Part shown: in pieces, positions 1 through 64,000 of the stretch
How positions within the stretch are numbered: the stretch's first letter is position 1
Layout: each line of letters opens with the position of its first letter
Assembly (NCBI GenBank): GCA_963665325.3
Contig: CAXXWS020000002.1
Span: 960,001-1,024,000 of the forward strand
Direction of reading: 5' to 3'
Length of the DNA: 64,000 nt
DNA from: Alphaproteobacteria bacterium
GTDB taxonomy: Bacteria; Pseudomonadota; Alphaproteobacteria; Bin95
Notes under the pieces: model-generated
Told to the model about the DNA's origin: nothing
The model's database searches: none
What the model saw: the letters and a program-made list of their open reading frames with translations, nothing else
Position numbers and translations under genes: made by a program

Positions 1-19
1 GTCCGGCCGGAGCAAGCCG

Positions 20-1384
20 TCAGTTGAGCAGTTGGCGCGGCAGCCAGAGCGCGATGTCGGGCCAGGAAATGACCGTAACGAGGCCGATCACCTGGAGGAT
101 CACGAAGGGGATGATGCCCCGGTAGATCGACAGCAGCTTTACCTCCGGCGGCGCCACGCCCTTCATGTAGAACAAGGCGAATCCGAAGGGCGGCGTCAGG
201 AACGAGGTCTGGAGGTTGACCGCGATCAGGATGGCGAACCAGTAGATGACCTCATGCTGCGGGACGTGGTCGCCGAAGGCCAGCGTTTCGACGATCGGCA
301 GGAAGACCGGCAGCACGATCAGCGTGATCTCAACCCAGTCGAGGAAGAAGCCCAGCACGAACACGATCGCCATCAGCATGATCAGCAGGCCCCAGCTTCC
401 CAGCCCGACCGATAGGATGAGATGGTCCACCACCTCGTCGCCGCCGAGCGAACGGAAGACGTAGGAGAAGCCGGTGGCGCCGACGAAGACGAAGAAGATC
501 ATCGCCACGGTGAGCGCCGTGCGGTCGCAGCAGTCCTTCATCAGGTCTAGCGTGAAGCGGCCGTTGACGATCGCCAGCACGGTCGCGCCGAACGCGCCCA
601 CCGCGCCGCCCTCGGTCGGCGTCGCCCAGCCGCCGAAGATCGCTACCTTGATCATCAGGATGAGAACCGCCGGCGGGATGAAGCCCTTGAGCAGCATGAC
701 CGCATAGGCCGGGATCGTCTGCGGCGCGTCGAGGTCCGACAGCGGCGGCGCCACGCTGGGCCGGATCGCGGAGTAGGACGAGATGTAGATGAAATAGAGG
801 CCGGACAGCAGCAGGCCGGGGAAGAGCGCGGCGAGGAAGAGGTTGCCGACCGAGACCGCCATCAGGTCGCCCATGATGACCAGCAGGATCGAGGGCGGGA
901 TGAGGATGCCGAGCGTGCCGGCGGCGCAGATCGTGCCGCAGGCGAGCGCATGGTCGTATTTGGCCTTCAGCATGTGGGGCAGGGCGAGCACGCTCATCAG
1001 CGTGACCGACGCGCCGATGATGCCGGTCATCGCCGCCATGATGGTGCCCATCACGGTCACCGACAGCGCGAGGCCGCCGGGAATGCGCTTCAGGATCACC
1101 TGGAGGCAGTAGAGCAGGTCCTGCGCGATGCCGCTGCGCTCCATCATCACGCCCATGAAGACGAAGGTGGGAACGGCCGTCAGCACCAGGTTCTCGGCCA
1201 CGCCGCCCCAGATGCGGTACACCATGTTGGTGAATTCGATGTATTCGAACACGCCCATCAGGTTGCCGACGATGCCGAACAGGATCGTCAGGCCGGCAAG
1301 TCCGAAGGCCACCGGGAAGCCCGTGAACAGGAATGCGGCGAGCGCCGCGAACATGAAAAGCGGCAGGAGGTCGGCTGCGGCCAC
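20..1384 (-). CDS. dctM: TRAP transporter large permease subunit (DctM family)
   Basis: Polytopic hydrophobic ORF with GFPVAF, AGTLGILIPPS and SFLTPPFGFALFY motifs; start trimmed to GTG at 1384. Confidence 0.9.
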   Translation of the reverse strand: MAAADLLPLFMFAALAAFLFTGFPVAFGLAGLTILFGIVGNLMGVFEYIEFTNMVYRIWGGVAENLVLTAVPTFVFMGVMMERSGIAQDLLYCLQVILKRIPGGLALSVTVMGTIMAAMTGIIGASVTLMSVLALPHMLKAKYDHALACGTICAAGTLGILIPPSILLVIMGDLMAVSVGNLFLAALFPGLLLSGLYFIYISSYSAIRPSVAPPLSDLDAPQTIPAYAVMLLKGFIPPAVLILMIKVAIFGGWATPTEGGAVGAFGATVLAIVNGRFTLDLMKDCCDRTALTVAMIFFVFVGATGFSYVFRSLGGDEVVDHLILSVGLGSWGLLIMLMAIVFVLGFFLDWVEITLIVLPVFLPIVETLAFGDHVPQHEVIYWFAILIAVNLQTSFLTPPFGFALFYMKGVAPPEVKLLSIYRGIIPFVILQVIGLVTVISWPDIALWLPRQLLN

Positions 1385-1401
1385 GGTCCGGGCTTGTCCT
1401 G

Positions 1402-3039
1402 TCAGTCGGGAAGAACGACAGGCGGAGGCGCCGCCCGGTCGAGGATCATGTCGGCGGCCTTCTCCGCGATCATGAAGGTGGCGGCGTTGGTATTGGCCGA
1501 CGGCATGCGCGGAATGATCGAGGCATCGACAACCCTGAGGCCATCGAGCCCGCGCACGCGCAGCCGGTCGTCCACCACGGCGAGCGGGTCCGTGTCTGGC
1601 CCCATATGGCAGCTTCCGACCAGGTGGAATGTGGTGGTTCCCCGCTGGCGGGCGATGTCGAGCCACTCGTCGTCGCTGTTGACCCCATCGCCGGGATACT
1701 CCTCGCCGGCATTGTAGGGCGCCAGCTGCGGCGTCTGTATCAGGCGGCGCGCGAGCCTCAAACCGCCCAGAAGCACCTGCCGGTCCATCTCGTGCGCCAG
1801 GTAGTTGGGCTGGATCTGCGGCGCCGCGAACGGGTCGGCAGAGACGATGCGAATATGGCCCCGACTCTCCGGTCGCTGCTGCCAGGGTGCAATCGACATG
1901 GCGGGGTAGTCGTCGAGCGCAGCCTGCACGCCCTCCTTGTAGCTCGCCGGGGTGAAGGTCATCTGGAGGTCGCCCTTGTCGAGCGACGGGTCCGATTTCC
2001 AGAACACATGCACCAGCGACGGCGCCAGGCCGAGAACGCTCGTGCCGCCGCCGAAGTAGCGAGCCACTTCCGTCAGGAAAGCCGGGCCGCGGACGCGCTG
2101 GTTGATCGTCTCCGCGCCCTTGACCCGCACCACGATCCGCACGGCATAGTGGTCGTGCAGGTTCTCGCCGACGCCCGGCAGCGCATGATGGACCGGGATG
2201 CCGAGGTCGCCGAGAAGTCCGGGCGGCCCGACGCCGGAGACTTGCAGCAATTGCGGTGAATTGACGGTGCCGCCGCAGAGCAGGACCTCGCGGCGCGCGC
2301 GCACTTCATAGGGGTTGCCGTCCGTCCGGTAGCGCACACCGACCGCGCGCTTGCCCTCGAACAGGATGCGCGTCGCATGGGCATGGGTGCGCACGTCGAG
2401 CATGGTGTCGCGCTGGCGCATGGCGGGATGCAGGAAGGCCCGCGCCGCACTCACCCGACGGTTCTTGTGGATCGCGCGCTGGAAGTAGCCGACGCCGTCC
2501 TGGTCGGCGCCGTTGTAGTCCGGGTTGCGGGGGATGCCGAGCCCGACCGCGCCCTCGATGAACGCTTCGCAAAGGGGATGGCGGTAGGGGTTGTCGGTTA
2601 CCGCCAGCCCCCCCTCGCGGCCGCGGAAGGTGTCGTCGCCCTCGCCGACGCGCCTCTCGTTGCGTTTGAAATAGGGCAGCACGTCGGCATAGCCCCAGCC
2701 CCGGTTGCCGAGCTGGGCCCAGCCGTCGTAGTCGAGCCGCTGGCCGCGATTGTAGATATGGCCGTTGATGGAGCTGGAGCCGCCAAGCGTCTTGCCGCGC
2801 GGGGCATGGATGCGCCGGCCGCCGGTCCATGCGCTGGGTTCGGCCGAATACAGCCAGTTCACCCGCGGGTTGGTCAGCGTCTTCATGAAGCCGGCAGGGA
2901 TGTGGATGAAGGGATGGCGATCCGGGGGTCCCGCCTCAAGCACGCAGACGGAGTGGATGCCGCCTGCGGCGAGCCTGGCGGCCAGCACCGAGCCCGCCGT
3001 GCCGGAGCCGACGATCACATAATCGAAGCTGTCGGTCAT
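1402..3039 (-). CDS. GMC family oxidoreductase (choline dehydrogenase-like)
   Basis: DYVIVGSGTAG FAD motif, RGKTLGGSSSING, GLRVVDASIIP, NTNAATFMIAEK; start ATG 3039. Confidence 0.9.
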   Translation of the reverse strand: MTDSFDYVIVGSGTAGSVLAARLAAGGIHSVCVLEAGPPDRHPFIHIPAGFMKTLTNPRVNWLYSAEPSAWTGGRRIHAPRGKTLGGSSSINGHIYNRGQRLDYDGWAQLGNRGWGYADVLPYFKRNERRVGEGDDTFRGREGGLAVTDNPYRHPLCEAFIEGAVGLGIPRNPDYNGADQDGVGYFQRAIHKNRRVSAARAFLHPAMRQRDTMLDVRTHAHATRILFEGKRAVGVRYRTDGNPYEVRARREVLLCGGTVNSPQLLQVSGVGPPGLLGDLGIPVHHALPGVGENLHDHYAVRIVVRVKGAETINQRVRGPAFLTEVARYFGGGTSVLGLAPSLVHVFWKSDPSLDKGDLQMTFTPASYKEGVQAALDDYPAMSIAPWQQRPESRGHIRIVSADPFAAPQIQPNYLAHEMDRQVLLGGLRLARRLIQTPQLAPYNAGEEYPGDGVNSDDEWLDIARQRGTTTFHLVGSCHMGPDTDPLAVVDDRLRVRGLDGLRVVDASIIPRMPSANTNAATFMIAEKAADMILDRAAPPPVVLPD

Positions 3040-3244
3040 CGGGGAGGGACCATATAGCAGCCGCTCCGCCAAGCAATGTTCCCGGCCCGCGACATAGCCG
3101 CCGATGAGACGGGCGCCGGCAAGCGTGACAAGCCGGTCGGCCGTGCTTAGCATAGCCGCTCGATCGGCCCGTGCAGGATTGCCGTATGCCGCACAGGCAC
3201 GGCTGCGCGCCGGACCGGGACGCCAAGAGGAGGAAAATCTGACC

Positions 3245-4852
3245 ATGCCACGACTATTGACCGCGACGCGCCGCGCTGCGCTCGCTGCGCTGGCCGCCGC
3301 GCCGATGGCGCTGGGGCTCGGCATCGGGCCTGCATCGGCGGAGTCGGTACTGCGCATCGTGCCGCATGCCGACCTGAAGAACCTGGATCCGATCTGGACC
3401 ACGGCCTACATCACCCGCAACCATGGCTACATGGTGTACGACACGCTTTTCGCCCAGGACGAAGAGCTGAACATCCACCCGCAGATGGTCGGCGAGCACT
3501 CCGTCAGCGATGACGGCCTTGTCTATACCTTCACGCTGCGCGACGGCCTGAAATGGCACGACGGCGACCCGGTGAAGGCCGAGGACTGCGTGGCCTCGAT
3601 CCTGCGCTGGGGCAAGCGTGACGGCATGGGCCAGAAGCTCATGGACTTCACCAAGGAGCTGAAGGCGGTCGATGACAAGACCTTCACGCTCACGCTCAAC
3701 GAGCCTTATGGCCTCGTGCTCGACTCGCTGGGCAAGATCAGTTCCAACACCCCCTTCATGATGAAGAAGGAATATGCCGACACAGACGCCTTCGAGCAGG
3801 TTTCGGAAGTCGTCGGCTCCGGTCCCTTCCGCTTCGTCAAAGAAGAATGGGTGCCGGGCGCCAAGGTCGTCTATGCCAAGAACGAGGACTATGTGCCGCG
3901 CAGCGAGCCTGCGTCGGGTGCTGCCGGCGGCAAGGTCGTGAATTTCGACCGGGTCGAGTGGCTCTACATTCCCGATCCCGCGACGGCGATGAACGCTCTC
4001 ATCAACGGCGAGGTCGATCTCTGGGAGACCCCGGCCGTCGATATGGTGCCGCTGCTTGAGCAGAGCGAGAATATCGAGCTTGCGGTGATCGACCCGCTGG
4101 GCACGCAGGGCTGGCTCCGGCCCAACCACCTGCATCCGCCCTTCGACAACCCGAAAGCGCGCCAGGCGCTGCTCTACGCCGTCAACCAGGAGGTGTATCT
4201 GCAGGCGATCGTCGGCGATCCGAAGCTCTACAGGGAGTGCGCCGCCTACTTCATCTGCGGCACGCCGAACGAGTCGGATGTCGGTGTCGCGGCGCTCCAA
4301 GCGCATGACCAGGAGATGGCCAAGAAGCTGCTCGCGGAGGCCGGCTACAAGGGTGAGAAGATCATCCTGATGCAGTCCACCGACATTCCGGTGCTGAACG
4401 CCGCCGCCCTGGTGACGGCGCAGGTGCTGCGCGACGTCGGCATGGATGTGGAAGTGCAGGCGATGGACTGGTCCACGCTCACCTCCCGGCGCGCCGAGAA
4501 GAAGAGCCCGGCCGACGGCGGCTGGAATATCTTCCACACCTATGCGACTGGCGCCGACGCCACGTCGCCCATCGCAAATATCGGCGTCTCGGGCGGCGGC
4601 GAGGAGAAAGCCTGGTTCGGCTGGCCGACGGACGAGAAGACCGAGATGCTTCGCGACCAGTTCGCTCGCGAAGCGGACCCGATGAAGAAGAAGGCGATCA
4701 TCGACGAACTCCAAGCCCGCCTCTTCGACCATCTGGTGCCTTATGTGAACTACGGACAGTGGTTCCAGCCGGTGGCATGGCGAAAGGGCCTGAAGGGCGT
4801 GCTGGTATCTCCGGTGCCGTTCTTCTGGAACATCTCCGCGGACGCCGGATGA
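3245..4852 (+). CDS. ABC transporter substrate-binding protein, peptide/nickel (family 5)
   Basis: Signal peptide with RR, LDPIWTTAYITRNHGYMVYDTL, FTLRDGLKWHDG; SD GAGGAGG before ATG 3245. Confidence 0.92.
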   Translation: MPRLLTATRRAALAALAAAPMALGLGIGPASAESVLRIVPHADLKNLDPIWTTAYITRNHGYMVYDTLFAQDEELNIHPQMVGEHSVSDDGLVYTFTLRDGLKWHDGDPVKAEDCVASILRWGKRDGMGQKLMDFTKELKAVDDKTFTLTLNEPYGLVLDSLGKISSNTPFMMKKEYADTDAFEQVSEVVGSGPFRFVKEEWVPGAKVVYAKNEDYVPRSEPASGAAGGKVVNFDRVEWLYIPDPATAMNALINGEVDLWETPAVDMVPLLEQSENIELAVIDPLGTQGWLRPNHLHPPFDNPKARQALLYAVNQEVYLQAIVGDPKLYRECAAYFICGTPNESDVGVAALQAHDQEMAKKLLAEAGYKGEKIILMQSTDIPVLNAAALVTAQVLRDVGMDVEVQAMDWSTLTSRRAEKKSPADGGWNIFHTYATGADATSPIANIGVSGGGEEKAWFGWPTDEKTEMLRDQFAREADPMKKKAIIDELQARLFDHLVPYVNYGQWFQPVAWRKGLKGVLVSPVPFFWNISADAG

Positions 4853-4863
4853 CGACTTCCGGA

Positions 4864-4895
4864 GCCGCCGGGCGGGGCTGTTCCCGCCCGGCGGC
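4864..4895 (+). terminator. GC-rich stem-loop between SBP and permease genes (mRNA stabiliser or partial terminator)
   Basis: Perfect 13-bp stem GCCGCCGGGCGGG / CCCGCCCGGCGGC with a 6-nt loop, followed by CTCTTT. Confidence 0.6.
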
Positions 4896-4917
4896 GCCTC
4901 TTTCGGGTTCAATCTGA

Positions 4918-5859
4918 ATGTACGCCTATATCGCCCGCCGGCTGCTGGCGACGCTGCCTGTCATGGCGGTTGTGGGCATTGCCGTCTTCATGCTGCTGCA
5001 TCTGACGCCGGGCGACCCTGCCGTGGTCATTGCCGGCGACTATGCGCGGCCCGAGGACATCGAGAAAATTCGCGAGCGTCTCGGGCTGAACGAGCCGCTC
5101 CACCTCCAGTTCTTCAGTTGGGTGGGCGCGGTGCTCTCGGGCGATCTCGGCACTTCGATCTTCTCCAACCTGCCGGTTTCCAAGCTGATCGGCCAGCGGC
5201 TTGAGCCGACGCTCGCGCTCGCCATCGCCACCATCATCTTCGCCATCCTGGTCGCCGTGCCGATGGGCGTGATCGCCGCCTGGAAAGCGGGCACGATGAC
5301 GGACCGCCTCATCATGGTCTTCGCCGTGCTGGGCTTCTCGGTGCCGGTGTTCGTCATCGGCTACGCGATGATGTGGCTCTTCTCGATCACGCTCGGCTGG
5401 TTCCCGGTGCAGGGCTACAAGCCTATCGGCGACGGGTTCTGGCCCTTCCTGCGCTCGATCACGCTGCCGACGGTGGCGCTCGGCATCATCTATGTGGCGC
5501 TGATAGCCCGCATCACGCGCGCCAGCATGCTTGAGGTGCTGACCGAGGACTATATGCGCACCGCCAGGGCCAAGGGCCTCGACAACAACGCGCTCCTCAT
5601 CCGCCATGCGCTGCGCAACGCCTCCGTGCCCATCGTCACCATTATCGGCATCGGCATTGCGCTCCTGATCGGCGGTGTCGTGGTGACGGAGAGCGTCTTC
5701 AACATTCCTGGCCTCGGACGGCTCACCATCGATGCGGTGCTGAGACGCGACTATCCCATCATCCAGGGCGTGATCCTGATCTTCTCTGCCGCCTATGTGA
5801 TCGTGAACCTCCTGATCGACCTCTCCTACACCGTGCTCGACCCGAGGATCCGTTACTGA
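4918..5859 (+). CDS. Peptide ABC transporter permease (DppB/OppB-like)
   Basis: PGDPA, GDLGTS, EDYMRTARAKGL, DPRIRY motifs. Confidence 0.92.
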   Translation: MYAYIARRLLATLPVMAVVGIAVFMLLHLTPGDPAVVIAGDYARPEDIEKIRERLGLNEPLHLQFFSWVGAVLSGDLGTSIFSNLPVSKLIGQRLEPTLALAIATIIFAILVAVPMGVIAAWKAGTMTDRLIMVFAVLGFSVPVFVIGYAMMWLFSITLGWFPVQGYKPIGDGFWPFLRSITLPTVALGIIYVALIARITRASMLEVLTEDYMRTARAKGLDNNALLIRHALRNASVPIVTIIGIGIALLIGGVVVTESVFNIPGLGRLTIDAVLRRDYPIIQGVILIFSAAYVIVNLLIDLSYTVLDPRIRY

Positions 5860-6758
5860 TGGCCGATGCGCCGCAAGCCGCTGCGTTTCCCGGCGAGTTC
5901 GAGGAAGAGGGGCCCCGCCCGGGCGCCTGGGGCCGCTTCCGCGAATATTGGCGGCGCCACCCGACGGTGGTGGTCGGCGGCGGGCTTCTGCTGGCCATGG
6001 CCGTGGTCGCCGTAGCTGCGCCCTGGATCGCGCCCGATCCGTTGCGGCTCAACCCGATCAACCGGCTGAAGCCGCCGAGCGAAGCTTTCTGGTTCGGCGC
6101 CGACTTCCTCGGTCGGGACATCTATGCGCGCACCATCTATGGCGGGCAGATTTCGCTCATGGTCGGCATCGCCGTAGCGGCGATCAGCACCGTGGTCGGG
6201 CTCACGATCGGCCTGCTGGCGGGCTATATCCGGTGGGTGGACGCGGTCGTGATGCGGATCATGGACGGCCTGATGGCCATCCCGGGCGTGCTGCTGGCGA
6301 TAGCACTGATAAGCCTGGCCGGCGCGAGCATCACAAACGTCATCATCGCGATCACGATCCCCGAGATTCCGCGCGTCGTGCGCCTCGTACGTGCCGTCGT
6401 GCTGACCGTGCGCGAGCAGCCCTATGTCGAGGCTGCGGTCTCCGTGGGCACGCGGCTGCCCAAGATCCTGCTGAAGCACATCCTGCCCAACACGCTGGCC
6501 CCGCTCATCGTGCAGGCGACTTATGTCTGCGCTTCGGCGGTAGTGATCGAAGCGATCCTGTCCTTCCTCGGGGCCGGCACGCCGCCGGAAGTCCCCAGCT
6601 GGGGCAACATCATGGCCGAGGGGCGGACCTACTTCCAGTTCGCGCCCTGGATGATCTTCTTCCCCGGCATCTTTCTCGCCGTCACCGTGCTGGCGGTGAA
6701 CATGCTGGGGGACGGCCTGCGCGACTCGCTTGACCCCCGCATCGCTCGGCGGATGTAG
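5859..6758 (+). CDS. Peptide ABC transporter permease (DppC/OppC-like)
   Basis: FGADFLGRDIYARTIYG, YVEAA, HILPN, LGDGLRDSLDPR. Confidence 0.92.
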   Translation: MADAPQAAAFPGEFEEEGPRPGAWGRFREYWRRHPTVVVGGGLLLAMAVVAVAAPWIAPDPLRLNPINRLKPPSEAFWFGADFLGRDIYARTIYGGQISLMVGIAVAAISTVVGLTIGLLAGYIRWVDAVVMRIMDGLMAIPGVLLAIALISLAGASITNVIIAITIPEIPRVVRLVRAVVLTVREQPYVEAAVSVGTRLPKILLKHILPNTLAPLIVQATYVCASAVVIEAILSFLGAGTPPEVPSWGNIMAEGRTYFQFAPWMIFFPGIFLAVTVLAVNMLGDGLRDSLDPRIARRM

Positions 6759-6762
6759 TCCG

Positions 6763-7770
6763 GTGGCGAACGGCGCAATCCTCGAAATCGACGGCCTCAA
6801 GACGCATTTCCACACGCGCGACGGAATCGTGCGGGCCGTGGACGGCGTTTCGATCAGGGTGGACCGGGGCGAGACGCTCTCCATCGTCGGCGAGTCCGGT
6901 TGCGGGAAGAGCGTGACGGCGATGTCCGTGCTCAGGCTGCTGCCCGTCCCGCCCGCGAAGATCGAGGCCGGGCGCATCCTGTTCGACGGCGAGGACCTGT
7001 TGCTGGCGAGCGAGGAGCGGATGCGGGACATCCGCGGCAACCGGATTTCCATGATCTTCCAGGAGCCGATGACCTCGCTCAATCCCGTCATGCCGGTGGG
7101 CCGCCAGATCGCGGAATCGCTGGAATTGCATCAGGCCCTGGGGCGCCGCGCCGCGGCCGAGCGCGCAATCGAGATGCTGGACATCGTACAGATTCCGGAA
7201 CCCCGGCGCCGCGCAAGCGAATATCCCCACCAGCTTTCCGGCGGCATGCGCCAGCGGGTGATGATCGCCATGGCGCTTGCCTGCAATCCATCGATCCTGA
7301 TCGCGGACGAACCGACGACCGCGCTGGATGTCACGATCCAGGCCCAGATTCTCGACCTCATGCTCCAGTTGAAAGAGCAGATCGGCGCGGCGATCGTGTT
7401 CATCACCCACGACCTGGGCGTGGTGGCGGAGACGGCGCAGCGCGTCGTGGTCATGTATGCCGGCCGCAAGGTGGAAGAAGCGGAGGTGGCGGACCTTTTC
7501 GCGCGGCCGCTGCATCCCTACACGCTCGGCCTGATGGGCTCGATACCCAAGCTTGCGGCGCGTGTGCTTTCCGGCGGGCGGGGCCGCCTTGCCGAGATTC
7601 CGGGCGTCGTGCCCTCGCTCAAACAGGAGATGCCGGGCTGCACCTTCGCGCCGCGCTGCCCGTTCGCCCAGGAACGGTGCCGGGTCGAGACGCCGGAGCT
7701 GGAGAGCCGGGGCGAAGGACGCCTGGTGGCGTGCTGGGAATGGGAACGCGTGGCGGAGCAGGCGGCATGA
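6763..7770 (+). CDS. Peptide ABC transporter ATP-binding protein (DppD/OppD-like)
   Basis: Walker [23 protein letters not shown]-terminal Cys cluster; GTG start 6763. Confidence 0.92.
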
Positions 7771-8756
7771 GCGACGACGACACCGTCCTCGAGGTGCGCG
7801 ATCTCAAGAAGCACTTCCCGGTCCATGCGGGTCTTCTCAGGCGCAGGGTGGGGTCGGTTCTGGCGGTGGACGGCGTGAGCTTCGACATCCGCCGGGGTGA
7901 GACGCTGGGCCTCGTCGGCGAGAGCGGTTCCGGCAAATCGACGGTCGGCAAGACCGTGCTGCGCCTGATCGATCCCACTTCGGGCGAAATCCTGGTGCGC
8001 GGCGAGGATGTGACGCATGCCCGTGCGGCGCGCATGCGAACGCTGCGCCGCCAGATGCAGATGGTGTTCCAGGACCCGTACGCCTCGCTCAATCCCCGGC
8101 TCTCGGCGCGGCGCATCGTGGCGGAACCGCTGGAAAACTACAGCGAAATCCCCCGTGCGGAGATTGAGGAGCGCGTGCGCGCCCTGTTCGGACGGGTGGG
8201 TCTCAGGCCCGACCAGATGGTCAAGTATCCGCATGAGTTCTCGGGCGGCCAGCGCCAGCGGCTCGGCGTCGCGCGGGCGCTGGCGCTCGAACCGGGCCTC
8301 ATCGTTGCGGACGAGCCGGTCTCGGCGCTCGATGTCTCGGTGCAGGCGCAGGTGTTGAACCTGCTGATGGACCTGCAGGACGAATTCGACCTCGCCTATC
8401 TGTTCATCAGCCACGATCTCGCCGTGGTCGAGCATATCAGCCACCGGGTCGCGGTCATGTATCTCGGCAAGATCGTCGAGCTGACGGACCGCGAGACGTT
8501 GTTTGCCGACCCGCGCCATCCCTATACGCGCGCCCTGCTTTCCGCAGCGCCCGTGCCGGAGCCGGGAGCCAAGCGCGAGCGCGTCATCCTGAAGGGCGAC
8601 ATTCCGAGCCCGATCAACCCGCCGGCCGGCTGCCGCTTCCATACCCGCTGCCCGGTGGCCGAGGCGCGCTGCCGCGTCGAGGAGCCGCTGATGCGCCGCG
8701 TCGCCTCCGGCCACCAGGTCGCCTGCCATCTGGTGCCGGGCGCGGCGCCGGAGTGA
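7767..8756 (+). CDS. Peptide ABC transporter ATP-binding protein (DppF/OppF-like)
   Basis: [35 protein letters not shown]; ATGA overlap with the previous stop. Confidence 0.92.
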
Positions 8757-8775
8757 AGCCAGCAAGGAGGCCGTC

Positions 8776-9699
8776 ATGTCCCGACGAATAGGCGTCGCCG
8801 CCGCCCAGATGGGACCCATCGCCCGCGAGGAGTCGCGCCAGTCCTGCGTTGCGCGCATGTCGGAGATGATGCGCGAAGCCCATGCGAAGGGCGCGAAAGT
8901 GGTGGTCTTTCCGGAGCTTGCGCTCACCAGCTTCTTTCCCCGCTGGTATCTTGAGGACGAAGCCGAACTCGACGCCTTCTACGAGACCGAAATGCCGAAC
9001 GCGGCGGCGCGGCCACTGTTCGAACTGGCGGCGGAACTCGGTGTCGGCTTCTATCTCGGCTATGCGGAGCTGGTACGGGAGGCGGACGGCGGCAAGCGGC
9101 GTTTCAATACCTCGATCCTGGTCAACGGCAAGGGTGAGATCGTCGGCAAATACCGCAAGGTGCATCTGCCGGGTCATGCCGAGCACGAACCCTGGCGGCC
9201 GTTCCAGCATCTGGAAAAGGGCTATTTCGAGCCGGGCGATCTGGGCTTCCCGGTGTTCGAGGCCTTCGGCGGCAAGATGGGCATGTGCATCTGCAACGAT
9301 CGCCGCTGGCCGGAGACCTACAGGGTCATGGGTCTGCAAGGCGTCGAACTGGTCATGCTCGGCTACAACACGCCGACCCATAATCCACCCGTGCCGGAGC
9401 ACGACCATCTGATGTGGTTCCACAACCACCTCTCCATGCAGGCGGGCGCCTACCAGAACGGCAACTGGGTGGTCGGCGTCGCGAAGGCCGGCCGGGAAGA
9501 GGGCTGCGACCTGATCGGCCAGAGCGCCATCGTCGCGCCGACCGGGGAGATCGTCGCCATGGCCCAGGGCGTCGGCGACGAGGTGGTCGTGGCCGACTGC
9601 GATCTCGACCGCTGCAACGAAATCCGCCGCCAGATCTTTGATTTCGCCCTGCACCGCCAGCCGCAGCATTACGGCCTCATCGCCGCGCCGAAGGAATAA
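8776..9699 (+). CDS. N-carbamoyl-D-amino acid amidohydrolase (nitrilase superfamily)
   Basis: E-K-C triad motifs FPELALT, YRKVHLPG, ICNDRRWPE; QHLEK and GYNTP typical of DCase. Confidence 0.88.
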   Translation: MSRRIGVAAAQMGPIAREESRQSCVARMSEMMREAHAKGAKVVVFPELALTSFFPRWYLEDEAELDAFYETEMPNAAARPLFELAAELGVGFYLGYAELVREADGGKRRFNTSILVNGKGEIVGKYRKVHLPGHAEHEPWRPFQHLEKGYFEPGDLGFPVFEAFGGKMGMCICNDRRWPETYRVMGLQGVELVMLGYNTPTHNPPVPEHDHLMWFHNHLSMQAGAYQNGNWVVGVAKAGREEGCDLIGQSAIVAPTGEIVAMAQGVGDEVVVADCDLDRCNEIRRQIFDFALHRQPQHYGLIAAPKE

Positions 9700-9710
9700 G
9701 CCTGCGGGCT

Positions 9711-10976
9711 TCACGCCGGGATGTCGGCGGGGTCCAGTATTGCGTCCTGTGTCCTTAGCGCGGCCTGCACGGCGGAAACCGCGAAGCGCCCGCCGGCTTC
9801 GAGTGCGGCGGCGATGCCGGCGGCCTGGCCTGTGGCGAAAGCGGTTCCCATCACCCGGATGGCGGCGCCGGCTTTCCGGTCGCCGTCGGCGAGGCGGCCG
9901 GCGCAGAACAGGTTCGCTGTGTCCACGCTGCGGAGGCACCCGAGCGGTATCTCGTAGGCGCCCCGGTCCGGCGGGAAGTCGAGGCTGCTCAGATATGTGG
10001 CACGGTCGTGCCATTCCGCGCCCCAGCCGCCGAGCGCAATGCAGTCCTCGAAGCCGGCGCGGTTCTCGATGTCGTCCCAGGTGAGTTGCCGCAGGCAGTT
10101 GAGATGGCGGGATTCGCGCGTGCCGAATTCCGGACCGGTCGAGACGAGATAGGCATCCTCGCAGCCTTCGATGGTCCGCAGCGCCTCCAGATAGGCCCAG
10201 GCCTGCCGCCGGCCCCGAACCTCCGCTGCCGACATGGAGAGGCTGTCGCGCGGGTCGTAGTCCTCCGAGGCGAGATGGAGGACGACATCGCCGGATATGG
10301 GCAGGCGCACGGCGGCGGCGTGGGTCTTGGTCACGGAATTCGCCTTCGCGCCGAGGCCCGCGACCGCCTCCGCAATGCGCCGGGGCGTCAAAGGCGCGGA
10401 CGGCGCAATGCCTCCGAACCGCGTGGCCAGCGTGCCGAGATTGACATCCGTACCGTTGCCGTAGCGGGTGCTCGCGCCGGCGAAAGCGGCCAGATCGCCC
10501 TCGCCCGTGCAGTCCACAAAGGCCCTGGCGGAGAAGGTCTTCAAGCCCGAATGGCCGGCGACGGTGGCGGTCCGCATCCGGCCATCGCGGCGTTCCGCGG
10601 CCGCAACGAAACTCGAGAACATCACGGTCACGCCGGCCGCCGCGGCCAGCTCGTCGAGGACGAACTTTACCGCTTCCGGGTCGAAGGCAACGGACACGCC
10701 CCGATACCGGCGCGGCCCGCTGACGGCGCCCTGCTTCCTCAAGCCTTGCATGACCTCCTCGCCGATGCCGCCGACGACGCGGCGCGGCGACTCCCCGAGG
10801 GTGTAGAGACCGCAATAGGTGGCGACATTGCGCATGGTCGATGCGCCGCCCAGGCAGTTGTAGCGCTCGACAAGCAATGTTCTCGCGCCCATGCGCGCGC
10901 TGGCGGCGGCGGCGGCCACGCCGGCCGAGCCGCCGCCGGCGACGATGACGTCGTAATCGAAGGACCGGTCCGTCAA
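9711..10976 (-). CDS. FAD-dependent oxidoreductase (tandem paralog A)
   Basis: DVIVAGGGSAG, VDCTGEGDLA, GTRESR, NLFCAGR, RVMGTAFATGQAAG; TTG start. Confidence 0.85.
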   Translation of the reverse strand: MTDRSFDYDVIVAGGGSAGVAAAAASARMGARTLLVERYNCLGGASTMRNVATYCGLYTLGESPRRVVGGIGEEVMQGLRKQGAVSGPRRYRGVSVAFDPEAVKFVLDELAAAAGVTVMFSSFVAAAERRDGRMRTATVAGHSGLKTFSARAFVDCTGEGDLAAFAGASTRYGNGTDVNLGTLATRFGGIAPSAPLTPRRIAEAVAGLGAKANSVTKTHAAAVRLPISGDVVLHLASEDYDPRDSLSMSAAEVRGRRQAWAYLEALRTIEGCEDAYLVSTGPEFGTRESRHLNCLRQLTWDDIENRAGFEDCIALGGWGAEWHDRATYLSSLDFPPDRGAYEIPLGCLRSVDTANLFCAGRLADGDRKAGAAIRVMGTAFATGQAAGIAAALEAGGRFAVSAVQAALRTQDAILDPADIPA

Positions 10977-11088
10977 CGAACCGCACCGACCGCTGAGGTC
11001 TTCAAGAGGAAATACGCCAGGATCGCCGCCTCGCTCTCGTTCAAGACCGGTTGGAATGCGGGCCCCTTGGGCACGCCGTTTGCCGGCC

Positions 11089-12354
11089 TCACGCCGGAAT
11101 GTCGGCAGGGTCCAGTATTGCGTGCTGCTTCTTCAGGGCGGCCTGTACGGCGGAAACAGTGAAGCGGCCGCCGGCTTCGAGCGCGGCGGCGATGCCGGCG
11201 GCCTGGCCGGTGGCGAAGGCCGTCCCCATCACCCGTATGGCGGCGCCGGCTTTCCGGTCGCCGTCGGCGAGACGGCCGGCGCAGAACAGGTTCGCCGTGT
11301 CCACGCTGCGGAGGCACCCGAGCGGTATCTCGTAAGCGCCCCGGTCAGGGGGGTAGTCGTAGTCGCTCAGGTATGTGGCACGGTCGTGCCATTCCGCGCC
11401 CCAGCCGCCGAGCGCAATGCAATCGTCAAACCGCGCGCGGTTTTCGATATCGGCCCAGGTGAACTGTCGCTGGCAGTTGAGATGCCGCGATTCCCGTGTG
11501 CCGAATTCCGGACCCGTTGCGACGAGGTAGGCGCCCTCGCAGCCTTCGATGGTCCGGAGCACTTCCAGATAGCCCCAGGCCTGCCGCCGCCCCCGCGCTT
11601 CTGCCGCCGCCATAGAGAGGCTGTCGCGCGGGTCGTAGTCCTCCGAAGCCAGATAGACGACAACGTCGCCGGATATAGGCAGCCGCGCCACCACGCTCCG
11701 GTCCTTGGTAAGCACCTCGGCCCTTGAGCCGAAATCCGCGACCGCCTCCGCAATGCGCTCGGCCGTCACGGGCACCGAGTGAGGAACGCCGCCGAACCGT
11801 GTGCCGAGCGTGCCGAGATTGACATCGGCGCCGTTGCCGTAGCGGGTGCTGGCGCCGGCGAAGGCCGCCAGGTCGCCTTCGCCCGTGCAGTCCACGAAGG
11901 CCTTGGCGGAGAGGGTCTCCAGCCCCGAGTGGCCGGCGACGGTGACGGTCCGCATGCGGTCGTCGCATCGTTCGGCGGCCGCAACGAAGCTCGAGAACAT
12001 CACGGTCACTCCCGCCGCCGCGGCCAGGTCGTCGAGGACGGGCTTCACCGCCTCCGGCTCGAAGGTGACGTACACGCCCCGATGCCGGTGCGGTCCGTCG
12101 ACGGCGCCCTGCTTGCGCAAGCCCTGCATGACCTCTTCGCCAATGCCGCCGACGACGCGGCGCGGCGTCTCGCCAAGGGTGTAAAGGCCGCAATATGTGA
12201 CGACATTGCGCATCGTCGCGGCGCCGCCGAGGCAGTTGTAGCGCTCGACAAGGAGCGTCCTGGCGCCCATGCGCGCACTGGCGACGGCGGCGGCCACGCC
12301 TGCCGAACCGCCACCGGCGACGATGACGTCGTAATCTGTGCGAGCGACTGTCAA
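11089..12354 (-). CDS. FAD-dependent oxidoreductase (tandem paralog B)
   Basis: Same length (421 aa) and motifs as 9711-10976; TTG start. Confidence 0.85.
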   Translation of the reverse strand: MTVARTDYDVIVAGGGSAGVAAAVASARMGARTLLVERYNCLGGAATMRNVVTYCGLYTLGETPRRVVGGIGEEVMQGLRKQGAVDGPHRHRGVYVTFEPEAVKPVLDDLAAAAGVTVMFSSFVAAAERCDDRMRTVTVAGHSGLETLSAKAFVDCTGEGDLAAFAGASTRYGNGADVNLGTLGTRFGGVPHSVPVTAERIAEAVADFGSRAEVLTKDRSVVARLPISGDVVVYLASEDYDPRDSLSMAAAEARGRRQAWGYLEVLRTIEGCEGAYLVATGPEFGTRESRHLNCQRQFTWADIENRARFDDCIALGGWGAEWHDRATYLSDYDYPPDRGAYEIPLGCLRSVDTANLFCAGRLADGDRKAGAAIRVMGTAFATGQAAGIAAALEAGGRFTVSAVQAALKKQHAILDPADIPA

Positions 12355-12363
12355 TGCGGCGCC

Positions 12364-13353
12364 TTATCCGATGAACGCATGGGAAGACCATGCGCGGCGG
12401 AGCGCGGCAAGTGTCTCTTCCTCCAGCGGCCCGAGACCGGGGGCGGCGAGCGCCTGGTGGACATGGGCCATCTCGGCGACGCCGAACACGACGGTCGAGA
12501 CTGCGGGATGGGTGAGGCCGAACCGGATTGCCGTCTGGGAACGGGTTTCGTCGCGTTCGCCGAGCGCGGTGCGCACCGCCCGGGCGCGCGCCTCCTCCGC
12601 TTCCATTTGGGCATTGGCCGTGATCGGGATTTCACGCCCGTGGCGCTCGTCCGTGGCGAGTACGCCGGCTGCGAAGATGCGAATGTTCATCACGCCCACA
12701 TCGTGTTCCCGGCACGTATCCAGCAGCCCGGTGAAGTCGGAGTCCGACCAGTTCGCGCTTGCCTTGTCGCCCAGCGCGAAGCCGGCGGTCGGGTTCAGCA
12801 TGTTGTAATAGACCTGCGCCATGTCGAAGCGCCCCGATGCGATGGCGGCGCGGACGGTCGGCCCGTCGCCGAGCGCGGTGAAGCCCACATGGTCGAACAG
12901 GCCCTCGCCGCGAAGCTCGTCGAAGCAGTCCATGACGCCGAACGCCTCGTCCAGTGTGAGGGTTGCCCGGTCGGGCTCCGGCACCAGCGGGTTGTGGAGG
13001 ATCAAGAGGTCCACCCGGTCCACCTTGAGCCGTTCGAGGCTGCCCTCGATCGACGCGCGCACCTGGTCCGGGAAATTGTCGCGCCGCGTCGCGTCGAGGC
13101 GGACCTTGGTGCTGATATGAGGACGCTTGTCCGCCGGCAGTTCGCCGATCAACCAGCTTATCGCCTTCTCGGACTCGCCATTGCCATAGTCGGCGGCCGT
13201 GTCGAGCCAGTTCATGCCCGCATCGAGGCAGGCCGCGATGCATTCCCGCTTCACCTCGTCCGGCGCGTGAAGCAGCAGTCCGCCGACGAACCCGCCGCCA
13301 AGCGTCATTTCGGAAATCTCTATATTCGTGCGGCCGAAGCGTCGCCTGTTCAT
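12364..13353 (-). CDS. Aldo/keto reductase
   Basis: DTAADYGNGESE, ISTK, SLERLKVDRVDLLILHNP. Confidence 0.9.
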   Translation of the reverse strand: MNRRRFGRTNIEISEMTLGGGFVGGLLLHAPDEVKRECIAACLDAGMNWLDTAADYGNGESEKAISWLIGELPADKRPHISTKVRLDATRRDNFPDQVRASIEGSLERLKVDRVDLLILHNPLVPEPDRATLTLDEAFGVMDCFDELRGEGLFDHVGFTALGDGPTVRAAIASGRFDMAQVYYNMLNPTAGFALGDKASANWSDSDFTGLLDTCREHDVGVMNIRIFAAGVLATDERHGREIPITANAQMEAEEARARAVRTALGERDETRSQTAIRFGLTHPAVSTVVFGVAEMAHVHQALAAPGLGPLEEETLAALRRAWSSHAFIG

Positions 13354-13402
13354 GGGGGCAGGGCCTCCGTCGGTGTCGTGAAATGTCGGGTTGGGGCTGC
13401 TG

Positions 13403-14059
13403 TCAGCCGGGGTCGTTGTCCGGCTCGGCGTCTTCCTGCGCGAGCGGTTCGGCGGCTGCGAAGGCAGGGTGGGCGGAAAGCCGCGCGTCTATCGCAACAA
13501 TGTTCGGATAGGCGGAGAGGTCGCAGTCAAAACGCCGGGCGTTGAAGACCTGCGGGATGAGGCAGACATCGGCCATGGTGATCCGGTCGCCGAAACAGCA
13601 TTCCCCCGCTGTCCGGGCGAGCTCCGGCTCGATGCCGCCGAAGCCTTCCGCAATCCAGTGCCGGTACCAGGCAAGCACCTGGTCCTGGCTGCACCCCAGC
13701 TGCCGGCGGAGATAGATCTGGATGCGGAGATTGTTCACGGGGTGTATGTCGCAGGCGATCAGGCCGGCAAGCGCCCGGACGCGCCCGCGCTCGACCGGGT
13801 CCTCCGGCAGCAGCGGCGGCTCCGGGTGCGTCTCCTCCAGATATTCGAGGATCGCGAGCGACTGTCCGAACACCGCGCCGTCCACCTCCAGCGCCGGTAC
13901 CAGGCCCTGCGGGTTCTTCGCGCGGTAGGCCGCCTGTTTGTGCTCGCCGCCTTCGCGCGAGAGATGCACATAAGCGGACTCATGCGCCGCGCCCTTGAGG
14001 TTGAGCGCGATGCGCACCCGATAGGCGGCCGTGCTGCGCCAGTAGGTGTAATGGATCAT
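13403..14059 (-). CDS. maiA: Maleylacetoacetate isomerase (zeta-class GST)
   Basis: YWRSTAAYRVRIALNLKG, NPQGLVPAL, QSLAILEYLEE, CDIHPVNNLR. Confidence 0.9.
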   Translation of the reverse strand: MIHYTYWRSTAAYRVRIALNLKGAAHESAYVHLSREGGEHKQAAYRAKNPQGLVPALEVDGAVFGQSLAILEYLEETHPEPPLLPEDPVERGRVRALAGLIACDIHPVNNLRIQIYLRRQLGCSQDQVLAWYRHWIAEGFGGIEPELARTAGECCFGDRITMADVCLIPQVFNARRFDCDLSAYPNIVAIDARLSAHPAFAAAEPLAQEDAEPDNDPG

Positions 14060-14234
14060 GGGTCCCCAAGCCTCCCGCGGGGCGATTGCGTCGGCGACTA
14101 TAGAGGCAATGTGCCAAGGCCGGAAACGAAGCCCGGCCGCCTTTGCCGCCGGCGCGCGGGTCGGCTATGAGTGGCGCGGGACGGGGCGGGACAGGACCGA
14201 AACCCGCTCGCTGCCGGAAATCCAGGAGCCGAAA

Positions 14235-16553
14235 ATGAAAGAATTCAGGGACGGGCCGCTTCCCGACGAGATGATGGGCGAGGCCTGGCCGGCTGTGCAG
14301 CCGGGCGCGGACCCGGTGCTCTACGGCTACGCGGAACTCCGCCCGAACGATCCGGTCGAGGTTCGCAGCCTCCAGACCTTCGAGCTGGTCTATACGGTCG
14401 GCCGCTATGGCCTCGACGACACCGGCAGCATCCGGATCTCGTTCCGCTCGCTCGGGGACTGGGGCAGCCTCCAGATGGACGACCCCGCCGGTTACAACTA
14501 TGTCACCGCGCGCTCCAGCAAGGGTGTGCCTATCCGCCTGTCCTACGTCTCGCACGGCGCCCCGCGCCCGCGCTGGAAGGCGCTGACGGCGCATGTCATG
14601 GGCGGTTTCCTGCGCGAGGGCGATACCATCCACATCGCCTTTGGCGACACCTCCGGCGGCTCGCCCGGCATGCGGATGCAGACGATGGTGGAAATGGACT
14701 TCCAATTCCGTGTCCTCGCCGATGTCTGCGCCGTCGGCCACCATGTGCCGATCCCCAACTCGCCGGCGATTTCCGTCGTGCCGGGGCCGCCGGTCTGCTG
14801 GCGCGCGGTGCTGCCGTCGCTCCGCCGCCCGGGCGAAACCTTCCAGTTCGGCCTGAAGGCGGAGGATGTCTGGGGCAACCCGACCGACCGTGCGAGCGGC
14901 CGGTTCACCCTGGAATGCACCCTGCCGGTATCCGGCCTGCCGGCGGAAGTCGATTATCCGCTCGGGCGCAAGTCGATCTGTTTCGAAGGCCTCTCGGTTG
15001 CCGAGCCCGGTGTGTTGCGCATCGCCGTGCGGGACGAGGAGGGCCGAGCGGCAGCGGAATCGCATCCGCTTGTCGTGAGGGAGAGCCCGTTTGGCGGCTA
15101 TTGGGGCGACCTGCACGGACAGAGCGGCGAGAGCATCGGCATCACCACGGCGCGGCAGTATTTCGACTTCGCCCGCAACAAGTCGTTCCTCGACGCGACC
15201 GCCCACCAGGCTAACGATTTCCAAGTCAACAACACCTTCTGGGAGCATGTGAACGAACTGACGGCGGAGCATCACCAGGAGGGCAGGTTCGTCACCTTCC
15301 CCGGCTATGAGTGGTCCGGCAACACGGCCGTCGGCGGCGACCGCAATGTCTATTTCCGCCGCGAGGGCCGACCGATCCACCGCTCCTCGCACGCCCTGCT
15401 GACCGACCGCTCCGATCTCGACACCGACGCACCCAATGCCAACCGCCTGTTCGAGATGCTGGCCGACGAGGACTGCTTCATCTACGCCCATGTCGGCGGC
15501 CGCTATGCCGACATCGGCTATGCGCACGACCCGCGCCGGGAAGCCGCGATGGAGATCCACTCGGCCTGGGGCACCTTCGAGTGGCTGCTCACCGACGGGT
15601 TCCCGCTCGGGCACCGCTCCGGCGTGGTCTGCAACAGCGACGGCCACAAGGGCAGGCCGGGCGCGAGCTATCCCGGCGCATCCACCTTCGGGGCCTATGG
15701 CGGGCTCACCTGCTTCTACGCTACGGAACTCAGCCGGGACGGCATCATGGATGCAGTCCAGCGCCGCCACACGTACGGCACCACCGGCACGCGCATGCAT
15801 CTCGACGTCCGCGCGCGGTTCGCCAGTGGCGGAAACCTGTTCGACCGCGACCCGCATGCCTTCGAGGGCGAGGCGCCGCAGCCGGTCGGCGAGATCATGA
15901 TGGGGGACATCGCGCAAACGGACGATGCCGCCGTCACGCTGTCGCTTGAGGTCGTCACCCAGGCGCCCATCGAACGGATCGAGGTCCGCAACGGCACCGG
16001 GATCGTCCGGACGCTCCGCCCGCACGGCGCGGACGAACTCGGCTCCCGCATCCGCGTGCTGTGGAGCGGCGCCGAATACAGGGGTCGCGGGCGCGAGACC
16101 AACTGGAAGGGCCGTGCGCGCTTCCAGCATGCCGCGATTTCGCGCATGGAGCCCGTCAACGCCTGGAACAAGGAGCGCCTGCTGGAGCAGAAGGGACCGG
16201 ACACGATCGTGTTCGACGCCATCACCACCGGCAATTTCGGCGGCTTCGATGTGTGGCTGGACGAGGCGCCGGACAGCATGCTGCACCTGACCAGCAATCT
16301 GGGCGCGCTCGACCATCCGCTATCCGAGATCGGCCTGGACGACTGGGTCATGGAAGCGGGCGGGCTGGAACGGCGGATCAGGGTGTTCCGGCTGCCCGAG
16401 GAACTTTCCTGCCGGGAGTTCTCGATGGAGCTGGAGGTGCCGCTGTCGGCGAAGGGCGACAACCCGATCTGGGTGTCGGTGTTCACCGAAGACGGCTTCC
16501 AGGCGTGGAGCAGCCCGATGTTCCTCTACCGCGAGGACGATTGGCCACGGTGA
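14235..16553 (+). CDS. DUF3604-like PHP-fold metal-dependent hydrolase
   Basis: WGDLHGQS, GYEWS, NSDGH, YGTTG, AWSSP motifs; SD AGGAG before ATG 14235. Confidence 0.75.
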   Translation: MKEFRDGPLPDEMMGEAWPAVQPGADPVLYGYAELRPNDPVEVRSLQTFELVYTVGRYGLDDTGSIRISFRSLGDWGSLQMDDPAGYNYVTARSSKGVPIRLSYVSHGAPRPRWKALTAHVMGGFLREGDTIHIAFGDTSGGSPGMRMQTMVEMDFQFRVLADVCAVGHHVPIPNSPAISVVPGPPVCWRAVLPSLRRPGETFQFGLKAEDVWGNPTDRASGRFTLECTLPVSGLPAEVDYPLGRKSICFEGLSVAEPGVLRIAVRDEEGRAAAESHPLVVRESPFGGYWGDLHGQSGESIGITTARQYFDFARNKSFLDATAHQANDFQVNNTFWEHVNELTAEHHQEGRFVTFPGYEWSGNTAVGGDRNVYFRREGRPIHRSSHALLTDRSDLDTDAPNANRLFEMLADEDCFIYAHVGGRYADIGYAHDPRREAAMEIHSAWGTFEWLLTDGFPLGHRSGVVCNSDGHKGRPGASYPGASTFGAYGGLTCFYATELSRDGIMDAVQRRHTYGTTGTRMHLDVRARFASGGNLFDRDPHAFEGEAPQPVGEIMMGDIAQTDDAAVTLSLEVVTQAPIERIEVRNGTGIVRTLRPHGADELGSRIRVLWSGAEYRGRGRETNWKGRARFQHAAISRMEPVNAWNKERLLEQKGPDTIVFDAITTGNFGGFDVWLDEAPDSMLHLTSNLGALDHPLSEIGLDDWVMEAGGLERRIRVFRLPEELSCREFSMELEVPLSAKGDNPIWVSVFTEDGFQAWSSPMFLYREDDWPR

Positions 16554-16601
16554 CCGGGGCGTTCGCTGACAGAGCCGGAGCAGGACGGAAGGGCGAGGCC
16601 G

Positions 16602-17366
16602 ATGCAAGGGGATGAGCTGCTGGAAGCGGGATTCACGTTCGAGACGGTGGAGTTCGCGGTCGCGCGGCCGTTCCAGGAGGCGAAGCTGCGCGCGGCCGGC
16701 ATCGACGCGGACCGCTACGGCGACCTGGCCGATCCGACCTTCCTCGGGCATGGCGCGCTCAAGGCCATGCACGAGTCCGGCATCTCGATCCTCGGGCAGG
16801 TGCATATGACGCAGCGTTTTCGCCTGCATGGGGCGGTGCGTCTGGACGAGCCGTTGACGGTGGCGGGCGAGGTGACGCGAATCGACACCGTGCCGCGCGG
16901 ACGGCAGGTCTGGTGCCGGTTCAGCTATCGGGACCGGTCGGGCAGGGAAGTCTGCGAGACCGAACGCTCGGGCCTGCGGCCGGACCCGGCGCGCAAGCGG
17001 GGACCGGGCGGCGGCGCTTCGAGCCGTCCCGATGAAGGTCAATTCGAGACTGTTGCCGAGCATCGCCTGACGCCGGATGGCGTGGCGGCCTATAGCGACG
17101 ACACGCTCAACGCGATCCACAACGACCCGCAGGTCGCGGCGCAGTTCGGCTTCAGGGCACCGATAGCGGCCGGCCTCATGGGCATCCACTACTACGTTGC
17201 CGCACTTTCCGGGGACGGAATGCCGGAACGGCTCGACCTCGCCATCCGCTTCCTGCGCCCGATGTTCTGGGACGACAAACTAAGCCTCCAGTGCCGCAAC
17301 GGTGGCATGCGTCTCGTCAATCCCGTAGGAAAGCCCGTCTCGGAGGCGGAATTTTCTCTCCGGTAA
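16602..17366 (+). CDS. MaoC-like double hot-dog dehydratase family protein
   Basis: C-terminal NAIHNDPQVAAQFGFRAPIAAG hydratase-like motif. Confidence 0.7.
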   Translation: MQGDELLEAGFTFETVEFAVARPFQEAKLRAAGIDADRYGDLADPTFLGHGALKAMHESGISILGQVHMTQRFRLHGAVRLDEPLTVAGEVTRIDTVPRGRQVWCRFSYRDRSGREVCETERSGLRPDPARKRGPGGGASSRPDEGQFETVAEHRLTPDGVAAYSDDTLNAIHNDPQVAAQFGFRAPIAAGLMGIHYYVAALSGDGMPERLDLAIRFLRPMFWDDKLSLQCRNGGMRLVNPVGKPVSEAEFSLR

Positions 17367-17393
17367 GCCGGCGATCTGCGCGTAAAACAGCGC

Positions 17394-17774
17394 ATGAGCG
17401 AGCGCGAACCTTTCCTGCATTACGGCTTCTGGCTGCTGGCGCTGCTTTGGCTGCCGGCGGCGGTCGCGGCGATAGCCGCAGTCCGGTTTGGGAGCCGGCC
17501 GCTGGCGAGCACCGACATTGAGCCCGCATTGCTGTCTCTGGCGCCCGTGGCGTTTTGCGGCCTGCCTCTGGCGCTGGCGTGCCGAAGGCTCTGGCGTCTC
17601 GGCCATCGCCGCGCGGCCTGGGTATCGGGTGCCGGGCTGGGCGGGGCGACAACAGCGGCGGCGTTGCCGGCCGGCCTGCTCGGCCCGTTGGCGATTGCCG
17701 TATGTGCGGTCCTGCTCAGCCTGCCGGTCTGGATCGCCGCATTCGTGTTGGGCCGCCGGGGCCGGACGGACTAG
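17394..17774 (+). CDS. Hypothetical membrane protein
   Basis: 126-aa ORF with about 4 hydrophobic segments, in operon-like spacing. Confidence 0.6.
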   Translation: MSEREPFLHYGFWLLALLWLPAAVAAIAAVRFGSRPLASTDIEPALLSLAPVAFCGLPLALACRRLWRLGHRRAAWVSGAGLGGATTAAALPAGLLGPLAIAVCAVLLSLPVWIAAFVLGRRGRTD

Positions 17775-18216
17775 GGACCTTGTGCAACCTGTTTTCCAAC
17801 ACCCTGCCGCAGGAAGCCATGCGGCGCCTGTTCCGGGCCAGGGACAGGCTGGGCAATCTCGAACCGCTGCCGGGCATCTTTCCGGACGGCGAGGTGCCTA
17901 TCGTCCGCATCGGCGAGGACGGCGACCGCGAGCTGGTGCGGGCGCGCTGGGGCTGGGACCGGACACCGCGCGGGTGGGTCACCAACGCCCGCAATCTGGA
18001 CCGGAGCTGGGGTGTGATCCGCAATCCCCGCCAGCGATGCCTGGTCCCGGCGACGTCTTTCGCGGAATACCATCCAACCGCGACGATCCCGGGCGCAAGG
18101 GGCAGGCCGATCAAGGCGGCGGCGTGGTTCCGGCTCGCAGGGGGAGCGGAGGAGCGCCCGCCCTTCGCCTTTCCGGGGTTCTGGCGGCAGTGGGACTGGC
18201 GGACGAAGGGCCTTAG

Positions 18217-20286
18217 CCCAAGTTTAACGTTTTGGTGGCCGATTTTGTCGAGGTTGGCCGGCGCGGTGTCATCAAGCCATTGATATTGCTGGATTGAGGT
18301 TTCCGGGGGCGCAATGTAGTGCCATAATATTTTCACTTGGGGATTTCGAGACCTTGCGCCCGCTCCTATGCTGTGCGCCATGTTCATTCGCCGCACCAGG
18401 ACCGGAACCGGCGAGCGCGGCGAGGTCTATTATTCCCATCGCCTTGTTCGCTCGGAGCGCGACGGCGGGAAGATCCGCCAGCGCACCCTGCTCAACCTGG
18501 GGAGCGACTTCCCTGTCGAGCGGCGGCACTGGGCGGTGCTGTGCAGCCGGATCCAGCAGCAGCTCGACCGCCAGGCCGAGCTGGTTTCGCTGTCCTGTCC
18601 GGAGGAGGTCGAGCGGCACGCCCAGCGCATCGCCGCGCAATTGCTCAACAGCGCGCCGTCCGGCGGGACCGGGCGCCCTGACCTGCAGACGGTGGATGTC
18701 GGCTCCCTGGAGCTGATCCGCCCGCGTTCGGTCGGCGTCGAGCATGTCGGGCTGTGGGCCATGGAGCGGCTCGGCCTGGAGGCTTTGCTGGAGCGCCTGG
18801 GCTTCAACGGCACGCAGCGCGCGCTCGCCATGGCCACCGTGATCGCGCGCATGGCGGCGCCGGGCTCGGAGCGCGCCTCCTGGCGCTGGCTGTGCGAGCG
18901 TTCGGCGCTCGGCGAGTTGCTGGGGGTGGACTTCGAGCGCATGAGCATGATGCGCCTGTACCGCGCCTCCGACGCCCTGATGGCGCAGCGCGCGGCGATC
19001 GAGGCGCATCTGTTCGATCGGGCGACGGATCTGTTCGGCCTGCGCCACACGGTGACGCTGTACGACCTGACCAACACCTTCTTCGAGGGCGCGGCGGCGG
19101 CCCAGGCCAAGGCCGAACGCGGCCATTCCAAGGAGAAGCGCTCGGATTGCCCGCTCTTGACCCTGGGGCTGGTGCTCGACGGCTCGGGCTTCGTGCGCCG
19201 CTCCGAGGTGTTCTCGGGCGCGGTCAACGAAGACAGGACCCTGGCGTCGATGCTCGGCGCCCTGGGCGCGCCGGCGGACGCGCTGGTGGTGATGGATGCG
19301 GGGATCGCCACCGAGGCCAACATCGCCTGGCTGCGCGCGAACGGCTACCGCTATCTCGCGGTCAGCCGGGAACGCACCCGCCGCTTCGATCCCGAGCTGG
19401 CGCTGGCCATCGAGACCCGGTCGCGCCAGACGGTCCATGTCCACAAGGCGGTCGACGCCGAAGCTGGAGAGGCGCGGCTCTACTGCTACTCCGAGGCGCG
19501 GGCGAAGAAGGAACAGGGCATCGCAAACCGCTTCGCCGCGCGCTTCGAGGGCGAGATGCAGAAGCTCCACGACGGCCTCAAGCGGCCGCGCACCCGCAAG
19601 CGGCTCGACCATGTCTGGCAGCGGATCGGCCGGATCAGGGAGAAGAGCCGCGGCGCCGCGGCCCACTACGACATCGACGTCATCGCCGACGAAAGCGGCG
19701 AGAAGGCCCGGGCCGTCACATGGGAGCGCCGCCCGCTCGCCGGCACCATGGCCACCCATCCCGGCGTTTACTGCCTGCGCACCAACGTCGAGGACTGGGA
19801 CGAGGAGGCGCTGTGGCGGACCTATACCTCGCTCACCGATGTGGAGGCGGTGTTCCGATCGCTCAAGTCGGAACTCGGCCTGCGCCCCATCTTCCACCAG
19901 ACCCAGAGGCGCTCCGACGGCCACCTGTTCATCACCGTGATCGCCTACCAGATGGTGCAGACCATCCGCCGGCGCCTCGCCGAGCACGGCGAACACGCCA
20001 GCTGGGCCAGCCTGCGAGCCATCCTCGAAGGCCAGCAGCGGGTCACCGCGACCTTCAGGCGCAAGGACGGACGCACCTTGCATGTCCGCAAGGCCACACG
20101 GGCCGAGCCCGAACAGCAAGAAATCTATCGCGCGCTCGGCATCGACCCCGCCCCTGGAGGCATCAGGAAAATGATCGTCTGATCCCGAACCGGGCGAAAT
20201 AACCGAAATGTAGTGCCAGACGCGAAATTATTGCTCCGTAAGGCATTGATAATCAATGATCTTCAAAATGCTCTGTTAAACTTGGG
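18217..20286 (+). mobile_element. IS1634-family insertion sequence (2070 bp)
   Basis: Perfect 12-bp TIRs CCCAAGTTTAAC (18217-18228) / GTTAAACTTGGG (20275-20286); TTAG duplication at 18213-18216 and 20287-20290. Confidence 0.9.
18380..20182 (+). CDS. IS1634-family DDE transposase
   Basis: MFIRR start, LYDLTNTFFEG, GHSKEKRSD, VMDAG, VEAVFRSLKSELGLRPIFHQ. Confidence 0.9.
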   Translation: MFIRRTRTGTGERGEVYYSHRLVRSERDGGKIRQRTLLNLGSDFPVERRHWAVLCSRIQQQLDRQAELVSLSCPEEVERHAQRIAAQLLNSAPSGGTGRPDLQTVDVGSLELIRPRSVGVEHVGLWAMERLGLEALLERLGFNGTQRALAMATVIARMAAPGSERASWRWLCERSALGELLGVDFERMSMMRLYRASDALMAQRAAIEAHLFDRATDLFGLRHTVTLYDLTNTFFEGAAAAQAKAERGHSKEKRSDCPLLTLGLVLDGSGFVRRSEVFSGAVNEDRTLASMLGALGAPADALVVMDAGIATEANIAWLRANGYRYLAVSRERTRRFDPELALAIETRSRQTVHVHKAVDAEAGEARLYCYSEARAKKEQGIANRFAARFEGEMQKLHDGLKRPRTRKRLDHVWQRIGRIREKSRGAAAHYDIDVIADESGEKARAVTWERRPLAGTMATHPGVYCLRTNVEDWDEEALWRTYTSLTDVEAVFRSLKSELGLRPIFHQTQRRSDGHLFITVIAYQMVQTIRRRLAEHGEHASWASLRAILEGQQRVTATFRRKDGRTLHVRKATRAEPEQQEIYRALGIDPAPGGIRKMIV

Positions 20287-20588
20287 TTAGGCGAAAGTCC
20301 GATGAAGAGCTCGCCCGCGCCGACACGCCTCAACCGGCGATGACCTTCCTCACCTGCCCGGCGAACGGGGTTGTGGGACCGATCCATCCGAAGGCCATGC
20401 CCGTCATACTGCGCACGGAGGAAGAGTTCGAGACCTGGCTCTCGGGCAGCGCCGAGGAAGCGGCGGCGCTGCAGCGGCCCCTGCCGGACGACCTGCTCGA
20501 AATCGCATTCGTCGGCGCGAAGTCGGACGGTGCTGGGCAGTGACTCCGCCGCGCAAGGCGGGACAGTTTCGCCGTCTTTGCACCGCTG

Positions 20589-20771
20589 TTACCGCAGGCC
20601 GGCCTCCGGCTCGTAAGCATCGGGGTCGAAGTCGTCGAACGCGCCCGCTATCGCCTCGCGCATGGCCGCGTCTAGGTCTGCCTTCAGCGCGTAGAACTGG
20701 CGTGCGCCATCCCGCTCCATCAGCCCGCGAGCGTAAGCCTCTATCGGCCCGGTCAGGGGGACATTGGGCAT
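20589..20771 (-). pseudogene. ParD-like (RHH) antitoxin remnant, apparently internally deleted, with no adjacent toxin
   Basis: MPNVPLTGPIEAYA joined directly to LMERDGARQFYALKADL; SD GGAGG upstream; recalled similarity to alphaproteobacterial ParD proteins. Confidence 0.5.
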
Positions 20772-20859
20772 CCGGGCCACCTCCATGTCGAATAATGTCG
20801 GATACTGCCAGACGATGCGGACTTCGTCGAGATCGGCAAAGCCGGTATGCCGGCCGCCG

Positions 20860-21549
20860 TCAGGAAACCTCCCTCGCCACGCGGTAGTTCCGCACATGGT
20901 CGGGCAGGGCGGTGCCGGGGTCCTGGCGGTCGTCGGGGATCGGGTCGCCCGGTGTCTTCGGAACGAACGGGATGACGCCCGCCCAGACCGGATGGCCGTA
21001 ATCCTCGTCGTCATCGACCGGACCGCCGGTGCGCACCTTGGCTGCCGCTTCGTCGATGGGCATGCCGAGGATGGTCGTCGCCTTGACCTCCTGTTCGTTG
21101 ATCTCGCGAAGCTGCTCCCAGCGGCCGGGGAACATCTGCTCGACGAAGATGCGCATACGCTCGATCTTGTCGTCGCGGCGCGTGATCTTGTGCGCGGTGC
21201 CGAACAGCATGGCCGAGCGGTAATTCACCGAGTGGTGCATGCCCGAGCGCGCCAGCATCAGGCCGTCCAGCTCGGAGACCGTGAGGCAGACCTCGTAACC
21301 CGCGGACTTGCGCAGCATCCGGCTCGCCGAGGACCCGTGCCAGTAGATATGGTCCCCCTCCCGCCAGTAGAGCGTCGGCGTGACCACCGGGGCGCCGTCC
21401 AGCACATAGCCCACATGCGCGAGCAGGCAGGCGTCCAGAATTCCGTAGAGCCTCTGCTTGTCGTAATGCCCGCGTTCATATTTGCGGCGCAGGCGGGAGC
21501 GATTGCTGGGCGCGGTATTGCGCACGGCGGGTCCTTTCGTTTGTGTCAT
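20860..21549 (-). CDS. Pyridoxamine 5'-phosphate oxidase-like flavin-binding protein
   Basis: RGHYD, YWHGSSASRML, ARSGMHHSVNYRSAM, WAGVIP. Confidence 0.85.
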   Translation of the reverse strand: MTQTKGPAVRNTAPSNRSRLRRKYERGHYDKQRLYGILDACLLAHVGYVLDGAPVVTPTLYWREGDHIYWHGSSASRMLRKSAGYEVCLTVSELDGLMLARSGMHHSVNYRSAMLFGTAHKITRRDDKIERMRIFVEQMFPGRWEQLREINEQEVKATTILGMPIDEAAAKVRTGGPVDDDEDYGHPVWAGVIPFVPKTPGDPIPDDRQDPGTALPDHVRNYRVAREVS

Positions 21550-21559
21550 CGTCCGTCGA

Positions 21560-22414
21560 TCACGCCGGCAGCCTTACGCGGCAGTCGGCCAGCGGCAGGC
21601 CGGGCGTCTCGACCCGGGTGCGGAAGACGGTGCCGCAATTCTCGTGCGGCCCGCCGCGCGAGCCGGTGACGATGTAGAGGTCGCGCAGGTCGGCGCCGCC
21701 GAAGCACACGCTGGTGACCATCGGCAGCGCCACCGGGACGGAGCGGGCCTCCTCGCCCTCCGGCGAGAAAACGGCGACCCGCCCGCCATGTGCGAGCGCC
21801 ACCCACACCGTGCCGTCGGCCGCCACCGCCAGCCCGTCCGGCACATCGCCGGGTATCTGCGCGAACACCCGCCAGGGCGAGACATTGCCTGCCGTGTCCA
21901 CGTCATAGACGCGGACGAGTTCCGCGCGCGCGTCCGAGTGGTAGAGCCGCGTTCCGTCCGGCGAGAAACCCATACCGTTGGTCAGCATCACGCCGTCCGA
22001 GAGCGTGTGCGCGCTGCCGTCGAGATCGACCCTGTGCAGATGGCCCGGCCGCGGCTCCTCCCCGCCGAACACCCGGAAGGCGAGCGAGCCCGCCCAGAGG
22101 CGGCCCTGCGCATCGGTCGTGAAATCGTTGAAGCCGATGGCGTGCTCGGTCACATCGTTGTCGAGCAGCACCCGGCTCGGGCCTCCGGCGAAGCTCTTGA
22201 AGGCCAGGTTTCGCCCGCCGACGACCAGCCCGTCGGCCTCGTGCAGCGCCATGCCTCCGATGCCCCGGCGGTGCGGGAACTGCTCCGAGACGCTGCCGTC
22301 CGCGTCCAGCCGGAACACGCCGCCGTTCGGCACGTCGGAGTAGTAGAGGCACTGCCGGGCCGGATCCCAGACAGGCCCCTCGATCAGCCCGTAGCCGGTC
22401 GCGAGTTGTTCCAT
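21560..22414 (-). CDS. SMP-30/gluconolactonase/LRE family protein
   Basis: EGPVWD, FND, NGMGFSPDG, PDGLAVAADG, TSVCFGG. Confidence 0.9.
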   Translation of the reverse strand: MEQLATGYGLIEGPVWDPARQCLYYSDVPNGGVFRLDADGSVSEQFPHRRGIGGMALHEADGLVVGGRNLAFKSFAGGPSRVLLDNDVTEHAIGFNDFTTDAQGRLWAGSLAFRVFGGEEPRPGHLHRVDLDGSAHTLSDGVMLTNGMGFSPDGTRLYHSDARAELVRVYDVDTAGNVSPWRVFAQIPGDVPDGLAVAADGTVWVALAHGGRVAVFSPEGEEARSVPVALPMVTSVCFGGADLRDLYIVTGSRGGPHENCGTVFRTRVETPGLPLADCRVRLPA

Positions 22415-22430
22415 TCCGTCCTGCGCCCCG

Positions 22431-22889
22431 CTATCCGGTCTGCACCTTGATGGGCACGTCGTCGTCCCAGGGAAAGACGATCCAGGTGTCCTGGCTCACC
22501 TGCGTGACGGTGGTATCGACCATCGGGCGCCCTGCCGGCTTGGCATAGACGGTCGCGAAATGCGCCTTGGGCAGCATGCCGCGCACGATCTTCGCAGTGA
22601 CGCCTGTATCCACAAGGTCGTCCACGATCAGCAGGCCCTCGCCGTCCTCGCCTTCCAGCGCCTTGAGCACCACCGGATCGCGATGCTCGCGGTCGTCATA
22701 GGAGGAGATGCAGACGGTCTCGACGAAGCGCAGCTCCAGTTCGCGCGCCACGATGGCGGCCGGCACCAGCCCGCCCCGCGCAATGCCGACAACGCCCCGG
22801 AACGGACCCGCTTCGCTCAGCCGCCAGGCCAGTGCCCGCGTATCCCGGTGCAGGTCATCCCAGGTGACAGGAAACGATCTCTGTGCCAT
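22431..22889 (-). CDS. gpt: Xanthine phosphoribosyltransferase
   Basis: [22 protein letters not shown] motif [19 protein letters not shown]; ATG 22889. Confidence 0.92.
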
Positions 22890-23044
22890 GCCCGGATTTC
22901 TCACCAATGTCGTGGTCTGCGCGGCGCTGTCGAGCCGGCAGGGAAGGAAAGACGCGTAGCGCGATGCGGCGCATCGGGCAAGCGGATTGACGCACCATGC
23001 CGACCCGACAGCGCCGCCCTTCGGGTCGCGCCCAGGCGTCCGCC

Positions 23045-23145
23045 CGCGGCGGCGCAAACGCCGCCATCTATACGAAATGCCGCGTTGCGCGCGGCGGCGT
23101 AACCGCCGCGATCCAAACAAACTGCCGCGTTGCGCGCGGCGGCGC
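23045..23145. repeat. Short imperfect tandem repeat (about 45-bp unit, about 2.2 copies) of palindromic elements
   Basis: TGCCGCGTTGCGCGCGGCGGCG at 23078 and 23123; hairpin GGCGGCG-CAAA-CGCCGCC. Confidence 0.55.
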
Positions 23146-23243
23146 GGGCCTCAACCGTAGCCCCCGCTACGCTCTTCGGCCCGGTCCTTGCGGATCGAGC
23201 GCGTGGACGCGACGCAGGCCGTGACATTGGTGAGAATTCCGGG

Positions 23244-24434
<1,191 letters not shown>

Positions 24435-24466
24435 CGCCGTTCCCCCTTCTCCGTCGGCGCTAAAGG

Positions 24467-25384
24467 CTAGGCGCGCGCCAGGGCGGCGACAAGGGCGACG
24501 GCGGCCTTCATCTCCCGGTGCAGGTCGCGGGCCTCGTCCACGGGGTCCTCGGCGATACCGGGCAGGATGGGGCGGCGGGTGCGCAGCTTGAGCAGCGCGG
24601 CGGTGCCGTCCAGGCGAAGTTCCGCGGAGTCGGCATCCGCTGCCTTGCAGAGCGTGGCCATCGCATCGGCCAGCGCGGGTGTTGCCAGCCGTCCGGCGTC
24701 CTCCGGGTCCAGGGTCCAGACTTCCAGCGCGCCCGACTCCCGCCGGCGTAACTCCGGCATGGCCGCGCTGAGGTCGGCGAGCCATTCCATCGCCATGTCG
24801 CGGCGGGTGAAGGCGAAGGCCATGCCGGCGGTCGGCCGCAAGCCCTCCACGGCGAGCACGGCGCCGCGAAACACCTCCTTCATCTTGCCCGTGGTCACAA
24901 GCGATTCGAGCTTTGCGGGCCCGCCCCTGGTGAGCGCCGCGCGGGCATAGCCGAAGGCGAGGCCCTCATGCTCGCCGCGAACCAGGTCGCCGCCGGTATA
25001 GTCCGACCAGCGGGCGAACATGCGCGAACGCTTCAGCACCTCCTCGGCGATTCGTCCGCCCGGCAGATAGTCGAAATCCCCGAGCGTCCCCAGCACCAGC
25101 GGTGCGAGCGCACTCTTCTCGCCCAGGAGCTGGCGGCGGGAGGGCGCGAGCGCCCAGATCAGCATGGCTGCGAAGCAGGCCGCGCCCACGACCACCAGAA
25201 TCTGGAGCCGGCTCTCTCCCAACCGCCAGCCTCCGGCCCAGGCAAGCAGGAGCGCGAGCCCGAAGGAAAGGCCGACCGCAAGCGTCGCGAACCCCCGCTG
25301 GCGCAGCGTCCGGTCGGTCTCCGCCCGACGCTGGCTGACCAGCGCGGCCGCCTCGCGAAGCTCGCGCGTCGAAAGCGCCGTCAT
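24467..25384 (-). CDS. Membrane-anchored hypothetical protein (DUF3137-like)
   Basis: Two N-terminal TM helices, then YTGGDLVRG and VFRG segments. Confidence 0.55.
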   Translation of the reverse strand: MTALSTRELREAAALVSQRRAETDRTLRQRGFATLAVGLSFGLALLLAWAGGWRLGESRLQILVVVGAACFAAMLIWALAPSRRQLLGEKSALAPLVLGTLGDFDYLPGGRIAEEVLKRSRMFARWSDYTGGDLVRGEHEGLAFGYARAALTRGGPAKLESLVTTGKMKEVFRGAVLAVEGLRPTAGMAFAFTRRDMAMEWLADLSAAMPELRRRESGALEVWTLDPEDAGRLATPALADAMATLCKAADADSAELRLDGTAALLKLRTRRPILPGIAEDPVDEARDLHREMKAAVALVAALARA

Positions 25385-25571
25385 CGCGCCGTGGACTGCC
25401 GATTGACTGTCATGCCGCCAAGATAGCGGCTAACCCGCTCCGCCTCGACTCCCCCGCGCGGAACTCCTCGCGCGGAAGTGGACGTCCCGGGTAGGGGCCC
25501 TCCTGCGAAAAATGCCCTCAGTCAGCCACTACGAGGATTTTCGTGTCTAGTGAGTGATCTCGCGCCGACGA

Positions 25572-26060
25572 TCAATCCGGATCGTCCGCCGGCAGAGCAA
25601 TCGGCGCAATCCGGCCGACGATGCCCCGGGGAAACTTGTAGCCCTCGAAATTCGGCCGCCCAAATACTTTTCTGCAGAGTTCGGTCAGCATTTCGATATC
25701 TTCCTCATCATTATCCCACACGAATTCACCGCCTGCCCTTACTGCGCCCCACATCAAATTGGCCATGAAATTACTTACTCCGTTGTTCTTCAGAAGTGTA
25801 AAAAACAAGTCGTCTGTAATGTCCCTGTCCGCTTGGTGGTTATAGTACATCCAGTCATGGATAAGGGACGGCAGCATTACGTCCGGATGAAAGGGAGTAT
25901 AGGTAAACATCCACGCGGGCGCCGGGATGCTCGCTCCGTCGAATCTGAAATATTTGGGCACGATCACCGCAACGTTATCGAGCTCCAGCTTGTAATCGCG
26001 CGACAGCTCGTAAGTATTTTCCGTTGCATGCGGGATGACGATGGGTTGCTTCAGGGCCAT
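25572..26060 (-). CDS. DUF1353 domain protein
   Basis: VPKYFRFDGASIP, SLIHDWMY, AVRAGG; visibly AT-richer than its flanks. Confidence 0.8.
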   Translation of the reverse strand: MALKQPIVIPHATENTYELSRDYKLELDNVAVIVPKYFRFDGASIPAPAWMFTYTPFHPDVMLPSLIHDWMYYNHQADRDITDDLFFTLLKNNGVSNFMANLMWGAVRAGGEFVWDNDEEDIEMLTELCRKVFGRPNFEGYKFPRGIVGRIAPIALPADDPD

Positions 26061-26435
26061 GCGGAGATTCCCGGAGTCAGGTTGAGACCCGCTGCGGGCA
26101 GGCGACAGCGAACTGCCTGACCGTGTCGAGGCTTGAAGGTGAGTGGTCGAAAACACCCGCCATCGCTGCCGTCGCCCCTATCGAAGGAGCCAACAGGAAG
26201 TAGTGTGTATGTTTGTTCATTATATTGCAAGAATAGACATTATCATTCTATTCATGTCCGGAAGCATTCGACCGATCGCTGAAATTCAGAAACGGGGGAG
26301 CCGACCTCGTTGCCGCGCAGGGGGCGCGGTCCGTCGTCTCCCATGCCGCAAAAGGGCGCATCCGGGTCGGAAACGGGCGTATTGCGCCCGCCTGTCCTGT
26401 CACGCTCTCCGTTCGGCAAACAGGAGAGGACGGCC

Positions 26436-27518
26436 ATGACCGGATCGTTTACTGAACGCTTGGCGGCCGGGGAGGCTGTCATCCACGGCAGCGGCTACCT
26501 CTTCGAGATGGAGCGGCGCGGCTACCTTGCGGCCGGCGGCTATGTGCCTGAAGTCGTGATCGACCATCCGGAGGTCGTCGAGCAACTGCACGAGGAACTG
26601 GTGCGCTGCGGTTCGGATGTGGTCCTCGCCTTCACCTATTACGGCCACCGCGAGAGATTGCGCCTCATCGGCCGGGAACATCTGCTGGAGCAGCTCAACC
26701 GCGACGCCATCGCCATCGCCCGCAGGGTCGTCGACCGCCATCCCGGCACGCTGCTCGCCGGCGGGACCTGCAATACCAACATGTACGACCCCGACGACCC
26801 GGCGACGGATGCGACCGCCCGCGCCATGTTCGAGGAGCAGGTCGGCTGGGCGGCCGAAGAGGGCGTCGATTACATCGTCTGCGAGACGCTGTCGCATCTC
26901 GGCGAAGCAAGGATCGCCATAGACGTCTGCAACCGGGCCGGCCTGCCTCTGGTGCTCGGTTTCGCCATCCACCGCTCGGGCAGGCTCAGGGACTTCGACG
27001 GCTCGCTCGCCGAGGCCTGCCGCATCTGCCTGGACGAAGGCGCGCATCTGGTCGGCTTCAACTGCCACCGGGGGCCGGCGACCATGTACCCGCTCCTCCG
27101 CGAGGTTGCCGAAGAGGTGGACCCGGCGCGGCTCTGCACCTGGGCCGTTGCCTACCGAACAACCGCGCTGCAGCCGGCCTTCGGCGCGCTGGTGGACGAC
27201 GCCATGCCGTTTCCCGAAGCGCTGCCGGGCGGGCTCAGCTTTCCGGTCGGGCTCGATCCCTTCCAGTGCACGCGTTACGAGATGGGCGATTTCGCCGGCA
27301 AGTGCCACGAACTGGGCCTGCGCTATTTCGGCGGCTGCTGCGGCACCGGCCCGCACCATGTCCGCGCGATGGCGGAGGCCATCGGGCGCACGCCCCTGGC
27401 GAGCCGCTACAGCCCCGACATGTCGAAGCACTACGCGCTCGGGGACGATGAGAGGCTCCTCAAGCACAACCGGGACTACGTGCCGCAATTCATAGCCGAG
27501 CCGAGGCGCCCCGGTTGA
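26436..27518 (+). CDS. Homocysteine S-methyltransferase family (betaine-homocysteine methyltransferase-like)
   Basis: GYLFEMERRGYL, AFTYYGHRE, Zn ligands GFNC and GGCCG; SD GGAGAGGA. Confidence 0.88.
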   Translation: MTGSFTERLAAGEAVIHGSGYLFEMERRGYLAAGGYVPEVVIDHPEVVEQLHEELVRCGSDVVLAFTYYGHRERLRLIGREHLLEQLNRDAIAIARRVVDRHPGTLLAGGTCNTNMYDPDDPATDATARAMFEEQVGWAAEEGVDYIVCETLSHLGEARIAIDVCNRAGLPLVLGFAIHRSGRLRDFDGSLAEACRICLDEGAHLVGFNCHRGPATMYPLLREVAEEVDPARLCTWAVAYRTTALQPAFGALVDDAMPFPEALPGGLSFPVGLDPFQCTRYEMGDFAGKCHELGLRYFGGCCGTGPHHVRAMAEAIGRTPLASRYSPDMSKHYALGDDERLLKHNRDYVPQFIAEPRRPG

Positions 27519-27571
27519 AGGCAGACGCCCATCGGTCGTAAACCTGCCCGCAGGGTGAAGAGGGAGCCCTC

Positions 27572-28513
27572 ATGCGGATTACGGTTTACGGCGCGGGCGC
27601 CATCGGCGGCCACCTGGCGGTTTCTCTGGCGAGCGCGGGCGCAGAGGTTTCGGTCGTCGCGCGCGGCGCGCATCTCGACGCGATCCGGGAGCGCGGGCTC
27701 CGTATGGGCGAACGCACGGTCCGGGTGCCGGCGAGCGCCGATGCGGCGGAGTTCGGCCTGCAGGACGCCGTGTTCATCACGCTCAAGAGCCACCAGCTTC
27801 CGGCGGCGCTGCAGGGCATTTCGGCGTTGCTCGGGCCGGAGACGGTCGTGGTAACGGCCATGAACGGGCTGCCCTACTGGTACTTCCACGGCCAGGGCGG
27901 CAGGCGCATCGAGAGTGTCGACCCCGGCGGACGCATCTGGCAGGCGATCGGGCCCGGGCGCGCCATCGGCTGCATCACCTTCGTCGCGGCCGATGTCTCC
28001 GCTCCCGGCGTGGTCCACCATACCGGCGGCGCGGAATACCGGATCGGCGAGCCCGACGGCAGCGACTCGCTCCGGCTCGCCGCGCTTGCAGGCGTACTGC
28101 GCGGCGCCGGCATCGGTGTCGAGGTCAGCACGGACATCCGCACCGATATCTGGCTTAAGCTGCTCGCCAATGTCTCCGTGGCTCCGGTCTCCGCGCTTGC
28201 CTGCGCAACCGTCGGTGAGGCAGCGCGGGACGACAGCGCGCGCGATGTGATCCGCCGGGCGATGGAAGAGTGCAAGGCCGTCGCCCGCGCTTTCGGAGTG
28301 GAGATCCCGATCTCGACGGAGGACCGCATCGAAAAGACCGCCGCCTTCGACACCCACCGGCCGTCCCTGCTGCAGGACATCGAGCGCGGCCGCCCGCCGG
28401 AACTCGACCCGACCCTGGGCGCGGTGCGCGAACTTGGCGGCATGGAGGGCGTCGAAACCCCTGTGCTCGACGCCCTCCATGCGCTAACCCACCTGCGCGC
28501 AGCCGCGAACTGA
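27572..28513 (+). CDS. panE: 2-dehydropantoate 2-reductase (ketopantoate reductase family)
   Basis: GAGAIGG, MNG, IWLKL, SLLQDIERGRPPE. Confidence 0.8.
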   Translation: MRITVYGAGAIGGHLAVSLASAGAEVSVVARGAHLDAIRERGLRMGERTVRVPASADAAEFGLQDAVFITLKSHQLPAALQGISALLGPETVVVTAMNGLPYWYFHGQGGRRIESVDPGGRIWQAIGPGRAIGCITFVAADVSAPGVVHHTGGAEYRIGEPDGSDSLRLAALAGVLRGAGIGVEVSTDIRTDIWLKLLANVSVAPVSALACATVGEAARDDSARDVIRRAMEECKAVARAFGVEIPISTEDRIEKTAAFDTHRPSLLQDIERGRPPELDPTLGAVRELGGMEGVETPVLDALHALTHLRAAAN

Positions 28514-28722
28514 CCGGCCTCGGACGGAGAAGGTTTTCTTCCGACTTCAAGGGTGGCGCAGGGAATGCATGCCGATTTCCGCGCCCTCTTGTTTCCTCTT
28601 TTGTTCCGAACCATTCTGTCGTGCCGTTACGGGCAGCGGCCCCCGGCCGGGCGACCCGCCGACTTGACGATACCGGGACGCCGCAGCTAGACGTGAGTGC
28701 AGGAGGCAGTCAACGCCGTTCC

Positions 28723-30225
28723 ATGAATAACCCCGCAGTCAGGGTCCTCGCCGCCTGCGTCGCGGTTTTCCTGCTTTCGTCCTGCGAGGCGGCCCGGAAA
28801 TTCGGGTCCGATTTCGACAAATTCGGGACTAGTTTAACCGCCCAGTTCCAGGGAAAAAAAGCGCCGGTCGCAAAGCCCGAAAAAACCGCCCGGAAGCCTC
28901 CGCTCCACCACAGGACCAAACAGGTCGAACGCGACCGGCAGGCTCGAATTTCGACCACAGCCCCTGTAGACCCCGAAGAGATTCAACCGATCCCGAAAGC
29001 GACGGCCGAGCCGAAACGCCGGACGGCGCTGGGCGCCCTGTTGCCGCGACCCGCGCCGCGACCGTCAGGGGAGAACCGGGACGCTCCGGAATATCGGGGT
29101 CAAAAGCGAAAAGGCGTCGCGTCCGGAGAGGGAGAGTGGCGCTCGCCCGACGGCCACCGTTATGTCGGCGCGTTCCGGAATGGGAAGTTCCACGGGCGGG
29201 GCACATATTACTGGCCCGACGGCGAGCGCTACGAGGGCGATTTCCTGGACGGGAAATTCCAGGGAAACGCCGTCTGGTCTATGGCGAACGGGGATCGCTA
29301 TGCCGGGGAGGTGCGCGACGGCAAGTTCCACGGCAAGGGCACCTACAGTAGTCCCGGCGGCGAGCGGTACGACGGCGATTTCAGGGACGGGAAGTTCTAC
29401 GGTTTCGGCGACTGGACGATGGCGGACGGCAATCGCTATGTCGGCGATGTCCGCGATGACGAGTTCCACGGATGCGGCGCCTATATCTGGGCCAATGGCG
29501 AGTATTACGCGGGTGAGTTCCGGCGCGACAGATTTCAGGGACTCGGCAGCTACGCCTGGCCGGACGGGCTGATGACGACCTGCGAATGGCGGGATGACGC
29601 GGAATTGGAGGGAAGCTGCATCGAGCATCCGGCGGACGGGACGCTTCCCGAACGGGCCGCAGCCGCTTGTTTCCGCACGGCATTCTGGCGCGGCGCCCTG
29701 CCGGTTCCGACCGGCGCCGACAGCGCGGCGCGGGCGGAAGGACAGAAGGCGACAGCGGTGGCCCCGGAAGGGGGGGACCGCGAAGAGGCGAAATATGAGG
29801 GTCAGCACCGCGACGGCAAGCCGCACGGCCGGGGAGTCCTCACCTTCGCCAACGGGGACCGCTATGTGGGCGAATTCGCCGAAGGCGAGATTCGCGGGCG
29901 CGGCACGATGCATCTCGCCAATGGCGATGTGTATGGCGGCGACGGCGAGTTCGACAAGCGGGGGTTCCAGGGCTGCGGCCTCTATGTCCGTGCGAACGGG
30001 GACCGGTATCTGGGGCAGTTCCGCGACGGCCGCTTCCACGGGCGCGGAACTTATGAATGGGCCGAGGGCGTGGCCGCGACCTGCGACTGGCGGGACGGCG
30101 TGCGGGTCGTGGAAAGCTGCAAGGCGCACCGCGTGACGGGCATCGGCGAGCGCTACCGGGGCGAGGGCGTCTGCGGCACGCTCACAGACAGGAATGTGAA
30201 GCAGCGCAAGAGATGGGGACGGTAG
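28723..30225 (+). CDS. MORN-repeat lipoprotein
   Basis: Lipobox LLSS-C and many YxGxFxxGKFHGxG repeats in two blocks. Confidence 0.82.
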   Translation: MNNPAVRVLAACVAVFLLSSCEAARKFGSDFDKFGTSLTAQFQGKKAPVAKPEKTARKPPLHHRTKQVERDRQARISTTAPVDPEEIQPIPKATAEPKRRTALGALLPRPAPRPSGENRDAPEYRGQKRKGVASGEGEWRSPDGHRYVGAFRNGKFHGRGTYYWPDGERYEGDFLDGKFQGNAVWSMANGDRYAGEVRDGKFHGKGTYSSPGGERYDGDFRDGKFYGFGDWTMADGNRYVGDVRDDEFHGCGAYIWANGEYYAGEFRRDRFQGLGSYAWPDGLMTTCEWRDDAELEGSCIEHPADGTLPERAAAACFRTAFWRGALPVPTGADSAARAEGQKATAVAPEGGDREEAKYEGQHRDGKPHGRGVLTFANGDRYVGEFAEGEIRGRGTMHLANGDVYGGDGEFDKRGFQGCGLYVRANGDRYLGQFRDGRFHGRGTYEWAEGVAATCDWRDGVRVVESCKAHRVTGIGERYRGEGVCGTLTDRNVKQRKRWGR

Positions 30226-30369
30226 GCCCGGGGGGCGCTGCGCGGAACCGTCTATCCGTACATCCCGCAAGAGGGAGGGCGTTTCCGTCAGCAGTCCGCT
30301 TGCGCGCCGGTTTGCAGGCGGGGCTGGACCGCCTATCCTGCCGTGGCGCCGGTTGGGGAGGGGGCCGAC

Positions 30370-31497
30370 ATGAACCGACCGCTTGAGGGGTTGCTGGTGG
30401 TCAGCCTGGAGCAGGCCGTGGCGGCGCCGTTCCTGACGGCGCGGTTGGCGGATGCCGGCGCGCGCGTCATCAAGCTCGAACGCAGGGAAGGCGATTTCGC
30501 GCGCGGCTATGACAACTATGTGCGCGGCAGTTCCACCTATTTCGTCTATCTCAACCGGGGCAAGCAGTCGCTCGTCATCGACATCAAGGATGAGGACGAC
30601 CGCGCGCTGCTCCACCGCATTCTCGCCTCCGCCGATATCTGGGTGCAGAATCTGGCGCCGGGCGCGACCGAGCGCGCGGGCTTCGGTTCGGCGGAGTTGC
30701 GTGCCCGCTATCCGCGCCTCATCACGGTCGATATTTCCGGCTATGGCGAGACCGGCCCGCCCTACGACCGGATGAAGGCCTACGACATGCTGGTGCAGGC
30801 CGAAAGCGGCGTGGCGTCGGTGACCGGCTCGGAGGCGGAGCCCGGACGGATCGGCGTCTCCGCCTGCGATATCGCGACCGGCATGTTCAGCCATGCCGCC
30901 GTGCTGGAGGCGCTCATCAAGCGCGGCATCGACGGCAAGGGCTCCGCGATCAAGGCCTCGCTGTTCGCCTCGATGGCGGACTGGATGTCGGCGCCGCTGA
31001 TGTGGCACGAATATGCCGGCCGGACATGGCCGCGCATGGCGCTCCGCCACCCGGCGCTGGTGCCTTACGGCGCCTTCGAGACCTCGGATGGCCACCGGGT
31101 GATGATCGCCTGCCAGAACGACCGCGAATGGCGGCGCTTCGCCGAAACGGTGCTGGAACGCCCGGACCTCGCCGCCGCGCCGAAATATGCGACCCAGGTA
31201 GCGCGGGTGGAAAACCGGCAAGAAGTCGAGGCGGTGCTGGAGGGGATATTGGGCGCACTCGACCGCGAGACACTGCGCGCCCGGCTGGTTGCGGCCGATG
31301 TCGCGTTCGGCAGCGTGAACGCGGTTGCCGACCTCTCCGAGCATCCGGCTCTGCGCCGCGTGGAGATCGACACCGCCGGCGGACCGGTCAGCCATGTCGC
31401 GCCGGCGGTCTATTTCGATGGAGAGCCTCGGGAATACGGGCCGATCCCGGAGGTGGACGAACACGGCGCCCTGATCCGGGAGGAATTCTCGCCATGA
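30370..31497 (+). CDS. CaiB/BaiF family III CoA-transferase (itaconate CoA-transferase-like)
   Basis: SLEQAVAAPF, LADAGARVIKLE, LNRGKQS, KAYDMLVQAESG. Confidence 0.88.
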   Translation: MNRPLEGLLVVSLEQAVAAPFLTARLADAGARVIKLERREGDFARGYDNYVRGSSTYFVYLNRGKQSLVIDIKDEDDRALLHRILASADIWVQNLAPGATERAGFGSAELRARYPRLITVDISGYGETGPPYDRMKAYDMLVQAESGVASVTGSEAEPGRIGVSACDIATGMFSHAAVLEALIKRGIDGKGSAIKASLFASMADWMSAPLMWHEYAGRTWPRMALRHPALVPYGAFETSDGHRVMIACQNDREWRRFAETVLERPDLAAAPKYATQVARVENRQEVEAVLEGILGALDRETLRARLVAADVAFGSVNAVADLSEHPALRRVEIDTAGGPVSHVAPAVYFDGEPREYGPIPEVDEHGALIREEFSP

Positions 31498-32369
31498 CCT
31501 ACACAGCTGCGGACCTGGAGTATCTGCGCGATTCCATCGGCAATACCGAGGAAAGCCGCGACTTTGCCTCGCCGATGCAGATCCACGGCCTCGCCGCGCT
31601 TCTCGACAAGCCCGATGTGCCGCAGATGGGCGACCCCATCGGGCCGATGGGCCACTGGTGCTATTTCTATCCCCGGGTGCCGGCGTCCGGCATCGGCGCG
31701 GACGGGCACCCGGAGCGCGGCGGTTTCCTGCCGCCGACGCCTCTGCCGCGGCGCATGTTCGGCGGCTGCCGCACGACCTACCGTCAGGATGTGCTGATCG
31801 GCGAGGAGATCGTCCGCAAGGGGCGGATCAAGGATGTGGCAATCAAGGACGGGCGCACCGGCATGCTCGTGATCGTCACCATTGCCTACGAGATCGAGAG
31901 CCCGCGCGGCCTCTGCATCGAGGAAGAGCATGACATCGTCTACCGCGACAATCCGCCTGCTGACGCCGCCGACAGCCGCGGCAACAGCGGCAAGACGGGC
32001 AATGCGCCGACCGACCATGTCTTCATTCGGGAAATCGAGCCCGACCCGGTGATGCTGTTCCGCTATTCAGCGATCACCTTCAACGGCCACCGCATCCACT
32101 ACGACCGCAAGTATGTGACCGAGGTGGAAGGCTATCCGGGACTGATCGTCCACGGGCCGCTGACCACGACCCACATGCTGGAACTCGGCATGGCGCAGAT
32201 GCCGGGGCGGCGCGTGGCCCGCTACGATTTCCAGGCCCGCGCGCCGCTGTTCGACAACGCTCCCTTCAAGGTCGCCGGCAAGCCGGGCGACGACGGCGCC
32301 AGCCAGACGCTCTGGTCGGTGACGCCCGAAGGCAATCTGGGCACCGTCGGCACCGCCGCATACGAGTGA
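31494..32369 (+). CDS. Itaconyl-CoA / mesaconyl-C4-CoA hydratase-like double hot-dog protein
   Basis: DGHPERGGFLPP, RRMFGG, EEHDIVYR, LFRYSAITFNGHRIHYD, GLIVHGPL. Confidence 0.85.
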   Translation: MTYTAADLEYLRDSIGNTEESRDFASPMQIHGLAALLDKPDVPQMGDPIGPMGHWCYFYPRVPASGIGADGHPERGGFLPPTPLPRRMFGGCRTTYRQDVLIGEEIVRKGRIKDVAIKDGRTGMLVIVTIAYEIESPRGLCIEEEHDIVYRDNPPADAADSRGNSGKTGNAPTDHVFIREIEPDPVMLFRYSAITFNGHRIHYDRKYVTEVEGYPGLIVHGPLTTTHMLELGMAQMPGRRVARYDFQARAPLFDNAPFKVAGKPGDDGASQTLWSVTPEGNLGTVGTAAYE

Positions 32370-33382
32370 GCCGGAGCTGCCTCGCGCGCCCGGAACGATG
32401 CGGTTCGCACCCCGCCGCGGAGCGCCTTGACCGCCAGGGCCACCCGGCGGCCGTAGCCCCGGTCGGCACGGCAGAAATGGCCGATTGAGCGGCAGACGGC
32501 AGAGTCGCCGGCGGCGGTCCGCTGAACCTGCGACAGCGAGCCTGCGATCGCAGCGACGAGCCGTTCCCTTTCGGCCTCCGGCATGAGCCGGTAAAGGGTG
32601 CCGGCCTGGGCGAAATCGTCCGCCTCGCGAACCCCGGCCGCGACGCCACCGCGCAGACCCTGGCATCGGTGGAAGTTCGGGGCCAGCCTGCAGCGGCGGG
32701 ACTCGCCATAGGCAAACAGGCGGGCCTGCAGCATCCTGTCGGGGCTCGGGCCTACTCCGGTAACCATATGGCCGGGATCGAAGGCAGACCGTTCCACCTC
32801 GGCGACACAAGTGTCGGGGAGGCGGTCGAGTGTCAACCGCCCGACCTCGATCAACGGGTAGTCGCCGTGCGGCCAGACCTTGGTAAGGTCGAAGGGGTCG
32901 ATGCGGGATCCGGCAACATCGGCCTCAGGCATGATCTGCACGTTCAGCGTCCAGGACGGGAAGTTTCCATCCTCGACCGCCCTGTAGAGATCGTGCCGGA
33001 GATGCCGGGGAAACTCGCTTGAAATGCGGGCTGCCTCTTCCGTCGTGAGGCATTCGATGCCCTGGTCGGTCTTGAAGTGGAACTTCACCCAGAGGCGCTC
33101 ACCGGCGGCGTTGATCCACTGGAATGCGTGGGCGCCGTAACCGTCCATATGCCTCCAGCTTCGCGGCAACCCGCGGTCGCCGAACAACCAGGTGACCTGG
33201 TGCGTGGCCTCCGGGGAACGCGAGAAGAAATCCCACACATTGTCCGCGCGCTGCCGATCGGTATGCGGGTCCGTCTTCTGCGAGTGGATGAGGTAGGGTA
33301 ACTTCAACGGATCGCGAATGAAGAACACCGGAGAATTGCTGCCCGCAAGATCCCAATCGCCATCCTCGGTGTGAAGCTTCAA
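32222..33382 (-). pseudogene. katA: Monofunctional heme catalase fragment (no N-terminus, C-terminal part shortened)
   Basis: WDLAGSNSPVFFIRDPLK, VKFHFKTDQG, PFDLTKVWPH, DRMLQARLFAY present; distal-His region (RIPERVVH) absent; the frame runs into the convergent gene. Confidence 0.8.
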
Positions 33383-33444
33383 CAGAAGGATTCCAAGTTC
33401 GGACTATCTGACGCAGGGTCGCTTTCTCTCCCTGAGAAGTCCTT

Positions 33445-33473
33445 TGAATAGAATGTCTTGATGGCACTGTCAA
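33445..33473 (-). promoter_or_regulatory. Candidate sigma70 promoter facing the catalase remnant
   Basis: TTGACA-N17-TATTCA on the minus strand in an AT-rich gap; -10 element imperfect. Confidence 0.35.
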
Positions 33474-33757
33474 GGATATATTTTGCAGACACTGAGGACA
33501 ACAATTATCGAAGCTGTGTGGCCGATTTATGGTATCCAGGGAACTGGATAGTGTGGATAGGAGTAGGATCGGGGTGGTATTGATGACGTGCTGGTGCTGA
33601 TTTTCATTGGACCATAGGTAACGACATATGTACGATGCACCAGTGGGATGGGAGAAGCATGCATGCGGATCGGAACAGGAGGTTTATCGTCAACTGTCTC
33701 GCATAGGGGTAACCGTGTGTTGCCGAGCAGGGGCCTCGTTTCATACCGGAGGCGTCC

Positions 33758-34129
33758 ATGAGCGGCGGGGAGGAAGGGCGTCGCCAGCGCGCCGTGATGG
33801 CAACCGACGAGGAGTGGGAGCGCGTCGGGCGCAGGGCCGCGGCGAGCGGCATGGAGCTCTCGCGTTTCGTGATCCATCGCGCGCTGGCGACGGACATGCT
33901 GCCGCCGGAAGTCCTGCGCCGGGCGGTGCGGGAGATGCTGGCGATATCGCTGCTCGAGGAGCGGCGGCTGCGCGAGGCGGGTCTGGGCGCTGTCTGGGAT
34001 GATGCCTGCGACGCGGTGGACGAGTGGATCGACCGGGAGGGCATGCTGGGCCGCCTGACCGATCCCGGCGCGGCCAACCGCTGGAAGGCGGTGGGGCGGG
34101 AGCCGGATGACGAGGAGGAGGAGTCGTGA
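33758..34129 (+). CDS. Ribbon-helix-helix (MobC/NikA-like) protein 1
   Basis: RQRAVMATDEEWERVGRRAAASGMELSRFV pattern; SD GGAGG. Confidence 0.65.
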   Translation: MSGGEEGRRQRAVMATDEEWERVGRRAAASGMELSRFVIHRALATDMLPPEVLRRAVREMLAISLLEERRLREAGLGAVWDDACDAVDEWIDREGMLGRLTDPGAANRWKAVGREPDDEEEES

Positions 34130-34437
34130 CGGAAGAGGCGGCGCGTCCGCTCAGGCGCCAGCGGAGCCTGCATTGCACGCCGGCGGAGCAGGCGATGATC
34201 CGGGAGAAGGCGGCGGAGGCCGGCAAGCCGGTGTCGCGCCATGTGCTCGACCTTGCGCTTGCCGACGACCCGGACCGTCACTCCCTGGTGCTGACGGAGG
34301 AGGAGCAGCGCGAACTCGCGGATGGCATTCGCGAGGTGGGGGCGTTCGTGCTGGCGCTGAGGCGCGAGCTTCCGGGCGGCAGCGGCCTCAGCCTGCTGGG
34401 AGCGATCTCGCTGCTGGCGCGGGAGCGGAGCCGATGA
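34126..34437 (+). CDS. Ribbon-helix-helix (MobC/NikA-like) protein 2
   Basis: RQRSLHCTPAEQAMIREKAAEAGKPVSRHV; GTGA overlap. Confidence 0.65.
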   Translation: MTEEAARPLRRQRSLHCTPAEQAMIREKAAEAGKPVSRHVLDLALADDPDRHSLVLTEEEQRELADGIREVGAFVLALRRELPGGSGLSLLGAISLLARERSR

Positions 34438-34928
34438 GGCGGGCGAGACGGGGCCGCAGGGCGAAGCCGTCCTCGAAGCATATCTCGATCTCGGCGTGGG
34501 ACAGCGAGTGGGAGACCGTGCGCCGGCATGCGGACCGGCGGGGCCTGTCGATCGCGCGCTACCTTGTGGGCCTGGTGGAGCGCGGCGGCCCGGAGGAGAT
34601 AGCGGGTCCGGCGCTCGCGCTCAACGCCACCGAGCAGCGGGAGTTGCTGGCGGCGGTGCGGGAGGTCCGGTCGCTGATGCTGGAGGGCGCGGATGCGGAC
34701 CCATTGGTGCGGGACATGCAGGAGCGGATCGCGGTGCAGTTCGCCGCCTGGATGTCGGCCATGGCCGGCGCGGGCCGCGGGGAGGAGCTGCACGCCGCGC
34801 TCGCCTCGGTGCTGGGCGAGGACCGCGCCCGCCTGGTCGCCGCCTCCGTCGCGCCTGCGGCTGCCGGGGAGGAGCGGCCCGGAGACGCGGCGCAACCGGA
34901 AGACCCGGACGGGGGCTTGTCGTCGTGA
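34434..34928 (+). CDS. Ribbon-helix-helix (MobC/NikA-like) protein 3
   Basis: KHISISAWDSEWETVRRHADRRGLSIARYL; ATGA overlap. Confidence 0.62.
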   Translation: MRRARRGRRAKPSSKHISISAWDSEWETVRRHADRRGLSIARYLVGLVERGGPEEIAGPALALNATEQRELLAAVREVRSLMLEGADADPLVRDMQERIAVQFAAWMSAMAGAGRGEELHAALASVLGEDRARLVAASVAPAAAGEERPGDAAQPEDPDGGLSS

Positions 34929-35019
34929 CGGCTCTGGCACTCCGGACGGGAACTGCAGGTCCGTGCGGCAGCGGTCCCGGGCGCTGCGGACCGCCGGCGA
35001 GGAGACCGTATGGCGGAGG

Positions 35020-35340
35020 TTCTACAATATGAGAGGCGGCACCGTTACTTCGGACCGGTTATATGGTCATAAGGTTAGTGTCGGTCTTATGTTGTCCGAA
35101 TATCATTTCATGATGGCGCTTGGATGCATAGAAATGTCATTTCTGTGTTGTGCATGGCGATATTGAATTTCTGCATTTTCAGGGCCGTGTGGGCGACGGT
35201 TCCTACAGGGTATGACCGGCATGGTCATATATGCCGTTCGATACAGGTCCGCGAATGGCGCGAAGTCCGGGAGGCGGGCTTTCGACGCCGCCGGTCGCTC
35301 GAGACGGGTCCGGACGTAACGTTATGGACAGTGATGAAGA
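35020..35340. other. Candidate oriT region
   Basis: AT-rich non-coding gap between RHH genes and relaxase; IR CATAGAAATG-T-CATTTCTGTG (35127-35147) followed by TTGTGCAT; perfect IR TATGACC-N5-GGTCATA (35211-35229). Confidence 0.4.
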
Positions 35341-35353
35341 GGGGTGATGAGAC

Positions 35354-36016
35354 ATGACGGCGGGACAGGACGAAGCGGACCCGAGGAGGCCGAACCTTCT
35401 GGCGGGCGTGCCGGGAGAGCCGGCGGCGCCGGGCGGCGGTCCGGCCGGGTTCGAGGCGCTGCTGACGACGGTGCTGGAGATGCGGGAGGAGCTGGCCGGG
35501 TTGCGGAAGGAGGTGCGGGCGGAACGGCCCGAGCCGGTGACACGGGAGGAGTTGGAGGCCTGGGGCGAGCGGTTGCTGAAGCGGTTCGACGATACGGATG
35601 TGCCGGAGCGCGCGGTGGCCGACGACGGCATTCTGATCGTGGCGGACTGTGCGGCGCGGATGACCGATGCGGCCCGAAAGATCGAGGAGGGAGCGGCCGG
35701 GGCGGAGAAACGGCTGACGGCCCGGATTGGCGCTGCCGAGGAGGCGCTCGCCGACAGGCTCTCCGCGATCGATGCGACGAAGGCGGTGGGTCAGGTCAGT
35801 AACGCGGCAGGGCGCATCGAGACGGAGCTCGCCGGGTTCCGGAACCGTGTCGACGACCGTTTCAACCATGTCGCGCCCATGGTCACCTATATTCGGGACA
35901 CGGTTCGCGAGCTGAAATTCACCTGGCGGATATTTATCGCGCCCTGGGCGCTTGGCATGTTCATTGCGGGCTTTGTCTTCGCCATCGTCACCAGACTGGT
36001 CGACCGGCTGTCATGA
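35354..36016 (+). CDS. Coiled-coil protein with C-terminal TM helix (mobilisation-associated hypothetical)
   Basis: Helical heptad content, hydrophobic C-terminus, directly upstream of the relaxase. Confidence 0.65.
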   Translation: MTAGQDEADPRRPNLLAGVPGEPAAPGGGPAGFEALLTTVLEMREELAGLRKEVRAERPEPVTREELEAWGERLLKRFDDTDVPERAVADDGILIVADCAARMTDAARKIEEGAAGAEKRLTARIGAAEEALADRLSAIDATKAVGQVSNAAGRIETELAGFRNRVDDRFNHVAPMVTYIRDTVRELKFTWRIFIAPWALGMFIAGFVFAIVTRLVDRLS

Positions 36017-36072
36017 GGCAGGCCGCCGTTTGCCCGCTCCGGCCTGTGCCGGCGGCGGGGTAGTTCCGCCCC

Positions 36073-39000
36073 ATGGTCGCGACGTTCGTCGAGCTCAGGT
36101 CTTCGGCCGTCACGGTCTCCTATTTCGAGCGGGACGGCTACTACGCGAAGAACGACCCGGAGCACCGACAGGCAAGCTTCTGGCACGGGGGCGCGGCGCA
36201 GGCGCTGGGCCTGAAGGGCCATGTGCGCCCGAAGCGGTTCGAGGCCGTGCTTGCGGGGTTCGTGCCGGGCACGGACATCCGGCTGGGGCGGATGCGCGAG
36301 GGCGAGCGCGATCACCGCCCCGGCTGGGACCTTACCTTCTCGGCGCCGAAGTCGGTGTCGATCGAGGCGCTGGTGATGGGCGACCGGCGGGTGATCCGGG
36401 CGCATGACGAGGCGGTGCGCGCGACGCTCGACTGGGTGGAACGGGACCTGTTGCAGACGCGGGGGTGGGACCCGGCGACGCGGCGGCGCCCGCGGGTGAA
36501 GGCGGGCGGCATGGTCGCGGCCGGGTTCCGGCACCTGACCAGCCGCGACCGGGACCCGACGCTGCACACGCACTGCGTGCTGGCCAACATGACGCGCAAT
36601 GCGGCCGGCGAGTGGCGCAGCGTCGAGCCGACAGCCATCAAGTGGAACAAGAAGCTGATCGGGTCCTATTACCGCAACGAGCTGGCGCGGCGGCTGGAGG
36701 CGCTCGGCATGGCGGTCGCGCCGCGGCTGGTCGGACGCATCCCGGGGTTCGAACTTGCGGGCTACTCGCGCGATTTCGTCGAGGCGTTCTCGGCCCGGCG
36801 GCTGGCGATCGAGGCGGACCTGAAGCGCCGCAACCTGCCATACACGGCGAAGAACGCGCAGGCGGCGGCGCTGCGCACCCGCAGGCGCAAGAGCGAGGAG
36901 AGCCTGGCGGACCTCGTGCCGGAATGGCGCGCGCGGGTCCGTGAGCTGGGCCTCGTGCGCAAGAAGGCGGAGCTCGCGCCGCCCCGGCCGCTCGACCCGG
37001 TGACAGGCGAGCGGACGGCGCCGCCATGCATGCCGGCGCTCCATATGACGGCGAACGAGCTCAGGCGGCAGAGGCGCGCGCCGGCCCTGCCGAAGCTGCC
37101 GCGCGACGGGGCGGCGGTCCGGGCGGACAAGGCGTCCCTGCGGCTGGCGCGCTCGACGGCGCGGGCGGAACTCTCATATGAGCCGGCGCCAGGCCTGCCG
37201 GAAGCGGTCGCGCGCGCGGTGGCGCATGTCGAGGAACGGCGGGTGCGCATCCCGGAGGCCGAGATAAGGGCCGTTGCGCTCGGCCATGCGCCGGGGCGCT
37301 ACACGCTGGCAGAGGTCGATACCGCCATCGCACGCCTGGTGCGGAGCGGCGAGCTGGTCGAGACCGGGAGCCGGGGCGCTGACCGGGCCTTCGTCACCGA
37401 CCGCGCCGTGAAGACCGAGCGGCGCATGCTGGCGTCGATGCGCGCGGCGCGCGGCGAGGGGCGGGCCGAAGCGGACCCGGACACGGTCGCCGCACGGCTC
37501 CGGGAGAGCGGCCTCACGAGCGGCCAGCAGCAGGCGGTCCGCACGATCCTGCTCTCCCTCGACCGGATCGTCGGCGTGCAGGGCCATGCCGGCAGCGGCA
37601 AGACCACCATGCTGCGCACGGTGAAGGAGTTGCTGGACGGCAGGACGATCATGGGCCTTGCGCCCTCGGCGTCGGCGGCCAGGGTTCTGGCAAGGGAGGC
37701 GGACATCCCGTCCCGGACGCTGCAATGGTTCCTCACCCGCCACGGGGACCTATCCGATCCCGCGCGGTTCGCCCGGGCGCGGGCGGAGTTCGGGCGCGCG
37801 GTGCTGGCGGTGGACGAGGCCTCGATGATCGACACGGTGCGCATGGAGGCGCTGCTCCGGATCGCGCGCACCCTCGGCGTGGCCCGCATTGTCCTGGTCG
37901 GCGACACGGCGCAGCTCAGGGCCGTCGATGCGGGCCAGCCCTTCCGCGTGCTGCAGAAGGCCGGCATGGCGACGGCGCTCATGGACGAGGTGCTGCGCCA
38001 GAAGGACCCGGAGCTGAAGACGGCGGCGGGCAGCGCCCGGGCGGGCGAGCCGGGTGCCGCCATCGCCGGCCTGGGCCGGCGGGTGCATGAATATCCCCGC
38101 GAGGAGCTGGGACTGGAGGCGGGCCGGCGCTGGCTGGCGCTCTCGCCGGAGGACCGCGCCGACGCCCTCATCCTGGCGCCCACCCATGCGATCCGCCGGC
38201 AGGTGAACGAGACCGTGCGCGAGGGGCTGGCGGCGGAGGGTCTGCTGCACGGGCGCGTGCTCGCGATCGACCGCCTTGTGGACCGCCGCCTGACGCGCGC
38301 GCAGGCCTCCGACATACGCAGCTACGAGCCGGGCGACACCATCGTCTTCCACCGCGACGTCTTCGGCTGCCGGACGGGCGACGTCTGCATGGTGACGGGC
38401 AAGGATGAGGGGCATGTGGCGATGGACGGCCCGGACGGCGGCGAGCGCCGGTTCCGGCCCTCGGGCAATGCGGCGGCATATTTCGGGCTCTACGACGCGG
38501 AGCGGATCGAGGTCATGGCGGGCGACCGCATCCGCTGGACCCGCAACCGCAAGGCCCCGCCCGCGCGGTTCGGCCATCCTCGTCAGCCGGACCTGGTAAA
38601 CGGCGGCGAGGCGGAGATCGTGGAGATTGACCGCCAGCGGGTGCTGTTCCGCGACGATGCCGGCCGGACGTTCCCGCTCCGGCGCAAGGACCCCCAGCTT
38701 CGCCACCTGGACCATGCATACGGCTCCACCGTGCATGGCGCGCAGGGCCGCACCGCGCGCGCCGTCATCGCGGTGCTGGACGCGCACGGCGCCGTCGACC
38801 GGGCGATGTTCCACGTCGAGGTGAGCCGGGCCTCGGAGTCGTTCCTGCTGCTGACCGACGACCGCGAGGCGCTGGTGGAGATGCTGGAGGTGCGCCCCGA
38901 CCGCGAGGACGGCGCACTGGAGGCGCTCGGGCTCGACCCGGCCGCTCTGCCCGTCGTCGAGCCGGAGCTGTTCGAGGCGCTGGCGGCGGACTGGCGCACC

Positions 39001-40911
39001 CTGCAACGGCAGGGCGAGGAGACGGATACGCCGCCGTTCCTGCTTCCGGGCGCAGACGAGGTCATGGCGCGCGCGGTCGCGCTCTCCCTCGTTGAGGAGT
39101 TGCCGGCGGATATGCGGGCATTCGTGGACGGCATGCTGGCGGAACACGAACGCCATGCCGCGCATGAGCGGGACGCGCGGGGCCTCATGGAGCGCCTCCG
39201 CGCGCACTGGTGGCGCTGGCCGGAGCTCGGCTGGCTGGCGTCGGCGCAAGGCTGTGCGCCCGAGGAGCTGCCGGAACATGCCGCCTGGCGCGAGGAGGGC
39301 GCGGCGCTGCTGGCCGAGGCGCGCGGTCTGGAAGCGATGCCGGGTCTTGCCGCCGGGCTTGAGGGCGAGATGGCGGCGCTGGAACGCATGAGGCTGCGCG
39401 ACGATTGCGAACGGTTCCGACGGGACCGGGTGGCGCTCGGCGCGAGCGCCGTCCGCGCGGGCGTGCCGGAAGTGCACCTGGAGGGCTGCGCGGAGGTCGC
39501 CGAACTGGCCGGACGGCTCTCGGAAGCCGAAAACATCGACCCGGCCGACCGGCGCATTGCCGTGTTGTGGCTGAGGGTCCATGACCGGCAGTCGGCGCTT
39601 GCCGATGCGGTCCGCTCCCTGCCGGGCCGGATGGAAGCATGGCGGGCGCGGCGGGAAGCCGACCTGCCGCTCGACGGGCATGGCGGGGCCGATCCGGTCG
39701 ATCCCGCCTGCCGCGCCTGGCGCGAGGAGGGCGACGCGCTCAGGGACGAGACGGAGGCCATGCTCAGGGCGGGAAGCCCCCACCGCCGCCACATGGACGC
39801 CATGCCGGGCGCGCGGGAGGCCGTCGCCGTGGCGCTTGCGGAGATCGACGGCGCGGTCTTTGAGGACCGCTACGGGCGGTTCGCCTGGTTGGCGCGGCAT
39901 GTGGCGGGAAGGGCGAGGGAGACTGAAACCGAACCCTGCTACGTGCCCCGCTTCCGCGAGGCGGTCGCGCATGCCGCCGTGCTCCACGGCGAGGACGCTC
40001 TCACCGAAAACGGCAGCAAGGCCGTCGCCTCCTGGCTCGACTATGACCTGACATGCGAACGGCTCCGCCGGGAGATCCGGGACTGGCCGGCGCGCGCCGA
40101 TGCGCTCGCGGGCGAACGGATGGGGCCGGGGAGTGACCTCGGAGCGATGCGGCGGTGGCGCGCGGGGGCGGAGCCGTTGCTGGCCAACGCCCGCGCCATG
40201 CTGGCGGGGGGAAGCCCGCATGCGCCCCACCTGACGGCCATGCCGGAGGAACGCAAGCTGCTGGTCGAGACCGCCGGCCGGCTCGGCGGCGCGCTTGTCG
40301 AAGTCGAGACGGCGGAACTGGGCCGCCTTGCGGAGATCGCCGAAGAGGCCGCCGAACGAGCCGGCGGCATCGCGTTCGACACGGACGAATTTGCCGAACT
40401 GATGGAGCGCGTGCATGCGCTCGACGCCCGCCCCGCCCTGCCGGACAATCTGCGCGAGGCCGTCCGGGGCCATCTCCAACGGCATGAGCGCCTGGAGGAA
40501 GACCGCGCCAATGTCGATGCGTTCCTCGACCTCGCCGGCCAGCTGCTGCACGACCGCGACCGCATGGACCGCACGCCTCCCGAGGGCCGGGCGCAGGCGG
40601 CGCTGCCGCTCACATGGGAGGAATGGAAGCGGGACGCCGACGCGATACTCGCGAACGCAGGATCCCTCCGGCGGGACATTCCGGAACGGGAGCTCAAGGC
40701 CCATCTCGCCGCCGCTCGCGCCGGGCCCGGCGCCATCGAGGAAGCCGCCGGAAATATCGCGGACCGGATCGGGCAGGACGAGAAAGCCCGCGCCGCCGCA
40801 GAGCGGAAGCGCCAGGCCGGGGAACAGGCCCGGATCGCTGCCGAGCAGCGGAGGCTCGAAGAAGAACGCAGGCGGGACCGGAGCGAAGGCGGCGGAATAT
40901 CCATGTCGTAG
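36073..40911 (+). CDS. trwC: MOBF (TrwC/TraI-like) relaxase-helicase
   Basis: SYFERDGYY tyrosines, DLTFSAPKSVS, HLTSRDRDPTLHTH, GHAGSGKTT, VDEASM, HAYGSTVHGAQG. Confidence 0.92.
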   Translation: MVATFVELRSSAVTVSYFERDGYYAKNDPEHRQASFWHGGAAQALGLKGHVRPKRFEAVLAGFVPGTDIRLGRMREGERDHRPGWDLTFSAPKSVSIEALVMGDRRVIRAHDEAVRATLDWVERDLLQTRGWDPATRRRPRVKAGGMVAAGFRHLTSRDRDPTLHTHCVLANMTRNAAGEWRSVEPTAIKWNKKLIGSYYRNELARRLEALGMAVAPRLVGRIPGFELAGYSRDFVEAFSARRLAIEADLKRRNLPYTAKNAQAAALRTRRRKSEESLADLVPEWRARVRELGLVRKKAELAPPRPLDPVTGERTAPPCMPALHMTANELRRQRRAPALPKLPRDGAAVRADKASLRLARSTARAELSYEPAPGLPEAVARAVAHVEERRVRIPEAEIRAVALGHAPGRYTLAEVDTAIARLVRSGELVETGSRGADRAFVTDRAVKTERRMLASMRAARGEGRAEADPDTVAARLRESGLTSGQQQAVRTILLSLDRIVGVQGHAGSGKTTMLRTVKELLDGRTIMGLAPSASAARVLAREADIPSRTLQWFLTRHGDLSDPARFARARAEFGRAVLAVDEASMIDTVRMEALLRIARTLGVARIVLVGDTAQLRAVDAGQPFRVLQKAGMATALMDEVLRQKDPELKTAAGSARAGEPGAAIAGLGRRVHEYPREELGLEAGRRWLALSPEDRADALILAPTHAIRRQVNETVREGLAAEGLLHGRVLAIDRLVDRRLTRAQASDIRSYEPGDTIVFHRDVFGCRTGDVCMVTGKDEGHVAMDGPDGGERRFRPSGNAAAYFGLYDAERIEVMAGDRIRWTRNRKAPPARFGHPRQPDLVNGGEAEIVEIDRQRVLFRDDAGRTFPLRRKDPQLRHLDHAYGSTVHGAQGRTARAVIAVLDAHGAVDRAMFHVEVSRASESFLLLTDDREALVEMLEVRPDREDGALEALGLDPAALPVVEPELFEALAADWRTLQRQGEETDTPPFLLPGADEVMARAVALSLVEELPADMRAFVDGMLAEHERHAAHERDARGLMERLRAHWWRWPELGWLASAQGCAPEELPEHAAWREEGAALLAEARGLEAMPGLAAGLEGEMAALERMRLRDDCERFRRDRVALGASAVRAGVPEVHLEGCAEVAELAGRLSEAENIDPADRRIAVLWLRVHDRQSALADAVRSLPGRMEAWRARREADLPLDGHGGADPVDPACRAWREEGDALRDETEAMLRAGSPHRRHMDAMPGAREAVAVALAEIDGAVFEDRYGRFAWLARHVAGRARETETEPCYVPRFREAVAHAAVLHGEDALTENGSKAVASWLDYDLTCERLRREIRDWPARADALAGERMGPGSDLGAMRRWRAGAEPLLANARAMLAGGSPHAPHLTAMPEERKLLVETAGRLGGALVEVETAELGRLAEIAEEAAERAGGIAFDTDEFAELMERVHALDARPALPDNLREAVRGHLQRHERLEEDRANVDAFLDLAGQLLHDRDRMDRTPPEGRAQAALPLTWEEWKRDADAILANAGSLRRDIPERELKAHLAAARAGPGAIEEAAGNIADRIGQDEKARAAAERKRQAGEQARIAAEQRRLEEERRRDRSEGGGISMS

Positions 40912-41159
40912 AACTCATGCTTGAATCCGTGTGCGCCGCTCCCGCAATGCCAGATGCGATTGAAGTCATGTTGCAGGATGGCAATGAGCGCATGGCTATC
41001 TCATCCACCATCGTCGGGCAGGGTCCCTGCAGGACGGAGATGTCGAAACCCGCCCTGCCGTCATGGTTGTATCCCCGTTTCCCGCCGCAAACACCGCGGC
41101 GCCGACATCGCAATACTCGTCGTGCTCTACAAAGGCCGGACGCGTAGAAATGGCCACGG

Positions 41160-41477
41160 CTACCGGCGGCCGATGGTACTGTCGTTACCGTCCGAGCCCA
41201 TGGCGCGCATAACCAGATGGTCGGTAACGTCATTGAAGTAGAATTGCAGTTCGGTCTGAAGCTGGCTGAACTCGGCCCATACCACGCGGTCGAAGGACCG
41301 TCCGGGGGCCCGCACCATGACGATTGTGCGCCGCTGCCGCGCATAGCGGAAGGGGTGTAGGCCGTGCTTGCGGCAGACGGCGACGAACAACCTGACCGAC
41401 CACATGTCGGGCAGCGAGAACCGGAGCTCGGTTTCCGGTCCGCCGTCGCTGCCGATATTCGTCACCGTCGCGACCAT
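41160..41477 (-). pseudogene. Conserved hypothetical protein, probably 5'-degraded
   Basis: FSLPDMWSVRLFVAVCRKHG...RYARQRRTIVMVR resembles a recurrent mobile-element hypothetical family; no convincing N-terminus. Confidence 0.45.
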
Positions 41478-41720
41478 GGCGCCATCCTGCCCCGGAGGGC
41501 GGGACAAGGGCAGCCGCATTCCGCGCCGCCTGCGGGCGCCGGTCCTGTCTGTGCCGTCCTCGCCCGGCGCCCGGTCGTCGAATTTTGTTGCATGACGGTT
41601 TTGCGGCGATTATTGGGCCGTTGTTGAGGGTTGAATGTGTATCGGAGGACATGGCGATGGGTGCGTTTTCGTTTCGCGGCTTGTTGCGTGCGCTTCTCTT
41701 GATTAAGATCAAGTCATCCG

Positions 41721-42003
41721 GCCGGATCGCCGGATCGCCGGATCGCCGGATCGCCGGATCGCCGGATCGCCGGATCGCCGGATCGCCGGATCGCCGGATC
41801 GCCGGATCGCCGGATCGCCGGATCGCCGGATCGCCGGATCGCCGGATCGCCGGATCGCCGGATCGCCGGATCGCCGGATCGCCGGATCGCCGGATCGCCG
41901 GATCGCCGGATCGCCGGATCGCCGGATCGCCGGATCGCCGGATCGCCGGATCGCCGGATCGCCGGATCGCCGGATCGCCGGATCGCCGGATCGCCGGATC
42001 GCC
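41721..42003 (+). repeat. Simple sequence repeat (GCCGGATC)35
   Basis: 35 perfect 8-bp units at 41721-42000 plus GCC. Confidence 0.97.
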
Positions 42004-42026
42004 CCACCTGCGTCCGCGTGACGGCC

Positions 42027-45000
42027 ATGAGCGTTTCTGCATGGCTGCGCCGGCCGGGCTGTCCTTCCTCCCCGCCTGAGTCTTCGCACGCCGGCGGCGA
42101 GCGTTCGCCTTCCCGCCGGCCCCCCAACGCTTCCGACAGTCTCGATGCTTCTTCCGCGCGCGGCGTCGTCGCGCGCGTGGGTTCCGCCATCCGCCGGCTG
42201 CGCCCCGCCCTCGCGGCTGCGCTGCTCTCCCTGCCGCTCTTCGCCGGCCTGACCACCGGGGCCGCCGCGCAGTCGGCGGTCGAGTGCAGCACCGCCAATG
42301 ACGAGGGCTCCTACACGGTGCCCGTCAACTGGGCGCTGAAGCCCTCGGGCGTCGCCGCCGGCGGTAAGTTCCGGCTGCTGTTCATCACCTCGACCACGCG
42401 CGACGCCACGGCGACCGGTATCGCCACCTACAACACGCATGTGCAGACCGCCGCCAAGGCCGGGCACAGCGCGATCTCCGACAGTTGCGGCAATCTCTTC
42501 AAGGTTGTCGGCTCGACCTCCGCGGTGGACGCGCGCGACAACACAGGGACCACGGGCACGGGGGTGGAGATATACTGGCTGAACGGCAACAGGCTCGCCA
42601 ACAACTACGCCGACTTCTACGACGGGAGCTGGGATGATTACGGCAGGAAAAACGAGAGTGGAGGCGATACGAACGACAATATCGTCACCACAGGCAGCAA
42701 CAATGACGGCACTAAACACTCATGGTTCTTAGGTGATACCTTCGTAGTTCGGCAAGGTAACGCGGGCGATTCGACCGCAGGACCTTTGGATGAGAGTAGT
42801 AATGGTGTTCCTGGTGCTTCATCACATCATTTCTACGGCCTCTCCCCCGTCTTCAAGGTGGAGGCCGCAAGCGAGTACACGATCAGCTTCGATCCGGCGG
42901 TTTACACTTTGTCCGAGGCCGATGGGTTCGTCGACGTGACCGGCACTCTGTCGGCGGCGCAGACGAGGGCTGTCACCATACCGTTCCGCTACGAATTCCC
43001 GGACCCAGGCGCCGGATACCGGAATTTCTCCCCCGTGCCCTGGGTGACCGTCCCTGCGGGGCAGACGAGTTTCACCCTGCGCGTCCCGATCCTCGACAAC
43101 AGCCTGTTCGAGAATAACGATCTTGTCGTTATCACTGTGCCGGGGGATGCGAGCGCAAGGGCCGACCTCGTCATCCTGGACGACGAGACCGCCAGGGGCT
43201 ACGCGACTCACGAGGCCTCGGATGGCAGTTACTCATGCATCAGCCGGGGCAGGGACATCCTGGTGGATGACCAATCGGGCGGCACGATAGCGGTTCAGCA
43301 GCCCGGCTGGTGGGTGGGCCAGCCGCCGCCGGGTCTGGTGGTGGACTGGGACCGGGACAACTACGCGGTCGGCGACACCGCGACGATCACGTTCCGCACG
43401 TCGGACGGCTCGCGCTCCTGCGCCGGCATCGAATTCTGGCTCAGCGTGAGCCAGAGTCCCCACCAAACGTGGAATAACGGGCTGCCGCCGCAGCCGGCGG
43501 TACTCCAGTTCCCCAGAGACAGTCACCGCGTGTTCGTAACGCTGGGCCGCGGCCAGACGGAGGTCAGCCGGTCGTTCAAGGTCCTGGCGCCGGGCATGGC
43601 GATTTTCCAGATCAAGAAGGTGTCGAACAGGACCCCCTGGAACCTGGGCCGTCTGGGCGCCAAGCTGCGCGACATGCCGACACCGGTGGACCGCGACGGA
43701 ACCGCGCTGACGGTCAGCCGGGACCTGTGGGGGGCGGGGGCCGCCACCGAGGTGACGGCGACCGTCCACCCGGGCGTGTACTTCCAGTCGGCATCGCGGG
43801 AGGTGCAGGAGGATGCCGGGACGGTGAACCTGACGGTGGCCGTCAATCCGCCGCCGGCCACGTCCCATACGCTCGTCTACACCCTGTCCGGAACCGCGAC
43901 GTGGGACGACGACTACAACATTGCTGGCGCGACCGATAGCGGCGGCGCCGTTACGGTGCCCGCGAATGCCGGCAGCGTGACCATTCCGGTGACGATCGTC
44001 GACGACTCGGTCGATGACGACGGCGAGACAATCGTGGTCCGTCTGGCGACGAGCGGCGATTACCGGCCCGCCACGCCCGACAGCGTGACGCTCACGATCC
44101 GCAATCACGATCCGGTGCCCGAGCCGGAGGTGAGCATCGCGGCCGGGGCCGGCGTGACCGAGGGCGGCAGCGCGAGTTTCACGCTGACGGCCGATCCGGC
44201 GCCGACGGCGCCGCTGGACGTGAGCGTGACGATTGCCGCCGAGGGCGAGTTCGGCATTGCGGCCGGCGAGCGGACCGTCACCATCCCGACCACGGGCAGT
44301 TATGAGCTGACCCTTGCGACGGCGGGCGACGGCGTGGACGAGCCCGATGGCTCGGTGACCGCGACGGTGTACGCCGGCAACGGCTACACGGTCGGCGCCG
44401 CTTCCTCCGGGACGGTCGCCATCGCGGACGACGACGCGCTTCCCGCCGCCCATCCGCTGGTGAAGCATGCGCCGGTGGTCAAGCGGTTCTTCGACCGGAT
44501 CACGGCGAGGAACCAGCACGGCAACGGCGCCGCCGGGGGATGGAACAAGCGCTTCCTGAAGGCGATGGGGCACCCGGACTATGTCGACTACCCGCAGGCC
44601 GCGGTGACGGTGGCGGATGCGACGCGGATATGGAACCACGGCGGTCCCGGCGCCAACACGGCCTGGAACGGCACGGTCGCGGCGGTGACCTATGCCGAGC
44701 GGTATTTCGCCGGGCTGGTGACGCCGCCCGATCCGGTACTCATTCCGGAGATCTCCATTGCGGCGGGTGCCGGCATTACCGAGGGCGGCGATGCGGTATT
44801 CACGGTGACGGCGGACCGGGCACCGGATGCCAACCTCTCTGTGGCGCTCACGGTGTCGGAAGCCCAGGGCAGCGACTTCGTGGCCGCGTCCGACGAGGGC
44901 ACGAAGACGGTGACCGTCCTTGCCGGCGAGACTTCGGGCACGCTTACCGTGAAGACGGAGGACGACAGGGCGGACGAGCCCGACGGCTCGGTGACCGCGA

Positions 45001-46976
45001 CATTGGCAGCCGGCAGCGGCTACACGGTGGCGGCGTCCCCGCAGGACGCGGCCTCGGTTGCGGTGGCCGACAACGACGCGGCGGGCGCTCTGCCGGTGCT
45101 TTCCGTGGAGAGCAAGTCGGTGCAGGAAGGCGACGGGAAGGTGACGTTGTGGGCCACCATCGACCCGTTCCCGTCGAAGGCGGATTTCCCGGAACTTTAC
45201 AGGACGACCCGGCTGAAGCTCCGCACCATCGAGGGGACGGCATGGGACGGTGTCGACTATGTCGGCATCCCCGCCAGCTTCGGGATCACGGAGGCGTGCA
45301 ATTTCCACACCACCCTGGCGCCGAACGGGAAGCACGGGTGCCGGATCGACGAGGTGACGATTCTGGACGACTCCCATGACGATGGCGGGGAGACCTTCCA
45401 GCTTGAGGTGGGATTCGCGGACAACGAGCCGGCGCCGCTGCGCGGCCTGGGCGAGGCGCGCGGCACGGTCACCATCGAGAACTCGGACCCGCTGCCGGGG
45501 GCATGGCTGGCGCGGTTCGGTCGTGCGGTGGCGGAACAGGCTCTGGACGGCATTACGGCCCGCATGGCGGCACCACGCACGCCGGGCATGCAGGGCACGA
45601 TTGCCGGGCAGTCTCTCGACTTCAGCGGCGGGGCAAGCCTGTCTCAGTCCCCCGGATCGTTGTCCGGGGCAGGCGGGGCAAGCTTCGGCGGGGAGACGCA
45701 GGCGCAGGCGCGGGGCATGACGATGCAGGAGGTTCTGCGGGGGTCGAGCTTCTCGCTGACCGGCGAGGCGGACAGCGTCGGCGGCACGCTTGCCTTCTGG
45801 GGCGGGACGCCCGGTGCGGGCGGTCTTGTGTCCGGGTCGCAGTTTGCCGGCAATCAGCGCGGCGACCCCGGATCGGGGTCCGGGGCAGGCGGCACGGCGG
45901 TGCATCTCAGCGGCGAGACGAGCGCGGCGCTTCTGGGCACGGACTATGCGCAGGGCCCGTGGCTGGTCGGGTTCGCACTGTCGCAGAGCCGGGCCGAGGG
46001 CAGCTATGCGGCCATTGGCGGCGATGTGGCGGCGCACGCAAGCGACGGCGAGGTTGAGGCATCATTGACGGCGACGATCCCCTATGCGGCGCTGGCGGTC
46101 TCGGAGCGGTTGAAGCTCTGGGGTGCTGCGGGCCAGGGGTCCGGCGATGTGACGGTGAAGACCGCGCTGGGCGGGAGCCTCAGCGCCGACACGGCCTGGA
46201 GCATGGCGGCGGCGGGCCTGCGGGGCGACCTGCTGGCTCCTTCTGCCGAGGGGACAGGGCCGTCCCTGGCGCTGGTATCGGACGCCTTGTGGGTGCAGAC
46301 CGCGTCGGAGAAGACGCGCGACCTTGCGGCGTCGGAGTCCGATGTGAGCCGGCTCAGGCTGGGCCTTGAGGGCAGCTGGGGACTGGCGCTGGCCGGCGGC
46401 GGCAACATTGTGCCAAAGCTGGAGCTTGGGGCGCGTCATGACGGCGGCGATGCGGAGACGGGCTTCGGGGTGGAACTCGGCGGCGGTCTTGCCTGGCGCG
46501 ACCCGGGCCTCGGGCTGACGCTCGACCTGTCGGGGCGCACGCTGGTCGCGCATAACGATGGCGGGCTGGAGGACCGGGGTATCTCGGCACAGCTCGCCTT
46601 CGACCCGGAGCCTGCGAACGGTCGGGGCCTGTCCTTCGGCCTCGGCCAGGACTGGGGCGGGCGGGCGCAAGGCGGCCTCGACACGCTGTTCACGCCGGAG
46701 CCGCTGGAGGACCGCGAGGGCAGCAGCGAGGCGGAGGCGCGCTGGACGGCGGAGGCGGCCTGGGGCTTCCCGGCGTTCGACGGGCGTTTCACCGGCAGCC
46801 CGCATGTCGGGTTGGGGCTTACGACGGACGCGCGCGACTACAGTCTCGGCTGGCGGCTGACGCCGGAAGCCGCGACCGCGCCCGACCTCTCCTTCGGTCT
46901 CAGGGCGACACGTAGGGAAAGCGGCAACGCCCGGCCGGAGCATACCGTCGGCGTGGACATTACGGCGCGGTGGTAA
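42027..46976 (+). CDS. Autotransporter-like adhesin 1: lectin-like N-domain, Calx-beta repeats, C-terminal beta-barrel
   Basis: Signal h-region LAAALLSLPL...AAAQ; FRLLFITSTTRDAT domain; VTEGG...DDxxDEPDGSVT repeats; RHDGGDAETGFGVELGGG barrel ending in Trp. True start may be 41657 (see findings). Confidence 0.85.
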   Translation: MSVSAWLRRPGCPSSPPESSHAGGERSPSRRPPNASDSLDASSARGVVARVGSAIRRLRPALAAALLSLPLFAGLTTGAAAQSAVECSTANDEGSYTVPVNWALKPSGVAAGGKFRLLFITSTTRDATATGIATYNTHVQTAAKAGHSAISDSCGNLFKVVGSTSAVDARDNTGTTGTGVEIYWLNGNRLANNYADFYDGSWDDYGRKNESGGDTNDNIVTTGSNNDGTKHSWFLGDTFVVRQGNAGDSTAGPLDESSNGVPGASSHHFYGLSPVFKVEAASEYTISFDPAVYTLSEADGFVDVTGTLSAAQTRAVTIPFRYEFPDPGAGYRNFSPVPWVTVPAGQTSFTLRVPILDNSLFENNDLVVITVPGDASARADLVILDDETARGYATHEASDGSYSCISRGRDILVDDQSGGTIAVQQPGWWVGQPPPGLVVDWDRDNYAVGDTATITFRTSDGSRSCAGIEFWLSVSQSPHQTWNNGLPPQPAVLQFPRDSHRVFVTLGRGQTEVSRSFKVLAPGMAIFQIKKVSNRTPWNLGRLGAKLRDMPTPVDRDGTALTVSRDLWGAGAATEVTATVHPGVYFQSASREVQEDAGTVNLTVAVNPPPATSHTLVYTLSGTATWDDDYNIAGATDSGGAVTVPANAGSVTIPVTIVDDSVDDDGETIVVRLATSGDYRPATPDSVTLTIRNHDPVPEPEVSIAAGAGVTEGGSASFTLTADPAPTAPLDVSVTIAAEGEFGIAAGERTVTIPTTGSYELTLATAGDGVDEPDGSVTATVYAGNGYTVGAASSGTVAIADDDALPAAHPLVKHAPVVKRFFDRITARNQHGNGAAGGWNKRFLKAMGHPDYVDYPQAAVTVADATRIWNHGGPGANTAWNGTVAAVTYAERYFAGLVTPPDPVLIPEISIAAGAGITEGGDAVFTVTADRAPDANLSVALTVSEAQGSDFVAASDEGTKTVTVLAGETSGTLTVKTEDDRADEPDGSVTATLAAGSGYTVAASPQDAASVAVADNDAAGALPVLSVESKSVQEGDGKVTLWATIDPFPSKADFPELYRTTRLKLRTIEGTAWDGVDYVGIPASFGITEACNFHTTLAPNGKHGCRIDEVTILDDSHDDGGETFQLEVGFADNEPAPLRGLGEARGTVTIENSDPLPGAWLARFGRAVAEQALDGITARMAAPRTPGMQGTIAGQSLDFSGGASLSQSPGSLSGAGGASFGGETQAQARGMTMQEVLRGSSFSLTGEADSVGGTLAFWGGTPGAGGLVSGSQFAGNQRGDPGSGSGAGGTAVHLSGETSAALLGTDYAQGPWLVGFALSQSRAEGSYAAIGGDVAAHASDGEVEASLTATIPYAALAVSERLKLWGAAGQGSGDVTVKTALGGSLSADTAWSMAAAGLRGDLLAPSAEGTGPSLALVSDALWVQTASEKTRDLAASESDVSRLRLGLEGSWGLALAGGGNIVPKLELGARHDGGDAETGFGVELGGGLAWRDPGLGLTLDLSGRTLVAHNDGGLEDRGISAQLAFDPEPANGRGLSFGLGQDWGGRAQGGLDTLFTPEPLEDREGSSEAEARWTAEAAWGFPAFDGRFTGSPHVGLGLTTDARDYSLGWRLTPEAATAPDLSFGLRATRRESGNARPEHTVGVDITARW

Positions 46977-47049
46977 GCCTGCGGCAAGCGGAGGACCCCG
47001 GTCGCCCGTCATGCGTCAATGGCGCGTGACGGGCGCTCGACGCATCCCT

Positions 47050-48204
47050 TCAGTTGCGGCAAGGCGCCATCGCGGCGGCCATTGCCGCTCCGACCCGTTC
47101 TGCGGCGGCTTCGATGTCGCGGTCGGCGAGATGGGCGTAGCGAAGCGTCATCTGGACATCCGCATGGCCGAGCAGGCGGGAGACGACCGGCAGCGGTACG
47201 CCGTTCATAACGGCATGGCTCGCCATGGTATGACGCAGGTCATGAAGGCGCACATCCTCGATCCCGGCCTCGCGGCGGACCCGGTCCCACAGCCCGAGGG
47301 TCGAGCAGCGCGGGCGTGCCGGGTCGCATGGCGAAGGGAACACGAACAGGCTGGCCGTGCGCGGCTGCCGGTCGAGAATGGCACGGGCCTGGCTGTTGAG
47401 CGGAACCGTCCTCGGCCCCGTCTTGGAATCGCCGAGCGCCAACATCCCGTCGCGGACTTCCGACCGGCGCAGGCCCATGATCTCGCCCTTGCGGCATCCG
47501 GTGAGCAGCAGCAGCCGGATGATGTCCGCCTGCGGACGCCTGTCCTTGCGGGTCTGCGCATCCAGCACGGCGTGCAGGCGTCCGAGCTCCTCCGTGGACA
47601 GGAACCGCGTGAGCTTCGCCCGCCGGTTGAACGCGATGCCCTGTGCGGGGTTGCGTTCGATATGGCCGCAGGCGACGGCGAAATTCAGGATCTGCCGGAG
47701 GCGCCTGAGTACGTGATTGGCGTTGCCGGGCGCGGTGCGGCTGAAGCGGTCGAACCAACGCCCGATCCGCGTCTCACTCATGCGGTCCAGCGGCTTCGAC
47801 CCGAAGACCGGAAGAAGCTGGCTCGCCAGCGCATACCGGGCGGTTTGCTTCGTCGAAGACTTGTAGCGGTCGTAGTGCGCCGCCTTCCACGGCCCCGCGA
47901 CGAACTCCCGGAACAACGGGACCGGACAAGCCGCCTCGATCCTTGTCACAGGCTTCGGGTTCGCACGGCGCGCGTGGCATTCCCTGCGGACCTCCTCAAG
48001 GCTCTTCACGCCGACCGGACCGAGCGAGATGCGCTTCGTGCGCCCGCCGACGTCCAGAAGCAGCACATAGCTGCACCCGCCGGAGGGCCGCACCCGGACG
48101 CCGAGACCGGAAGCGCGGCTGTCCCAGACCGTGTATTCCCGCTCGCGAGGGCGGAGACGGGCAATGGCGGCGTCGGTGAGTTTCATCCGTTCCCTGCCTG
48201 CCAT
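47050..48204 (-). CDS. Tyrosine recombinase/integrase with arm-binding domain
   Basis: KLTDAAI...VWD...GLGVRV, LLTGCRKGEI, SKTG, HDLRH, LLGH, TLRYAH. Confidence 0.92.
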   Translation of the reverse strand: MAGRERMKLTDAAIARLRPREREYTVWDSRASGLGVRVRPSGGCSYVLLLDVGGRTKRISLGPVGVKSLEEVRRECHARRANPKPVTRIEAACPVPLFREFVAGPWKAAHYDRYKSSTKQTARYALASQLLPVFGSKPLDRMSETRIGRWFDRFSRTAPGNANHVLRRLRQILNFAVACGHIERNPAQGIAFNRRAKLTRFLSTEELGRLHAVLDAQTRKDRRPQADIIRLLLLTGCRKGEIMGLRRSEVRDGMLALGDSKTGPRTVPLNSQARAILDRQPRTASLFVFPSPCDPARPRCSTLGLWDRVRREAGIEDVRLHDLRHTMASHAVMNGVPLPVVSRLLGHADVQMTLRYAHLADRDIEAAAERVGAAMAAAMAPCRN

Positions 48205-48224
48205 CGCTCAGGCTCCCCCCAAGA

Positions 48225-50300
48225 TTACGCTTCATACTGCGCCCCAGTACTTCGTTGCCCCACAAGATCGGGGAAACGTCCTTGTTTTGAAGTCTTTGGT
48301 TGTTTGGCAGGTGGTGGATCGGGGAGTTCGAACAGGTATCCGGGTTTGTCGTTATAGGCGTGTCCGCGCAGAAGGCCGGCCCTGTGCCATCGGTATACCG
48401 TTTCGTCGGACACCCCGAGCCGGTTGGCGGCTTCCAGGGCGGTCAACAGCCCGAGTTCGCGCAGCCGTTGATGGCGGGACTTGAGAGCGTATTTGTCCCG
48501 GACCACCCTTACCAACATCGGATTGAAGGCGTGGCCGTATCCGCTTCGGTACCCGCGCTCGTTGAGGATTGTTGCGATCTCGCCGATGGTGTGGTCGTTC
48601 AACAGCCTGTCGACCTCGGCGACGACATCGTTGCTGGTCTTGTGGATTTCAGACGCGAGTGGACCCGGTTTCCAGGTAAGCTGTCGGGTCGCGCCACCGC
48701 GCAGCCGCACCCCCAGGCTGCGCGTAGCCTTGGTCAGTGTCACGTCCTCGATCAGCAGCCGCGCCATTCGCTTGCGCTCGCGGTGCGGCGTCGCCGGATC
48801 GTTCCACAGACGGGGGAAGTCACTGACCAGCGCGAGGATTCGCTCGCGTTGCCGATCGTCCAACCTCTGGCCCGGTTCAGCGCGGCTGCACTCGAGCTCG
48901 CGCTGTGCCTCGTCGAGGGCCCGAAGCTTCGCATTCCACTCCGCCTCCAGCACGTTGGCCACCATCCGGTTGTCGGGATGGGTCTGCATGAACCGCTGCC
49001 GCGCCAAGTCCGCTTCCTCGCGGGCGCGCTGAACCCGTTGAGCGCGCCACAGATCCGCCTCCCCGGCGCGTGCGGCGAGTTCGTCCTGTACCTGCAGCGC
49101 CATGTCCAGCGTGAGCGGTGTCATCAGCTCGACCAGCAGCTCGCCAATCGCTTGGTCTATGGCGCCGCCGGATATGCTCTGACAATTCCCGGCGCCCGCC
49201 GTCTCGATCTTTTCACGGGCGCACAGGTAGTAGGGGTTCAGCCCCCCTTTGCGGCTGCGATAGTGCACCGTCATGTTCCTGCCGCACACGCCGCAAATGG
49301 CCAGGCCCTGCAGCAGTGCGGGCCCCTCGCGCGGCGCACTGCGGCGCCCCGCGGCGCGCGCTTGAGCGTTGTCCCGGAGCTGGCGCTCATTCTCCTCGAA
49401 CCGCTCCCAGGTGATATAGCCCGGGTGGGCATCGCGCAGCAGGACTGTCCATTCCTCGCGTGCCAGGCGTTTCTTCTCGGCGCCCCCTCCGGGACGCCGC
49501 CGGCTGCGGCTGCGCCCGAACGCGAAAGCGCCGGCGTATCGCGGGTTGTGCAGAATCTGCAGCGCGCGCGTGAGCTTCAGAGGCTTCCAATGCAACTCGC
49601 CCCTGTGCGGCCCGCTGCGAGGACGGTACGGAAACAGCAATTTCTCGTTGTTGAAATGCCTGACCGTGGCGCTGGCCGAGCCGGTCCTGGTGAAGGTGTC
49701 GAACAGCAGGCGCAGACTGTGCTGCACCTGCTCGTCGGGGTCGAGCGCCACATTGCCGAGTGGGTCGTATACCAGCCCCACCGGCAGCGTCATCCTCAAC
49801 TCCCCGCGCTTGGCCTTGGCCAGCACTCCGCCCCGCATCCGGGCGCGCATCATGTGCAGCTCGGCCTCGCTCATGGTTCCTTTGAGCCCGAGCAGGAGCC
49901 GGTCGTTGAAGTCGCCGGGATCGTAGACGCCGTCCTCGTCGAGGATCAGCGTCTCGCTCAGGGCGCATATCTCGAGCAGGCGATGCCAATCGGTGGAGTT
50001 CCTCGCGAGCCTGGACACTTCGAGCCCGAGCACGATGCCGGCCCGGCCCATGCCGGCCTCGGCGACCAGACGCTGGAACCCCTCTCGGTCGGCGTCGGCG
50101 CCGGAGAGACCGAGATCGCTGTCGATCACGACGATGCTCTCGGTCGGCCAGCCCAGTGCCACGGCCCGCTCCCGCAGCGCGTACTGGCGCCGCGTGCTCT
50201 CGCCATGTTCGAATACCTGGCGCTGAGTAGACTGACGCACATACAGATAGGCATCGCGGCTCAGGTGGCTCGTCGTCACCTTCTGGTGAGCGGGATTCAT
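48225..50300 (-). CDS. Large serine recombinase (resolvase + recombinase + Zn ribbon + C-terminal HTH)
   Basis: YLYVRQST catalytic Ser, EVSRLARN, NPRYAG, LLQGLAICGVCG; ATG 50300. Confidence 0.92.
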   Translation of the reverse strand: MNPAHQKVTTSHLSRDAYLYVRQSTQRQVFEHGESTRRQYALRERAVALGWPTESIVVIDSDLGLSGADADREGFQRLVAEAGMGRAGIVLGLEVSRLARNSTDWHRLLEICALSETLILDEDGVYDPGDFNDRLLLGLKGTMSEAELHMMRARMRGGVLAKAKRGELRMTLPVGLVYDPLGNVALDPDEQVQHSLRLLFDTFTRTGSASATVRHFNNEKLLFPYRPRSGPHRGELHWKPLKLTRALQILHNPRYAGAFAFGRSRSRRRPGGGAEKKRLAREEWTVLLRDAHPGYITWERFEENERQLRDNAQARAAGRRSAPREGPALLQGLAICGVCGRNMTVHYRSRKGGLNPYYLCAREKIETAGAGNCQSISGGAIDQAIGELLVELMTPLTLDMALQVQDELAARAGEADLWRAQRVQRAREEADLARQRFMQTHPDNRMVANVLEAEWNAKLRALDEAQRELECSRAEPGQRLDDRQRERILALVSDFPRLWNDPATPHRERKRMARLLIEDVTLTKATRSLGVRLRGGATRQLTWKPGPLASEIHKTSNDVVAEVDRLLNDHTIGEIATILNERGYRSGYGHAFNPMLVRVVRDKYALKSRHQRLRELGLLTALEAANRLGVSDETVYRWHRAGLLRGHAYNDKPGYLFELPDPPPAKQPKTSKQGRFPDLVGQRSTGAQYEA

Positions 50301-50599
50301 GCGGCTTCCCTCCCCATATGACCGTTGAGCATGGCGATCAAAATGTCGATCGCCGACGTCTCGACCCCGGTGGGCAACGGCCCGGGCGAGGTCGCCGGGC
50401 ACAGGGCGGGCGGCGGGGCAGGCAGTTCGGCGAGGGCATGCAGCCAGGCCGCGACGCCGCGCAGCGCCACCAGGGCGATCCCGTGGCGGTCGTGGGCGGC
50501 GCCGGGCTCGACGGCATGACGGCGCATCCGCTCGTAACCGTGCCCGTAGGCGGAATGCTCCGCCGCGGCGAGCGCGGCGCAGGGCGGGTTGTGCATCAT
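50297..50599 (-). CDS. Small hypothetical protein of the LSR element
   Basis: YERMR...RGVAAW; ATGA overlaps with both neighbours. Confidence 0.7.
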   Translation of the reverse strand: MMHNPPCAALAAAEHSAYGHGYERMRRHAVEPGAAHDRHGIALVALRGVAAWLHALAELPAPPPALCPATSPGPLPTGVETSAIDILIAMLNGHMGREAA

Positions 50600-51054
50600 C
50601 GTTTTTTTCCCCGCGCGAGGGCGCGGTCGATGCTGCGGCGATGAACCGAGATGGCGAAGCGTGCGCGCACCAGCTCGACCAGGTCGGCGGCGGTCAGTTC
50701 CGGTTGTTCGCTTTTCGCCGCCCGCAGCGCTTCGACCACCTCGTCGCTGAGCTTGTGCGCCCGGCGCGGTCCCGGCCGGTCCGGCAGCAGGCCCGGCAGC
50801 CCGCCCGCCTCCCAGGCGCGCTGCGCCTGATACCAGGTGGGCCGCGAGACGCCGAAGCTCGCGGCCGCGTGGCTTACCGGCACGCCGTCCTCGCGCACGC
50901 GGCGCAGCATCTCGTACCTGACCTGGAGCAGGTCGCGCGGGTCGAAGAACGGGTTCGACAGGAACAGCTCGTCGCGCACCGCCTCCGCATTCGGGTTCAG
51001 GCAGCCGTGCTCCTTGAGGGAACGGGTCTTTGCGTCGGCGGGGCGTCTGGCCAT
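50596..51054 (-). CDS. Helix-turn-helix protein of the LSR element
   Basis: FFDPRDLLQVRYEMLR, AAASFGVSRPTWY, GLLPDRPGPRRAHKL, ISVHRRSIDR. Confidence 0.85.
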   Translation of the reverse strand: MARRPADAKTRSLKEHGCLNPNAEAVRDELFLSNPFFDPRDLLQVRYEMLRRVREDGVPVSHAAASFGVSRPTWYQAQRAWEAGGLPGLLPDRPGPRRAHKLSDEVVEALRAAKSEQPELTAADLVELVRARFAISVHRRSIDRALARGKKR

Positions 51055-51089
51055 CGCACGGGCTCCGTCGGGAAAGATATGTAAATATG

Positions 51090-51117
51090 TTTATGCACAT
51101 ATCCGCCACCGTATCAA
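51090..51117 (-). promoter_or_regulatory. Candidate promoter for the HTH-ORF-LSR operon
   Basis: TTGATA-N16-CATAAA in an AT-rich gap upstream of ATG 51054. Confidence 0.3.
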
Positions 51118-51236
51118 GTCTCGTCTTCCCCTGCACAGGAGCAAACGGTCTAAAATACCAAGCATTATACTCAATCCACACCACCTCTCCGGCCACTTCA
51201 ATGTGCTGCACTTCCCGCTTATGCGCAAAAACGATC

Positions 51237-51542
51237 TTACACACGCGGCAAAATCTCCTTGACAGTCCCCGCCCCGCCATCGCCCTCCCTCCCGGCGCCA
51301 CCGTCTCCGTCCAGGCTGTCCAGCAATGCCGCCAACGCGAGCAGATCCGAGACACGGAACGCCGACCGGCCCGACCCCACCCTCACAAACGGATCCTCGC
51401 AGGCAACGCTGGTCCAGGCTTGCCGTATGCTGCACAGTGTCCCGTCATCTCCTGTGTAGTGCACATGCCCCACCCCCATGACCGGCTTGTTCTCGACCAG
51501 TTCGAACTCACGGTCGTGAAGAGGATGAAACGGATGCGTCAC
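51237..51542 (-). CDS. DUF5372 (Y4bD/Y4pK-like) protein, with no good start in the integrated state
   Basis: VTHPFHPL...WTS...DPF...GRSAFRVSDLLAL; frame stays open to the element end at 51586. Confidence 0.75.
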   Translation of the reverse strand: MTHPFHPLHDREFELVENKPVMGVGHVHYTGDDGTLCSIRQAWTSVACEDPFVRVGSGRSAFRVSDLLALAALLDSLDGDGGAGREGDGGAGTVKEILPRV

Positions 51543-51586
51543 TCGGAAGGTCTGCCGCTCGACGCGTCGTCGAGATGCAGTTGAGT

Positions 51587-51955
51587 GCCCTGTCCCAGCG
51601 CGGTGCCGACCGTCTCGGCGGCATCCTGCACCATGGTGTCGGCAAGGTGGATGTATTTCAGCGTCGTCTCCGCCTTGCGGTGCCCAAGCATCCTGCCGAT
51701 CGCCAGCACGGTCTCGCCTTGCCTGAGCGCCAGACTCGCCACCGTGTGCCGCAGATCGTGAAGATGCGCGTCCTCAAGCTCCGCCTCGGCGCGGACCCGC
51801 TTCCAGAAACATTCCAGCCAGTTGATGCTCCGGGGGCGGTCGGCCCGCGACGCGGGGAACATCCAGCGTCCCTTCCGCTCAAGGCCGTCGAGAACGGCGC
51901 GCGCCGGCCCGGAGAGCCATACGGTCCTCGGCCCCGTCTTGCTGTCGCTAAGACG
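51587..51955 (-). pseudogene. C-terminal fragment of a second tyrosine integrase; its last codons lie at 48208-48228
   Basis: RLSDSKTGPRTV, HDLRH, MLGH, TLKYIH; N-terminal two-thirds missing. Confidence 0.85.
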
Positions 51956-52096
51956 AAAACATACCCTAAGATATTGTAAATATGGAGATATCTACTTTTA
52001 TGTAATCACACCGCATGCGGATGGCTTCAACTCCGCGACCCCTCACGTCCCCGTAGGGGGTAAGCCTTCGGGCGAGCCGTGGAGAGGACGACGATA

Positions 52097-52978
52097 TCAG
52101 CGATTGAGGGTTCGCCGCCAATCGCGTCGGAGGGGTCGGAGCCAGACATCCTTGCGGGGCTTTTCGTAGAGCTTGTCGCGGTCGTAGCGTCCCCGGCCCT
52201 GGGTGGTTCCGACATGGATCCAGCCCGACGCCCGGTAGACAGCGCCGGTGTAGCGCGGGGTCTCGACGAAGGTCTCGATGAGCACGGGGTTGGTGTTGTA
52301 GCGTTCGGTCCAGTCCCCGGGCAGGCGGCGGCGCACGATGGCGAGGATGTGCGAGCCGAGGTTGGGAATCGCGATCCACGGCAATATCAGGAACCTGGGG
52401 TTGTCCACCACCAGCGGCAGGTTCTTCTCGCGCAGCTCGGGCGCCCAGCCGATGAAGCGGTCGCGCGGGGCGAGCTTCCAGGCGGCGGTGGAGAAGCCGA
52501 GCATGGCGATGGGCCAGCCGTTGCGGTCGTGGACGGCGTAGCGCATCTGGGCGCCGACCAGGGTCTTGTATCCGAGGTAGTGGTAGCGGGCGACGAACTC
52601 GTTCCACAGCCTGCCCTCGCGAGTCTCGCGCACGACGGTGCGGAAGTCGAGCGGGCGCACCTCGTCAAGCGTCGTCGGTGCGGGGAACAGCGGCGGCTCG
52701 GTCTCCGGTCCGAAGACCATGGGCTTGGGCCGGCCCTGCTTACCCTTCGGCGGCGGCAGGGCGATCACCCCGTCGCGGTGCATGGCGAGCATGGTGACGC
52801 GGGCCATCATGTCCTTGAGGCCGCCGTCGGGCTTGAGCCAGCCGATGCGCCGGCAGAACTCCTTCGACAGGGCATGGCGGTTGAACGCCGGAGGCCCGGC
52901 GATCAGGGAGCGCAGCAGCGCCATTTCATCGGCGGTGAAGTCGCGACCGTAGTAGCGGCACTCGATGGCGCCGGTCAT
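52097..52978 (-). CDS. DUF4338 (DruA-like) protein, copy 1
   Basis: YHYLGY, AWKLAPRDRFIGW, RFLILPW, ETFVE, GAVYRASGW; ATGA overlap with the transposase stop. Confidence 0.85.
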   Translation of the reverse strand: MTGAIECRYYGRDFTADEMALLRSLIAGPPAFNRHALSKEFCRRIGWLKPDGGLKDMMARVTMLAMHRDGVIALPPPKGKQGRPKPMVFGPETEPPLFPAPTTLDEVRPLDFRTVVRETREGRLWNEFVARYHYLGYKTLVGAQMRYAVHDRNGWPIAMLGFSTAAWKLAPRDRFIGWAPELREKNLPLVVDNPRFLILPWIAIPNLGSHILAIVRRRLPGDWTERYNTNPVLIETFVETPRYTGAVYRASGWIHVGTTQGRGRYDRDKLYEKPRKDVWLRPLRRDWRRTLNR

Positions 52979-55362
52979 CCCGGGGCCGTGAACTTGAGCC
53001 TGCGCTCCTCGCTCATCGACCAGGGCAGCCAGGCCGACAAGTCGTCCGGCGGCTGGCGGCCATTTTCCGCACACGCCGCCAGCCACGCTTCCAGCCAGCG
53101 CAGCACGTCGATGCCGTTCATCGAGAGCGTGCCGACGACCGAGTACATGATCGCGGTGAACTCCGCGCCGTCCGCGCTGTTGGAACCGAAGCTCAGCCCC
53201 CGTCCGATTGCCGGAGCACGCAAGATTCTTTCGGCGACATTATTCGTGAGGGGCACTTGCGGGTGGTCGACGAAGACGCACAGCCCCTCGCGATGGTTGA
53301 GAAGCGAACGCAGCGCCTTGCCTTCGCGCGCGTGCTCCGGCAGAGCGGCCAGCTCCGCCTCGGCGTGCGCGAACAGGCGGTCGAGCGCCTTCTTCAGTTT
53401 GCGCGTCGCTTTCCTGAACGCCGCAGTCTGGCGTTTGCGGCCGGGCTTGTAATGTTCCAGCCGCGCATCGTTCAGCCGGAAGATCTCCGCGATCCGCTCG
53501 ATCCATTCCTGGCACCATTGCGTCAGCCGTTCCTGGCCGGCCGCGGCCTCGATGTAGTCGCGGCGCACATGGGACCAGCAGAAGGCGAGGATCACCTTGC
53601 CCCCGAGAAGGCGCACGAGCCGCTTGTATGCGCTGTAGCGGTCGCAGACGACGATCGTGTGGGGCAGGGCTTCGGCGAACAGCTTGAGCGCCGCCTCGGC
53701 GCTGCGGCTCGGGTCGATGTGGAAGCAGACCGCGTCGTGGCTGACCGAGGTCCACAGCCAGGCCCGGTTCGACCGATCTTCCCCGCGCAGCTCCTGCACA
53801 CGCCAGGAGGTCTCGTCGGCATGGCGCACCACCGCCTCGTTCTGGTGCGCGAGAATCGCCTCGAACAGCGGCAGGAACAGCGGCACGAAGCGCTTCAGGC
53901 TGTCGGCCAGCGTCCCCGGCGACACCGCCAGCCCCTGGGCCGACATCCATGCCGCGGTCCGGCTCAGCGGGCGCAGCCCGACACTGAGTTCGAAGAGGAA
54001 GCGCGCCCAGAAGGTGATTCCGTAGGGCGTGCCGCGGAACAGCCGCGCCACCGGGGGCGCGGACACTTCCATCGGCGAGGACGCGCACTCGCAGGTCCGG
54101 CGCATGCGTGGGCGCTGGATCACGCGCTTGTGGGCCTTGACCTCGATCTCGACGAGGGTGGATTCCTCGACGCCGTTCGCGGCGTAAGGCTCCCCGCATT
54201 GCGCGCACACGCACGCCTCCGGCGGCGGGGCGTGGACTTCAGGGCGCTCCTCGAGCCCGGGCCGCCGAGTGCGGCCGTGACCGGGCGCGCCGCGCTGCTG
54301 GCCGCGCTTGCGGTCCGAGCGCGGCTTGTTCTGCTGCTCGCTCTTGCGCCCATAGAGCCTCTTCGACAGCACCTTCCCGGTTGCACGGAGCTTCGTGGTC
54401 TCGGCTTCCAGCGCCTCGATCCGGTTCCGCGCGCCCTTCACGGTTCTGCGCAACCGGGCGTTCTCCCTCGACAGGGTCTTGATCGTTTTCTTCTGGCGCC
54501 GCGACCGCCTCAGGACGGTGCGCAGGTGAGCCACCTCGTCGAACGGCAACTTCGTCAGCGTCGCCCCGGCCGCGCGCAGCTTGGCAATCCGGGCCTTCAG
54601 CTTCTCCCGCCTGGCCTCGGACATCTTCAGCGCATAGCGCAGCCCGGACACTTCGTGGGACAGCGACCGGGACCGGATCTCGGCGTCTCTCAGGAACGTC
54701 AGCTCCCTGCGGAAGCTCAGGTTCTCGCGGGACAGCGCCTTGGCGGTTTCCCTGATGCTTTCCGACCTCTCCTTCTCCTCTTCCAACTGCTTGTTGAGCC
54801 GGGCAATCTGGGTGTACAGCGATTTGACCGACATCTCGCGTGCCGGCGCCATTCGACTGCGCCGCGCGGCCTCGGATCGCTCAGCGGCGTCCGTCGACAC
54901 GAGACCGCGCATTCGACCGATCACGATGCGCGCGGATACGATCCTCGCGCCTTCGCCCGGCTCAAGGCCGGGGGCGCACAGAAGTTTCCCGGGGGCGCAC
55001 AGAAGTTTCTCCAACTGCGCCAGCTCCGTCTGCAACAAGGGGACGGTCTTGACCGCGCGGCGCAGTTCCCTGGTCTCTTCCTCGACCGCCGTCAGCTTGC
55101 TGCGGCACTTGCCGAACCGCGACTTCCACGAACCGGCATCGCTACGGGCAGCCACTTCGGCCCAGCGCAATTCCTCAACGCGCGCCTCCGCCGCGTCCGC
55201 GCGCGCTTGTTCCCGATCCGCACGGGCGCGCTCACGCTGCAACAGCGTCAGCAAATCGCACGGCTCGTGCTCTGGCCGGGGCGCGGGAGAAAACCGTATC
55301 CCCCCGTCGACCTCGACCGGCGTCAGGTCTGTCGTGGCAAGATCAGCGTCGAGAACCACCAT
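52975..55362 (-). CDS. tnpC: IS66-family transposase with long coiled-coil N-terminus, copy 1
   Basis: YGRKSE, GQQRGAPGHGR, CAQCG, HADETSW, CDRYSAY, CWSHVRR, TNNVAERILR. Confidence 0.92.
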   Translation of the reverse strand: MVVLDADLATTDLTPVEVDGGIRFSPAPRPEHEPCDLLTLLQRERARADREQARADAAEARVEELRWAEVAARSDAGSWKSRFGKCRSKLTAVEEETRELRRAVKTVPLLQTELAQLEKLLCAPGKLLCAPGLEPGEGARIVSARIVIGRMRGLVSTDAAERSEAARRSRMAPAREMSVKSLYTQIARLNKQLEEEKERSESIRETAKALSRENLSFRRELTFLRDAEIRSRSLSHEVSGLRYALKMSEARREKLKARIAKLRAAGATLTKLPFDEVAHLRTVLRRSRRQKKTIKTLSRENARLRRTVKGARNRIEALEAETTKLRATGKVLSKRLYGRKSEQQNKPRSDRKRGQQRGAPGHGRTRRPGLEERPEVHAPPPEACVCAQCGEPYAANGVEESTLVEIEVKAHKRVIQRPRMRRTCECASSPMEVSAPPVARLFRGTPYGITFWARFLFELSVGLRPLSRTAAWMSAQGLAVSPGTLADSLKRFVPLFLPLFEAILAHQNEAVVRHADETSWRVQELRGEDRSNRAWLWTSVSHDAVCFHIDPSRSAEAALKLFAEALPHTIVVCDRYSAYKRLVRLLGGKVILAFCWSHVRRDYIEAAAGQERLTQWCQEWIERIAEIFRLNDARLEHYKPGRKRQTAAFRKATRKLKKALDRLFAHAEAELAALPEHAREGKALRSLLNHREGLCVFVDHPQVPLTNNVAERILRAPAIGRGLSFGSNSADGAEFTAIMYSVVGTLSMNGIDVLRWLEAWLAACAENGRQPPDDLSAWLPWSMSEERRLKFTAPG

Positions 55363-55520
55363 GCGCCCGACGATAGCGCAGGGTTCTCCGCGTTACCAGC
55401 CCCCTTGCGGCACCTCGATTCGCTCTGGATCACGAACCGTTGTCGGATTTCTCACGGCTCGCCCGAAGGCTTACCGTAGGGGTGTAAGCCTTCGGGCGAG
55501 CCGTGGAGAGGACGACGATA

Positions 55521-56402
55521 TCAGCGATTGAGGGTTCGCCGCCAATCGCGTCGGAGGGGTCGGAGCCAGACATCCTTGCGGGGCTTTTCGTAGAGCTTGT
55601 CGCGGTCGTAGCGTCCCCGGCCCTGGGTGGTTCCGACATGGATCCAGCCCGACGCCCGGTAGACAGCGCCGGTGTAGCGCGGGGTCTCGACGAAGGTCTC
55701 GATGAGCACGGGGTTGGTGTTGTAGCGTTCGGTCCAGTCCCCGGGCAGGCGGCGGCGCACGATGGCGAGGATGTGCGAGCCGAGGTTGGGAATCGCGATC
55801 CACGGCAATATCAGGAACCTGGGGTTGTCCACCACCAGCGGCAGGTTCTTCTCGCGCAGCTCGGGCGCCCAGCCGATGAAGCGGTCGCGCGGGGCGAGCT
55901 TCCAGGCGGCGGTGGAGAAGCCGAGCATGGCGATGGGCCAGCCGTTGCGGTCGTGGACGGCGTAGCGCATCTGGGCGCCGACCAGGGTCTTGTATCCGAG
56001 GTAGTGGTAGCGGGCGACGAACTCGTTCCACAGCCTGCCCTCGCGAGTCTCGCGCACGACGGTGCGGAAGTCGAGCGGGCGCACCTCGTCAAGCGTCGTC
56101 GGTGCGGGGAACAGCGGCGGCTCGGTCTCCGGTCCGAAGACCATGGGCTTGGGCCGGCCCTGCTTACCCTTCGGCGGCGGCAGGGCGATCACCCCGTCGC
56201 GGTGCATGGCGAGCATGGTGACGCGGGCCATCATGTCCTTGAGGCCGCCGTCGGGCTTGAGCCAGCCGATGCGCCGGCAGAACTCCTTCGACAGGGCATG
56301 GCGGTTGAACGCCGGAGGCCCGGCGATCAGGGAGCGCAGCAGCGCCATTTCATCGGCGGTGAAGTCGCGACCGTAGTAGCGGCACTCGATGGCGCCGGTC
56401 AT
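55521..56402 (-). CDS. DUF4338 (DruA-like) protein, copy 2
   Basis: Identical translation to 52097-52978. Confidence 0.85.
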   Translation of the reverse strand: MTGAIECRYYGRDFTADEMALLRSLIAGPPAFNRHALSKEFCRRIGWLKPDGGLKDMMARVTMLAMHRDGVIALPPPKGKQGRPKPMVFGPETEPPLFPAPTTLDEVRPLDFRTVVRETREGRLWNEFVARYHYLGYKTLVGAQMRYAVHDRNGWPIAMLGFSTAAWKLAPRDRFIGWAPELREKNLPLVVDNPRFLILPWIAIPNLGSHILAIVRRRLPGDWTERYNTNPVLIETFVETPRYTGAVYRASGWIHVGTTQGRGRYDRDKLYEKPRKDVWLRPLRRDWRRTLNR

Positions 56403-58786
56403 CCCGGGGCCGTGAACTTGAGCCTGCGCTCCTCGCTCATCGACCAGGGCAGCCAGGCCGACAAGTCGTCCGGCGGCTGGCGGCCATTTTCCGCACACGC
56501 CGCCAGCCACGCTTCCAGCCAGCGCAGCACGTCGATGCCGTTCATCGAGAGCGTGCCGACGACCGAGTACATGATCGCGGTGAACTCCGCGCCGTCCGCG
56601 CTGTTGGAACCGAAGCTCAGCCCCCGTCCGATTGCCGGAGCACGCAAGATTCTTTCGGCGACATTATTCGTGAGGGGCACTTGCGGGTGGTCGACGAAGA
56701 CGCACAGCCCCTCGCGATGGTTGAGAAGCGAACGCAGCGCCTTGCCTTCGCGCGCGTGCTCCGGCAGAGCGGCCAGCTCCGCCTCGGCGTGCGCGAACAG
56801 GCGGTCGAGCGCCTTCTTCAGTTTGCGCGTCGCTTTCCTGAACGCCGCAGTCTGGCGTTTGCGGCCGGGCTTGTAATGTTCCAGCCGCGCATCGTTCAGC
56901 CGGAAGATCTCCGCGATCCGCTCGATCCATTCCTGGCACCATTGCGTCAGCCGTTCCTGGCCGGCCGCGGCCTCGATGTAGTCGCGGCGCACATGGGACC
57001 AGCAGAAGGCGAGGATCACCTTGCCCCCGAGAAGGCGCACGAGCCGCTTGTATGCGCTGTAGCGGTCGCAGACGACGATCGTGTGGGGCAGGGCTTCGGC
57101 GAACAGCTTGAGCGCCGCCTCGGCGCTGCGGCTCGGGTCGATGTGGAAGCAGACCGCGTCGTGGCTGACCGAGGTCCACAGCCAGGCCCGGTTCGACCGA
57201 TCTTCCCCGCGCAGCTCCTGCACACGCCAGGAGGTCTCGTCGGCATGGCGCACCACCGCCTCGTTCTGGTGCGCGAGAATCGCCTCGAACAGCGGCAGGA
57301 ACAGCGGCACGAAGCGCTTCAGGCTGTCGGCCAGCGTCCCCGGCGACACCGCCAGCCCCTGGGCCGACATCCATGCCGCGGTCCGGCTCAGCGGGCGCAG
57401 CCCGACACTGAGTTCGAAGAGGAAGCGCGCCCAGAAGGTGATTCCGTAGGGCGTGCCGCGGAACAGCCGCGCCACCGGGGGCGCGGACACTTCCATCGGC
57501 GAGGACGCGCACTCGCAGGTCCGGCGCATGCGTGGGCGCTGGATCACGCGCTTGTGGGCCTTGACCTCGATCTCGACGAGGGTGGATTCCTCGACGCCGT
57601 TCGCGGCGTAAGGCTCCCCGCATTGCGCGCACACGCACGCCTCCGGCGGCGGGGCGTGGACTTCAGGGCGCTCCTCGAGCCCGGGCCGCCGAGTGCGGCC
57701 GTGACCGGGCGCGCCGCGCTGCTGGCCGCGCTTGCGGTCCGAGCGCGGCTTGTTCTGCTGCTCGCTCTTGCGCCCATAGAGCCTCTTCGACAGCACCTTC
57801 CCGGTTGCACGGAGCTTCGTGGTCTCGGCTTCCAGCGCCTCGATCCGGTTCCGCGCGCCCTTCACGGTTCTGCGCAACCGGGCGTTCTCCCTCGACAGGG
57901 TCTTGATCGTTTTCTTCTGGCGCCGCGACCGCCTCAGGACGGTGCGCAGGTGAGCCACCTCGTCGAACGGCAACTTCGTCAGCGTCGCCCCGGCCGCGCG
58001 CAGCTTGGCAATCCGGGCCTTCAGCTTCTCCCGCCTGGCCTCGGACATCTTCAGCGCATAGCGCAGCCCGGACACTTCGTGGGACAGCGACCGGGACCGG
58101 ATCTCGGCGTCTCTCAGGAACGTCAGCTCCCTGCGGAAGCTCAGGTTCTCGCGGGACAGCGCCTTGGCGGTTTCCCTGATGCTTTCCGACCTCTCCTTCT
58201 CCTCTTCCAACTGCTTGTTGAGCCGGGCAATCTGGGTGTACAGCGATTTGACCGACATCTCGCGTGCCGGCGCCATTCGACTGCGCCGCGCGGCCTCGGA
58301 TCGCTCAGCGGCGTCCGTCGACACGAGACCGCGCATTCGACCGATCACGATGCGCGCGGATACGATCCTCGCGCCTTCGCCCGGCTCAAGGCCGGGGGCG
58401 CACAGAAGTTTCCCGGGGGCGCACAGAAGTTTCTCCAACTGCGCCAGCTCCGTCTGCAACAAGGGGACGGTCTTGACCGCGCGGCGCAGTTCCCTGGTCT
58501 CTTCCTCGACCGCCGTCAGCTTGCTGCGGCACTTGCCGAACCGCGACTTCCACGAACCGGCATCGCTACGGGCAGCCACTTCGGCCCAGCGCAATTCCTC
58601 AACGCGCGCCTCCGCCGCGTCCGCGCGCGCTTGTTCCCGATCCGCACGGGCGCGCTCACGCTGCAACAGCGTCAGCAAATCGCACGGCTCGTGCTCTGGC
58701 CGGGGCGCGGGAGAAAACCGTATCCCCCCGTCGACCTCGACCGGCGTCAGGTCTGTCGTGGCAAGATCAGCGTCGAGAACCACCAT
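56399..58786 (-). CDS. tnpC: IS66-family transposase, copy 2
   Basis: Identical translation to 52975-55362. Confidence 0.92.
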   Translation of the reverse strand: MVVLDADLATTDLTPVEVDGGIRFSPAPRPEHEPCDLLTLLQRERARADREQARADAAEARVEELRWAEVAARSDAGSWKSRFGKCRSKLTAVEEETRELRRAVKTVPLLQTELAQLEKLLCAPGKLLCAPGLEPGEGARIVSARIVIGRMRGLVSTDAAERSEAARRSRMAPAREMSVKSLYTQIARLNKQLEEEKERSESIRETAKALSRENLSFRRELTFLRDAEIRSRSLSHEVSGLRYALKMSEARREKLKARIAKLRAAGATLTKLPFDEVAHLRTVLRRSRRQKKTIKTLSRENARLRRTVKGARNRIEALEAETTKLRATGKVLSKRLYGRKSEQQNKPRSDRKRGQQRGAPGHGRTRRPGLEERPEVHAPPPEACVCAQCGEPYAANGVEESTLVEIEVKAHKRVIQRPRMRRTCECASSPMEVSAPPVARLFRGTPYGITFWARFLFELSVGLRPLSRTAAWMSAQGLAVSPGTLADSLKRFVPLFLPLFEAILAHQNEAVVRHADETSWRVQELRGEDRSNRAWLWTSVSHDAVCFHIDPSRSAEAALKLFAEALPHTIVVCDRYSAYKRLVRLLGGKVILAFCWSHVRRDYIEAAAGQERLTQWCQEWIERIAEIFRLNDARLEHYKPGRKRQTAAFRKATRKLKKALDRLFAHAEAELAALPEHAREGKALRSLLNHREGLCVFVDHPQVPLTNNVAERILRAPAIGRGLSFGSNSADGAEFTAIMYSVVGTLSMNGIDVLRWLEAWLAACAENGRQPPDDLSAWLPWSMSEERRLKFTAPG

Positions 58787-59054
58787 GCGCCCGACGATAG
58801 CGCAGGGTTCTCCGCGTTACCAGCCCCCTTGCGGCACCTCGATTCGCTCTGGATCACGAACCGTTGTCGGATTTCTCACGGCTCGCCCGAAGGCTTACCG
58901 TAGGGCCTCGTAAACGTTCCGTCGGGCCGGGGAGAACGGGAAAAGTAGGTGTCGCGACCGGCTGTGACGGTAGGAAATCCCTCGATTATGCGAACCAAGA
59001 TTACCTCTGAGTTCGACGACTCCACGGCCCGACGGAACCATTACAGGGCCTCTC

Positions 59055-59396
59055 TCACGGCAAGAGCTTGACCAGAGCGACGATCAGGCCGCCCTGGGCG
59101 ATCAGCGCCCCGAACAGCCACTTCAACAAGTCGACCTTGACCGCCTCGATGGCAGCCCTGGTTTCCTGCCGCAGTACGTCGATACCGGCCTCGACCCTGG
59201 CGATATCGGCCTTGGTCTCCTGACGCAGCGCGTCCACGCCGGCCTCGATCCTGGCGATATCGGCCTTGGTCGCGAGGTTGGTATTGAGCAGGGCGACATG
59301 CTCTTCGGCCAGGGTCTCGGCCTGCTTCTCGGTGAAGCCGCTCTCGGTCAGGCGCTTCACGAAGCGGTGGGTGTCGAACGCGATGGCCTCGGTCAT
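59055..59396 (-). CDS. DUF1640/CCDC90-like coiled-coil membrane-anchored protein
   Basis: FDTHRFVKRLTESGFTEKQAE, LATKADI, 18-aa internal repeat, C-terminal TM. Confidence 0.8.
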   Translation of the reverse strand: MTEAIAFDTHRFVKRLTESGFTEKQAETLAEEHVALLNTNLATKADIARIEAGVDALRQETKADIARVEAGIDVLRQETRAAIEAVKVDLLKWLFGALIAQGGLIVALVKLLP

Positions 59397-59516
59397 GCAT
59401 CGATCATACATTCCCGCCGGCACGGAGCAAGGATCCCGCGTGGCGGAATCGGGCGTGCCTGGGGCTGCAAGCCCCAACGAGCCCAGCGATGAGCCGGTGC
59501 ACGCTTTCGGCGGCGA

Positions 59517-59735
59517 TCAGTGTTCGGTCGAGTTCAGCTTCTCGCCGAGTTGCGTGAGCTGTTCACCGAGGCGCACCGCATCCTCGGGGACGAGCCCGAA
59601 CTGAAGGCGCGTGGGCTCCCCTGCGTCCTCCCGGTACTGGATCTCGACGCCGACATGCACCGTGCCGTCGGTGGCGGTGAGCTTGCGAAGCCGCACCTTC
59701 TCGAGCGGCGGCACGAGCTTCACGGTATCGCTCAT
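59517..59735 (-). CDS. Small hypothetical protein
   Basis: 72-aa ORF MSDTVKLVPP... with GC3-rich codons and protein-like composition. Confidence 0.5.
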   Translation of the reverse strand: MSDTVKLVPPLEKVRLRKLTATDGTVHVGVEIQYREDAGEPTRLQFGLVPEDAVRLGEQLTQLGEKLNSTEH

Positions 59736-60333
59736 CGCGCGGAGTCGCCCCGGGTTGCCGTCACCGGCAGGTCCTCGTACCGATCCGGACCAGATCGCCG
59801 CCCGGCGTCGAGAGTCGCCATGATGGAATCGCCCGGAGGTCTCATGTCGTTGGCCTGACGACGATACGACGCTCGCCATGCGTGAGCCCGCAGGCGCCGT
59901 CGTGCCCTCGGGCGTCGGTGTCGCCCGCGCAACCGGCGCAGCGAACCGCGGCCGTGGCGAAGGCGGTTGAGCGAAGCATGGCCACGACTATACCGCCCAA
60001 TCGGTGGCGTTCGACAGCGGCGCGGCCAATCCCTTCGAGAGAGAGGCGGAGCCCGACATCGTTCCTGGGCTCGGCCCGCTTGATGTGGATGCGTGTCGTG
60101 ACGTCCGTCCCTCGGGTGCGTCCGACCCGGCGCCGGCTGAGCGTCGGTCGGCGATGGTGGTCAAGGTGTGCGTCGCGCGGCGTTCGCTCTCTGTCGGCGT
60201 TCATTGTATTGATTTGCCGCCGGGTTCGGTTTACGGTTTGCGCAAGTGGGACAGGCGATGCTTGGCGGGATTGTGTGCGGCGTCGGACGGGGCGCGGGAC
60301 GGTCAGCCGGGCGACAGGTTCGGAGGCGACACG

Positions 60334-63300
60334 ATGACCATGACGGACAAGACGCGTGACGTGCTGCGCGCGACGGGAGCGAGTGTTCTGGAGGCGCTGG
60401 GTCTGGACGGCAAGGCGAACGAACTGTTTTCGTCCGGGGGGTTGACAAGCGCCGCTGAGGGTTCCGACAGTATAATGGTCGCCGGGTCGCCGGGTCGCCG
60501 GGTCGCCGGGTCGCCGGGTCGCCGGGTCGCCGGGTCGCCGGGTCGCCGGGTCGCCGGGTCGCCGGGTCGCCGGGTCGCCGGGTCGCCGGGTCGCCGGGTC
60601 GCCGGGTCGCCGGGTCGCCGGGTCGCCGGGTCGCCGGGTCGCCGGGTCGCCGGGTCGCCGGGTCGCCGGGTCGCCGGGTCGCCGGGTCGCCGGGTCGCCG
60701 GGTCGCCGGATCGCCGGATCGCCGGATCGCCGGATCGCCGGATCGCCGGATCGCCGGATCGCCGGATCGCCGGATCGCCGGCCATGAGTGCGTCCGGCGC
60801 ATGGCTTCGCCGGCTCCGCTCCCGCCCGCCGTCCTCCCCGCCTGAACCTTCCCGTTCCGCGGTCCGGCGGCTGCGTCCCGCCCTTGCCGCCGCGCTGCTC
60901 TCCCTGCCGCTCCTGGCGGGCCTTCCGACCGGGGCGCAGGCCCAGGTCGCGTGCGGTACCGCCAATGCCGACGGCTCGTACCCGGTGCCGGACAACTGGG
61001 CGCTGAAGCCCTCGGGGCTCGGCGTCGGGGCCAAGTTCCGGCTGCTGTTCGTGACCTCCACCCAACGCGACGCCACGGCGACCGACATCGCCACCTACAA
61101 CACGTATGTGCAGACCCGCGCCAAGGCCGGTCACAGCGCGATCGCCGACAGCTGCGGCAACCTCTTCAAGGTCGTCGGTTCGACCTCGGCGGTGGACGCG
61201 CGCGACAACACCGGGACCACCGGCACGGGCGTTCCGATCTACTGGCTGAACGGCGCCAAGGTCGCCGATAACTACGGCGACTTCTACGACGGAACCTGGG
61301 ACAGCTACGGCTTTGCGAACGCGAAGACTGAGAGCGGAGGTGCCGCTGTGTTGGGTAATGCGCATACCGGCAGCAACGCTGACGGCACCAAGCATGGCTT
61401 TTATCTCGGCCACGGCAGCGCGGTTAGACGTGGCACGATTCAAAGTGGTGGTAATCCGTTAACTCAGGCCGTATCCCCCCCTACGAGTGCCCACACGTTC
61501 TACGGCCTCTCCCCGGTATTCTCGGTGGTTGTGGCTCCGCTCGCCGCCAAGCCGTCCACGGTACGCGAGGGGGGTGTCAGTTTTGTCACCGTCACCGGTT
61601 TTCCGTCCAGCTGGGGCGCGCCCCGGATAAGGTCCCTTGCCGGCGCCACGACGTCGCTCAGGTGCGACCATGTGACTGACGGGCTGTCCAACTCTGGTAA
61701 CAACCTCGATGTCTGCGTCGGCCTGGCCGACGGCACCCGCACCCGGGGGCATTGGGACGGCGTCGCGTACAGGCTGACGCTGACCGTGGTGGCCGACGGC
61801 GTGGCCGAGAACGAAAGCCTCACGGTGACGTTCGAGGATTCGACCGACACCAGCAGGACCAGGACGGCCGTCATCGCGCTCGACGACAGGTCGCCCCTGC
61901 CGTTCGTCAGCCTCGAAGCGGTTGTCGGCACCAATCCCGGCAACGTGGTTTCCCCGACCCCGCATACCGTCACGGAGGGGGGTGCGTTCAACCTCCGGGT
62001 GAAGATGGATCCCTGGTTCAGGCTGGCCACTCCGGTCATCGTGAACTACTACCTCGCCGACTACCACGGCGAGCGTGTGGTCCGGGGGCCGAGCCTCACG
62101 GATCCGAAGCGGGATCGGGACCCCAACCCCCGGAGCATCGAGATCGGGGCCGGGCATTCCGCTACGGTCATTCACATACCGACCGTGGCGAGCCCCGACC
62201 TCGATGGCGACAGCAAGGTGGAGGTCATCCTGCTGGGCGGCAGGGACTATGCGACCAGCACGGGCAAGCTGACGCTCACGGTCCAGGACGCGGACCCGGT
62301 CACGAACATAGACGACAACACGCGGGCGCAGATGCTGGCCACGCCCTCGACGCTGACGCTCGGCGCCGATGCGGCTTCGGTGACGGAGGGCGGCGAGGTG
62401 ACCTTCACGGTCACGGCCGCCCCGGCGCCGGGCTACGACCTCCCGGTGCACCTGGGCGCGTCGGAGGAGATGGGCGCGGGCCTGGACTATATCGGGCTCG
62501 AACGGGCCCGCACGGTGACGATCCCGGCGGGCGCGACCTCGGCGGCCTGGACGGTCACGACCTGGTCGGACGACAAGCAGCGCGCCGACGGCACGGTGGT
62601 GGCCCGGATCAAGCCGGGCGACGGCTACACGGCGGGCACGCCGTCGACGGTCACCGTGGCCCTGCTCGACGACGACGCGCCGGCGCTGGACCCGTCGCTG
62701 GTGGCGCAGGTCAGAATACTTGCGGGGCAGACCCATAACGGCGCGGCGCATGTCCTGCGCTGGCGGCGGGTGCTGGTGGCGTTCGGGGTGGAGGCGTATC
62801 CGGGCGTGACGGCGATGACGGCGGCGCAAGCCGAGGCGAATGCCCGTCGCTACAGCAGCCCGCTCTGGCCCCGGATCGCGGAGGCGATCGGGGCGATCGG
62901 GGCGGCGGGGAGCGACCCCGCGCCGCAGCAGGCCGCGACGCAGCAGGCCGCACCGGCGGTGGACCCGGCGCTGGTTGCGCTGGTCAGGAGCTACGCGGCG
63001 GAGACCCATAACGGCGCGGCGCATGTGGAACGCTGGATGCGCGTGCTCGCGGCTTTCGGCGAAGACAACGGCCGTGCGCCGATGACGGCGGCGGAGGCGC
63101 GGACCTATGCCGACCGGGGCTGGACACGCTGGGACCCGGTGGTCGTGGCGATCGCGGCGCTGGAAGCGGCGCCCGAGCCGGAGCCGCAGCCCGTAATCCC
63201 GCCGGCGGTGAGCGTCGCGGCCGGGGAGGCGGTCTCCGAAGGCGGCGGCGCGGTGTTCACGCTCACGGCGGCGCCGGCCCCGGCATCGCCGCTGGCGGTC

Positions 63301-64000
63301 GAGGTGACGGTTGGCGCCGAGGGCGACTTCGGCATTGCCGCCGGCGCGCGGACGGTGACCGTTCCGACGAGCGGCAGCCTCGTGCTGACCCTGGCGACGG
63401 TCGATGACGGTACGGACGAGCCGGACGGCTCGGTGAGCGTGACCCTGAACGGCGGCGACGGCTACACGGTCGGTTCCCCGGCATCGGGCGCCGTCGCCGT
63501 GACGGACGACGACCTGCCGCCGCCGGTGGTCTCGGTGACGGCGAAGGCCGGCTCCATTACCGAGGGGGCGGGCGCGGTGTTCACGGTGACGGCGGACCGG
63601 GCGCCGGATGCGGCGCTTGCGGTGCGGCTCACGGTCTCGGAGGAAGCGGGCAGCGACTTCGTGGCCGCGGGCGACGAGGGCGGTCGCACGGTGACCATCC
63701 CGGCCGGCACGACCGGGGTTGCGCTCACCGTGGCGACGGACGACGACGCGGCGGACGAGCCCGACGGCTCGGTGAGCGCGGCGGTGGATGCCGGCGCGGG
63801 CTACACGGTGGCGGCGTCTCCGGGGGATACGGCCTCGGTCGCGGTGGCCGACAACGACGCGGCGGCCACCGGGGCGTCGCTCTCGGTGGACGACGCGACG
63901 GTGAAGGAAGGCGCGGGGCTGATGTGGTTCACGCTCCGGCTGAGCGCGCCGTCGGAGCGGGCGGTGCGGGTGTCGTACCGGACCCGGGAGTCGAGCCCGG
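60334..64000 (+). CDS. Adhesin 2 (paralog of 42027-46976), running off the window; absent from the ORF track
   Basis: SD GGAGG 60322-26 and ATG 60334, in frame with ATG 60475, the repeat and ATG 60784 (MSASGAWLRR...LAAALLSLPL...AQAQ); same N-domain and Calx-beta repeats. Confidence 0.85.
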   Translation, partial: MTMTDKTRDVLRATGASVLEALGLDGKANELFSSGGLTSAAEGSDSIMVAGSPGRRVAGSPGRRVAGSPGRRVAGSPGRRVAGSPGRRVAGSPGRRVAGSPGRRVAGSPGRRVAGSPGRRVAGSPDRRIAGSPDRRIAGSPDRRIAGSPAMSASGAWLRRLRSRPPSSPPEPSRSAVRRLRPALAAALLSLPLLAGLPTGAQAQVACGTANADGSYPVPDNWALKPSGLGVGAKFRLLFVTSTQRDATATDIATYNTYVQTRAKAGHSAIADSCGNLFKVVGSTSAVDARDNTGTTGTGVPIYWLNGAKVADNYGDFYDGTWDSYGFANAKTESGGAAVLGNAHTGSNADGTKHGFYLGHGSAVRRGTIQSGGNPLTQAVSPPTSAHTFYGLSPVFSVVVAPLAAKPSTVREGGVSFVTVTGFPSSWGAPRIRSLAGATTSLRCDHVTDGLSNSGNNLDVCVGLADGTRTRGHWDGVAYRLTLTVVADGVAENESLTVTFEDSTDTSRTRTAVIALDDRSPLPFVSLEAVVGTNPGNVVSPTPHTVTEGGAFNLRVKMDPWFRLATPVIVNYYLADYHGERVVRGPSLTDPKRDRDPNPRSIEIGAGHSATVIHIPTVASPDLDGDSKVEVILLGGRDYATSTGKLTLTVQDADPVTNIDDNTRAQMLATPSTLTLGADAASVTEGGEVTFTVTAAPAPGYDLPVHLGASEEMGAGLDYIGLERARTVTIPAGATSAAWTVTTWSDDKQRADGTVVARIKPGDGYTAGTPSTVTVALLDDDAPALDPSLVAQVRILAGQTHNGAAHVLRWRRVLVAFGVEAYPGVTAMTAAQAEANARRYSSPLWPRIAEAIGAIGAAGSDPAPQQAATQQAAPAVDPALVALVRSYAAETHNGAAHVERWMRVLAAFGEDNGRAPMTAAEARTYADRGWTRWDPVVVAIAALEAAPEPEPQPVIPPAVSVAAGEAVSEGGGAVFTLTAAPAPASPLAVEVTVGAEGDFGIAAGARTVTVPTSGSLVLTLATVDDGTDEPDGSVSVTLNGGDGYTVGSPASGAVAVTDDDLPPPVVSVTAKAGSITEGAGAVFTVTADRAPDAALAVRLTVSEEAGSDFVAAGDEGGRTVTIPAGTTGVALTVATDDDAADEPDGSVSAAVDAGAGYTVAASPGDTASVAVADNDAAATGASLSVDDATVKEGAGLMWFTLRLSAPSERAVRVSYRTRESSP
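60477..60781 (+). repeat. Compound SSR (GCCGGGTC)28(GCCGGATC)9
   Basis: 28 units at 60481-60704, 9 units at 60705-60776, partial units on both sides. Confidence 0.97.

Follow-up and report, generated by a model that had tools for sequence, protein, structure and literature searches.

Architecture of the Window Locus

The window, i.e., the whole 64,000-nucleotide stretch of DNA analyzed here, is part of a host genome of 5.58 Mb with 67% G+C in five contigs. A gene for a 1649-residue Calx-beta surface protein (Calx-beta E 5e-18; hereafter adhesin 1) lies just behind a perfect tandem octamer array, which is enclosed in an open reading frame with its own Shine-Dalgarno (SD) sequence (the leader ORF), and a sister locus with the same order of parts lies further downstream. 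The features are, by position:

36073-40911: TrwC/MobF relaxase near adhesin 1
41644..41649, + strand: SD GGAGGA of the leader ORF, read from the sequence
41657..42079, + strand: leader ORF in the 35-unit register (frame listed as 41585..42079, ended by TGA 42077-42079)
41721..42003, + strand: perfect tandem array (GCCGGATC)x35.4 (TRF), stop-free in every sense frame
42019..42021, + strand: TGA closing the third array frame, 5 nt before ATG 42027 (the register of 34 or 37 units)
42027..46976, + strand: adhesin 1, with a probable C-terminal autotransporter beta-domain (ESM Atlas)
42027..42272, + strand: Ser/Pro/Arg-rich N-terminal extension (MSVSAWLRRPGCPSSPPESS...) and signal-peptide-like segment (RRLRPALAAALLSLPLFAGLTTGAAAQ), with a coding signature over 13 loci
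48225-50402, - strand: serine recombinase near adhesin 1
60322..60326, + strand: SD GGAGG of the sister leader ORF, read from the sequence
60334..63999, + strand: sister locus in the ON register
60477..60781, + strand: sister hybrid array, ~28-29 GCCGGGTC-type units, then 9 of the GCCGGATC type

The array (100% matches, 0 indels, TRF score 566) is far beyond what chance would yield. Across the 5.58 Mb genome, TRF (period up to 12, score at least 60) returned 15 arrays, with the family's six octamer arrays among the eight best, and at least five sister genes in the same bacterium carry the same repeat device. Of the two ATGs near GGAGGA (41651 and 41657), the latter is 7 nt past the SD; from it, the leader ORF codes MGAFSFRGLLRALLLIKIKSSG and then the array as (RIAGSPDR)n, before ending at a TGA 50 nt beyond ATG 42027. 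All three frames of the array give the same 8-residue periodic peptide, AGSPDRRI. The course of this frame, from GGAGGA and ATG 41657 through a 35-unit tract to a stop at 42079, had been described in a first-pass annotation, and both the sequence and TRF bear it out. That annotation had also held that the adhesin frame is stopped at 41700 and that the adhesin start has no clear SD. Correspondingly, TGA 41700-41702 shuts the adhesin frame upstream, and the 20 nt 5' of ATG 42027 (cctgcgtccgcgtgacggcc) are without GGAG, GAGG or AGGA.

Because the distance from ATG 41657 to ATG 42027 is 370 nt (1 mod 3) and the unit is 8 nt (2 mod 3), 36 units (378 nt) or 33 units (354 nt) would bring the two ATGs into one frame, as the earlier annotation had calculated. 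Its description of the locus as phase-OFF holds insofar as 35 units are out of register, with the qualification that the SD-less ATG 42027 lies directly past the array, so that the OFF state may be leaky, i.e., low rather than zero. Among the 120 matches listed of 657, there was no in-frame database version of this locus.

The C-terminus of adhesin 1 is probably an autotransporter beta-domain: all 30 ESM Atlas feature-search matches for residues 1250-1649 belong to autotransporter beta-domain clusters (best score 0.98). For residues 1151-1649, there was no Pfam match at E up to 10 (PF03797 included), and a PDB sequence search was also empty. At the other end of the protein, RRLRPALAAALLSLPLFAGLTTGAAAQ is a typical, conserved n-h-c segment that starts ~55 residues past ATG 42027 and at an even greater distance from the start of the leader. 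Sec substrates do not typically have their hydrophobic core more than 100 residues into the protein, which counts against translation from the leader.

At the sister locus, ATG 60334, a 49-residue leader, the array and the adhesin form one open frame that continues past the window end, with 1815 residues in all (P0004). The copy of this locus in another strain (P0003) is in frame too, and its array-encoded repeat peptide is 48 residues (18 units) shorter.

A Family of Repeat-Preceded Surface-Protein Genes

A search with a profile of the extension and signal peptide recovered 23 family loci in seven of 17 genomes of the genus. An array lies directly upstream in 22 of these, the 23rd being cut by the contig start. 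In the 22 arrays, the unit is always 5, 7 or 8 nt and never a multiple of 3; the types comprise GCCGGATC/GCCGGGTC, GCCGGATT, AGCCGCCG, GTCAGCCG, GGATGCC, ACGCTCG, AGCCG and AAGCC, and further units (GCCGGGAC, CCCCGGAT and AGAGCCG) occur in arrays outside this table. The 8-nt unit at the window locus, which the first-pass annotation had called unusually long and GC-rich, is confirmed in length but is not unique, given the other 5-, 7- and 8-nt units of its sister loci.

A strict SD (GGAG, GAGG or GGGGG, 5-14 nt 5' of the start) with an ATG from which the array is reached without a stop occurs at 16 of the 20 complete family loci, compared with 3.9% per frame at 20,000 randomly chosen genome positions, or 4.7% among those with a frame open over 60 nt or more. 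The window-locus flank (SD, start and short peptide) recurs before arrays in genomes G010 (twice), G004, G006 and G015 and on metagenome contig L217, with SD-like motifs equally placed. In a metagenome scan with a leader-flank 15-mer, one of the 80 loci fetched (of 120 matches) had an array past the motif, which was cut by the contig end. In this flank type, differences in the 21-codon leader peptide are spread without codon-position bias (72/59/75 over 10 pairs), and what is conserved may therefore be the DNA rather than the peptide. An identity of the leader peptides with ESPR (PF13018) was considered and dropped, as neither eight leader peptides nor the whole proteins had a Pfam match to it at E up to 10.

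The segment linking the array to the signal peptide has a substitution and gap pattern by which it evolves as coding sequence. Over 13 distinct loci, differences at the three codon positions number 1716/1491/2386, with an excess at the third position; synonymous pairs make up 1168 of the 3534 codon pairs that differ, and when the nucleotides are aligned without guidance, 44 of 50 gap runs have a length divisible by 3. Yet six of the 22 loci (G006:C200, G009:780701, G009:161902, G004:C210, G004:C476 and G010:C273) have no ATG, GTG or TTG from the array to the signal peptide, and at two more the sole GTG or TTG is at least 171 nt downstream of the array, so that translation would have to come through the array. 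Four of the six start-less loci lie in open frames of 1343-1950 residues, and the short ones are G009:780701 (101 residues) and G004:C476 (480 residues). The start-less locus of G006 has the flank type of the window locus, with 5 units. Furthermore, the database protein P0005 is an in-frame fusion of leader, array and adhesin with no Met past the array.

Judging from these comparisons, the window locus is rather likely to be a translational contingency switch of a giant autotransporter-like surface-protein family, found here in its OFF register. The pre-protein would run from an SD and start codon through a short leader peptide (~20-57 residues), the array as a periodic peptide, the Ser/Pro/Arg-rich extension (~30-70 residues) and the signal-peptide core to the passenger and beta-domain. 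Slipped-strand mispairing or unequal exchange would alter the unit number, and only one register in three would let ribosomes that began on the leader read on in the adhesin frame, so that the gain or loss of one repeat probably switches the surface protein on or off. With 35 units, the window locus is out of register, its leader frame ending at 42079, and a change to 33 or 36 units would fuse the two; the sister locus at 60334 is in register. Under this model, the upstream leader start would be the start in use, and the out-of-register state would be silent. A frame switch by a non-triplet repeat between SD plus ATG and the signal peptide had already been suggested for this locus, and the recurrent flank, the start-less locus of G006 and the varying unit numbers speak for it.

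An Untranslated Leader as the Main Rival

The main rival, to which we assign a low probability, places the array in a 5' leader that is transcribed without being translated, or takes it for a promoter-proximal spacer, with translation always starting at ATG 42027 and the unit number tuning transcript level or stability. Printed precedents exist in Haemophilus influenzae, where expression of hmw1A is inverse to the length of an (ATCTTTC)n tract in the 5'-UTR (PMC12721329), and in biogroup aegyptius, where 12-15 copies of the octanucleotide GCATCATC lie upstream of hmwA genes (PMC3309571). The latter is the sole octanucleotide precedent found in print. The hmw repeats are untranslated; their effect depends on transcript level, with a hairpin in the 5'-UTR and RNase III involved.

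Several features of the family agree with such a leader. An ATG occurs at most 31 nt past the array in 14 of 22 loci, the window locus among them, and all 12 loci of G000 and G011 have a post-array ATG; the database proteins of relatives P0045, P0096 and P0119 start at this ATG. Five of the genome's six octamer loci have a perfect TTGACA...TATAAT pair with 0-4 nt between its end and the array, and seven of the 15 such pairs genome-wide (spacer 10-40 nt) flank arrays. By eye, the flank of the window locus has TTGTTG-N17-TAAGAT stopping ~10 nt short of the array, with TTGnnn-N17-TAnnnT retained in its relatives; in flanks of the other type, the TTGACA/TATAAT hexamers abut the array, which suggests a promoter inside the leader ORF. 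However, the spacers of the TTGACA-TATAAT pairs are 20, 23 or 32 nt, never 16-18, and because all of these are 2 mod 3, both hexamers stay in the leader frame (codons L-T and I-I or I-M), pointing to a coding constraint. A sigma-70 scan gave 0 sites at both window loci, and a canonical promoter there was therefore dropped.

Beyond the promoter question, six to eight of the 22 loci lack a usable start past the array despite the coding extension, ATG 42027 has no SD, and a spacer would not need unit lengths that are all non-multiples of 3. The array also folds less stably than its shuffles (DNA z +4.3, RNA z +5.6). For the RNA of 41640-42100 (z +5.6), 100 of 100 shuffles fold at least equally well, unlike the long stable hmw-type hairpin, and the idea of a structured leader was abandoned on this ground. 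In addition, the array lies within an SD-plus-ATG ORF rather than outside any ORF. At the window locus taken alone, an hmw-type position of the array may nevertheless apply.

Unit Number and Register

Unit numbers differ between genomes. The same locus has 19 units in one strain and 37 in another (P0003 vs. P0004, 18 apart), and loci of G000 and G011 with identical leader flanks have 14 and 21. The fused, in-frame register was found at four of 20 loci. In a table of 16 loci, four are fused, six have the leader stop at -8 or +1 of the ATG (the latter an ATGA overlap), and six have it at +50 to +59, at CCGCCTGAG. This spread of registers looks random, as expected for a switch, in which unit number would change at high frequency within a population. 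The fused status of G000:C5 hinges on one 7-nt unit, possibly an assembly error, and the count of 35 at the window locus is an assembly figure, with the Logan contigs of four DNA runs all ending at this array. A further family member sits at the start of contig C2, which begins 10 nt before its ATG and so shows that arrays of this family can break assembly.

The positions of these stops also raise the quite unlikely alternative of a three-state switch, in which the leader ORF would always be translated and the exit register would set the output. The in-frame register would give a fused long pre-protein, a stop at TGA 42019-42021 or at the ATGA overlap of sister loci would allow termination-reinitiation at the SD-less ATG, and in the present register, ribosomes would run over the ATG to the conserved CCGCCTGAG ~50 nt beyond, with the lowest output. 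Both out-of-frame registers do stop at conserved places, every post-array start reads ATGA, and ATG 42027 has no SD of its own; but alternative-frame stops soon past a repeat are expected by chance, and the scheme is unworkable at loci without a post-array ATG.

Arrays as Possible Joints Between Leaders and Adhesin Bodies

Leader flanks pair with adhesin bodies in reshuffled combinations on either side of the arrays, and hybrid arrays occur, with G-type followed by A-type units at 60477-60781 and the reverse order in G011:C1:630942. Together with the truncation of several family members (open frames of 101-348 residues) and the breaking of draft assemblies at arrays, this could mean that the arrays have no regulatory role, being selfish or neutral expansions or recombination scars that ride on a recombining 5' module, or that their lengths are assembly artefacts. 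We deem this very improbable: across seven genomes, 22 of 23 loci keep an array, the units are of 10 or more kinds with none a multiple of 3 in length, the arrays always lie between SD plus start and the coding extension, and short within-contig arrays, such as that of 40 nt in G006, cannot be assembly artefacts.

The family loci share the same or related units, and a less likely extension of the frame switch that we favor is that the arrays could be both frame switches and portable recombination joints, coupling any leader module to any adhesin body across replicons. The leader module would then supply the start signal and regulatory region, and hybrid arrays would record exchanges. In this extended form, the switch may be three-level (fusion, reinitiation, off) where ATGA follows the array, and the variable (AGSPDRRI)n would be a tolerated cytoplasmic pre-sequence before an internal signal peptide.

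Within the host genome, octamer arrays are found on four of five contigs, and the fifth has a family member cut at its start. The first-pass annotation had placed adhesin 1 on a mobilisable element. The relaxase, the serine recombinase and two IS66 copies are indeed adjacent to it, but adjacency is the sole basis for that placement, and the device is genome-wide. In tblastn, the relaxase matched only MobF relaxases, at less than 40% identity.

Comparison With Known Contingency Loci

Repeat-driven phase variation is textbook knowledge, established in a few host-adapted pathogens whose genomes are small and AT-rich and whose repeat units are 1-5 nt. The opa genes of Neisseria have CTCTT pentamer repeats in the region coding the leader peptide, and these multi-copy surface adhesins are switched independently by the 5' coding repeat, with recombination among members. 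The family described here is likewise multi-copy, with inter-member recombination, and would likewise be switched independently by a 5'-end coding repeat, but differs in unit length, tract length, protein type and where the tract lies with respect to the hydrophobic core.

A further precedent is the autA/autB pair of Neisseria meningitidis, in which AAGC repeats lie in the DNA coding an autotransporter signal sequence and vary among isolates (2-10 repeats in autB, 5-32 in autA); roughly one autA copy in three is in phase, slippage can restore those out of phase, and the in-phase form is an N-terminally extended ORF (PMC5118866). Both systems have a non-triplet repeat of varying number past a start codon and before or within a known or, here, putative autotransporter export signal. 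The differences are a unit of 8 nt (also 5 or 7) rather than 4, tracts of up to 37 units (296 nt), an alternative ATG past the tract in 14 of 22 loci, and a host with 67% G+C and a five-contig genome. Moreover, instead of lying inside a signal sequence of normal length, the tract here would code up to ~100 periodic residues before a further extension of 30-70 residues.

Paralogous giant adhesin genes, each behind a long array of 7- or 8-nt units (12-30 or more), are also a trait of the hmw system. The present family departs from hmw in that its array lies inside an SD-plus-ATG ORF, its RNA is less structured than shuffles, and many loci are start-less past the array. In Bartonella, badE is a contingency locus with mononucleotide simple sequence repeats (SSRs) in an adhesin gene (PMC11466379), and an SSR frameshift switch in an adhesin gene would be common to both. 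As described there, badE uses homopolymer tracts in the gene body of a host-restricted pathogen, with no multi-nucleotide arrays and no leader module.

If the translational switch is correct, the principle would extend to a 5.6 Mb genome with 67% G+C and to a whole family of giant surface proteins, each gated by a very long array (as many as 37 units, each of 5, 7 or 8 nt) that would itself be translated into up to ~100 periodic residues ahead of the signal peptide. The family would then offer natural tests of the length of N-terminal pre-sequence that is compatible with Sec export, and of whether shared repeat tracts act as joints that shuffle start modules and gene bodies. Gene callers give these genes wrong starts or cut them in pieces and short-read assemblies end at them, so database annotation and copy counts of the family are unreliable. 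Regarding wider distribution, a plasmid megablast gave no match, and the repeat sequence itself had no mention in the full text of 8.1 million PMC papers and 0.36 million preprints. The matches listed of a contig scan with the three-unit 24-mer include short coding repeats in many G+C-rich taxa.

The adhesin 1 array and its reading frames

The octamer array preceding the adhesin 1 gene is real and exact, with 35.4 copies of GCCGGATC at 41721-42003 and 100% matches (TRF). It lies between a leader start and the adhesin 1 ORF:

Elements of the adhesin 1 locus (window positions)
41644-41649: SD GGAGGA, with ATG 41657 located 7 nt downstream
42018 (GTG) or 42027 (ATG) to 46976: adhesin 1 ORF

The frame of ATG 41657 passes through the array and ends at TGA 42077-42079, TGA 41700 closes the adhesin frame on its 5' side, and no SD precedes ATG 42027. 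These features, reported in the first-pass annotation, were all confirmed, and its computation of the fusing unit numbers was reproduced: since the two ATG codons are 370 nt apart (42027-41657), 33 or 36 units would fuse both frames. In its current register, the leader stops ∼50 nt past the adhesin ATG, at a conserved CCGCCTGAG. The array folds worse than shuffled sequences (DNA z +4.3; RNA z +5.6) and so is not a structured element, which likewise argues against an hmw-type hairpin. The same annotation proposed that the array acts as a translational frame switch; the comparative evidence largely supports this interpretation, although it is not proven for the adhesin 1 locus.

The adhesin 1 product and neighboring genes

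The adhesin 1 product (P0001, 1649 aa) contains Calx-beta domains (E 5e-18), and its N-terminus has an unusual 55-residue Ser/Pro/Arg-rich extension and then a typical signal-peptide segment, RRLRPALAAALLSLPLFAGLTTGAAAQ. Because Pfam makes no autotransporter beta-domain call in this protein, while 30 of 30 ESM Atlas matches to residues 1250-1649 are autotransporter beta-domain clusters (best score 0.98), we term it only autotransporter-like, an assignment that is not proven. The first passenger domain (CSTANDEGSYTVPxNWALKPSG..FRLLFITS..; window 42290-43000, residues ∼90-280) has no Pfam family and is widespread (657 database proteins at E <= 1e-20); the matches listed include giant surface proteins whose source labels are Chloroflexi/Chloroflexota and Acidimicrobiia MAG.

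Neighbors of adhesin 1 (window positions)
36073-40911: TrwC/MobF relaxase
48225-50402, minus strand: large serine recombinase
52975-55362 and 56399-58786 (minus): IS66-family element present as a tandem pair

The 795-aa transposases of the two IS66 copies are identical, as are the 21-bp direct repeats that the copies carry (at 54968 and 58392). A 50-nt dispersed repeat at 41451-41500, where depth spikes in each of the four runs, has an exact copy elsewhere in the genome (C1:1219245-1219294), and many genomes of the genus have copies (78-88% identity) of the 150 nt ahead of it (41300-41455); this repeat may mark where a mobile element adjoining the relaxase ends. Additionally, a MORN-repeat protein gene at 28270-30225 contains 138-nt tandem repeats (TRF 29185-29502).

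Distribution of the arrays

The genome containing the window (five contigs, 67% G+C) contains six octamer arrays, of 32, 14, 35, 37, 13, and ∼34 units, all of which end 7-26 nt before the conserved ATGA start (MSxxAWLRR..SSPPES) of a family gene. The products of five of these genes are 1649-1965 aa long; that of the sixth is truncated to 98 aa. For a seventh member, contig C2 (bases 1-260) begins 10 nt before the ATG; no array was found at the opposite end of this contig, and an array is probably where the assembly was broken or linearised. Among the other members of the genus, 8 of 16 genomes contain the octamer motif; all 24 genomes from outside the genus lack it. A profile of the extension and signal peptide (alignment A1) recovered 23 family loci, distributed among 7 of 17 genomes of the genus, with an array immediately 5' of all except the contig-start case. 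Units at these 22 loci are of the GCCGGATC/GCCGGGTC types, GCCGGATT, AGCCGCCG, GTCAGCCG, GGATGCC, ACGCTCG, AGCCG, and AAGCC, and arrays at contig ends contain GCCGGGAC and CCCCGGAT. Unit length is always 5, 7, or 8 nt, never a multiple of three. Three further perfect arrays, all of heptamers, occur in the genome containing the window:

C1:1337013-1337112, minus strand: AGAGCCG x14, downstream of an SD and ATG and in frame with a 9-kb ORF that has a signal peptide
C1:1244758-1244917: GCGCCGT x23, following a TTGACG-N20-TATAAT leader ORF; as no adhesin comes after it, the leader seems to be an orphan
C3:709149-709276: GAGGCGC x18

Evidence on proposed translation through the arrays

Several observations weigh against a frame switch: consensus TTGACA/TATAAT hexamers at array flanks, an ATG after the array in 14 of 22 loci, relatives' database proteins that begin at this ATG (among the matches listed), a short leader peptide lacking codon bias (72/59/75 by codon position), and the unusual location of the signal core, >100 residues from the N-terminus. 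The arrays with such hexamers were initially read as 5' leaders behind a TTGACA...TATAAT promoter, a reading abandoned on the basis of the spacers, upstream starts, coding extension, and start-less loci. The perfect hexamers adjoin five of the six octamer arrays, lying inside the leader ORF and ending 0-4 nt before the array; genome-wide, there are only 15 such pairs, 7 of which flank arrays.

Examples of TTGACA/TATAAT flanks
Window 60442-60476
C1:452758
C4:41759
C5:330652, minus strand

Their spacers are 20, 23, or 32 nt, never 16-18, and as all are 2 mod 3, a single open frame still reads both hexamers as codons (L-T and I-I or I-M). A sigma-70 scan found no site at either window locus.

In every flank type, a frame open into the array begins at an ATG or GTG that has an SD, and 16 of 20 complete loci have this arrangement under a strict SD-plus-start rule, compared with a background of 3.9-4.7% per frame, estimated from 20,000 random genome positions. 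The adhesin 1 flank is also present in G010 (twice), G004, G006, and G015, as well as in one metagenome contig, with its SD and start in the same position. Furthermore, the extension evolves as protein, judging by pairwise differences across codon positions (1716/1491/2386) and by gap runs, 44 of 50 of which are multiples of three in an unguided nucleotide alignment. Six of 22 loci have no ATG, GTG, or TTG between the array and signal peptide (in two others, the sole candidate is a distal GTG or TTG), so there the conserved extension would be translatable only through the array; the open frames are 1343-1950 aa long at four of these six loci and short at the other two. One locus translatable only in this manner (G009:3024151) is in frame with its leader, and P0005, a protein from the database, is a further fusion of this in-frame kind that lacks an internal Met.

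Array length, register, and recombination

The sister locus, an adhesin 1 paralogue in the window, is in the ON register:

60334-63999: SD GGAGG, ATG 60334, 49-aa leader, hybrid array, and adhesin as one 1815-aa ORF
60477-60781: hybrid array of ∼28-29 GCCGGGTC units, then 9 GCCGGATC units

It has 37 units here versus 19 in another strain (18 fewer), both in frame, in a comparison drawn from proteins, where out-of-frame copies could not show up. Another locus has 14 units in this genome and 21 in G011, with identical leader flanks, and further G011 arrays have 4, 10, 19, 19, and 23-24 units. Four of 20 loci are fused. In a 16-locus table, 4 are fused, 6 have their stop at -8 or +1 relative to the ATG, and the remaining 6 terminate ∼50 nt past it at CCGCCTGAG; the registers look random.

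Upstream and downstream identities are incongruent across loci. The C5 gene body shares 97% identity with two G011 loci whose leader flanks are unrelated to that of C5 (64%), and its leader matches two different G011 loci at 89%. Conversely, C1:576871 and C3:1020481 have 100% identical leaders and unrelated gene bodies (58%). Hybrid arrays are located where such exchanges would have happened, and the arrays may be the crossover sites.

Comparison with described systems

A full-text literature search found the repeat sequence itself in no paper, and topical searches listed no description of an octamer-array adhesin system. The closest described system is meningococcal autA/autB, in which AAGC repeats (2-32 units) occur in the signal-sequence coding DNA of autotransporters, and about one-third of autA copies are in phase (PMC5118866). 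The hmw1A/hmw2A repeats are closest in unit and tract length, but are untranslated 5'-UTR elements (PMC12721329); an octanucleotide version upstream of hmwA is reported for biogroup aegyptius (PMC3309571).

What the first reader, a model, noticed from the sequence alone, without database searches (positions are those of the whole stretch)
48229..51586. Circularisation creates the start codon of DUF5372: an excision-activated gene
Seen: joining the element ends (attP, minus strand) gives GGGGCGCAGT ATG AAG CAC TCA ACT GCA TCT CGA CGA CGC GTC GAG CGG CAG ACC TTC CGA GTG ACG CAT CCG. The ATG at 48233-35, inside the LSR 3' end, becomes in frame with VTHPFHPL (MKHSTASRRRVERQTFRVTHPF...) and downstream of the LSR operon. 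When integrated, DUF5372 has only an SD-less GTG. Inference: DUF5372 is made only from the circle and may be a directionality, targeting or integration cofactor, forming a topology-sensing switch.
Basis: partly seen in the sequence, partly recalled or inferred. Interest (0 to 1): 0.85.

Follow-up and report, generated by a model that had tools for sequence, protein, structure and literature searches.

The report
Mobile element gene completed by circularisation
A small jumping-gene element keeps the ribosome-binding site and start codon of one of its genes at one end and the rest of that gene at the other end, so the complete gene exists only when the element has cut itself out and closed into a circle.

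Summary
Six empty paralogous sites in the same genome and 31 unique insertion events elsewhere place the crossover at a 2-bp core: TG at 51597-96 and 48221-20. The element is 3374 bp plus one core copy.

Joining the ends puts ATG 48235-33 exactly 24 nt before the left-end motif TCAACTGCA and in frame with DUF5372. This geometry holds in 31 of 31 unique events, all without stops. One metagenome contig (L056) and two database proteins carry the joined form naturally.

The 'GTG start' behaves as a sense Val/Ile codon: GTG in 34 of 48 loci, non-start codons in 14, ATG in none. The element's only conserved promoter lies downstream of DUF5372 and drives HTH-P99-LSR out towards the right end.

DUF5372 therefore reads as the fourth cistron of an operon that is complete only in the circle. 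A complex model docks it on the recombinase zinc-ribbon/coiled-coil base (0.65 against controls of 0.00).

Still untested: expression, a circle in this genome, and the direction of the effect. Some lineages carry internal start codons. I class this as a new variant of known state-dependent mobile-element switches. It is also the first functional lead for DUF5372 (Y4bD/Y4pK).

The parts
51598..51862 (-). Left flank (attB-derived). It is the 3' part of a tyrosine recombinase gene, itself cut upstream by another insertion near 51966. Its reading frame runs on into the element and stops at TGA 51541-51539.
   Evidence: Pfam Phage_integrase E 5.3e-10. Homologous to six uninterrupted paralogous sites in the own genome. 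Stop position checked.
51596..51597 (-). Crossover (core) dinucleotide TG, the attL copy.
   Evidence: Identical to the attR copy. Positions 12-13 are the only positions of near-universal attL/attR identity: 22 and 21 of 23, and 28 of 31 unique events.
51543..51595 (-). Left (P') arm of the element. It holds the att motif TCAACTGCA (51584-51576). In the DUF5372 frame it encodes the start-less N-terminal extension, codons -18 to -1.
   Evidence: Conserved in-frame peptide x-S-T-A-x4-[VIM]-E-x3-F-R in all loci listed. Frame 0 has no stop in 0 of 29 unique arms. The only two indels seen are multiples of 3 (L052 -3, L061 +3).
51237..51542 (-). DUF5372 core (101 codons from GTG 51542, stop TAA 51239-51237).
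   Evidence: PF17342, 75 bits against a cut-off of 25, profile positions 1-77 of 78. Strong third-position variation shows purifying selection. 204 database homologues at E <= 0.001 among 224 candidates.
51090..51117 (-). Conserved sigma-70-like promoter of the HTH-P99-LSR operon: TTGATA (51117-51112), a 16-nt spacer ending in TG, then CATAAA (51095-51090). An AT-rich near-palindrome follows.
   Evidence: TTGA..N16-17..[CT]ATAA[AT] is conserved in the alignment of 19 lineages. Coordinates checked. The strict consensus scanner did not report it.
50596..51054 (-). HTH protein (152 aa). Its stop TGA overlaps the next ATG (ATGA).
   Evidence: Pfam HTH_32/23/28/29. Resembles the N-terminal HTH part of IS630/IS481 transposases, below the curated cut-offs. 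Syntenic in 35 of 42 related loci.
50297..50599 (-). P99: a 100-aa protein of no known family. Its start overlaps the HTH stop and its stop overlaps the recombinase start (ATGA both times).
   Evidence: No Pfam or NCBIfam hit and no usable Atlas hit. tblastn-conserved in 32 of 42 loci. Overlaps checked.
48225..50300 (-). Large serine recombinase (691 aa).
   Evidence: Pfam Resolvase, Recombinase and Zn_ribbon_recom. Mean column identity 70% over 18 lineages. Distant match to the SPbeta integrase YokA in the PDB.
48222..48250 (-). Right (P) arm. It holds a weak SD-like GGGG (48245-48242), the ATG at 48235-48233, and the four complete codons (plus two bases of the fifth) that follow it, up to the core.
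   Evidence: The family consensus GGAGGTG[CT]AGT-ATG-AAGC[AG]TA is conserved whatever frame or position the recombinase stop takes. The start is ATG in 29 and GTG in 2 of 31 unique events. SD duplex energy is -4.7 kcal/mol in the window; the family median is -6.9 against -3.0 at the V codon.
48220..48221 (-). Crossover (core) dinucleotide TG, the attR copy.
47050..48204 (-). Right flank (attB-derived): the next tyrosine recombinase gene (384 aa).
   Evidence: Pfam Phage_integrase, Phage_int_M and Arm-DNA-bind_3. Adjacent to the left-flank homologue in six empty paralogous sites.

Best explanation
Window 51597-48220 (minus strand) is an intact, IS-like mobile element of 3374 bp plus a 2-bp core, moved by a large serine recombinase (LSR). 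It sits between two tyrosine recombinase genes.

Operon layout. The element's four genes form one operon that is circularly permuted by its own attachment site:
- An internal conserved promoter drives HTH, P99 and the LSR, which are joined by ATGA stop/start overlaps.
- Transcription runs out through the right end.
- The right end carries a Shine-Dalgarno-like motif, an ATG and four complete codons (plus two bases of a fifth).
- The left end carries the rest of the DUF5372 reading frame, with no promoter and no conserved start of its own.

The switch. Excision by the LSR joins the ends at the 2-bp core. DUF5372 then becomes the fourth, translationally coupled cistron, 124 codons long in the window. 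Integration splits it again. The full-length, efficiently expressed gene therefore exists only in the excised (or tandem) form.

Likely role. The protein most likely binds the LSR at the base of its coiled-coil, in the zinc-ribbon domain. That is where recombination directionality factors act.

Direction of the effect. It is made after excision, and some intact lineages have no possible start in the integrated state. I therefore infer that it acts on the circle or the freshly integrated copy, favouring integration or blocking re-excision, rather than triggering excision.

What is shown and what is inferred:
- Shown: the boundaries, the geometry, their conservation, natural joined forms, and the promoter position.
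- Inferred: use of the joint ATG, binding to the LSR, and the direction of the effect.
For: (1) Boundaries.
- Six empty paralogous sites lie in the own genome.
- The same core dinucleotide occurs at both ends in 28 of 31 unique events.
- In the sliding control, offset 0 gives 21 of 23 and other offsets give 0-8 of 23.
- Two MAG contigs, L043 and L053, begin and end exactly at core TT.

(2) The joint reading frame.
- It is in frame and open in 31 of 31 unique events.
- Among 18 unique joints, frame 0 has stops in 0, frame +1 in 15 and frame +2 in 18.

(3) Natural joined forms.
- Metagenome contig L056 reads LSR C-terminus, then ATGA, then 24 nt, then TCAACTGCA, then a complete 102-aa DUF5372. 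Its V codon is GTC.
- Proteins P0122 and P0137 have the same N-terminal build.
- Integrated-form relatives diverge from them exactly at codon 6, where the core lies.

(4) The putative GTG start behaves as a sense codon.
- Over 48 loci it is GTG 34, GTC 5, GTA 3, ATC 3, ATA 2, GTT 1 and ATG 0.
- 8 of 37 unique left arms have no in-frame ATG/GTG/TTG at all. Five of these (L019, L041, L052, L053, L061) have an intact LSR.
- RefSeq-annotated starts in isolates scatter over codons -18, -10, -9, -4, -2 and -2.

(5) Operon grammar.
- ATGA overlaps join HTH/P99 and P99/LSR in the window.
- In 7 lineages the LSR stop overlaps the right-end ATG in the same ATGA form.
- The SD is stronger at the joint ATG than at the V codon: median -6.9 against -3.0 kcal/mol.

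(6) The conserved promoter lies between DUF5372 and HTH.

(7) Complex model of LSR with DUF5372.
- Score 0.65; best of 3 controls 0.00.
- The mark was reached by 58 of 80 solved complexes and by 2 of 110 mismatched pairs.
- The runs agree in at least 85% of contacts, and partner pLDDT is at least 63.
- My own alignments were used, so the calibration counts hold only roughly.
- Interface: LSR 335-340, 392-412, 480-516 and 530-540; DUF5372 3-8 and 50-78.
Against: - No expression data exist, and no circle junction was seen for this genome.
- The SD-like GGAGGTGCAGT motif also occurs, reverse-complemented, in the left arm of several lineages. One example is L021: ACTGCACCTCC on the left against GGAGGTGTAGT on the right. 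Its conservation, and perhaps that of the ATG, may therefore reflect recombinase binding.
- Once the att geometry is fixed, the frame is inherited. The 31 events are thus not 31 independent tests.
- The N-terminal extension shows no aggregate codon periodicity. Mean entropy by codon position is about 0.97, 1.10 and 1.09. TCAACTGCA is conserved at all three codon positions, as expected of a DNA site.
- Frame +1 of the left arm is also mostly open: stops in 5 of 29, against 0 of 29 for frame 0.
- 29 of 37 unique left arms keep some in-frame GTG/TTG/ATG. Three have an ATG at -7 or -10. In the L056 subfamily, many database proteins start 5-7 codons before the motif.
- In the window, the GTG overlaps the stop of the upstream fused ORF (GTGA), which could allow coupled translation in the integrated state.
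- An LSR-RDF complex has been solved (SPbeta YokA-YotN fusions). The docking site could therefore owe something to the model's memory.
- The regular expression used to find right ends accepts only ATG or GTG. However, every complete LSR 3' end printed raw shows the motif, except L051, where it lies about 515 nt downstream.
Confidence: 0.6

Rival explanations
1. DUF5372 is translated in the integrated state from GTG 51542. Ribosomes that terminate at the overlapping TGA of the upstream fused tyrosine-recombinase ORF (GTGA) would re-initiate there, or read-through transcripts would be used. On this view the right-end ATG and its SD-like motif are simply part of the recombinase-binding half-site, and the in-frame joint is an inherited accident of att geometry.
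For: - The GTGA overlap is present in the window.
- The V codon is GTG in 34 of 48 loci.
- The SD-like motif is mirrored in the left arm.
- TCAACTGCA is conserved as DNA, at all codon positions, and the N-terminal extension shows no aggregate codon periodicity.
- Frame +1 of the left arm is open in 24 of 29 unique arms, so an incoming ORF would often end at this codon.
Against: - The codon is never ATG (0 of 48). In 14 of 48 loci it is a non-start Val or Ile codon, including five elements with an intact LSR and no other in-frame start.
- DUF5372 stays under purifying selection in those lineages: its ORFs are intact at 82-101 codons.
- The only variant of the right-end ATG is GTG, another start codon (2 of 31).
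- The LSR stop overlaps the right-end ATG as ATGA in 7 lineages.
- Natural joined ORFs exist.
- Both indels between the att motif and the conserved domain are multiples of 3.
- The SD before the GTG is weak: -2.8 kcal/mol in the window.
Confidence: 0.2
2. DUF5372 is a classical recombination directionality factor needed for excision. A trickle from the integrated copy (GTG start, outside transcription) triggers rare excision. The strong expression from the circle then acts in trans on other copies, or merely delays reintegration.
For: - The predicted docking site is the zinc-ribbon/coiled-coil base. Judging from the title of PMC5814800 (search listing), phiC31 gp3 binds its integrase there.
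- Several genomes carry many copies, so trans action is possible. One example is six loci from one chromosome: L027, L031-L034 and L050.
Against: - Five intact elements have no start codon available in the integrated state. In those lineages the protein cannot be required for excision.
- An excision factor over-produced by a non-replicating circle would block its own reintegration. This rests on the known property of RDFs that they inhibit attP x attB, which I state from recall.
Confidence: 0.12
3. Both forms are made and differ in function. A short form comes from internal starts in the integrated state, and a long form carrying the 23-residue leader comes from the circle. The leader changes activity or stability, by analogy with integration-dependent immunity.
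For: - Internal in-frame starts are present in 29 of 37 unique left arms.
- DUF5372 residues 3-8 (HPFHPL), which directly follow the leader, lie in the predicted interface.
Against: The leader is poorly conserved outside the att-encoded S-T-A. The internal starts are scattered rather than conserved in position.
Confidence: 0.06

Closest known systems
Tn4451/Tn4453 and the large resolvase TnpX (Lyras and Rood 2000; I saw only the reference-list entry in PMC13023037)
   Same: A transposon moved by a large serine recombinase through a circular intermediate with a 2-bp core. A gene at the very end of the element is switched on only when the ends are joined.
   Different: There the joint builds a promoter for the recombinase gene itself. 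Here the recombinase has its own internal promoter. What is rebuilt is the ribosome-binding site, the start codon and the first five codons of an accessory gene.
SSV-type 'suicidal' integrases of archaeal viruses and plasmids (passages read in PMC8371274)
   Same: The attachment site lies inside one of the element's own genes. That gene is therefore whole only in the circular form and is fragmented on integration.
   Different: There the split gene is the tyrosine integrase itself, and that review states such recombinases are found only in archaea. Here the element is bacterial, uses a serine recombinase, keeps the recombinase intact, and splits an accessory gene five codons after its start.
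Integration-dependent immunity of mycobacteriophage BPs and relatives (only the start of the abstract of PMC4557955 was seen; the rest is recalled)
   Same: attP lies within a regulatory gene, so the integrated and the free states encode different products. This is a topology-sensing switch.
   Different: As I recall it, integration there removes the 3' end of the repressor and so changes its stability. Here integration removes the translation start at the 5' end.
Promoters active only in the excised state: Pcirc of ICEclc and P3'end of ICEKp1 (Discussion passage of PMC13023037)
   Same: A signal at one end of the element drives a gene at the other end only after circularisation.
   Different: Those cases act at the level of transcription only, on the integrase gene of large conjugative elements.
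Recombination directionality factors of serine integrases, such as phiC31 gp3 (title of PMC5814800) and SPbeta YotN fused to YokA in PDB 9dxd
   Same: A small protein predicted to dock on the zinc-ribbon/coiled-coil base of the recombinase.
   Different: There is no sequence similarity to any PDB chain (best E 0.032, to designed repeat proteins) and no fold match. Its gene layout implies that it acts after excision, not before.

Membership tests
Large serine recombinase | N-terminal resolvase catalytic domain, followed by a recombinase domain and a zinc beta-ribbon domain | tested here: met
   PF00239 E 1.6e-20, PF07508 E 1.3e-14 and PF13408 E 2.3e-10, in that order. The R-Q-S motif is invariant over 18 lineages.
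Large serine recombinase | Coiled-coil motif inserted in the zinc-ribbon domain | not tested
   Inferred only from the helical, heptad-like stretch at about residues 395-500. No coiled-coil predictor was run.
Serine-recombinase attachment sites | Crossover at a central dinucleotide that is identical in attL and attR, flanked by imperfect inverted-repeat arms | tested here: met
   The dinucleotide is identical in 28 of 31 unique events, and the control offsets give 0-8 of 23. GCAGT sits 15-19 nt from the core on both arms (read by eye).
DUF5372 (PF17342; RefSeq name 'Y4bD/Y4pK family') | Match to the Pfam profile above the gathering score | tested here: met
   75 bits against a cut-off of 25, profile positions 1-77 of 78. 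The RefSeq names were seen.
Recombination directionality factor | Binds the cognate serine integrase | tested here: inconclusive
   The model supports binding but does not show it: score 0.65, best of 3 controls 0.00. The mark was reached by 58 of 80 solved complexes and 2 of 110 mismatched pairs. The runs agree in at least 85% of contacts, and partner pLDDT is at least 63. My own alignments were used.
Recombination directionality factor | Stimulates attL x attR and inhibits attP x attB | not testable with these tools
   This needs recombination assays. The gene layout argues against a role before excision.
Junction-promoter elements (Tn4451 type, IS circles) | The -35 and -10 promoter boxes sit on opposite ends and are assembled at the joint | tested here: not met
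   Both boxes of the conserved promoter lie inside the element, upstream of HTH. The joint assembles a translation start with its ORF instead.
Suicidal (SSV-type) integrase elements | attP lies inside the recombinase gene | tested here: not met
   The recombinase ORF (50300-48225) is complete in the integrated state. Its stop lies 3 nt before the core.

The most novel reading that the evidence does not exclude
DUF5372 would be a 'reverse' directionality factor. It would be a recombinase-binding protein that exists only while the element is an excised circle, because excision itself assembles its ribosome-binding site and start codon. It would drive integration or forbid re-excision, and integration would then destroy its gene.

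This would make a self-resetting topological toggle. It would define a previously undescribed, multi-phylum class of autonomous serine-recombinase transposons, which includes the Y4bD/Y4pK genes of rhizobial plasmids.
Probability: 0.3. Interest if true: 0.85.

Novelty: new variant of a known kind. Interest (0 to 1): 0.74.

Why it matters
How transposon-like serine-recombinase elements choose between excision and integration without a phage-style lytic programme is poorly understood. This element suggests a purely structural answer. The attachment site sits five codons into an accessory gene, so the DNA topology itself decides whether the gene has a ribosome-binding site, a start codon and a promoter.

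The finding gives a first testable function to a domain of unknown function. No paper in the held library mentions DUF5372, and none of the five papers matched for the y4bD/y4pK gene names concerns these genes.

It also defines exact ends, the core dinucleotide and half-site motifs for a compact four-gene integration system. That system occurs in Alpha-, Beta- and Gammaproteobacteria, Actinomycetota, Chloroflexota, Acidobacteria and other groups.

It explains why gene callers disagree on the start of this gene. Finally, it points to a possible new kind of cofactor for serine integrases, which are widely used as genome-engineering tools.

Tried and rejected
1. Empty sites and the shared dinucleotide put the crossover at TG 51597-96 / 48221-20. 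I also considered a crossover within the G-run that would give 15 extra nt. I dropped it because only the 24-nt spacing gives a shared dinucleotide across the family.

2. Circle junction in public data.
- The look-up of sequencing runs listed 21 runs, all held as Logan contigs. No RNA holder was listed.
- I laid 4 of the 21 runs (X1, X2, X3, X5). They gave only 'skip' joints with other letters in between. These are the paralogous empty tyrosine-recombinase sites. No go-back joint appeared.
- Contigs drop rare variants, so this says nothing about whether circles exist.

3. Pattern scans for the joined form.
- Metagenome contigs: 1 hit, L056.
- Viral contigs: 0 hits.
- Five genomes that hold related loci, three of them with several copies: 0 hits.

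4. Codon periodicity of the N-terminal extension as a whole showed no signal. Only single codons (-7, -4, -2) look coding-like.

5. Fold of DUF5372.
The second, from 136 sequences, was usable (pLDDT 79).
- Foldseek against the PDB gave no match at E <= 0.001. The weak top rows are ribosomal protein chains and a chromo shadow domain.

6. P99 has no family in Pfam or NCBIfam, and the protein Atlas gave no usable hit.

7. Flanking ORFs of L021. Six ORFs were scanned to name the target gene of another lineage. Five had no Pfam family and one was an AAA_25 protein. That target remains unnamed.

8. The strict promoter scanner found nothing in 48000-51900. The promoter rests on conservation.

9. Literature.
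- 'DUF5372': 0 papers.
- y4bD/y4pK/y4bA/y4pH: 5 papers, none relevant.
- Searches showed no described case, among the rows listed, of a serine-recombinase element whose accessory gene start is rebuilt at the joint.
- Supplementary files were not consulted.

10. Closed or missing tools: the search of earlier findings, and the fold libraries pdb_via_wide and pdb_via.

Full report
ANATOMY.

Read on the minus strand, the region contains the following, in order:
- The 3' part of a tyrosine recombinase gene (51862-51598).
- DUF5372 (GTG 51542 to TAA 51237; PF17342, E 5e-21).
- A 182-nt spacer.
- An HTH protein (51054-50596).
- A 100-aa protein of no known family, 'P99' (50599-50297).
- A 691-aa large serine recombinase, LSR (50300-48225).
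- A complete 384-aa tyrosine recombinase gene (48204-47050).

The HTH/P99 and P99/LSR junctions are both ATGA stop/start overlaps.

BOUNDARIES.

A search of the window's own genome with 51900-48000 found six places where the first ~306 and the last ~215 bases of the query lie side by side. These are uninterrupted pairs of tyrosine recombinase genes. I aligned five of the six against both junctions. The insert is therefore real and about 3.38 kb long.

Its exact ends come from the family comparison:
- The search for related loci returned 42 loci.
- 32 of the 42 carry DUF5372-HTH-P99-LSR in the same order and spacing. 35 of the 42 carry at least DUF5372, HTH and LSR.
- Every complete LSR 3' end is followed by GGAGGTG[CT]AGT-ATG-AAGC[AG]TA or a close variant.
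- Every left end carries TCAACTGCA 14 codons before the V of VTHPFHPL.

When the 24 nt after the ATG are laid over the 24 nt before TCAACTGCA, identity between attR and attL peaks at positions 12 and 13 (22 and 21 of 23 unique events). The dinucleotide matches in 21 of 23 at this register, against 0-8 of 23 when the register is slid by 1-6 nt.

After adding L036, L051 and the plasmid copies, the count is 28 of 31 unique events. The exceptions are L031, L033 and L060. Two of these lie in a genome with several copies; the flanks may have been exchanged between copies.

The core differs between lineages: TT in 12, CG in 7, TG in 3, AC in 3, and TC, CT and AG in one each. This is what is expected if the recombinase does not read the core but requires the two partners to match.

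Two MAG contigs of 3333 and 3325 bp (L043, L053) begin and end exactly on TT.

In the window the core is TG, at 51597-96 and 48221-20. The element proper is 51595-48222, or 3374 bp.

THE JOINT.

The ATG-to-motif spacing is fixed at 24 nt, which is 8 codons. The motif-to-domain spacing is 14 codons. End-joining therefore places the right-end ATG in frame with DUF5372.
- All 31 unique reconstructed joints are in frame and free of stops.
- Among 18 unique joints, the other two frames carry stops in 15 and in 18.
- The only two length changes between the att motif and the domain are -3 nt (L052) and +3 nt (L061).

The joined form also occurs naturally. A pattern scan of metagenome contigs found one contig (L056, 1068 bp). 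In it an LSR C-terminus of this family ends in TGA overlapping the ATG. Then come 24 nt, TCAACTGCA and a complete 102-residue DUF5372 that begins MKHAPSTALSTAAHTGEVTSPVRVTHPFHPL. The V codon there is GTC.

A protein search with that ORF found two more proteins of the same build, on ~1-kb contigs from other sources (P0122 and P0137). Integrated-form relatives diverge from them exactly at codon 6, where the core lies.

IS THE GTG A START?

In the window it is the only in-frame ATG/GTG/TTG in 78 open codons. Its SD pairing is weak at -2.8 kcal/mol.

Across 48 loci the codon is GTG 34, GTC 5, GTA 3, ATC 3, ATA 2, GTT 1 and ATG 0. That is the spectrum of a sense Val/Ile codon.

Of 37 unique left arms, 8 have no canonical in-frame start at all. 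Five of these belong to elements with an intact LSR.

Where RefSeq annotates the gene in cultured strains, the chosen starts fall at codons -18, -10, -9, -4, -2 and -2.

The right-end start, by contrast, sits at one fixed position. It is ATG in 29 and GTG in 2 of 31 events, with a median SD pairing of -6.9 against -3.0 kcal/mol at the V codon. The search expression accepted only ATG or GTG. However, every complete LSR 3' end printed raw shows the motif, except L051, where it lies about 515 nt downstream.

In seven lineages the LSR stop overlaps this ATG as ATGA. That is the same grammar as the two upstream gene junctions.

TRANSCRIPTION.

An alignment of the DUF5372-HTH spacer from 19 lineages shows a conserved TTGA-N16/17-[CT]ATAA[AT] promoter, followed by a near-palindrome and a GGAG before the HTH start. 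In the window the boxes are at 51117-51112 and 51095-51090.

DUF5372 lies upstream of this promoter, with only about 55 bp of element DNA before it. In the integrated state it can therefore be transcribed only from outside the element. In the circle it is the last gene of the operon.

FUNCTION.
- The AlphaFold model built from 136 sequences (pLDDT 79) shows three strands and two helices. It has no PDB fold match at E <= 0.001 and no PDB sequence relative.
- A complex prediction of the LSR with DUF5372 supports binding but does not show it. The score is 0.65 and the best of 3 controls is 0.00. The mark was reached by 58 of 80 solved complexes and by 2 of 110 mismatched pairs. The runs agree in at least 85% of contacts, and partner pLDDT is at least 63. 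My own alignments were used, so the calibration counts hold only roughly.
- The interface covers LSR residues 335-340, 392-412, 480-516 and 530-540, which I read as the zinc ribbon and the foot of the coiled-coil. On DUF5372 it covers the HPFHPL motif and the C-terminal helices.
- This is the region where directionality factors are reported to act (title of PMC5814800, seen in the listing). LSR-RDF structures have been solved, so part of the model's confidence may be memory of those.
- Several intact lineages cannot start translation in the integrated state. I therefore infer a role after excision: promoting integration or preventing re-excision. This step is inference only.

WEAKNESSES.
- There are no expression data, and no circle was seen for this genome. 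Only Logan contigs were available.
- The SD-like motif is mirrored in the left arm, so it is at least partly a recombinase-binding determinant.
- The S-T-A codons are conserved as DNA, and the leader as a whole lacks codon periodicity.
- The frame is inherited with the att geometry.
- Most left arms retain a GTG, and a few have an ATG.
- In the window, the GTG overlaps the stop of the upstream fused ORF.

COMPARISON WITH WHAT IS KNOWN.

State-dependent expression through circularisation is known at the promoter level:
- Tn4451 and TnpX (reference entry seen).
- ICEclc and ICEKp1 (passage read).

Genes split by their own attP are known too:
- Archaeal 'suicidal' integrases (passages read).
- Integration-dependent immunity (start of an abstract seen).

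I found no description of a serine-recombinase element in which the ribosome-binding site and start codon of an accessory gene are separated from its body by the att site. I also found no paper on DUF5372 or Y4bD/Y4pK (held library only, supplements not seen).

I therefore class this as a new variant of a known kind. It occurs in cultured Bradyrhizobium, Mesorhizobium, Paraburkholderia, Aromatoleum and Rhodococcus plasmids, where it can be tested directly.

Noticed in passing
window 47050-48204 and 51598-51862; own-genome loci L002-L008: The element sits between two adjacent tyrosine recombinase genes. The genome holds six uninterrupted paralogous copies of this gene pair. The same lineage of the element sits at the 3' end of a tyrosine recombinase gene in L014, L026, L030, L038 and L048, always in the same orientation. 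One mobile element thus seems to target another.
   Followed up: partly
own genome C1:1201573-1201692 (L010): A remnant of a second DUF5372 element lies at the 3' end of another tyrosine recombinase gene. It keeps about 40 codons, has ATA in place of the V codon and contains one TGA. No recombinase gene follows it.
   Followed up: partly
window 52079-53452 and 55503-56876; 52975-55362: Two identical copies of a 329-aa protein with a DruA-like domain (PF14236, E 3.1e-39) lie 3.4 kb apart. An IS66-family transposase gene (PF03050, E 3.8e-52) lies between them and overlaps the first copy. The end of this block, near 51966, truncates the tyrosine recombinase gene upstream of the element.
   Followed up: partly
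window 51050-51125: An AT-rich near-palindrome (ATGTGCATAAACATATTTACAT) overlaps the -10 box of the conserved operon promoter. It is conserved across lineages. It may be an operator for the HTH protein.
   Followed up: no
L051:9270-9800: One lineage, from a Rhodobacterales MAG, carries an extra ORF of about 100 codons between the recombinase stop and the right end. The right-end ATG, the core TT and the in-frame joint are all kept.
   Followed up: partly
L031, L033, L060: Three copies have different dinucleotides at their two ends. L031 and L033 lie in a genome with several copies. This may mean flanks have been exchanged between copies.
   Followed up: no
L021-L024, L027, L031-L034, L050: In two MAGs with several copies, 2-3 kb of flank is also repeated at 88-100% identity. 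Either the target is itself a repeated element or larger units were duplicated. The six flanking ORFs I scanned gave no informative Pfam family.
   Followed up: partly
L046: This copy is decaying. DUF5372 has a stop at codon 28 and the recombinase frame is broken at 485 residues, yet both end motifs and the core AG are intact.
   Followed up: no

Follow-up and report, generated by a model that had tools for sequence, protein, structure and literature searches.

An octamer repeat tract as a candidate translational phase switch ahead of a large secreted-protein gene in an uncultivated alphaproteobacterium

The octamer tracts and their reading frames

The window, that is, the whole stretch of 64,000 nucleotides analysed here, holds two paralogous genes for large secreted proteins, each preceded on the + strand by a leader ORF and a tract of octanucleotide repeats. 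At paralog 2, a Shine-Dalgarno (SD) motif GGAGG (60322–60326) lies 7 nt ahead of ATG 60334, which opens a leader ORF of 47 codons (60334–60474; MTMTDKTRDVLRATGASVLEALGLDGKANELFSSGGLTSAAEGSDSI) that we propose as the true 5′ end of the gene and whose frame is open into the tract. Within this ORF lies a TTGACA hexamer (60442–60447), translated as Leu-Thr, and 23 nt past it, adjoining the tract, a TATAAT hexamer (60471–60476) whose TAA shuts one wrong frame. Tandem Repeats Finder placed the tract at 60477–60781 (period 8, 38.1 copies, 99% matches); in the GCCGGRTC register it consists of 28 GCCGGGTC followed by 9 GCCGGATC, a total of 37 units at 60481–60776, and its translation is (VAGSPGRR)n(IAGSPDRR)n. 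After a gap of only 2 nt, ATG 60784 begins a segment (60784–60942) made up of this Met, a Ser/Pro/Arg-rich N-region and a signal peptide with predicted cleavage after AQA; judged from the sequence only, the basic n-region, the h-region LAAALLSLPLLAGL and the site AQA-Q identify it as a Sec signal peptide. Inspection revealed no SD upstream of ATG 60784, and there is no ATG, GTG or TTG between this codon and the h-region (locus L038). The gene body (60334–64000) continues beyond the window and ends at G000:C3:1025778.

The start codons read from the sequence are ATG 60334, 60340, 60475 (within TATAATGG) and 60784. From 60334 to 60475 there are 141 nt and from 60475 to 60784 there are 309 nt, each a multiple of 3, and the frame of ATG 60334 stays open across the tract and up to the end of the window. 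These results confirm the preliminary description, which had placed the SD and ATG 60334, 60475 and 60784 in a single frame, counted 37 octamer units that appeared to be in phase ON, and read the tract as a repeat peptide ahead of the signal peptide: translation runs, in order, through 47 leader residues, (VAGSPGRR)n(IAGSPDRR)n, MSASGAW... and the signal peptide. One wrong tract frame is stopped by TGA 60785–60787, which overlaps ATG 60784 (ATGA; +1 relative to the ATG), and the other by TGA 60843–60845 in the conserved CCGCCTGA (+59 relative to the ATG). The basic extension of about 150 aa that had been described before the signal peptide comprises 150 residues, including 26 R, 2 K, 7 D and 3 E (net charge +18; pI 12.0); a basic pre-signal extension of 150–250 residues is unusual among Sec substrates. 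Counted from ATG 60334, the protein has 1815 aa; counted from ATG 60784, it has 1665 aa. The 1815 aa of the public gene call P0001 thus place its start at 60334.

Contigs from four sequencing runs over 60100–60500 end at the tract and hold no information on its length; they show one A>G difference at 60331, plus loose ends from other paralogous junctions. A megablast search of 60000–64000 against a plasmid collection gave zero matches.

The switch region of paralog 1 (41644–42079) is out of frame and has the same layout; the OFF paralog of the preliminary description is real. Its SD (41644–41648) and leader ATG 41651 are followed by TTGTTG (41681–41686), a 17-nt spacer, TAAGAT (41704–41709) and a tract of (GCCGGATC)35 at 41721–42000, and the leader frame terminates at TGA 42077–42079, 50 nt beyond the gene ATG 42027. 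The gene (42027–46976) encodes a product of 1649 aa with a signal peptide, Calx-beta domains and a C-terminal all-beta domain. A terminator-like site is found at 41565–41580, upstream of this leader.

A genome-wide survey of GCCGGRTC arrays, as had been suggested at the outset, detected six. All occupy the same position: a leader ORF with SD and ATG precedes the array, and a large, paralogous secreted-protein gene follows it. In two of them, at C3:1020481 and in C5, the leader frame continues into the gene, the ON state of the C5 paralog hinging on one unit that lacks a base. In the four out-of-frame arrays the leader frame terminates 8 nt ahead of the gene ATG, at 1 nt within it, where stop and start overlap as ATGA, or 50 nt downstream of it. 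The leader of paralog 2 was found identical ahead of other paralogs, both here and in genome G011. Perfect arrays with 4–9-nt units and at least 5 copies gave 12 entries in this genome of 5.58 Mb, of which eight belong to the six arrays, and this rarity indicates that the paralog 2 tract is far beyond chance. Another array of the genome uses AGCCGAG (7 nt), and arrays L098 and L100 have similar hexamers upstream but no ORF continuity into the next gene.

Repeat units, lengths and frames at related loci

Related loci were retrieved through a conserved motif of the N-region, not through the repeat, and every locus so retrieved has a repeat in the corresponding position. In these relatives, the units are GCCGGRTC, TGCCGGAT and CCCCGGAT (8 nt), GCCGGAT and CGCCGGA (7 nt) and GCCGA (5 nt), none of the unit lengths, 5, 7 or 8 nt, being a multiple of 3. 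The N-region and signal peptide are homologous at all loci, with N-region differences distributed by codon position as 16911/14545/21585, a weak third-position excess. We compared tract lengths in three sets of alleles from different assemblies, with flanks 98–100% identical across 150 nt upstream and 200 nt downstream, obtaining 318/118/174, 110/158 and 86/38 nt; all differences were of whole units. The public protein P0002 is the same gene as paralog 2, in frame and with 18 fewer units, in line with the earlier statement that every ON length gives the same peptide, the arithmetic of which is right and visible in the translation. Additionally, 24 locus pairs share a common leader followed by different post-tract sequences, indicating that recombination occurs at or near the tract.

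The chosen ATG has an SD-like motif upstream of it in 46 of 55 complete loci. An ATG ORF of 21–70 codons enters the tract in every one of the 32 distinct leader families, in which the remaining two leader frames contain 2–7 and 0–4 stops across the same span. Downstream of the tract, all 54 loci close both wrong frames, and 48 do so within 80 nt. In 23 of the 54 complete loci (18 of 38 distinct) there is no ATG, GTG or TTG in the gene frame from the tract end to 5 codons before the h-region, so that they could be translated only from the leader ATG through the tract; these loci still have intact ORFs of up to 6.3 kb. For the family, therefore, an outcome that the preliminary description had named as fatal to its reading, arrays in untranslated leaders, is not borne out. 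A post-tract start codon is present in the other 31 loci, paralog 2 included. Among database proteins retrieved by means of the N-terminus, 21 of 27 are fusions of start, leader, repeat, N-region and signal peptide, with 2.6 to 9.8 repeat periods.

Interpretation of the tract and alternative readings

We read the tract as an Opa-type translational phase switch, operated by slipped-strand changes in a simple sequence repeat, and assign this reading a probability of roughly 0.7. Translation would begin at the SD-preceded ATG 60334, proceed through the 47-codon leader and the octamer tract, and continue past them into the Ser/Pro/Arg-rich N-region and then the signal peptide of a secreted surface protein of around 1800 residues. 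Replication slippage that adds or drops one 8-nt unit would shift the frame, so that one length in three would bring gene and start codon into a single frame (ON, the state of the assembled 37 units), and in the other two frames the ribosome would halt at TGA 60785 or TGA 60843 (OFF). Because the leader, repeat peptide and N-region precede the cleavage site, the mature protein would be the same at every ON length, and the six paralogs, each with its own tract, could provide a combinatorial surface repertoire.

As expected for an Opa-type switch, a perfect repeat with a non-3n unit lies downstream of the start codon and within the ORF, the repeat number varies among otherwise identical alleles of different assemblies, and a single frame joins start to gene, the others running into early stops. 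From this layout we infer that populations may switch, with protein output tracking the frame. Several observations weigh against the switch: fewer than one third of the loci are in frame, a start codon follows the tract at 31 of 54 loci, conserved hexamers lie directly before it, the third-position excess of the N-region is weak, arrays L098 and L100 are not joined to the next gene, the basic extension is unusual for a Sec substrate, and the ON state in C5 hinges on one short unit. The original proposal of a family of switching adhesins is supported by sequence comparison, through the six-paralog layout and the frame logic; the term adhesin is a suggestion that, for paralog 2, derives from the Calx-beta domains and the signal peptide, and an effect of the leader or promoter is possible at this gene, given ATG 60784 and the hexamers.

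An unlikely alternative is a rheostat of the HMW1/HMW2 type, with a promoter at TTGACA 60442 and TATAAT 60471, transcription beginning at the first repeat units, an untranslated tract whose unit number tunes the level (longer meaning less), and translation from ATG 60784. Octanucleotide repeats are on record upstream of the adhesin genes hmw1A and hmw2A in the account of PMC3309571, and an ATG directly follows the tract in paralog 2 and the other paralogs of this genome (G000). TTGACA is perfect in 45 of 55 loci and has 5 of 6 bases in 9 more, compared with 2 perfect occurrences per 1100 shuffles; the hexamers are thus conserved far over chance, and their position is fixed relative to the tract and not to the leader ATG. 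Arrays L098 and L100, placed behind similar hexamers, would also suit such a rheostat, as would the canonical 17-nt spacer of 5 loci labelled Arenicellales. However, the spacer measures 23 nt here and 20–32 nt in 49 of 54 loci, as against the 16–18 nt of sigma-70 promoters. Spacers are of 17, 20, 23, 26 or 32 nt in 50 of the 54 loci and of 27 nt in 4, and in all 54 the length keeps TAA out of the leader frame; this variation by multiples of 3, with TAA never in the leader frame, indicates a coding-type constraint. Moreover, a promoter scan of 59800–61000 found none, ATG 60784 has no SD, and a start codon after the tract is missing from 23 of 54 loci; the rheostat would also leave unexplained the non-3n units, the open SD+ATG frame in 32 of 32 leader families and the closed wrong frames. 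At paralog 2, the hexamers keep this model alive by virtue of their putative promoter role, and an internal promoter at that point would yield transcripts without the leader start. A MerR-type promoter (19–20-nt spacer plus palindrome) was discarded because 23–32-nt spacers are equally common, and Dam methylation of the GATC of the unit because G-type units (GGTC) serve equally.

We consider it improbable that the repeat is merely hypermutable and has no regulatory role. In that case it would be a hot spot of slippage and recombination that is tolerated at the start of a gene family, with constitutive translation from ATG 60784, and the open frame before the tract would be a by-product of high G+C. 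Any stop-free octamer repeat is open in every frame, the genome has a G+C content of 67%, and the recombination at or near the tract in 24 locus pairs is compatible with this possibility. So is the in-frame fraction, which at 10 of 54 loci (5 of 38 distinct) is below one third and not above chance, as called from consensus assemblies whose repeat count may be wrong or represent the majority only. Conversely, the chance that a leader stays open by composition is 0.03–0.44 per family, and the summed log10 probability for the 32 families is −24.8, or −15.1 when a choice of two frames is allowed; even leaders with only 38–45% G+C are open, for which the chance is approximately 0.03. Likewise, an accident of composition would not account for the conservation of SD+ATG, the absence of 3n units or the many loci devoid of any post-tract start, and the out-of-frame genes retain intact multi-kb ORFs that would be expected to be lost if permanently silent.

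Very improbable is an attenuation of the pil1 type, in which the repeat determines how long a separate leader peptide is, and the position at which its ribosome halts governs a downstream terminator: leader ORF and repeat do reproduce the layout outlined in PMC3894217, out-of-frame leader ORFs end at defined, conserved stops and the non-fused arrays L098 and L100 could operate in this manner, but a scan of 59800–61000 found no terminator-like site, the tract ends just 2 nt before ATG 60784, an RNA fold of the leader and tract start (60300–60560) is no stabler than shuffles (z = +1.37), and many loci have no separate gene start.

Known systems, distribution and C-terminal domain

In Neisseria, about 11 opa genes are described as carrying CTCTT repeats inside the sequence that codes for the leader peptide (PMC3745409). 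The tract analysed here resembles that description in that a repeat of a non-3n unit is placed after the start codon and before the signal-peptide cleavage site, its copy number restoring or breaking the frame, and in that the genes form a multicopy family in which each copy has an independent state and the mature protein is unaffected by repeat number. In contrast to opa, the unit is of 8 nt (5 or 7 nt in relatives), arrays reach 37–39 units, or around 100 codons, the peptide encoded by the repeat is basic and disordered and precedes the hydrophobic core, and a leader of 21–70 codons with TTGACA/TATAAT hexamers lies ahead of the tract. The hosts also differ, being uncultivated, probably sponge-associated and of more than one class, and the likeness is one of layout.

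Upstream of hmw1A and hmw2A, Haemophilus influenzae carries 7-bp repeats, and biogroup aegyptius the octanucleotide GCATCATC, according to PMC3309571; common to both systems are long arrays of 7–8-nt units before large adhesin genes, with copy numbers that vary per gene copy and strain. That source assigns the HMW repeats to the putative promoter region and not to an ORF, whereas the tract here is within a frame started by SD+ATG, and many members of the family have no start codon after it. In pil1 of Streptococcus gallolyticus, the GCAGA repeats reported in PMC3894217 lie in a leader-peptide gene and act via a terminator. Points of likeness with the system as presented there are the location of the repeat, in a leader ORF that is translated ahead of a gene for a surface structure, and the stochastic heterogeneity; here, however, no terminator was found from tract to gene, and the ON leader would be fused in frame and not act in cis on transcription.

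A search of the literature (main texts) retrieved no related paper on phase variation or contingency loci in sponge symbionts, and nothing on sponge-symbiont autotransporters with Calx-beta or on a two-unit 16-mer. Contingency loci belong to the textbook repertoire of host-adapted pathogens, in which they are linked to immune evasion. The same logic would be at work in the bacteria described here, which are uncultivated and probably live with sponges; their arrays are unusually long and occur several times per genome. Should the switch operate as proposed, it would generate stochastic surface variation within an animal host, with the switch and the genes it controls exchanged among bacteria, and it would offer a testable handle on how symbionts respond to host recognition or grazing.

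Assemblies that bear the labels Alpha- and Gammaproteobacteria contain the cassette, whose occurrence in other phyla is more doubtful, and its 5′ part shows near base-for-base conservation among assemblies labelled as different classes. We tentatively suggest, as a possibility that we hold to be rather doubtful, that a cassette formed by the leader ORF with its sigma-70 hexamers, the non-3n repeat, the N-region and the signal peptide spreads horizontally, and that co-resident, probably sponge-associated bacteria of at least two classes, perhaps of several phyla, attach it to diverse surface proteins. In the same tentative scheme, the hexamers would be a second, tract-proximal layer of control, through a sigma-dependent pause or an internal promoter, and genes with the ATGA overlap, paralog 2 among them, would have three states: fusion, termination-reinitiation at the ATGA, and off. 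That a translated leader should contain consensus promoter hexamers is a small puzzle of gene regulation in its own right.

The C-terminal domain of paralog 1 had no sequence match in Pfam, NCBIfam or PDB. For its last 360 residues AlphaFold predicts, with low confidence (pLDDT 51.5), an all-beta meander, and Foldseek comparisons with this low-confidence model returned only generic outer-membrane barrels (TM 0.36–0.41). The paralogs are at most possible type Va autotransporters; one cassette-bearing homologue, P0024, contains PF03797, the autotransporter beta-domain.

Anatomy of the proposed switch region and its genomic counterparts

Paralog 2 lies in the source genome (5.58 Mb, 67% G+C, five contigs, C1-C5) and carries an octamer tract near the end of the window, which spans C3:960001-1024000. 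On its coding (+) strand, a Shine-Dalgarno sequence GGAGG (60322-60326) stands seven bases ahead of the leader ATG (60334), with a second ATG at 60340. The leader frame extends for 47 codons from 60334 up to the tract and includes TTGACA (60442-60447), followed 23 nt downstream by TATAAT (60471-60476). Next comes a perfect 8-nt repeat, reported by Tandem Repeats Finder at 60477-60781 (38.1 copies), which in the GCCGGRTC register occupies 60481-60776 and consists of 28 GCCGGGTC and 9 GCCGGATC units (37 units). A post-tract ATG (60784, + strand) stands two bases past the tract and is followed by MSASGAWLRRLRSRPPSSPPEPSRSAVRRLRPALAAALLSLPLLAGLPTGAQA/QV... A single frame is open from 60334 through the tract and runs off the end of the window; with its end at C3:1025778, the gene encodes 1815 aa if counted from 60334 and 1665 aa if counted from 60784. 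The preliminary description had placed the GGAGG, the ATGs 60334 and 60784 and the 37-unit tract in one frame, with a basic extension of about 150 aa ahead of the signal peptide; all its observed items were correct on re-inspection, and the extension has 150 residues and is strongly basic (net +18, pI 12.0).

A genome-wide survey of GCCGGRTC arrays for position and frame, as had been proposed there, yielded six arrays with one common layout: C1:452791 (32 units, the gene being interrupted after 98 codons), C1:576871 (14 units), C3:1001721 (35 units; paralog 1, window 41721), C3:1020481 (37 units; paralog 2), C4:41795 (13 units) and C5:41827-42097 (minus strand, about 33 units, one of them a base short). 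From 5′ to 3′, the layout comprises a leader ORF with Shine-Dalgarno sequence and ATG, A/T-rich hexamers, the tract, a conserved junction GGCCATGAGCG, a Ser/Pro/Arg-rich N-region, a signal peptide and a protein of 1649-1965 aa. Exactly one of the frames entering each of the six tracts is open upstream and contains ATGs. In five arrays both remaining frames meet a stop 2-22 nt ahead of the tract; at the sixth, C1:452791, one of them is open for 100 nt, without a start codon. Downstream of all six tracts, one wrong frame ends at a TGA located 8 nt before the gene ATG or in an ATGA overlap, and the other 50-59 nt in, at a TGA belonging to the conserved CCGCCTGA. In the assembly, two leaders are continuous with their gene (C3:1020481 and C5) and four are out of frame, among them that of paralog 1, a copy recognized earlier as OFF and with a similar layout. 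The in-frame state of the C5 paralog hinges on the single-base irregularity in its array, which may be a true mutation or may stem from the assembly.

Proposed translation through the repeat tract

A scan of a species-level genome collection for TATAAT, 0-4 bases and three units matched 54 stretches which, with 11 loci from the genus, gave 65 tabulated loci; 10 are cut by contig ends, leaving 55 complete, and the tests that follow used the 54 of these with at least 200 nt upstream. An ATG ORF of 21-70 codons is continuous into the tract in all 32 distinct leader families, and the other two leader frames contain 2-7 and 0-4 stops within that stretch. The chance of the leader frame staying open by base composition is 0.03-0.44 per family, with a summed log10 over the 32 families of -24.8, or of -15.1 allowing choice between two frames; the families are homologous, and hence not fully independent in this sum, yet homologues free of constraint would accumulate stops all the same. 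In 46 of the 55 loci the chosen leader ATG has an SD-like motif ahead of it.

From the tract to five codons before the hydrophobic core, the gene frame contains no ATG, GTG or TTG in 23 of 54 loci (18 of 38 distinct), whose ORFs are intact and up to 6.3 kb long. For these loci the leader ATG would therefore be the sole start, usable at only one tract length in three, which, for the family, argues against arrays lying in untranslated leaders. All 54 loci have both wrong frames closed past the tract, 48 of them within 80 nt. Three allele sets with flanks 98-100% identical have tracts of 318/118/174, 110/158 and 86/38 nt, always differing by whole units. Of the 27 public proteins that a search with the N-terminus found, 21 are fusions of start, leader, repeat (2.6-9.8 periods), N-region and signal peptide, including P0002, which corresponds to the paralog 2 gene with 18 fewer units and is also in frame; five of the other six begin at the post-tract Met and one terminates just past the tract. 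These sequence comparisons support a reading in which the tract would be translated and would act as a slipped-strand frame switch. Less easily reconciled with it are the count of loci in frame as assembled (10 of 54) and the little purifying selection seen in the N-region.

The closest known system is that of the Neisseria opa genes, about 11 copies whose leader-peptide coding sequence contains CTCTT repeats that bring the gene into or out of frame (PMC3745409). Judged against this account, the switch logic is identical, whereas the cassette differs in unit length, in arrays of up to about 100 codons, in its long basic pre-signal extension, in the hexamers embedded in the leader and in its hosts. 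No description of the cassette was found in the literature searched. This would be a known kind of switch, and what is notable is its spread across bacterial classes and the presence of promoter-like hexamers within a translated leader.

Promoter-like hexamers and alternative models

TTGACA is perfect in 45 of the 55 loci and matches at five of six letters in nine more, as against two perfect occurrences in 1100 shuffles, a count independent of the scan pattern, which demanded TATAAT only. Both hexamers use TTG, ACA and ATA, codons rare at the G+C content of the source genome, which suggests that selection acts on them as DNA or RNA rather than as peptide. Their placement is fixed relative to the tract, not to the leader ATG. 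The spacer is 17 nt in five Arenicellales-labelled loci, where the pair would form a canonical sigma-70 promoter, and elsewhere 20 (16 loci), 23 (26), 26 (2), 27 (4) or 32 nt (1); spacers of 20-32 nt are too long for such a promoter. Spacer differences are multiples of 3 in 50 of 54 loci, as a coding frame imposes. Whatever the spacer, the TAA of TATAAT is never in the leader frame (54 loci). Many 23-nt spacers contain a palindrome built as CTGAGGGGA-n-TCCCCTCAG. The hexamers may serve as an internal promoter, as a sigma-dependent pause that gives the ribosome time to close up ahead of the G+C-rich tract, or as stops, both wrong frames being closed by the TGA of TTGACA, another TGA within the spacer and the TAA of TATAAT.

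The rival promoter or leader model is exemplified by the repeats of Haemophilus hmw1A/hmw2A, including an octanucleotide in biogroup aegyptius, which that study places in the putative promoter region (PMC3309571). Among relatives, the repeat occupies an identical site in every assessable locus while its unit varies, with 8 nt (GCCGGRTC; TGCCGGAT in locus L024; CCCCGGAT in L007), 7 nt (GCCGGAT in L021; CGCCGGA in L032) or 5 nt (GCCGA in L025 and L027). None of these lengths is divisible by 3, which speaks against such an element, as it would have no reason to avoid 6 or 9 nt. At paralog 2 itself, an HMW-like leader effect is possible, because ATG 60784 is retained after the tract and the promoter-like hexamers lie upstream. 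A sequence just past the tract, CCTGCGTC (first 10-15 nt in L040-L093; window 42004-42017), is conserved with a reading frame that varies by junction type, which points to a constraint on DNA or RNA; it is deleted in paralog 2 (60777-60783). A leader-peptide attenuator like that of pil1, which requires a terminator (PMC3894217), fits poorly, none having been found in 59800-61000.

Spread of the cassette and its encoded proteins

Of the 16 further genomes in the genus, 8 contain four consecutive GCCGGRTC units, and of the 24 genomes searched outside it, none does; a search by the conserved post-tract motif, independent of the repeat, detected family members in 6 of the 17 genus genomes, the source genome included. 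The records matched in the wider scan are titled Alphaproteobacteria, Thalassobaculaceae, Rhodospirillales, ‘uncultured Rhodobacter’ and Defluviicoccus, and also Arenicellales and Pseudomonadales, several being single-chromosome assemblies; presence in two proteobacterial classes is solid. Those titled Prochlorococcaceae, Nitrospira, Nitrospinota and Gemmatimonadota are short contigs of binned assemblies and could reflect mis-binning. Leaders of the Arenicellales-labelled loci have only 42-53% G+C. Homology of the N-region and signal peptide past the tract extends across all scan loci, Arenicellales-labelled loci have stretches of 0.5-1.7 kb in common with alphaproteobacterial ones (81-93% nucleotide identity), and the passenger parts vary (Calx-beta, fibronectin type III, leucine-rich repeats or no Pfam match), indicating that the cassette and its genes probably move between lineages. 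Bearing on habitat, four ‘sponge metagenome’ runs from one study contained 41-52% of the sampled words, and one yielded a 1149-nt contig over 60100-60479 with one differing letter.

Both switch genes of the window are situated among mobile-element genes, named by eye: a putative conjugative relaxase-helicase (36073-40911, +, 1612 aa) and a putative transposase (56399-58786, -, 795 aa) with identical 42-nt tandem blocks on either side (54968 and 58392). A 138-nt tandem repeat (29185-29502, 2.3 copies) lies in a coding-looking region, its unit reading as Gly/Asp/Phe-rich-like.

Proteins of the switch genes in the source genome contain Calx-beta domains, and the paralogs have in common a domain formed by the last 360 residues, modelled with low confidence (pLDDT 51.5) as an all-beta meander that bears only a generic resemblance to outer-membrane barrels. 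A Pfam autotransporter domain is present in one cassette-bearing homologue from the protein collection (P0024); ‘adhesin’ and ‘autotransporter’ are reasonable, unproven labels for the paralogs. Members of the C-terminal domain family far outnumber the six switch-bearing genes, with 35 tblastn match rows across all five contigs; as assembled, no GCCGGRTC array accompanies the close copies at C1:507631-508758 and C2:4859-5971, the gene of the latter being expected to begin at the edge of its contig. The first passenger domain of paralogs 1 (42280-43000) and 2 (60946-61700) and of the C5 paralog, of about 200 residues, has conserved Cys, FRLLFVTS and PIYWLNG, and gave no Pfam match at E below 0.01; it may resemble endostatin/C-type-lectin-like bacterial domains.

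A seventh switch-like locus of the source genome, with a 7-nt unit, is L099 (C1:1337013-1337110, minus strand), where (AGCCGAG)14 is followed directly by an ORF of 9 kb encoding a similar basic N-region and signal peptide. Two other heptamer arrays, in L098 (459-612) and L100 (2650-2775), have similar hexamers upstream and no ORF continuity with the next gene. In L098 (C1:1244758-1244911), (GCGCCGT)22 follows a short leader with Shine-Dalgarno sequence and ATG, TTGACG, a 20-nt spacer and TATAAT; all frames are stopped past the tract, and the next gene, a 685-aa ORF ending by eye in a putative cytochrome P450 haem motif, begins about 330 nt further on. In L100 (C3:709149-709274), (GAGGCGC)18 lies between divergent genes, both named by eye: on one strand a putative cold-shock-domain-like ORF starts 13 nt away, and on the other a putative lipoprotein-like ORF with an LAGC lipobox begins at a distance of a few hundred nt, preceded by TTGATG, a 20-nt spacer and TAGAAT.
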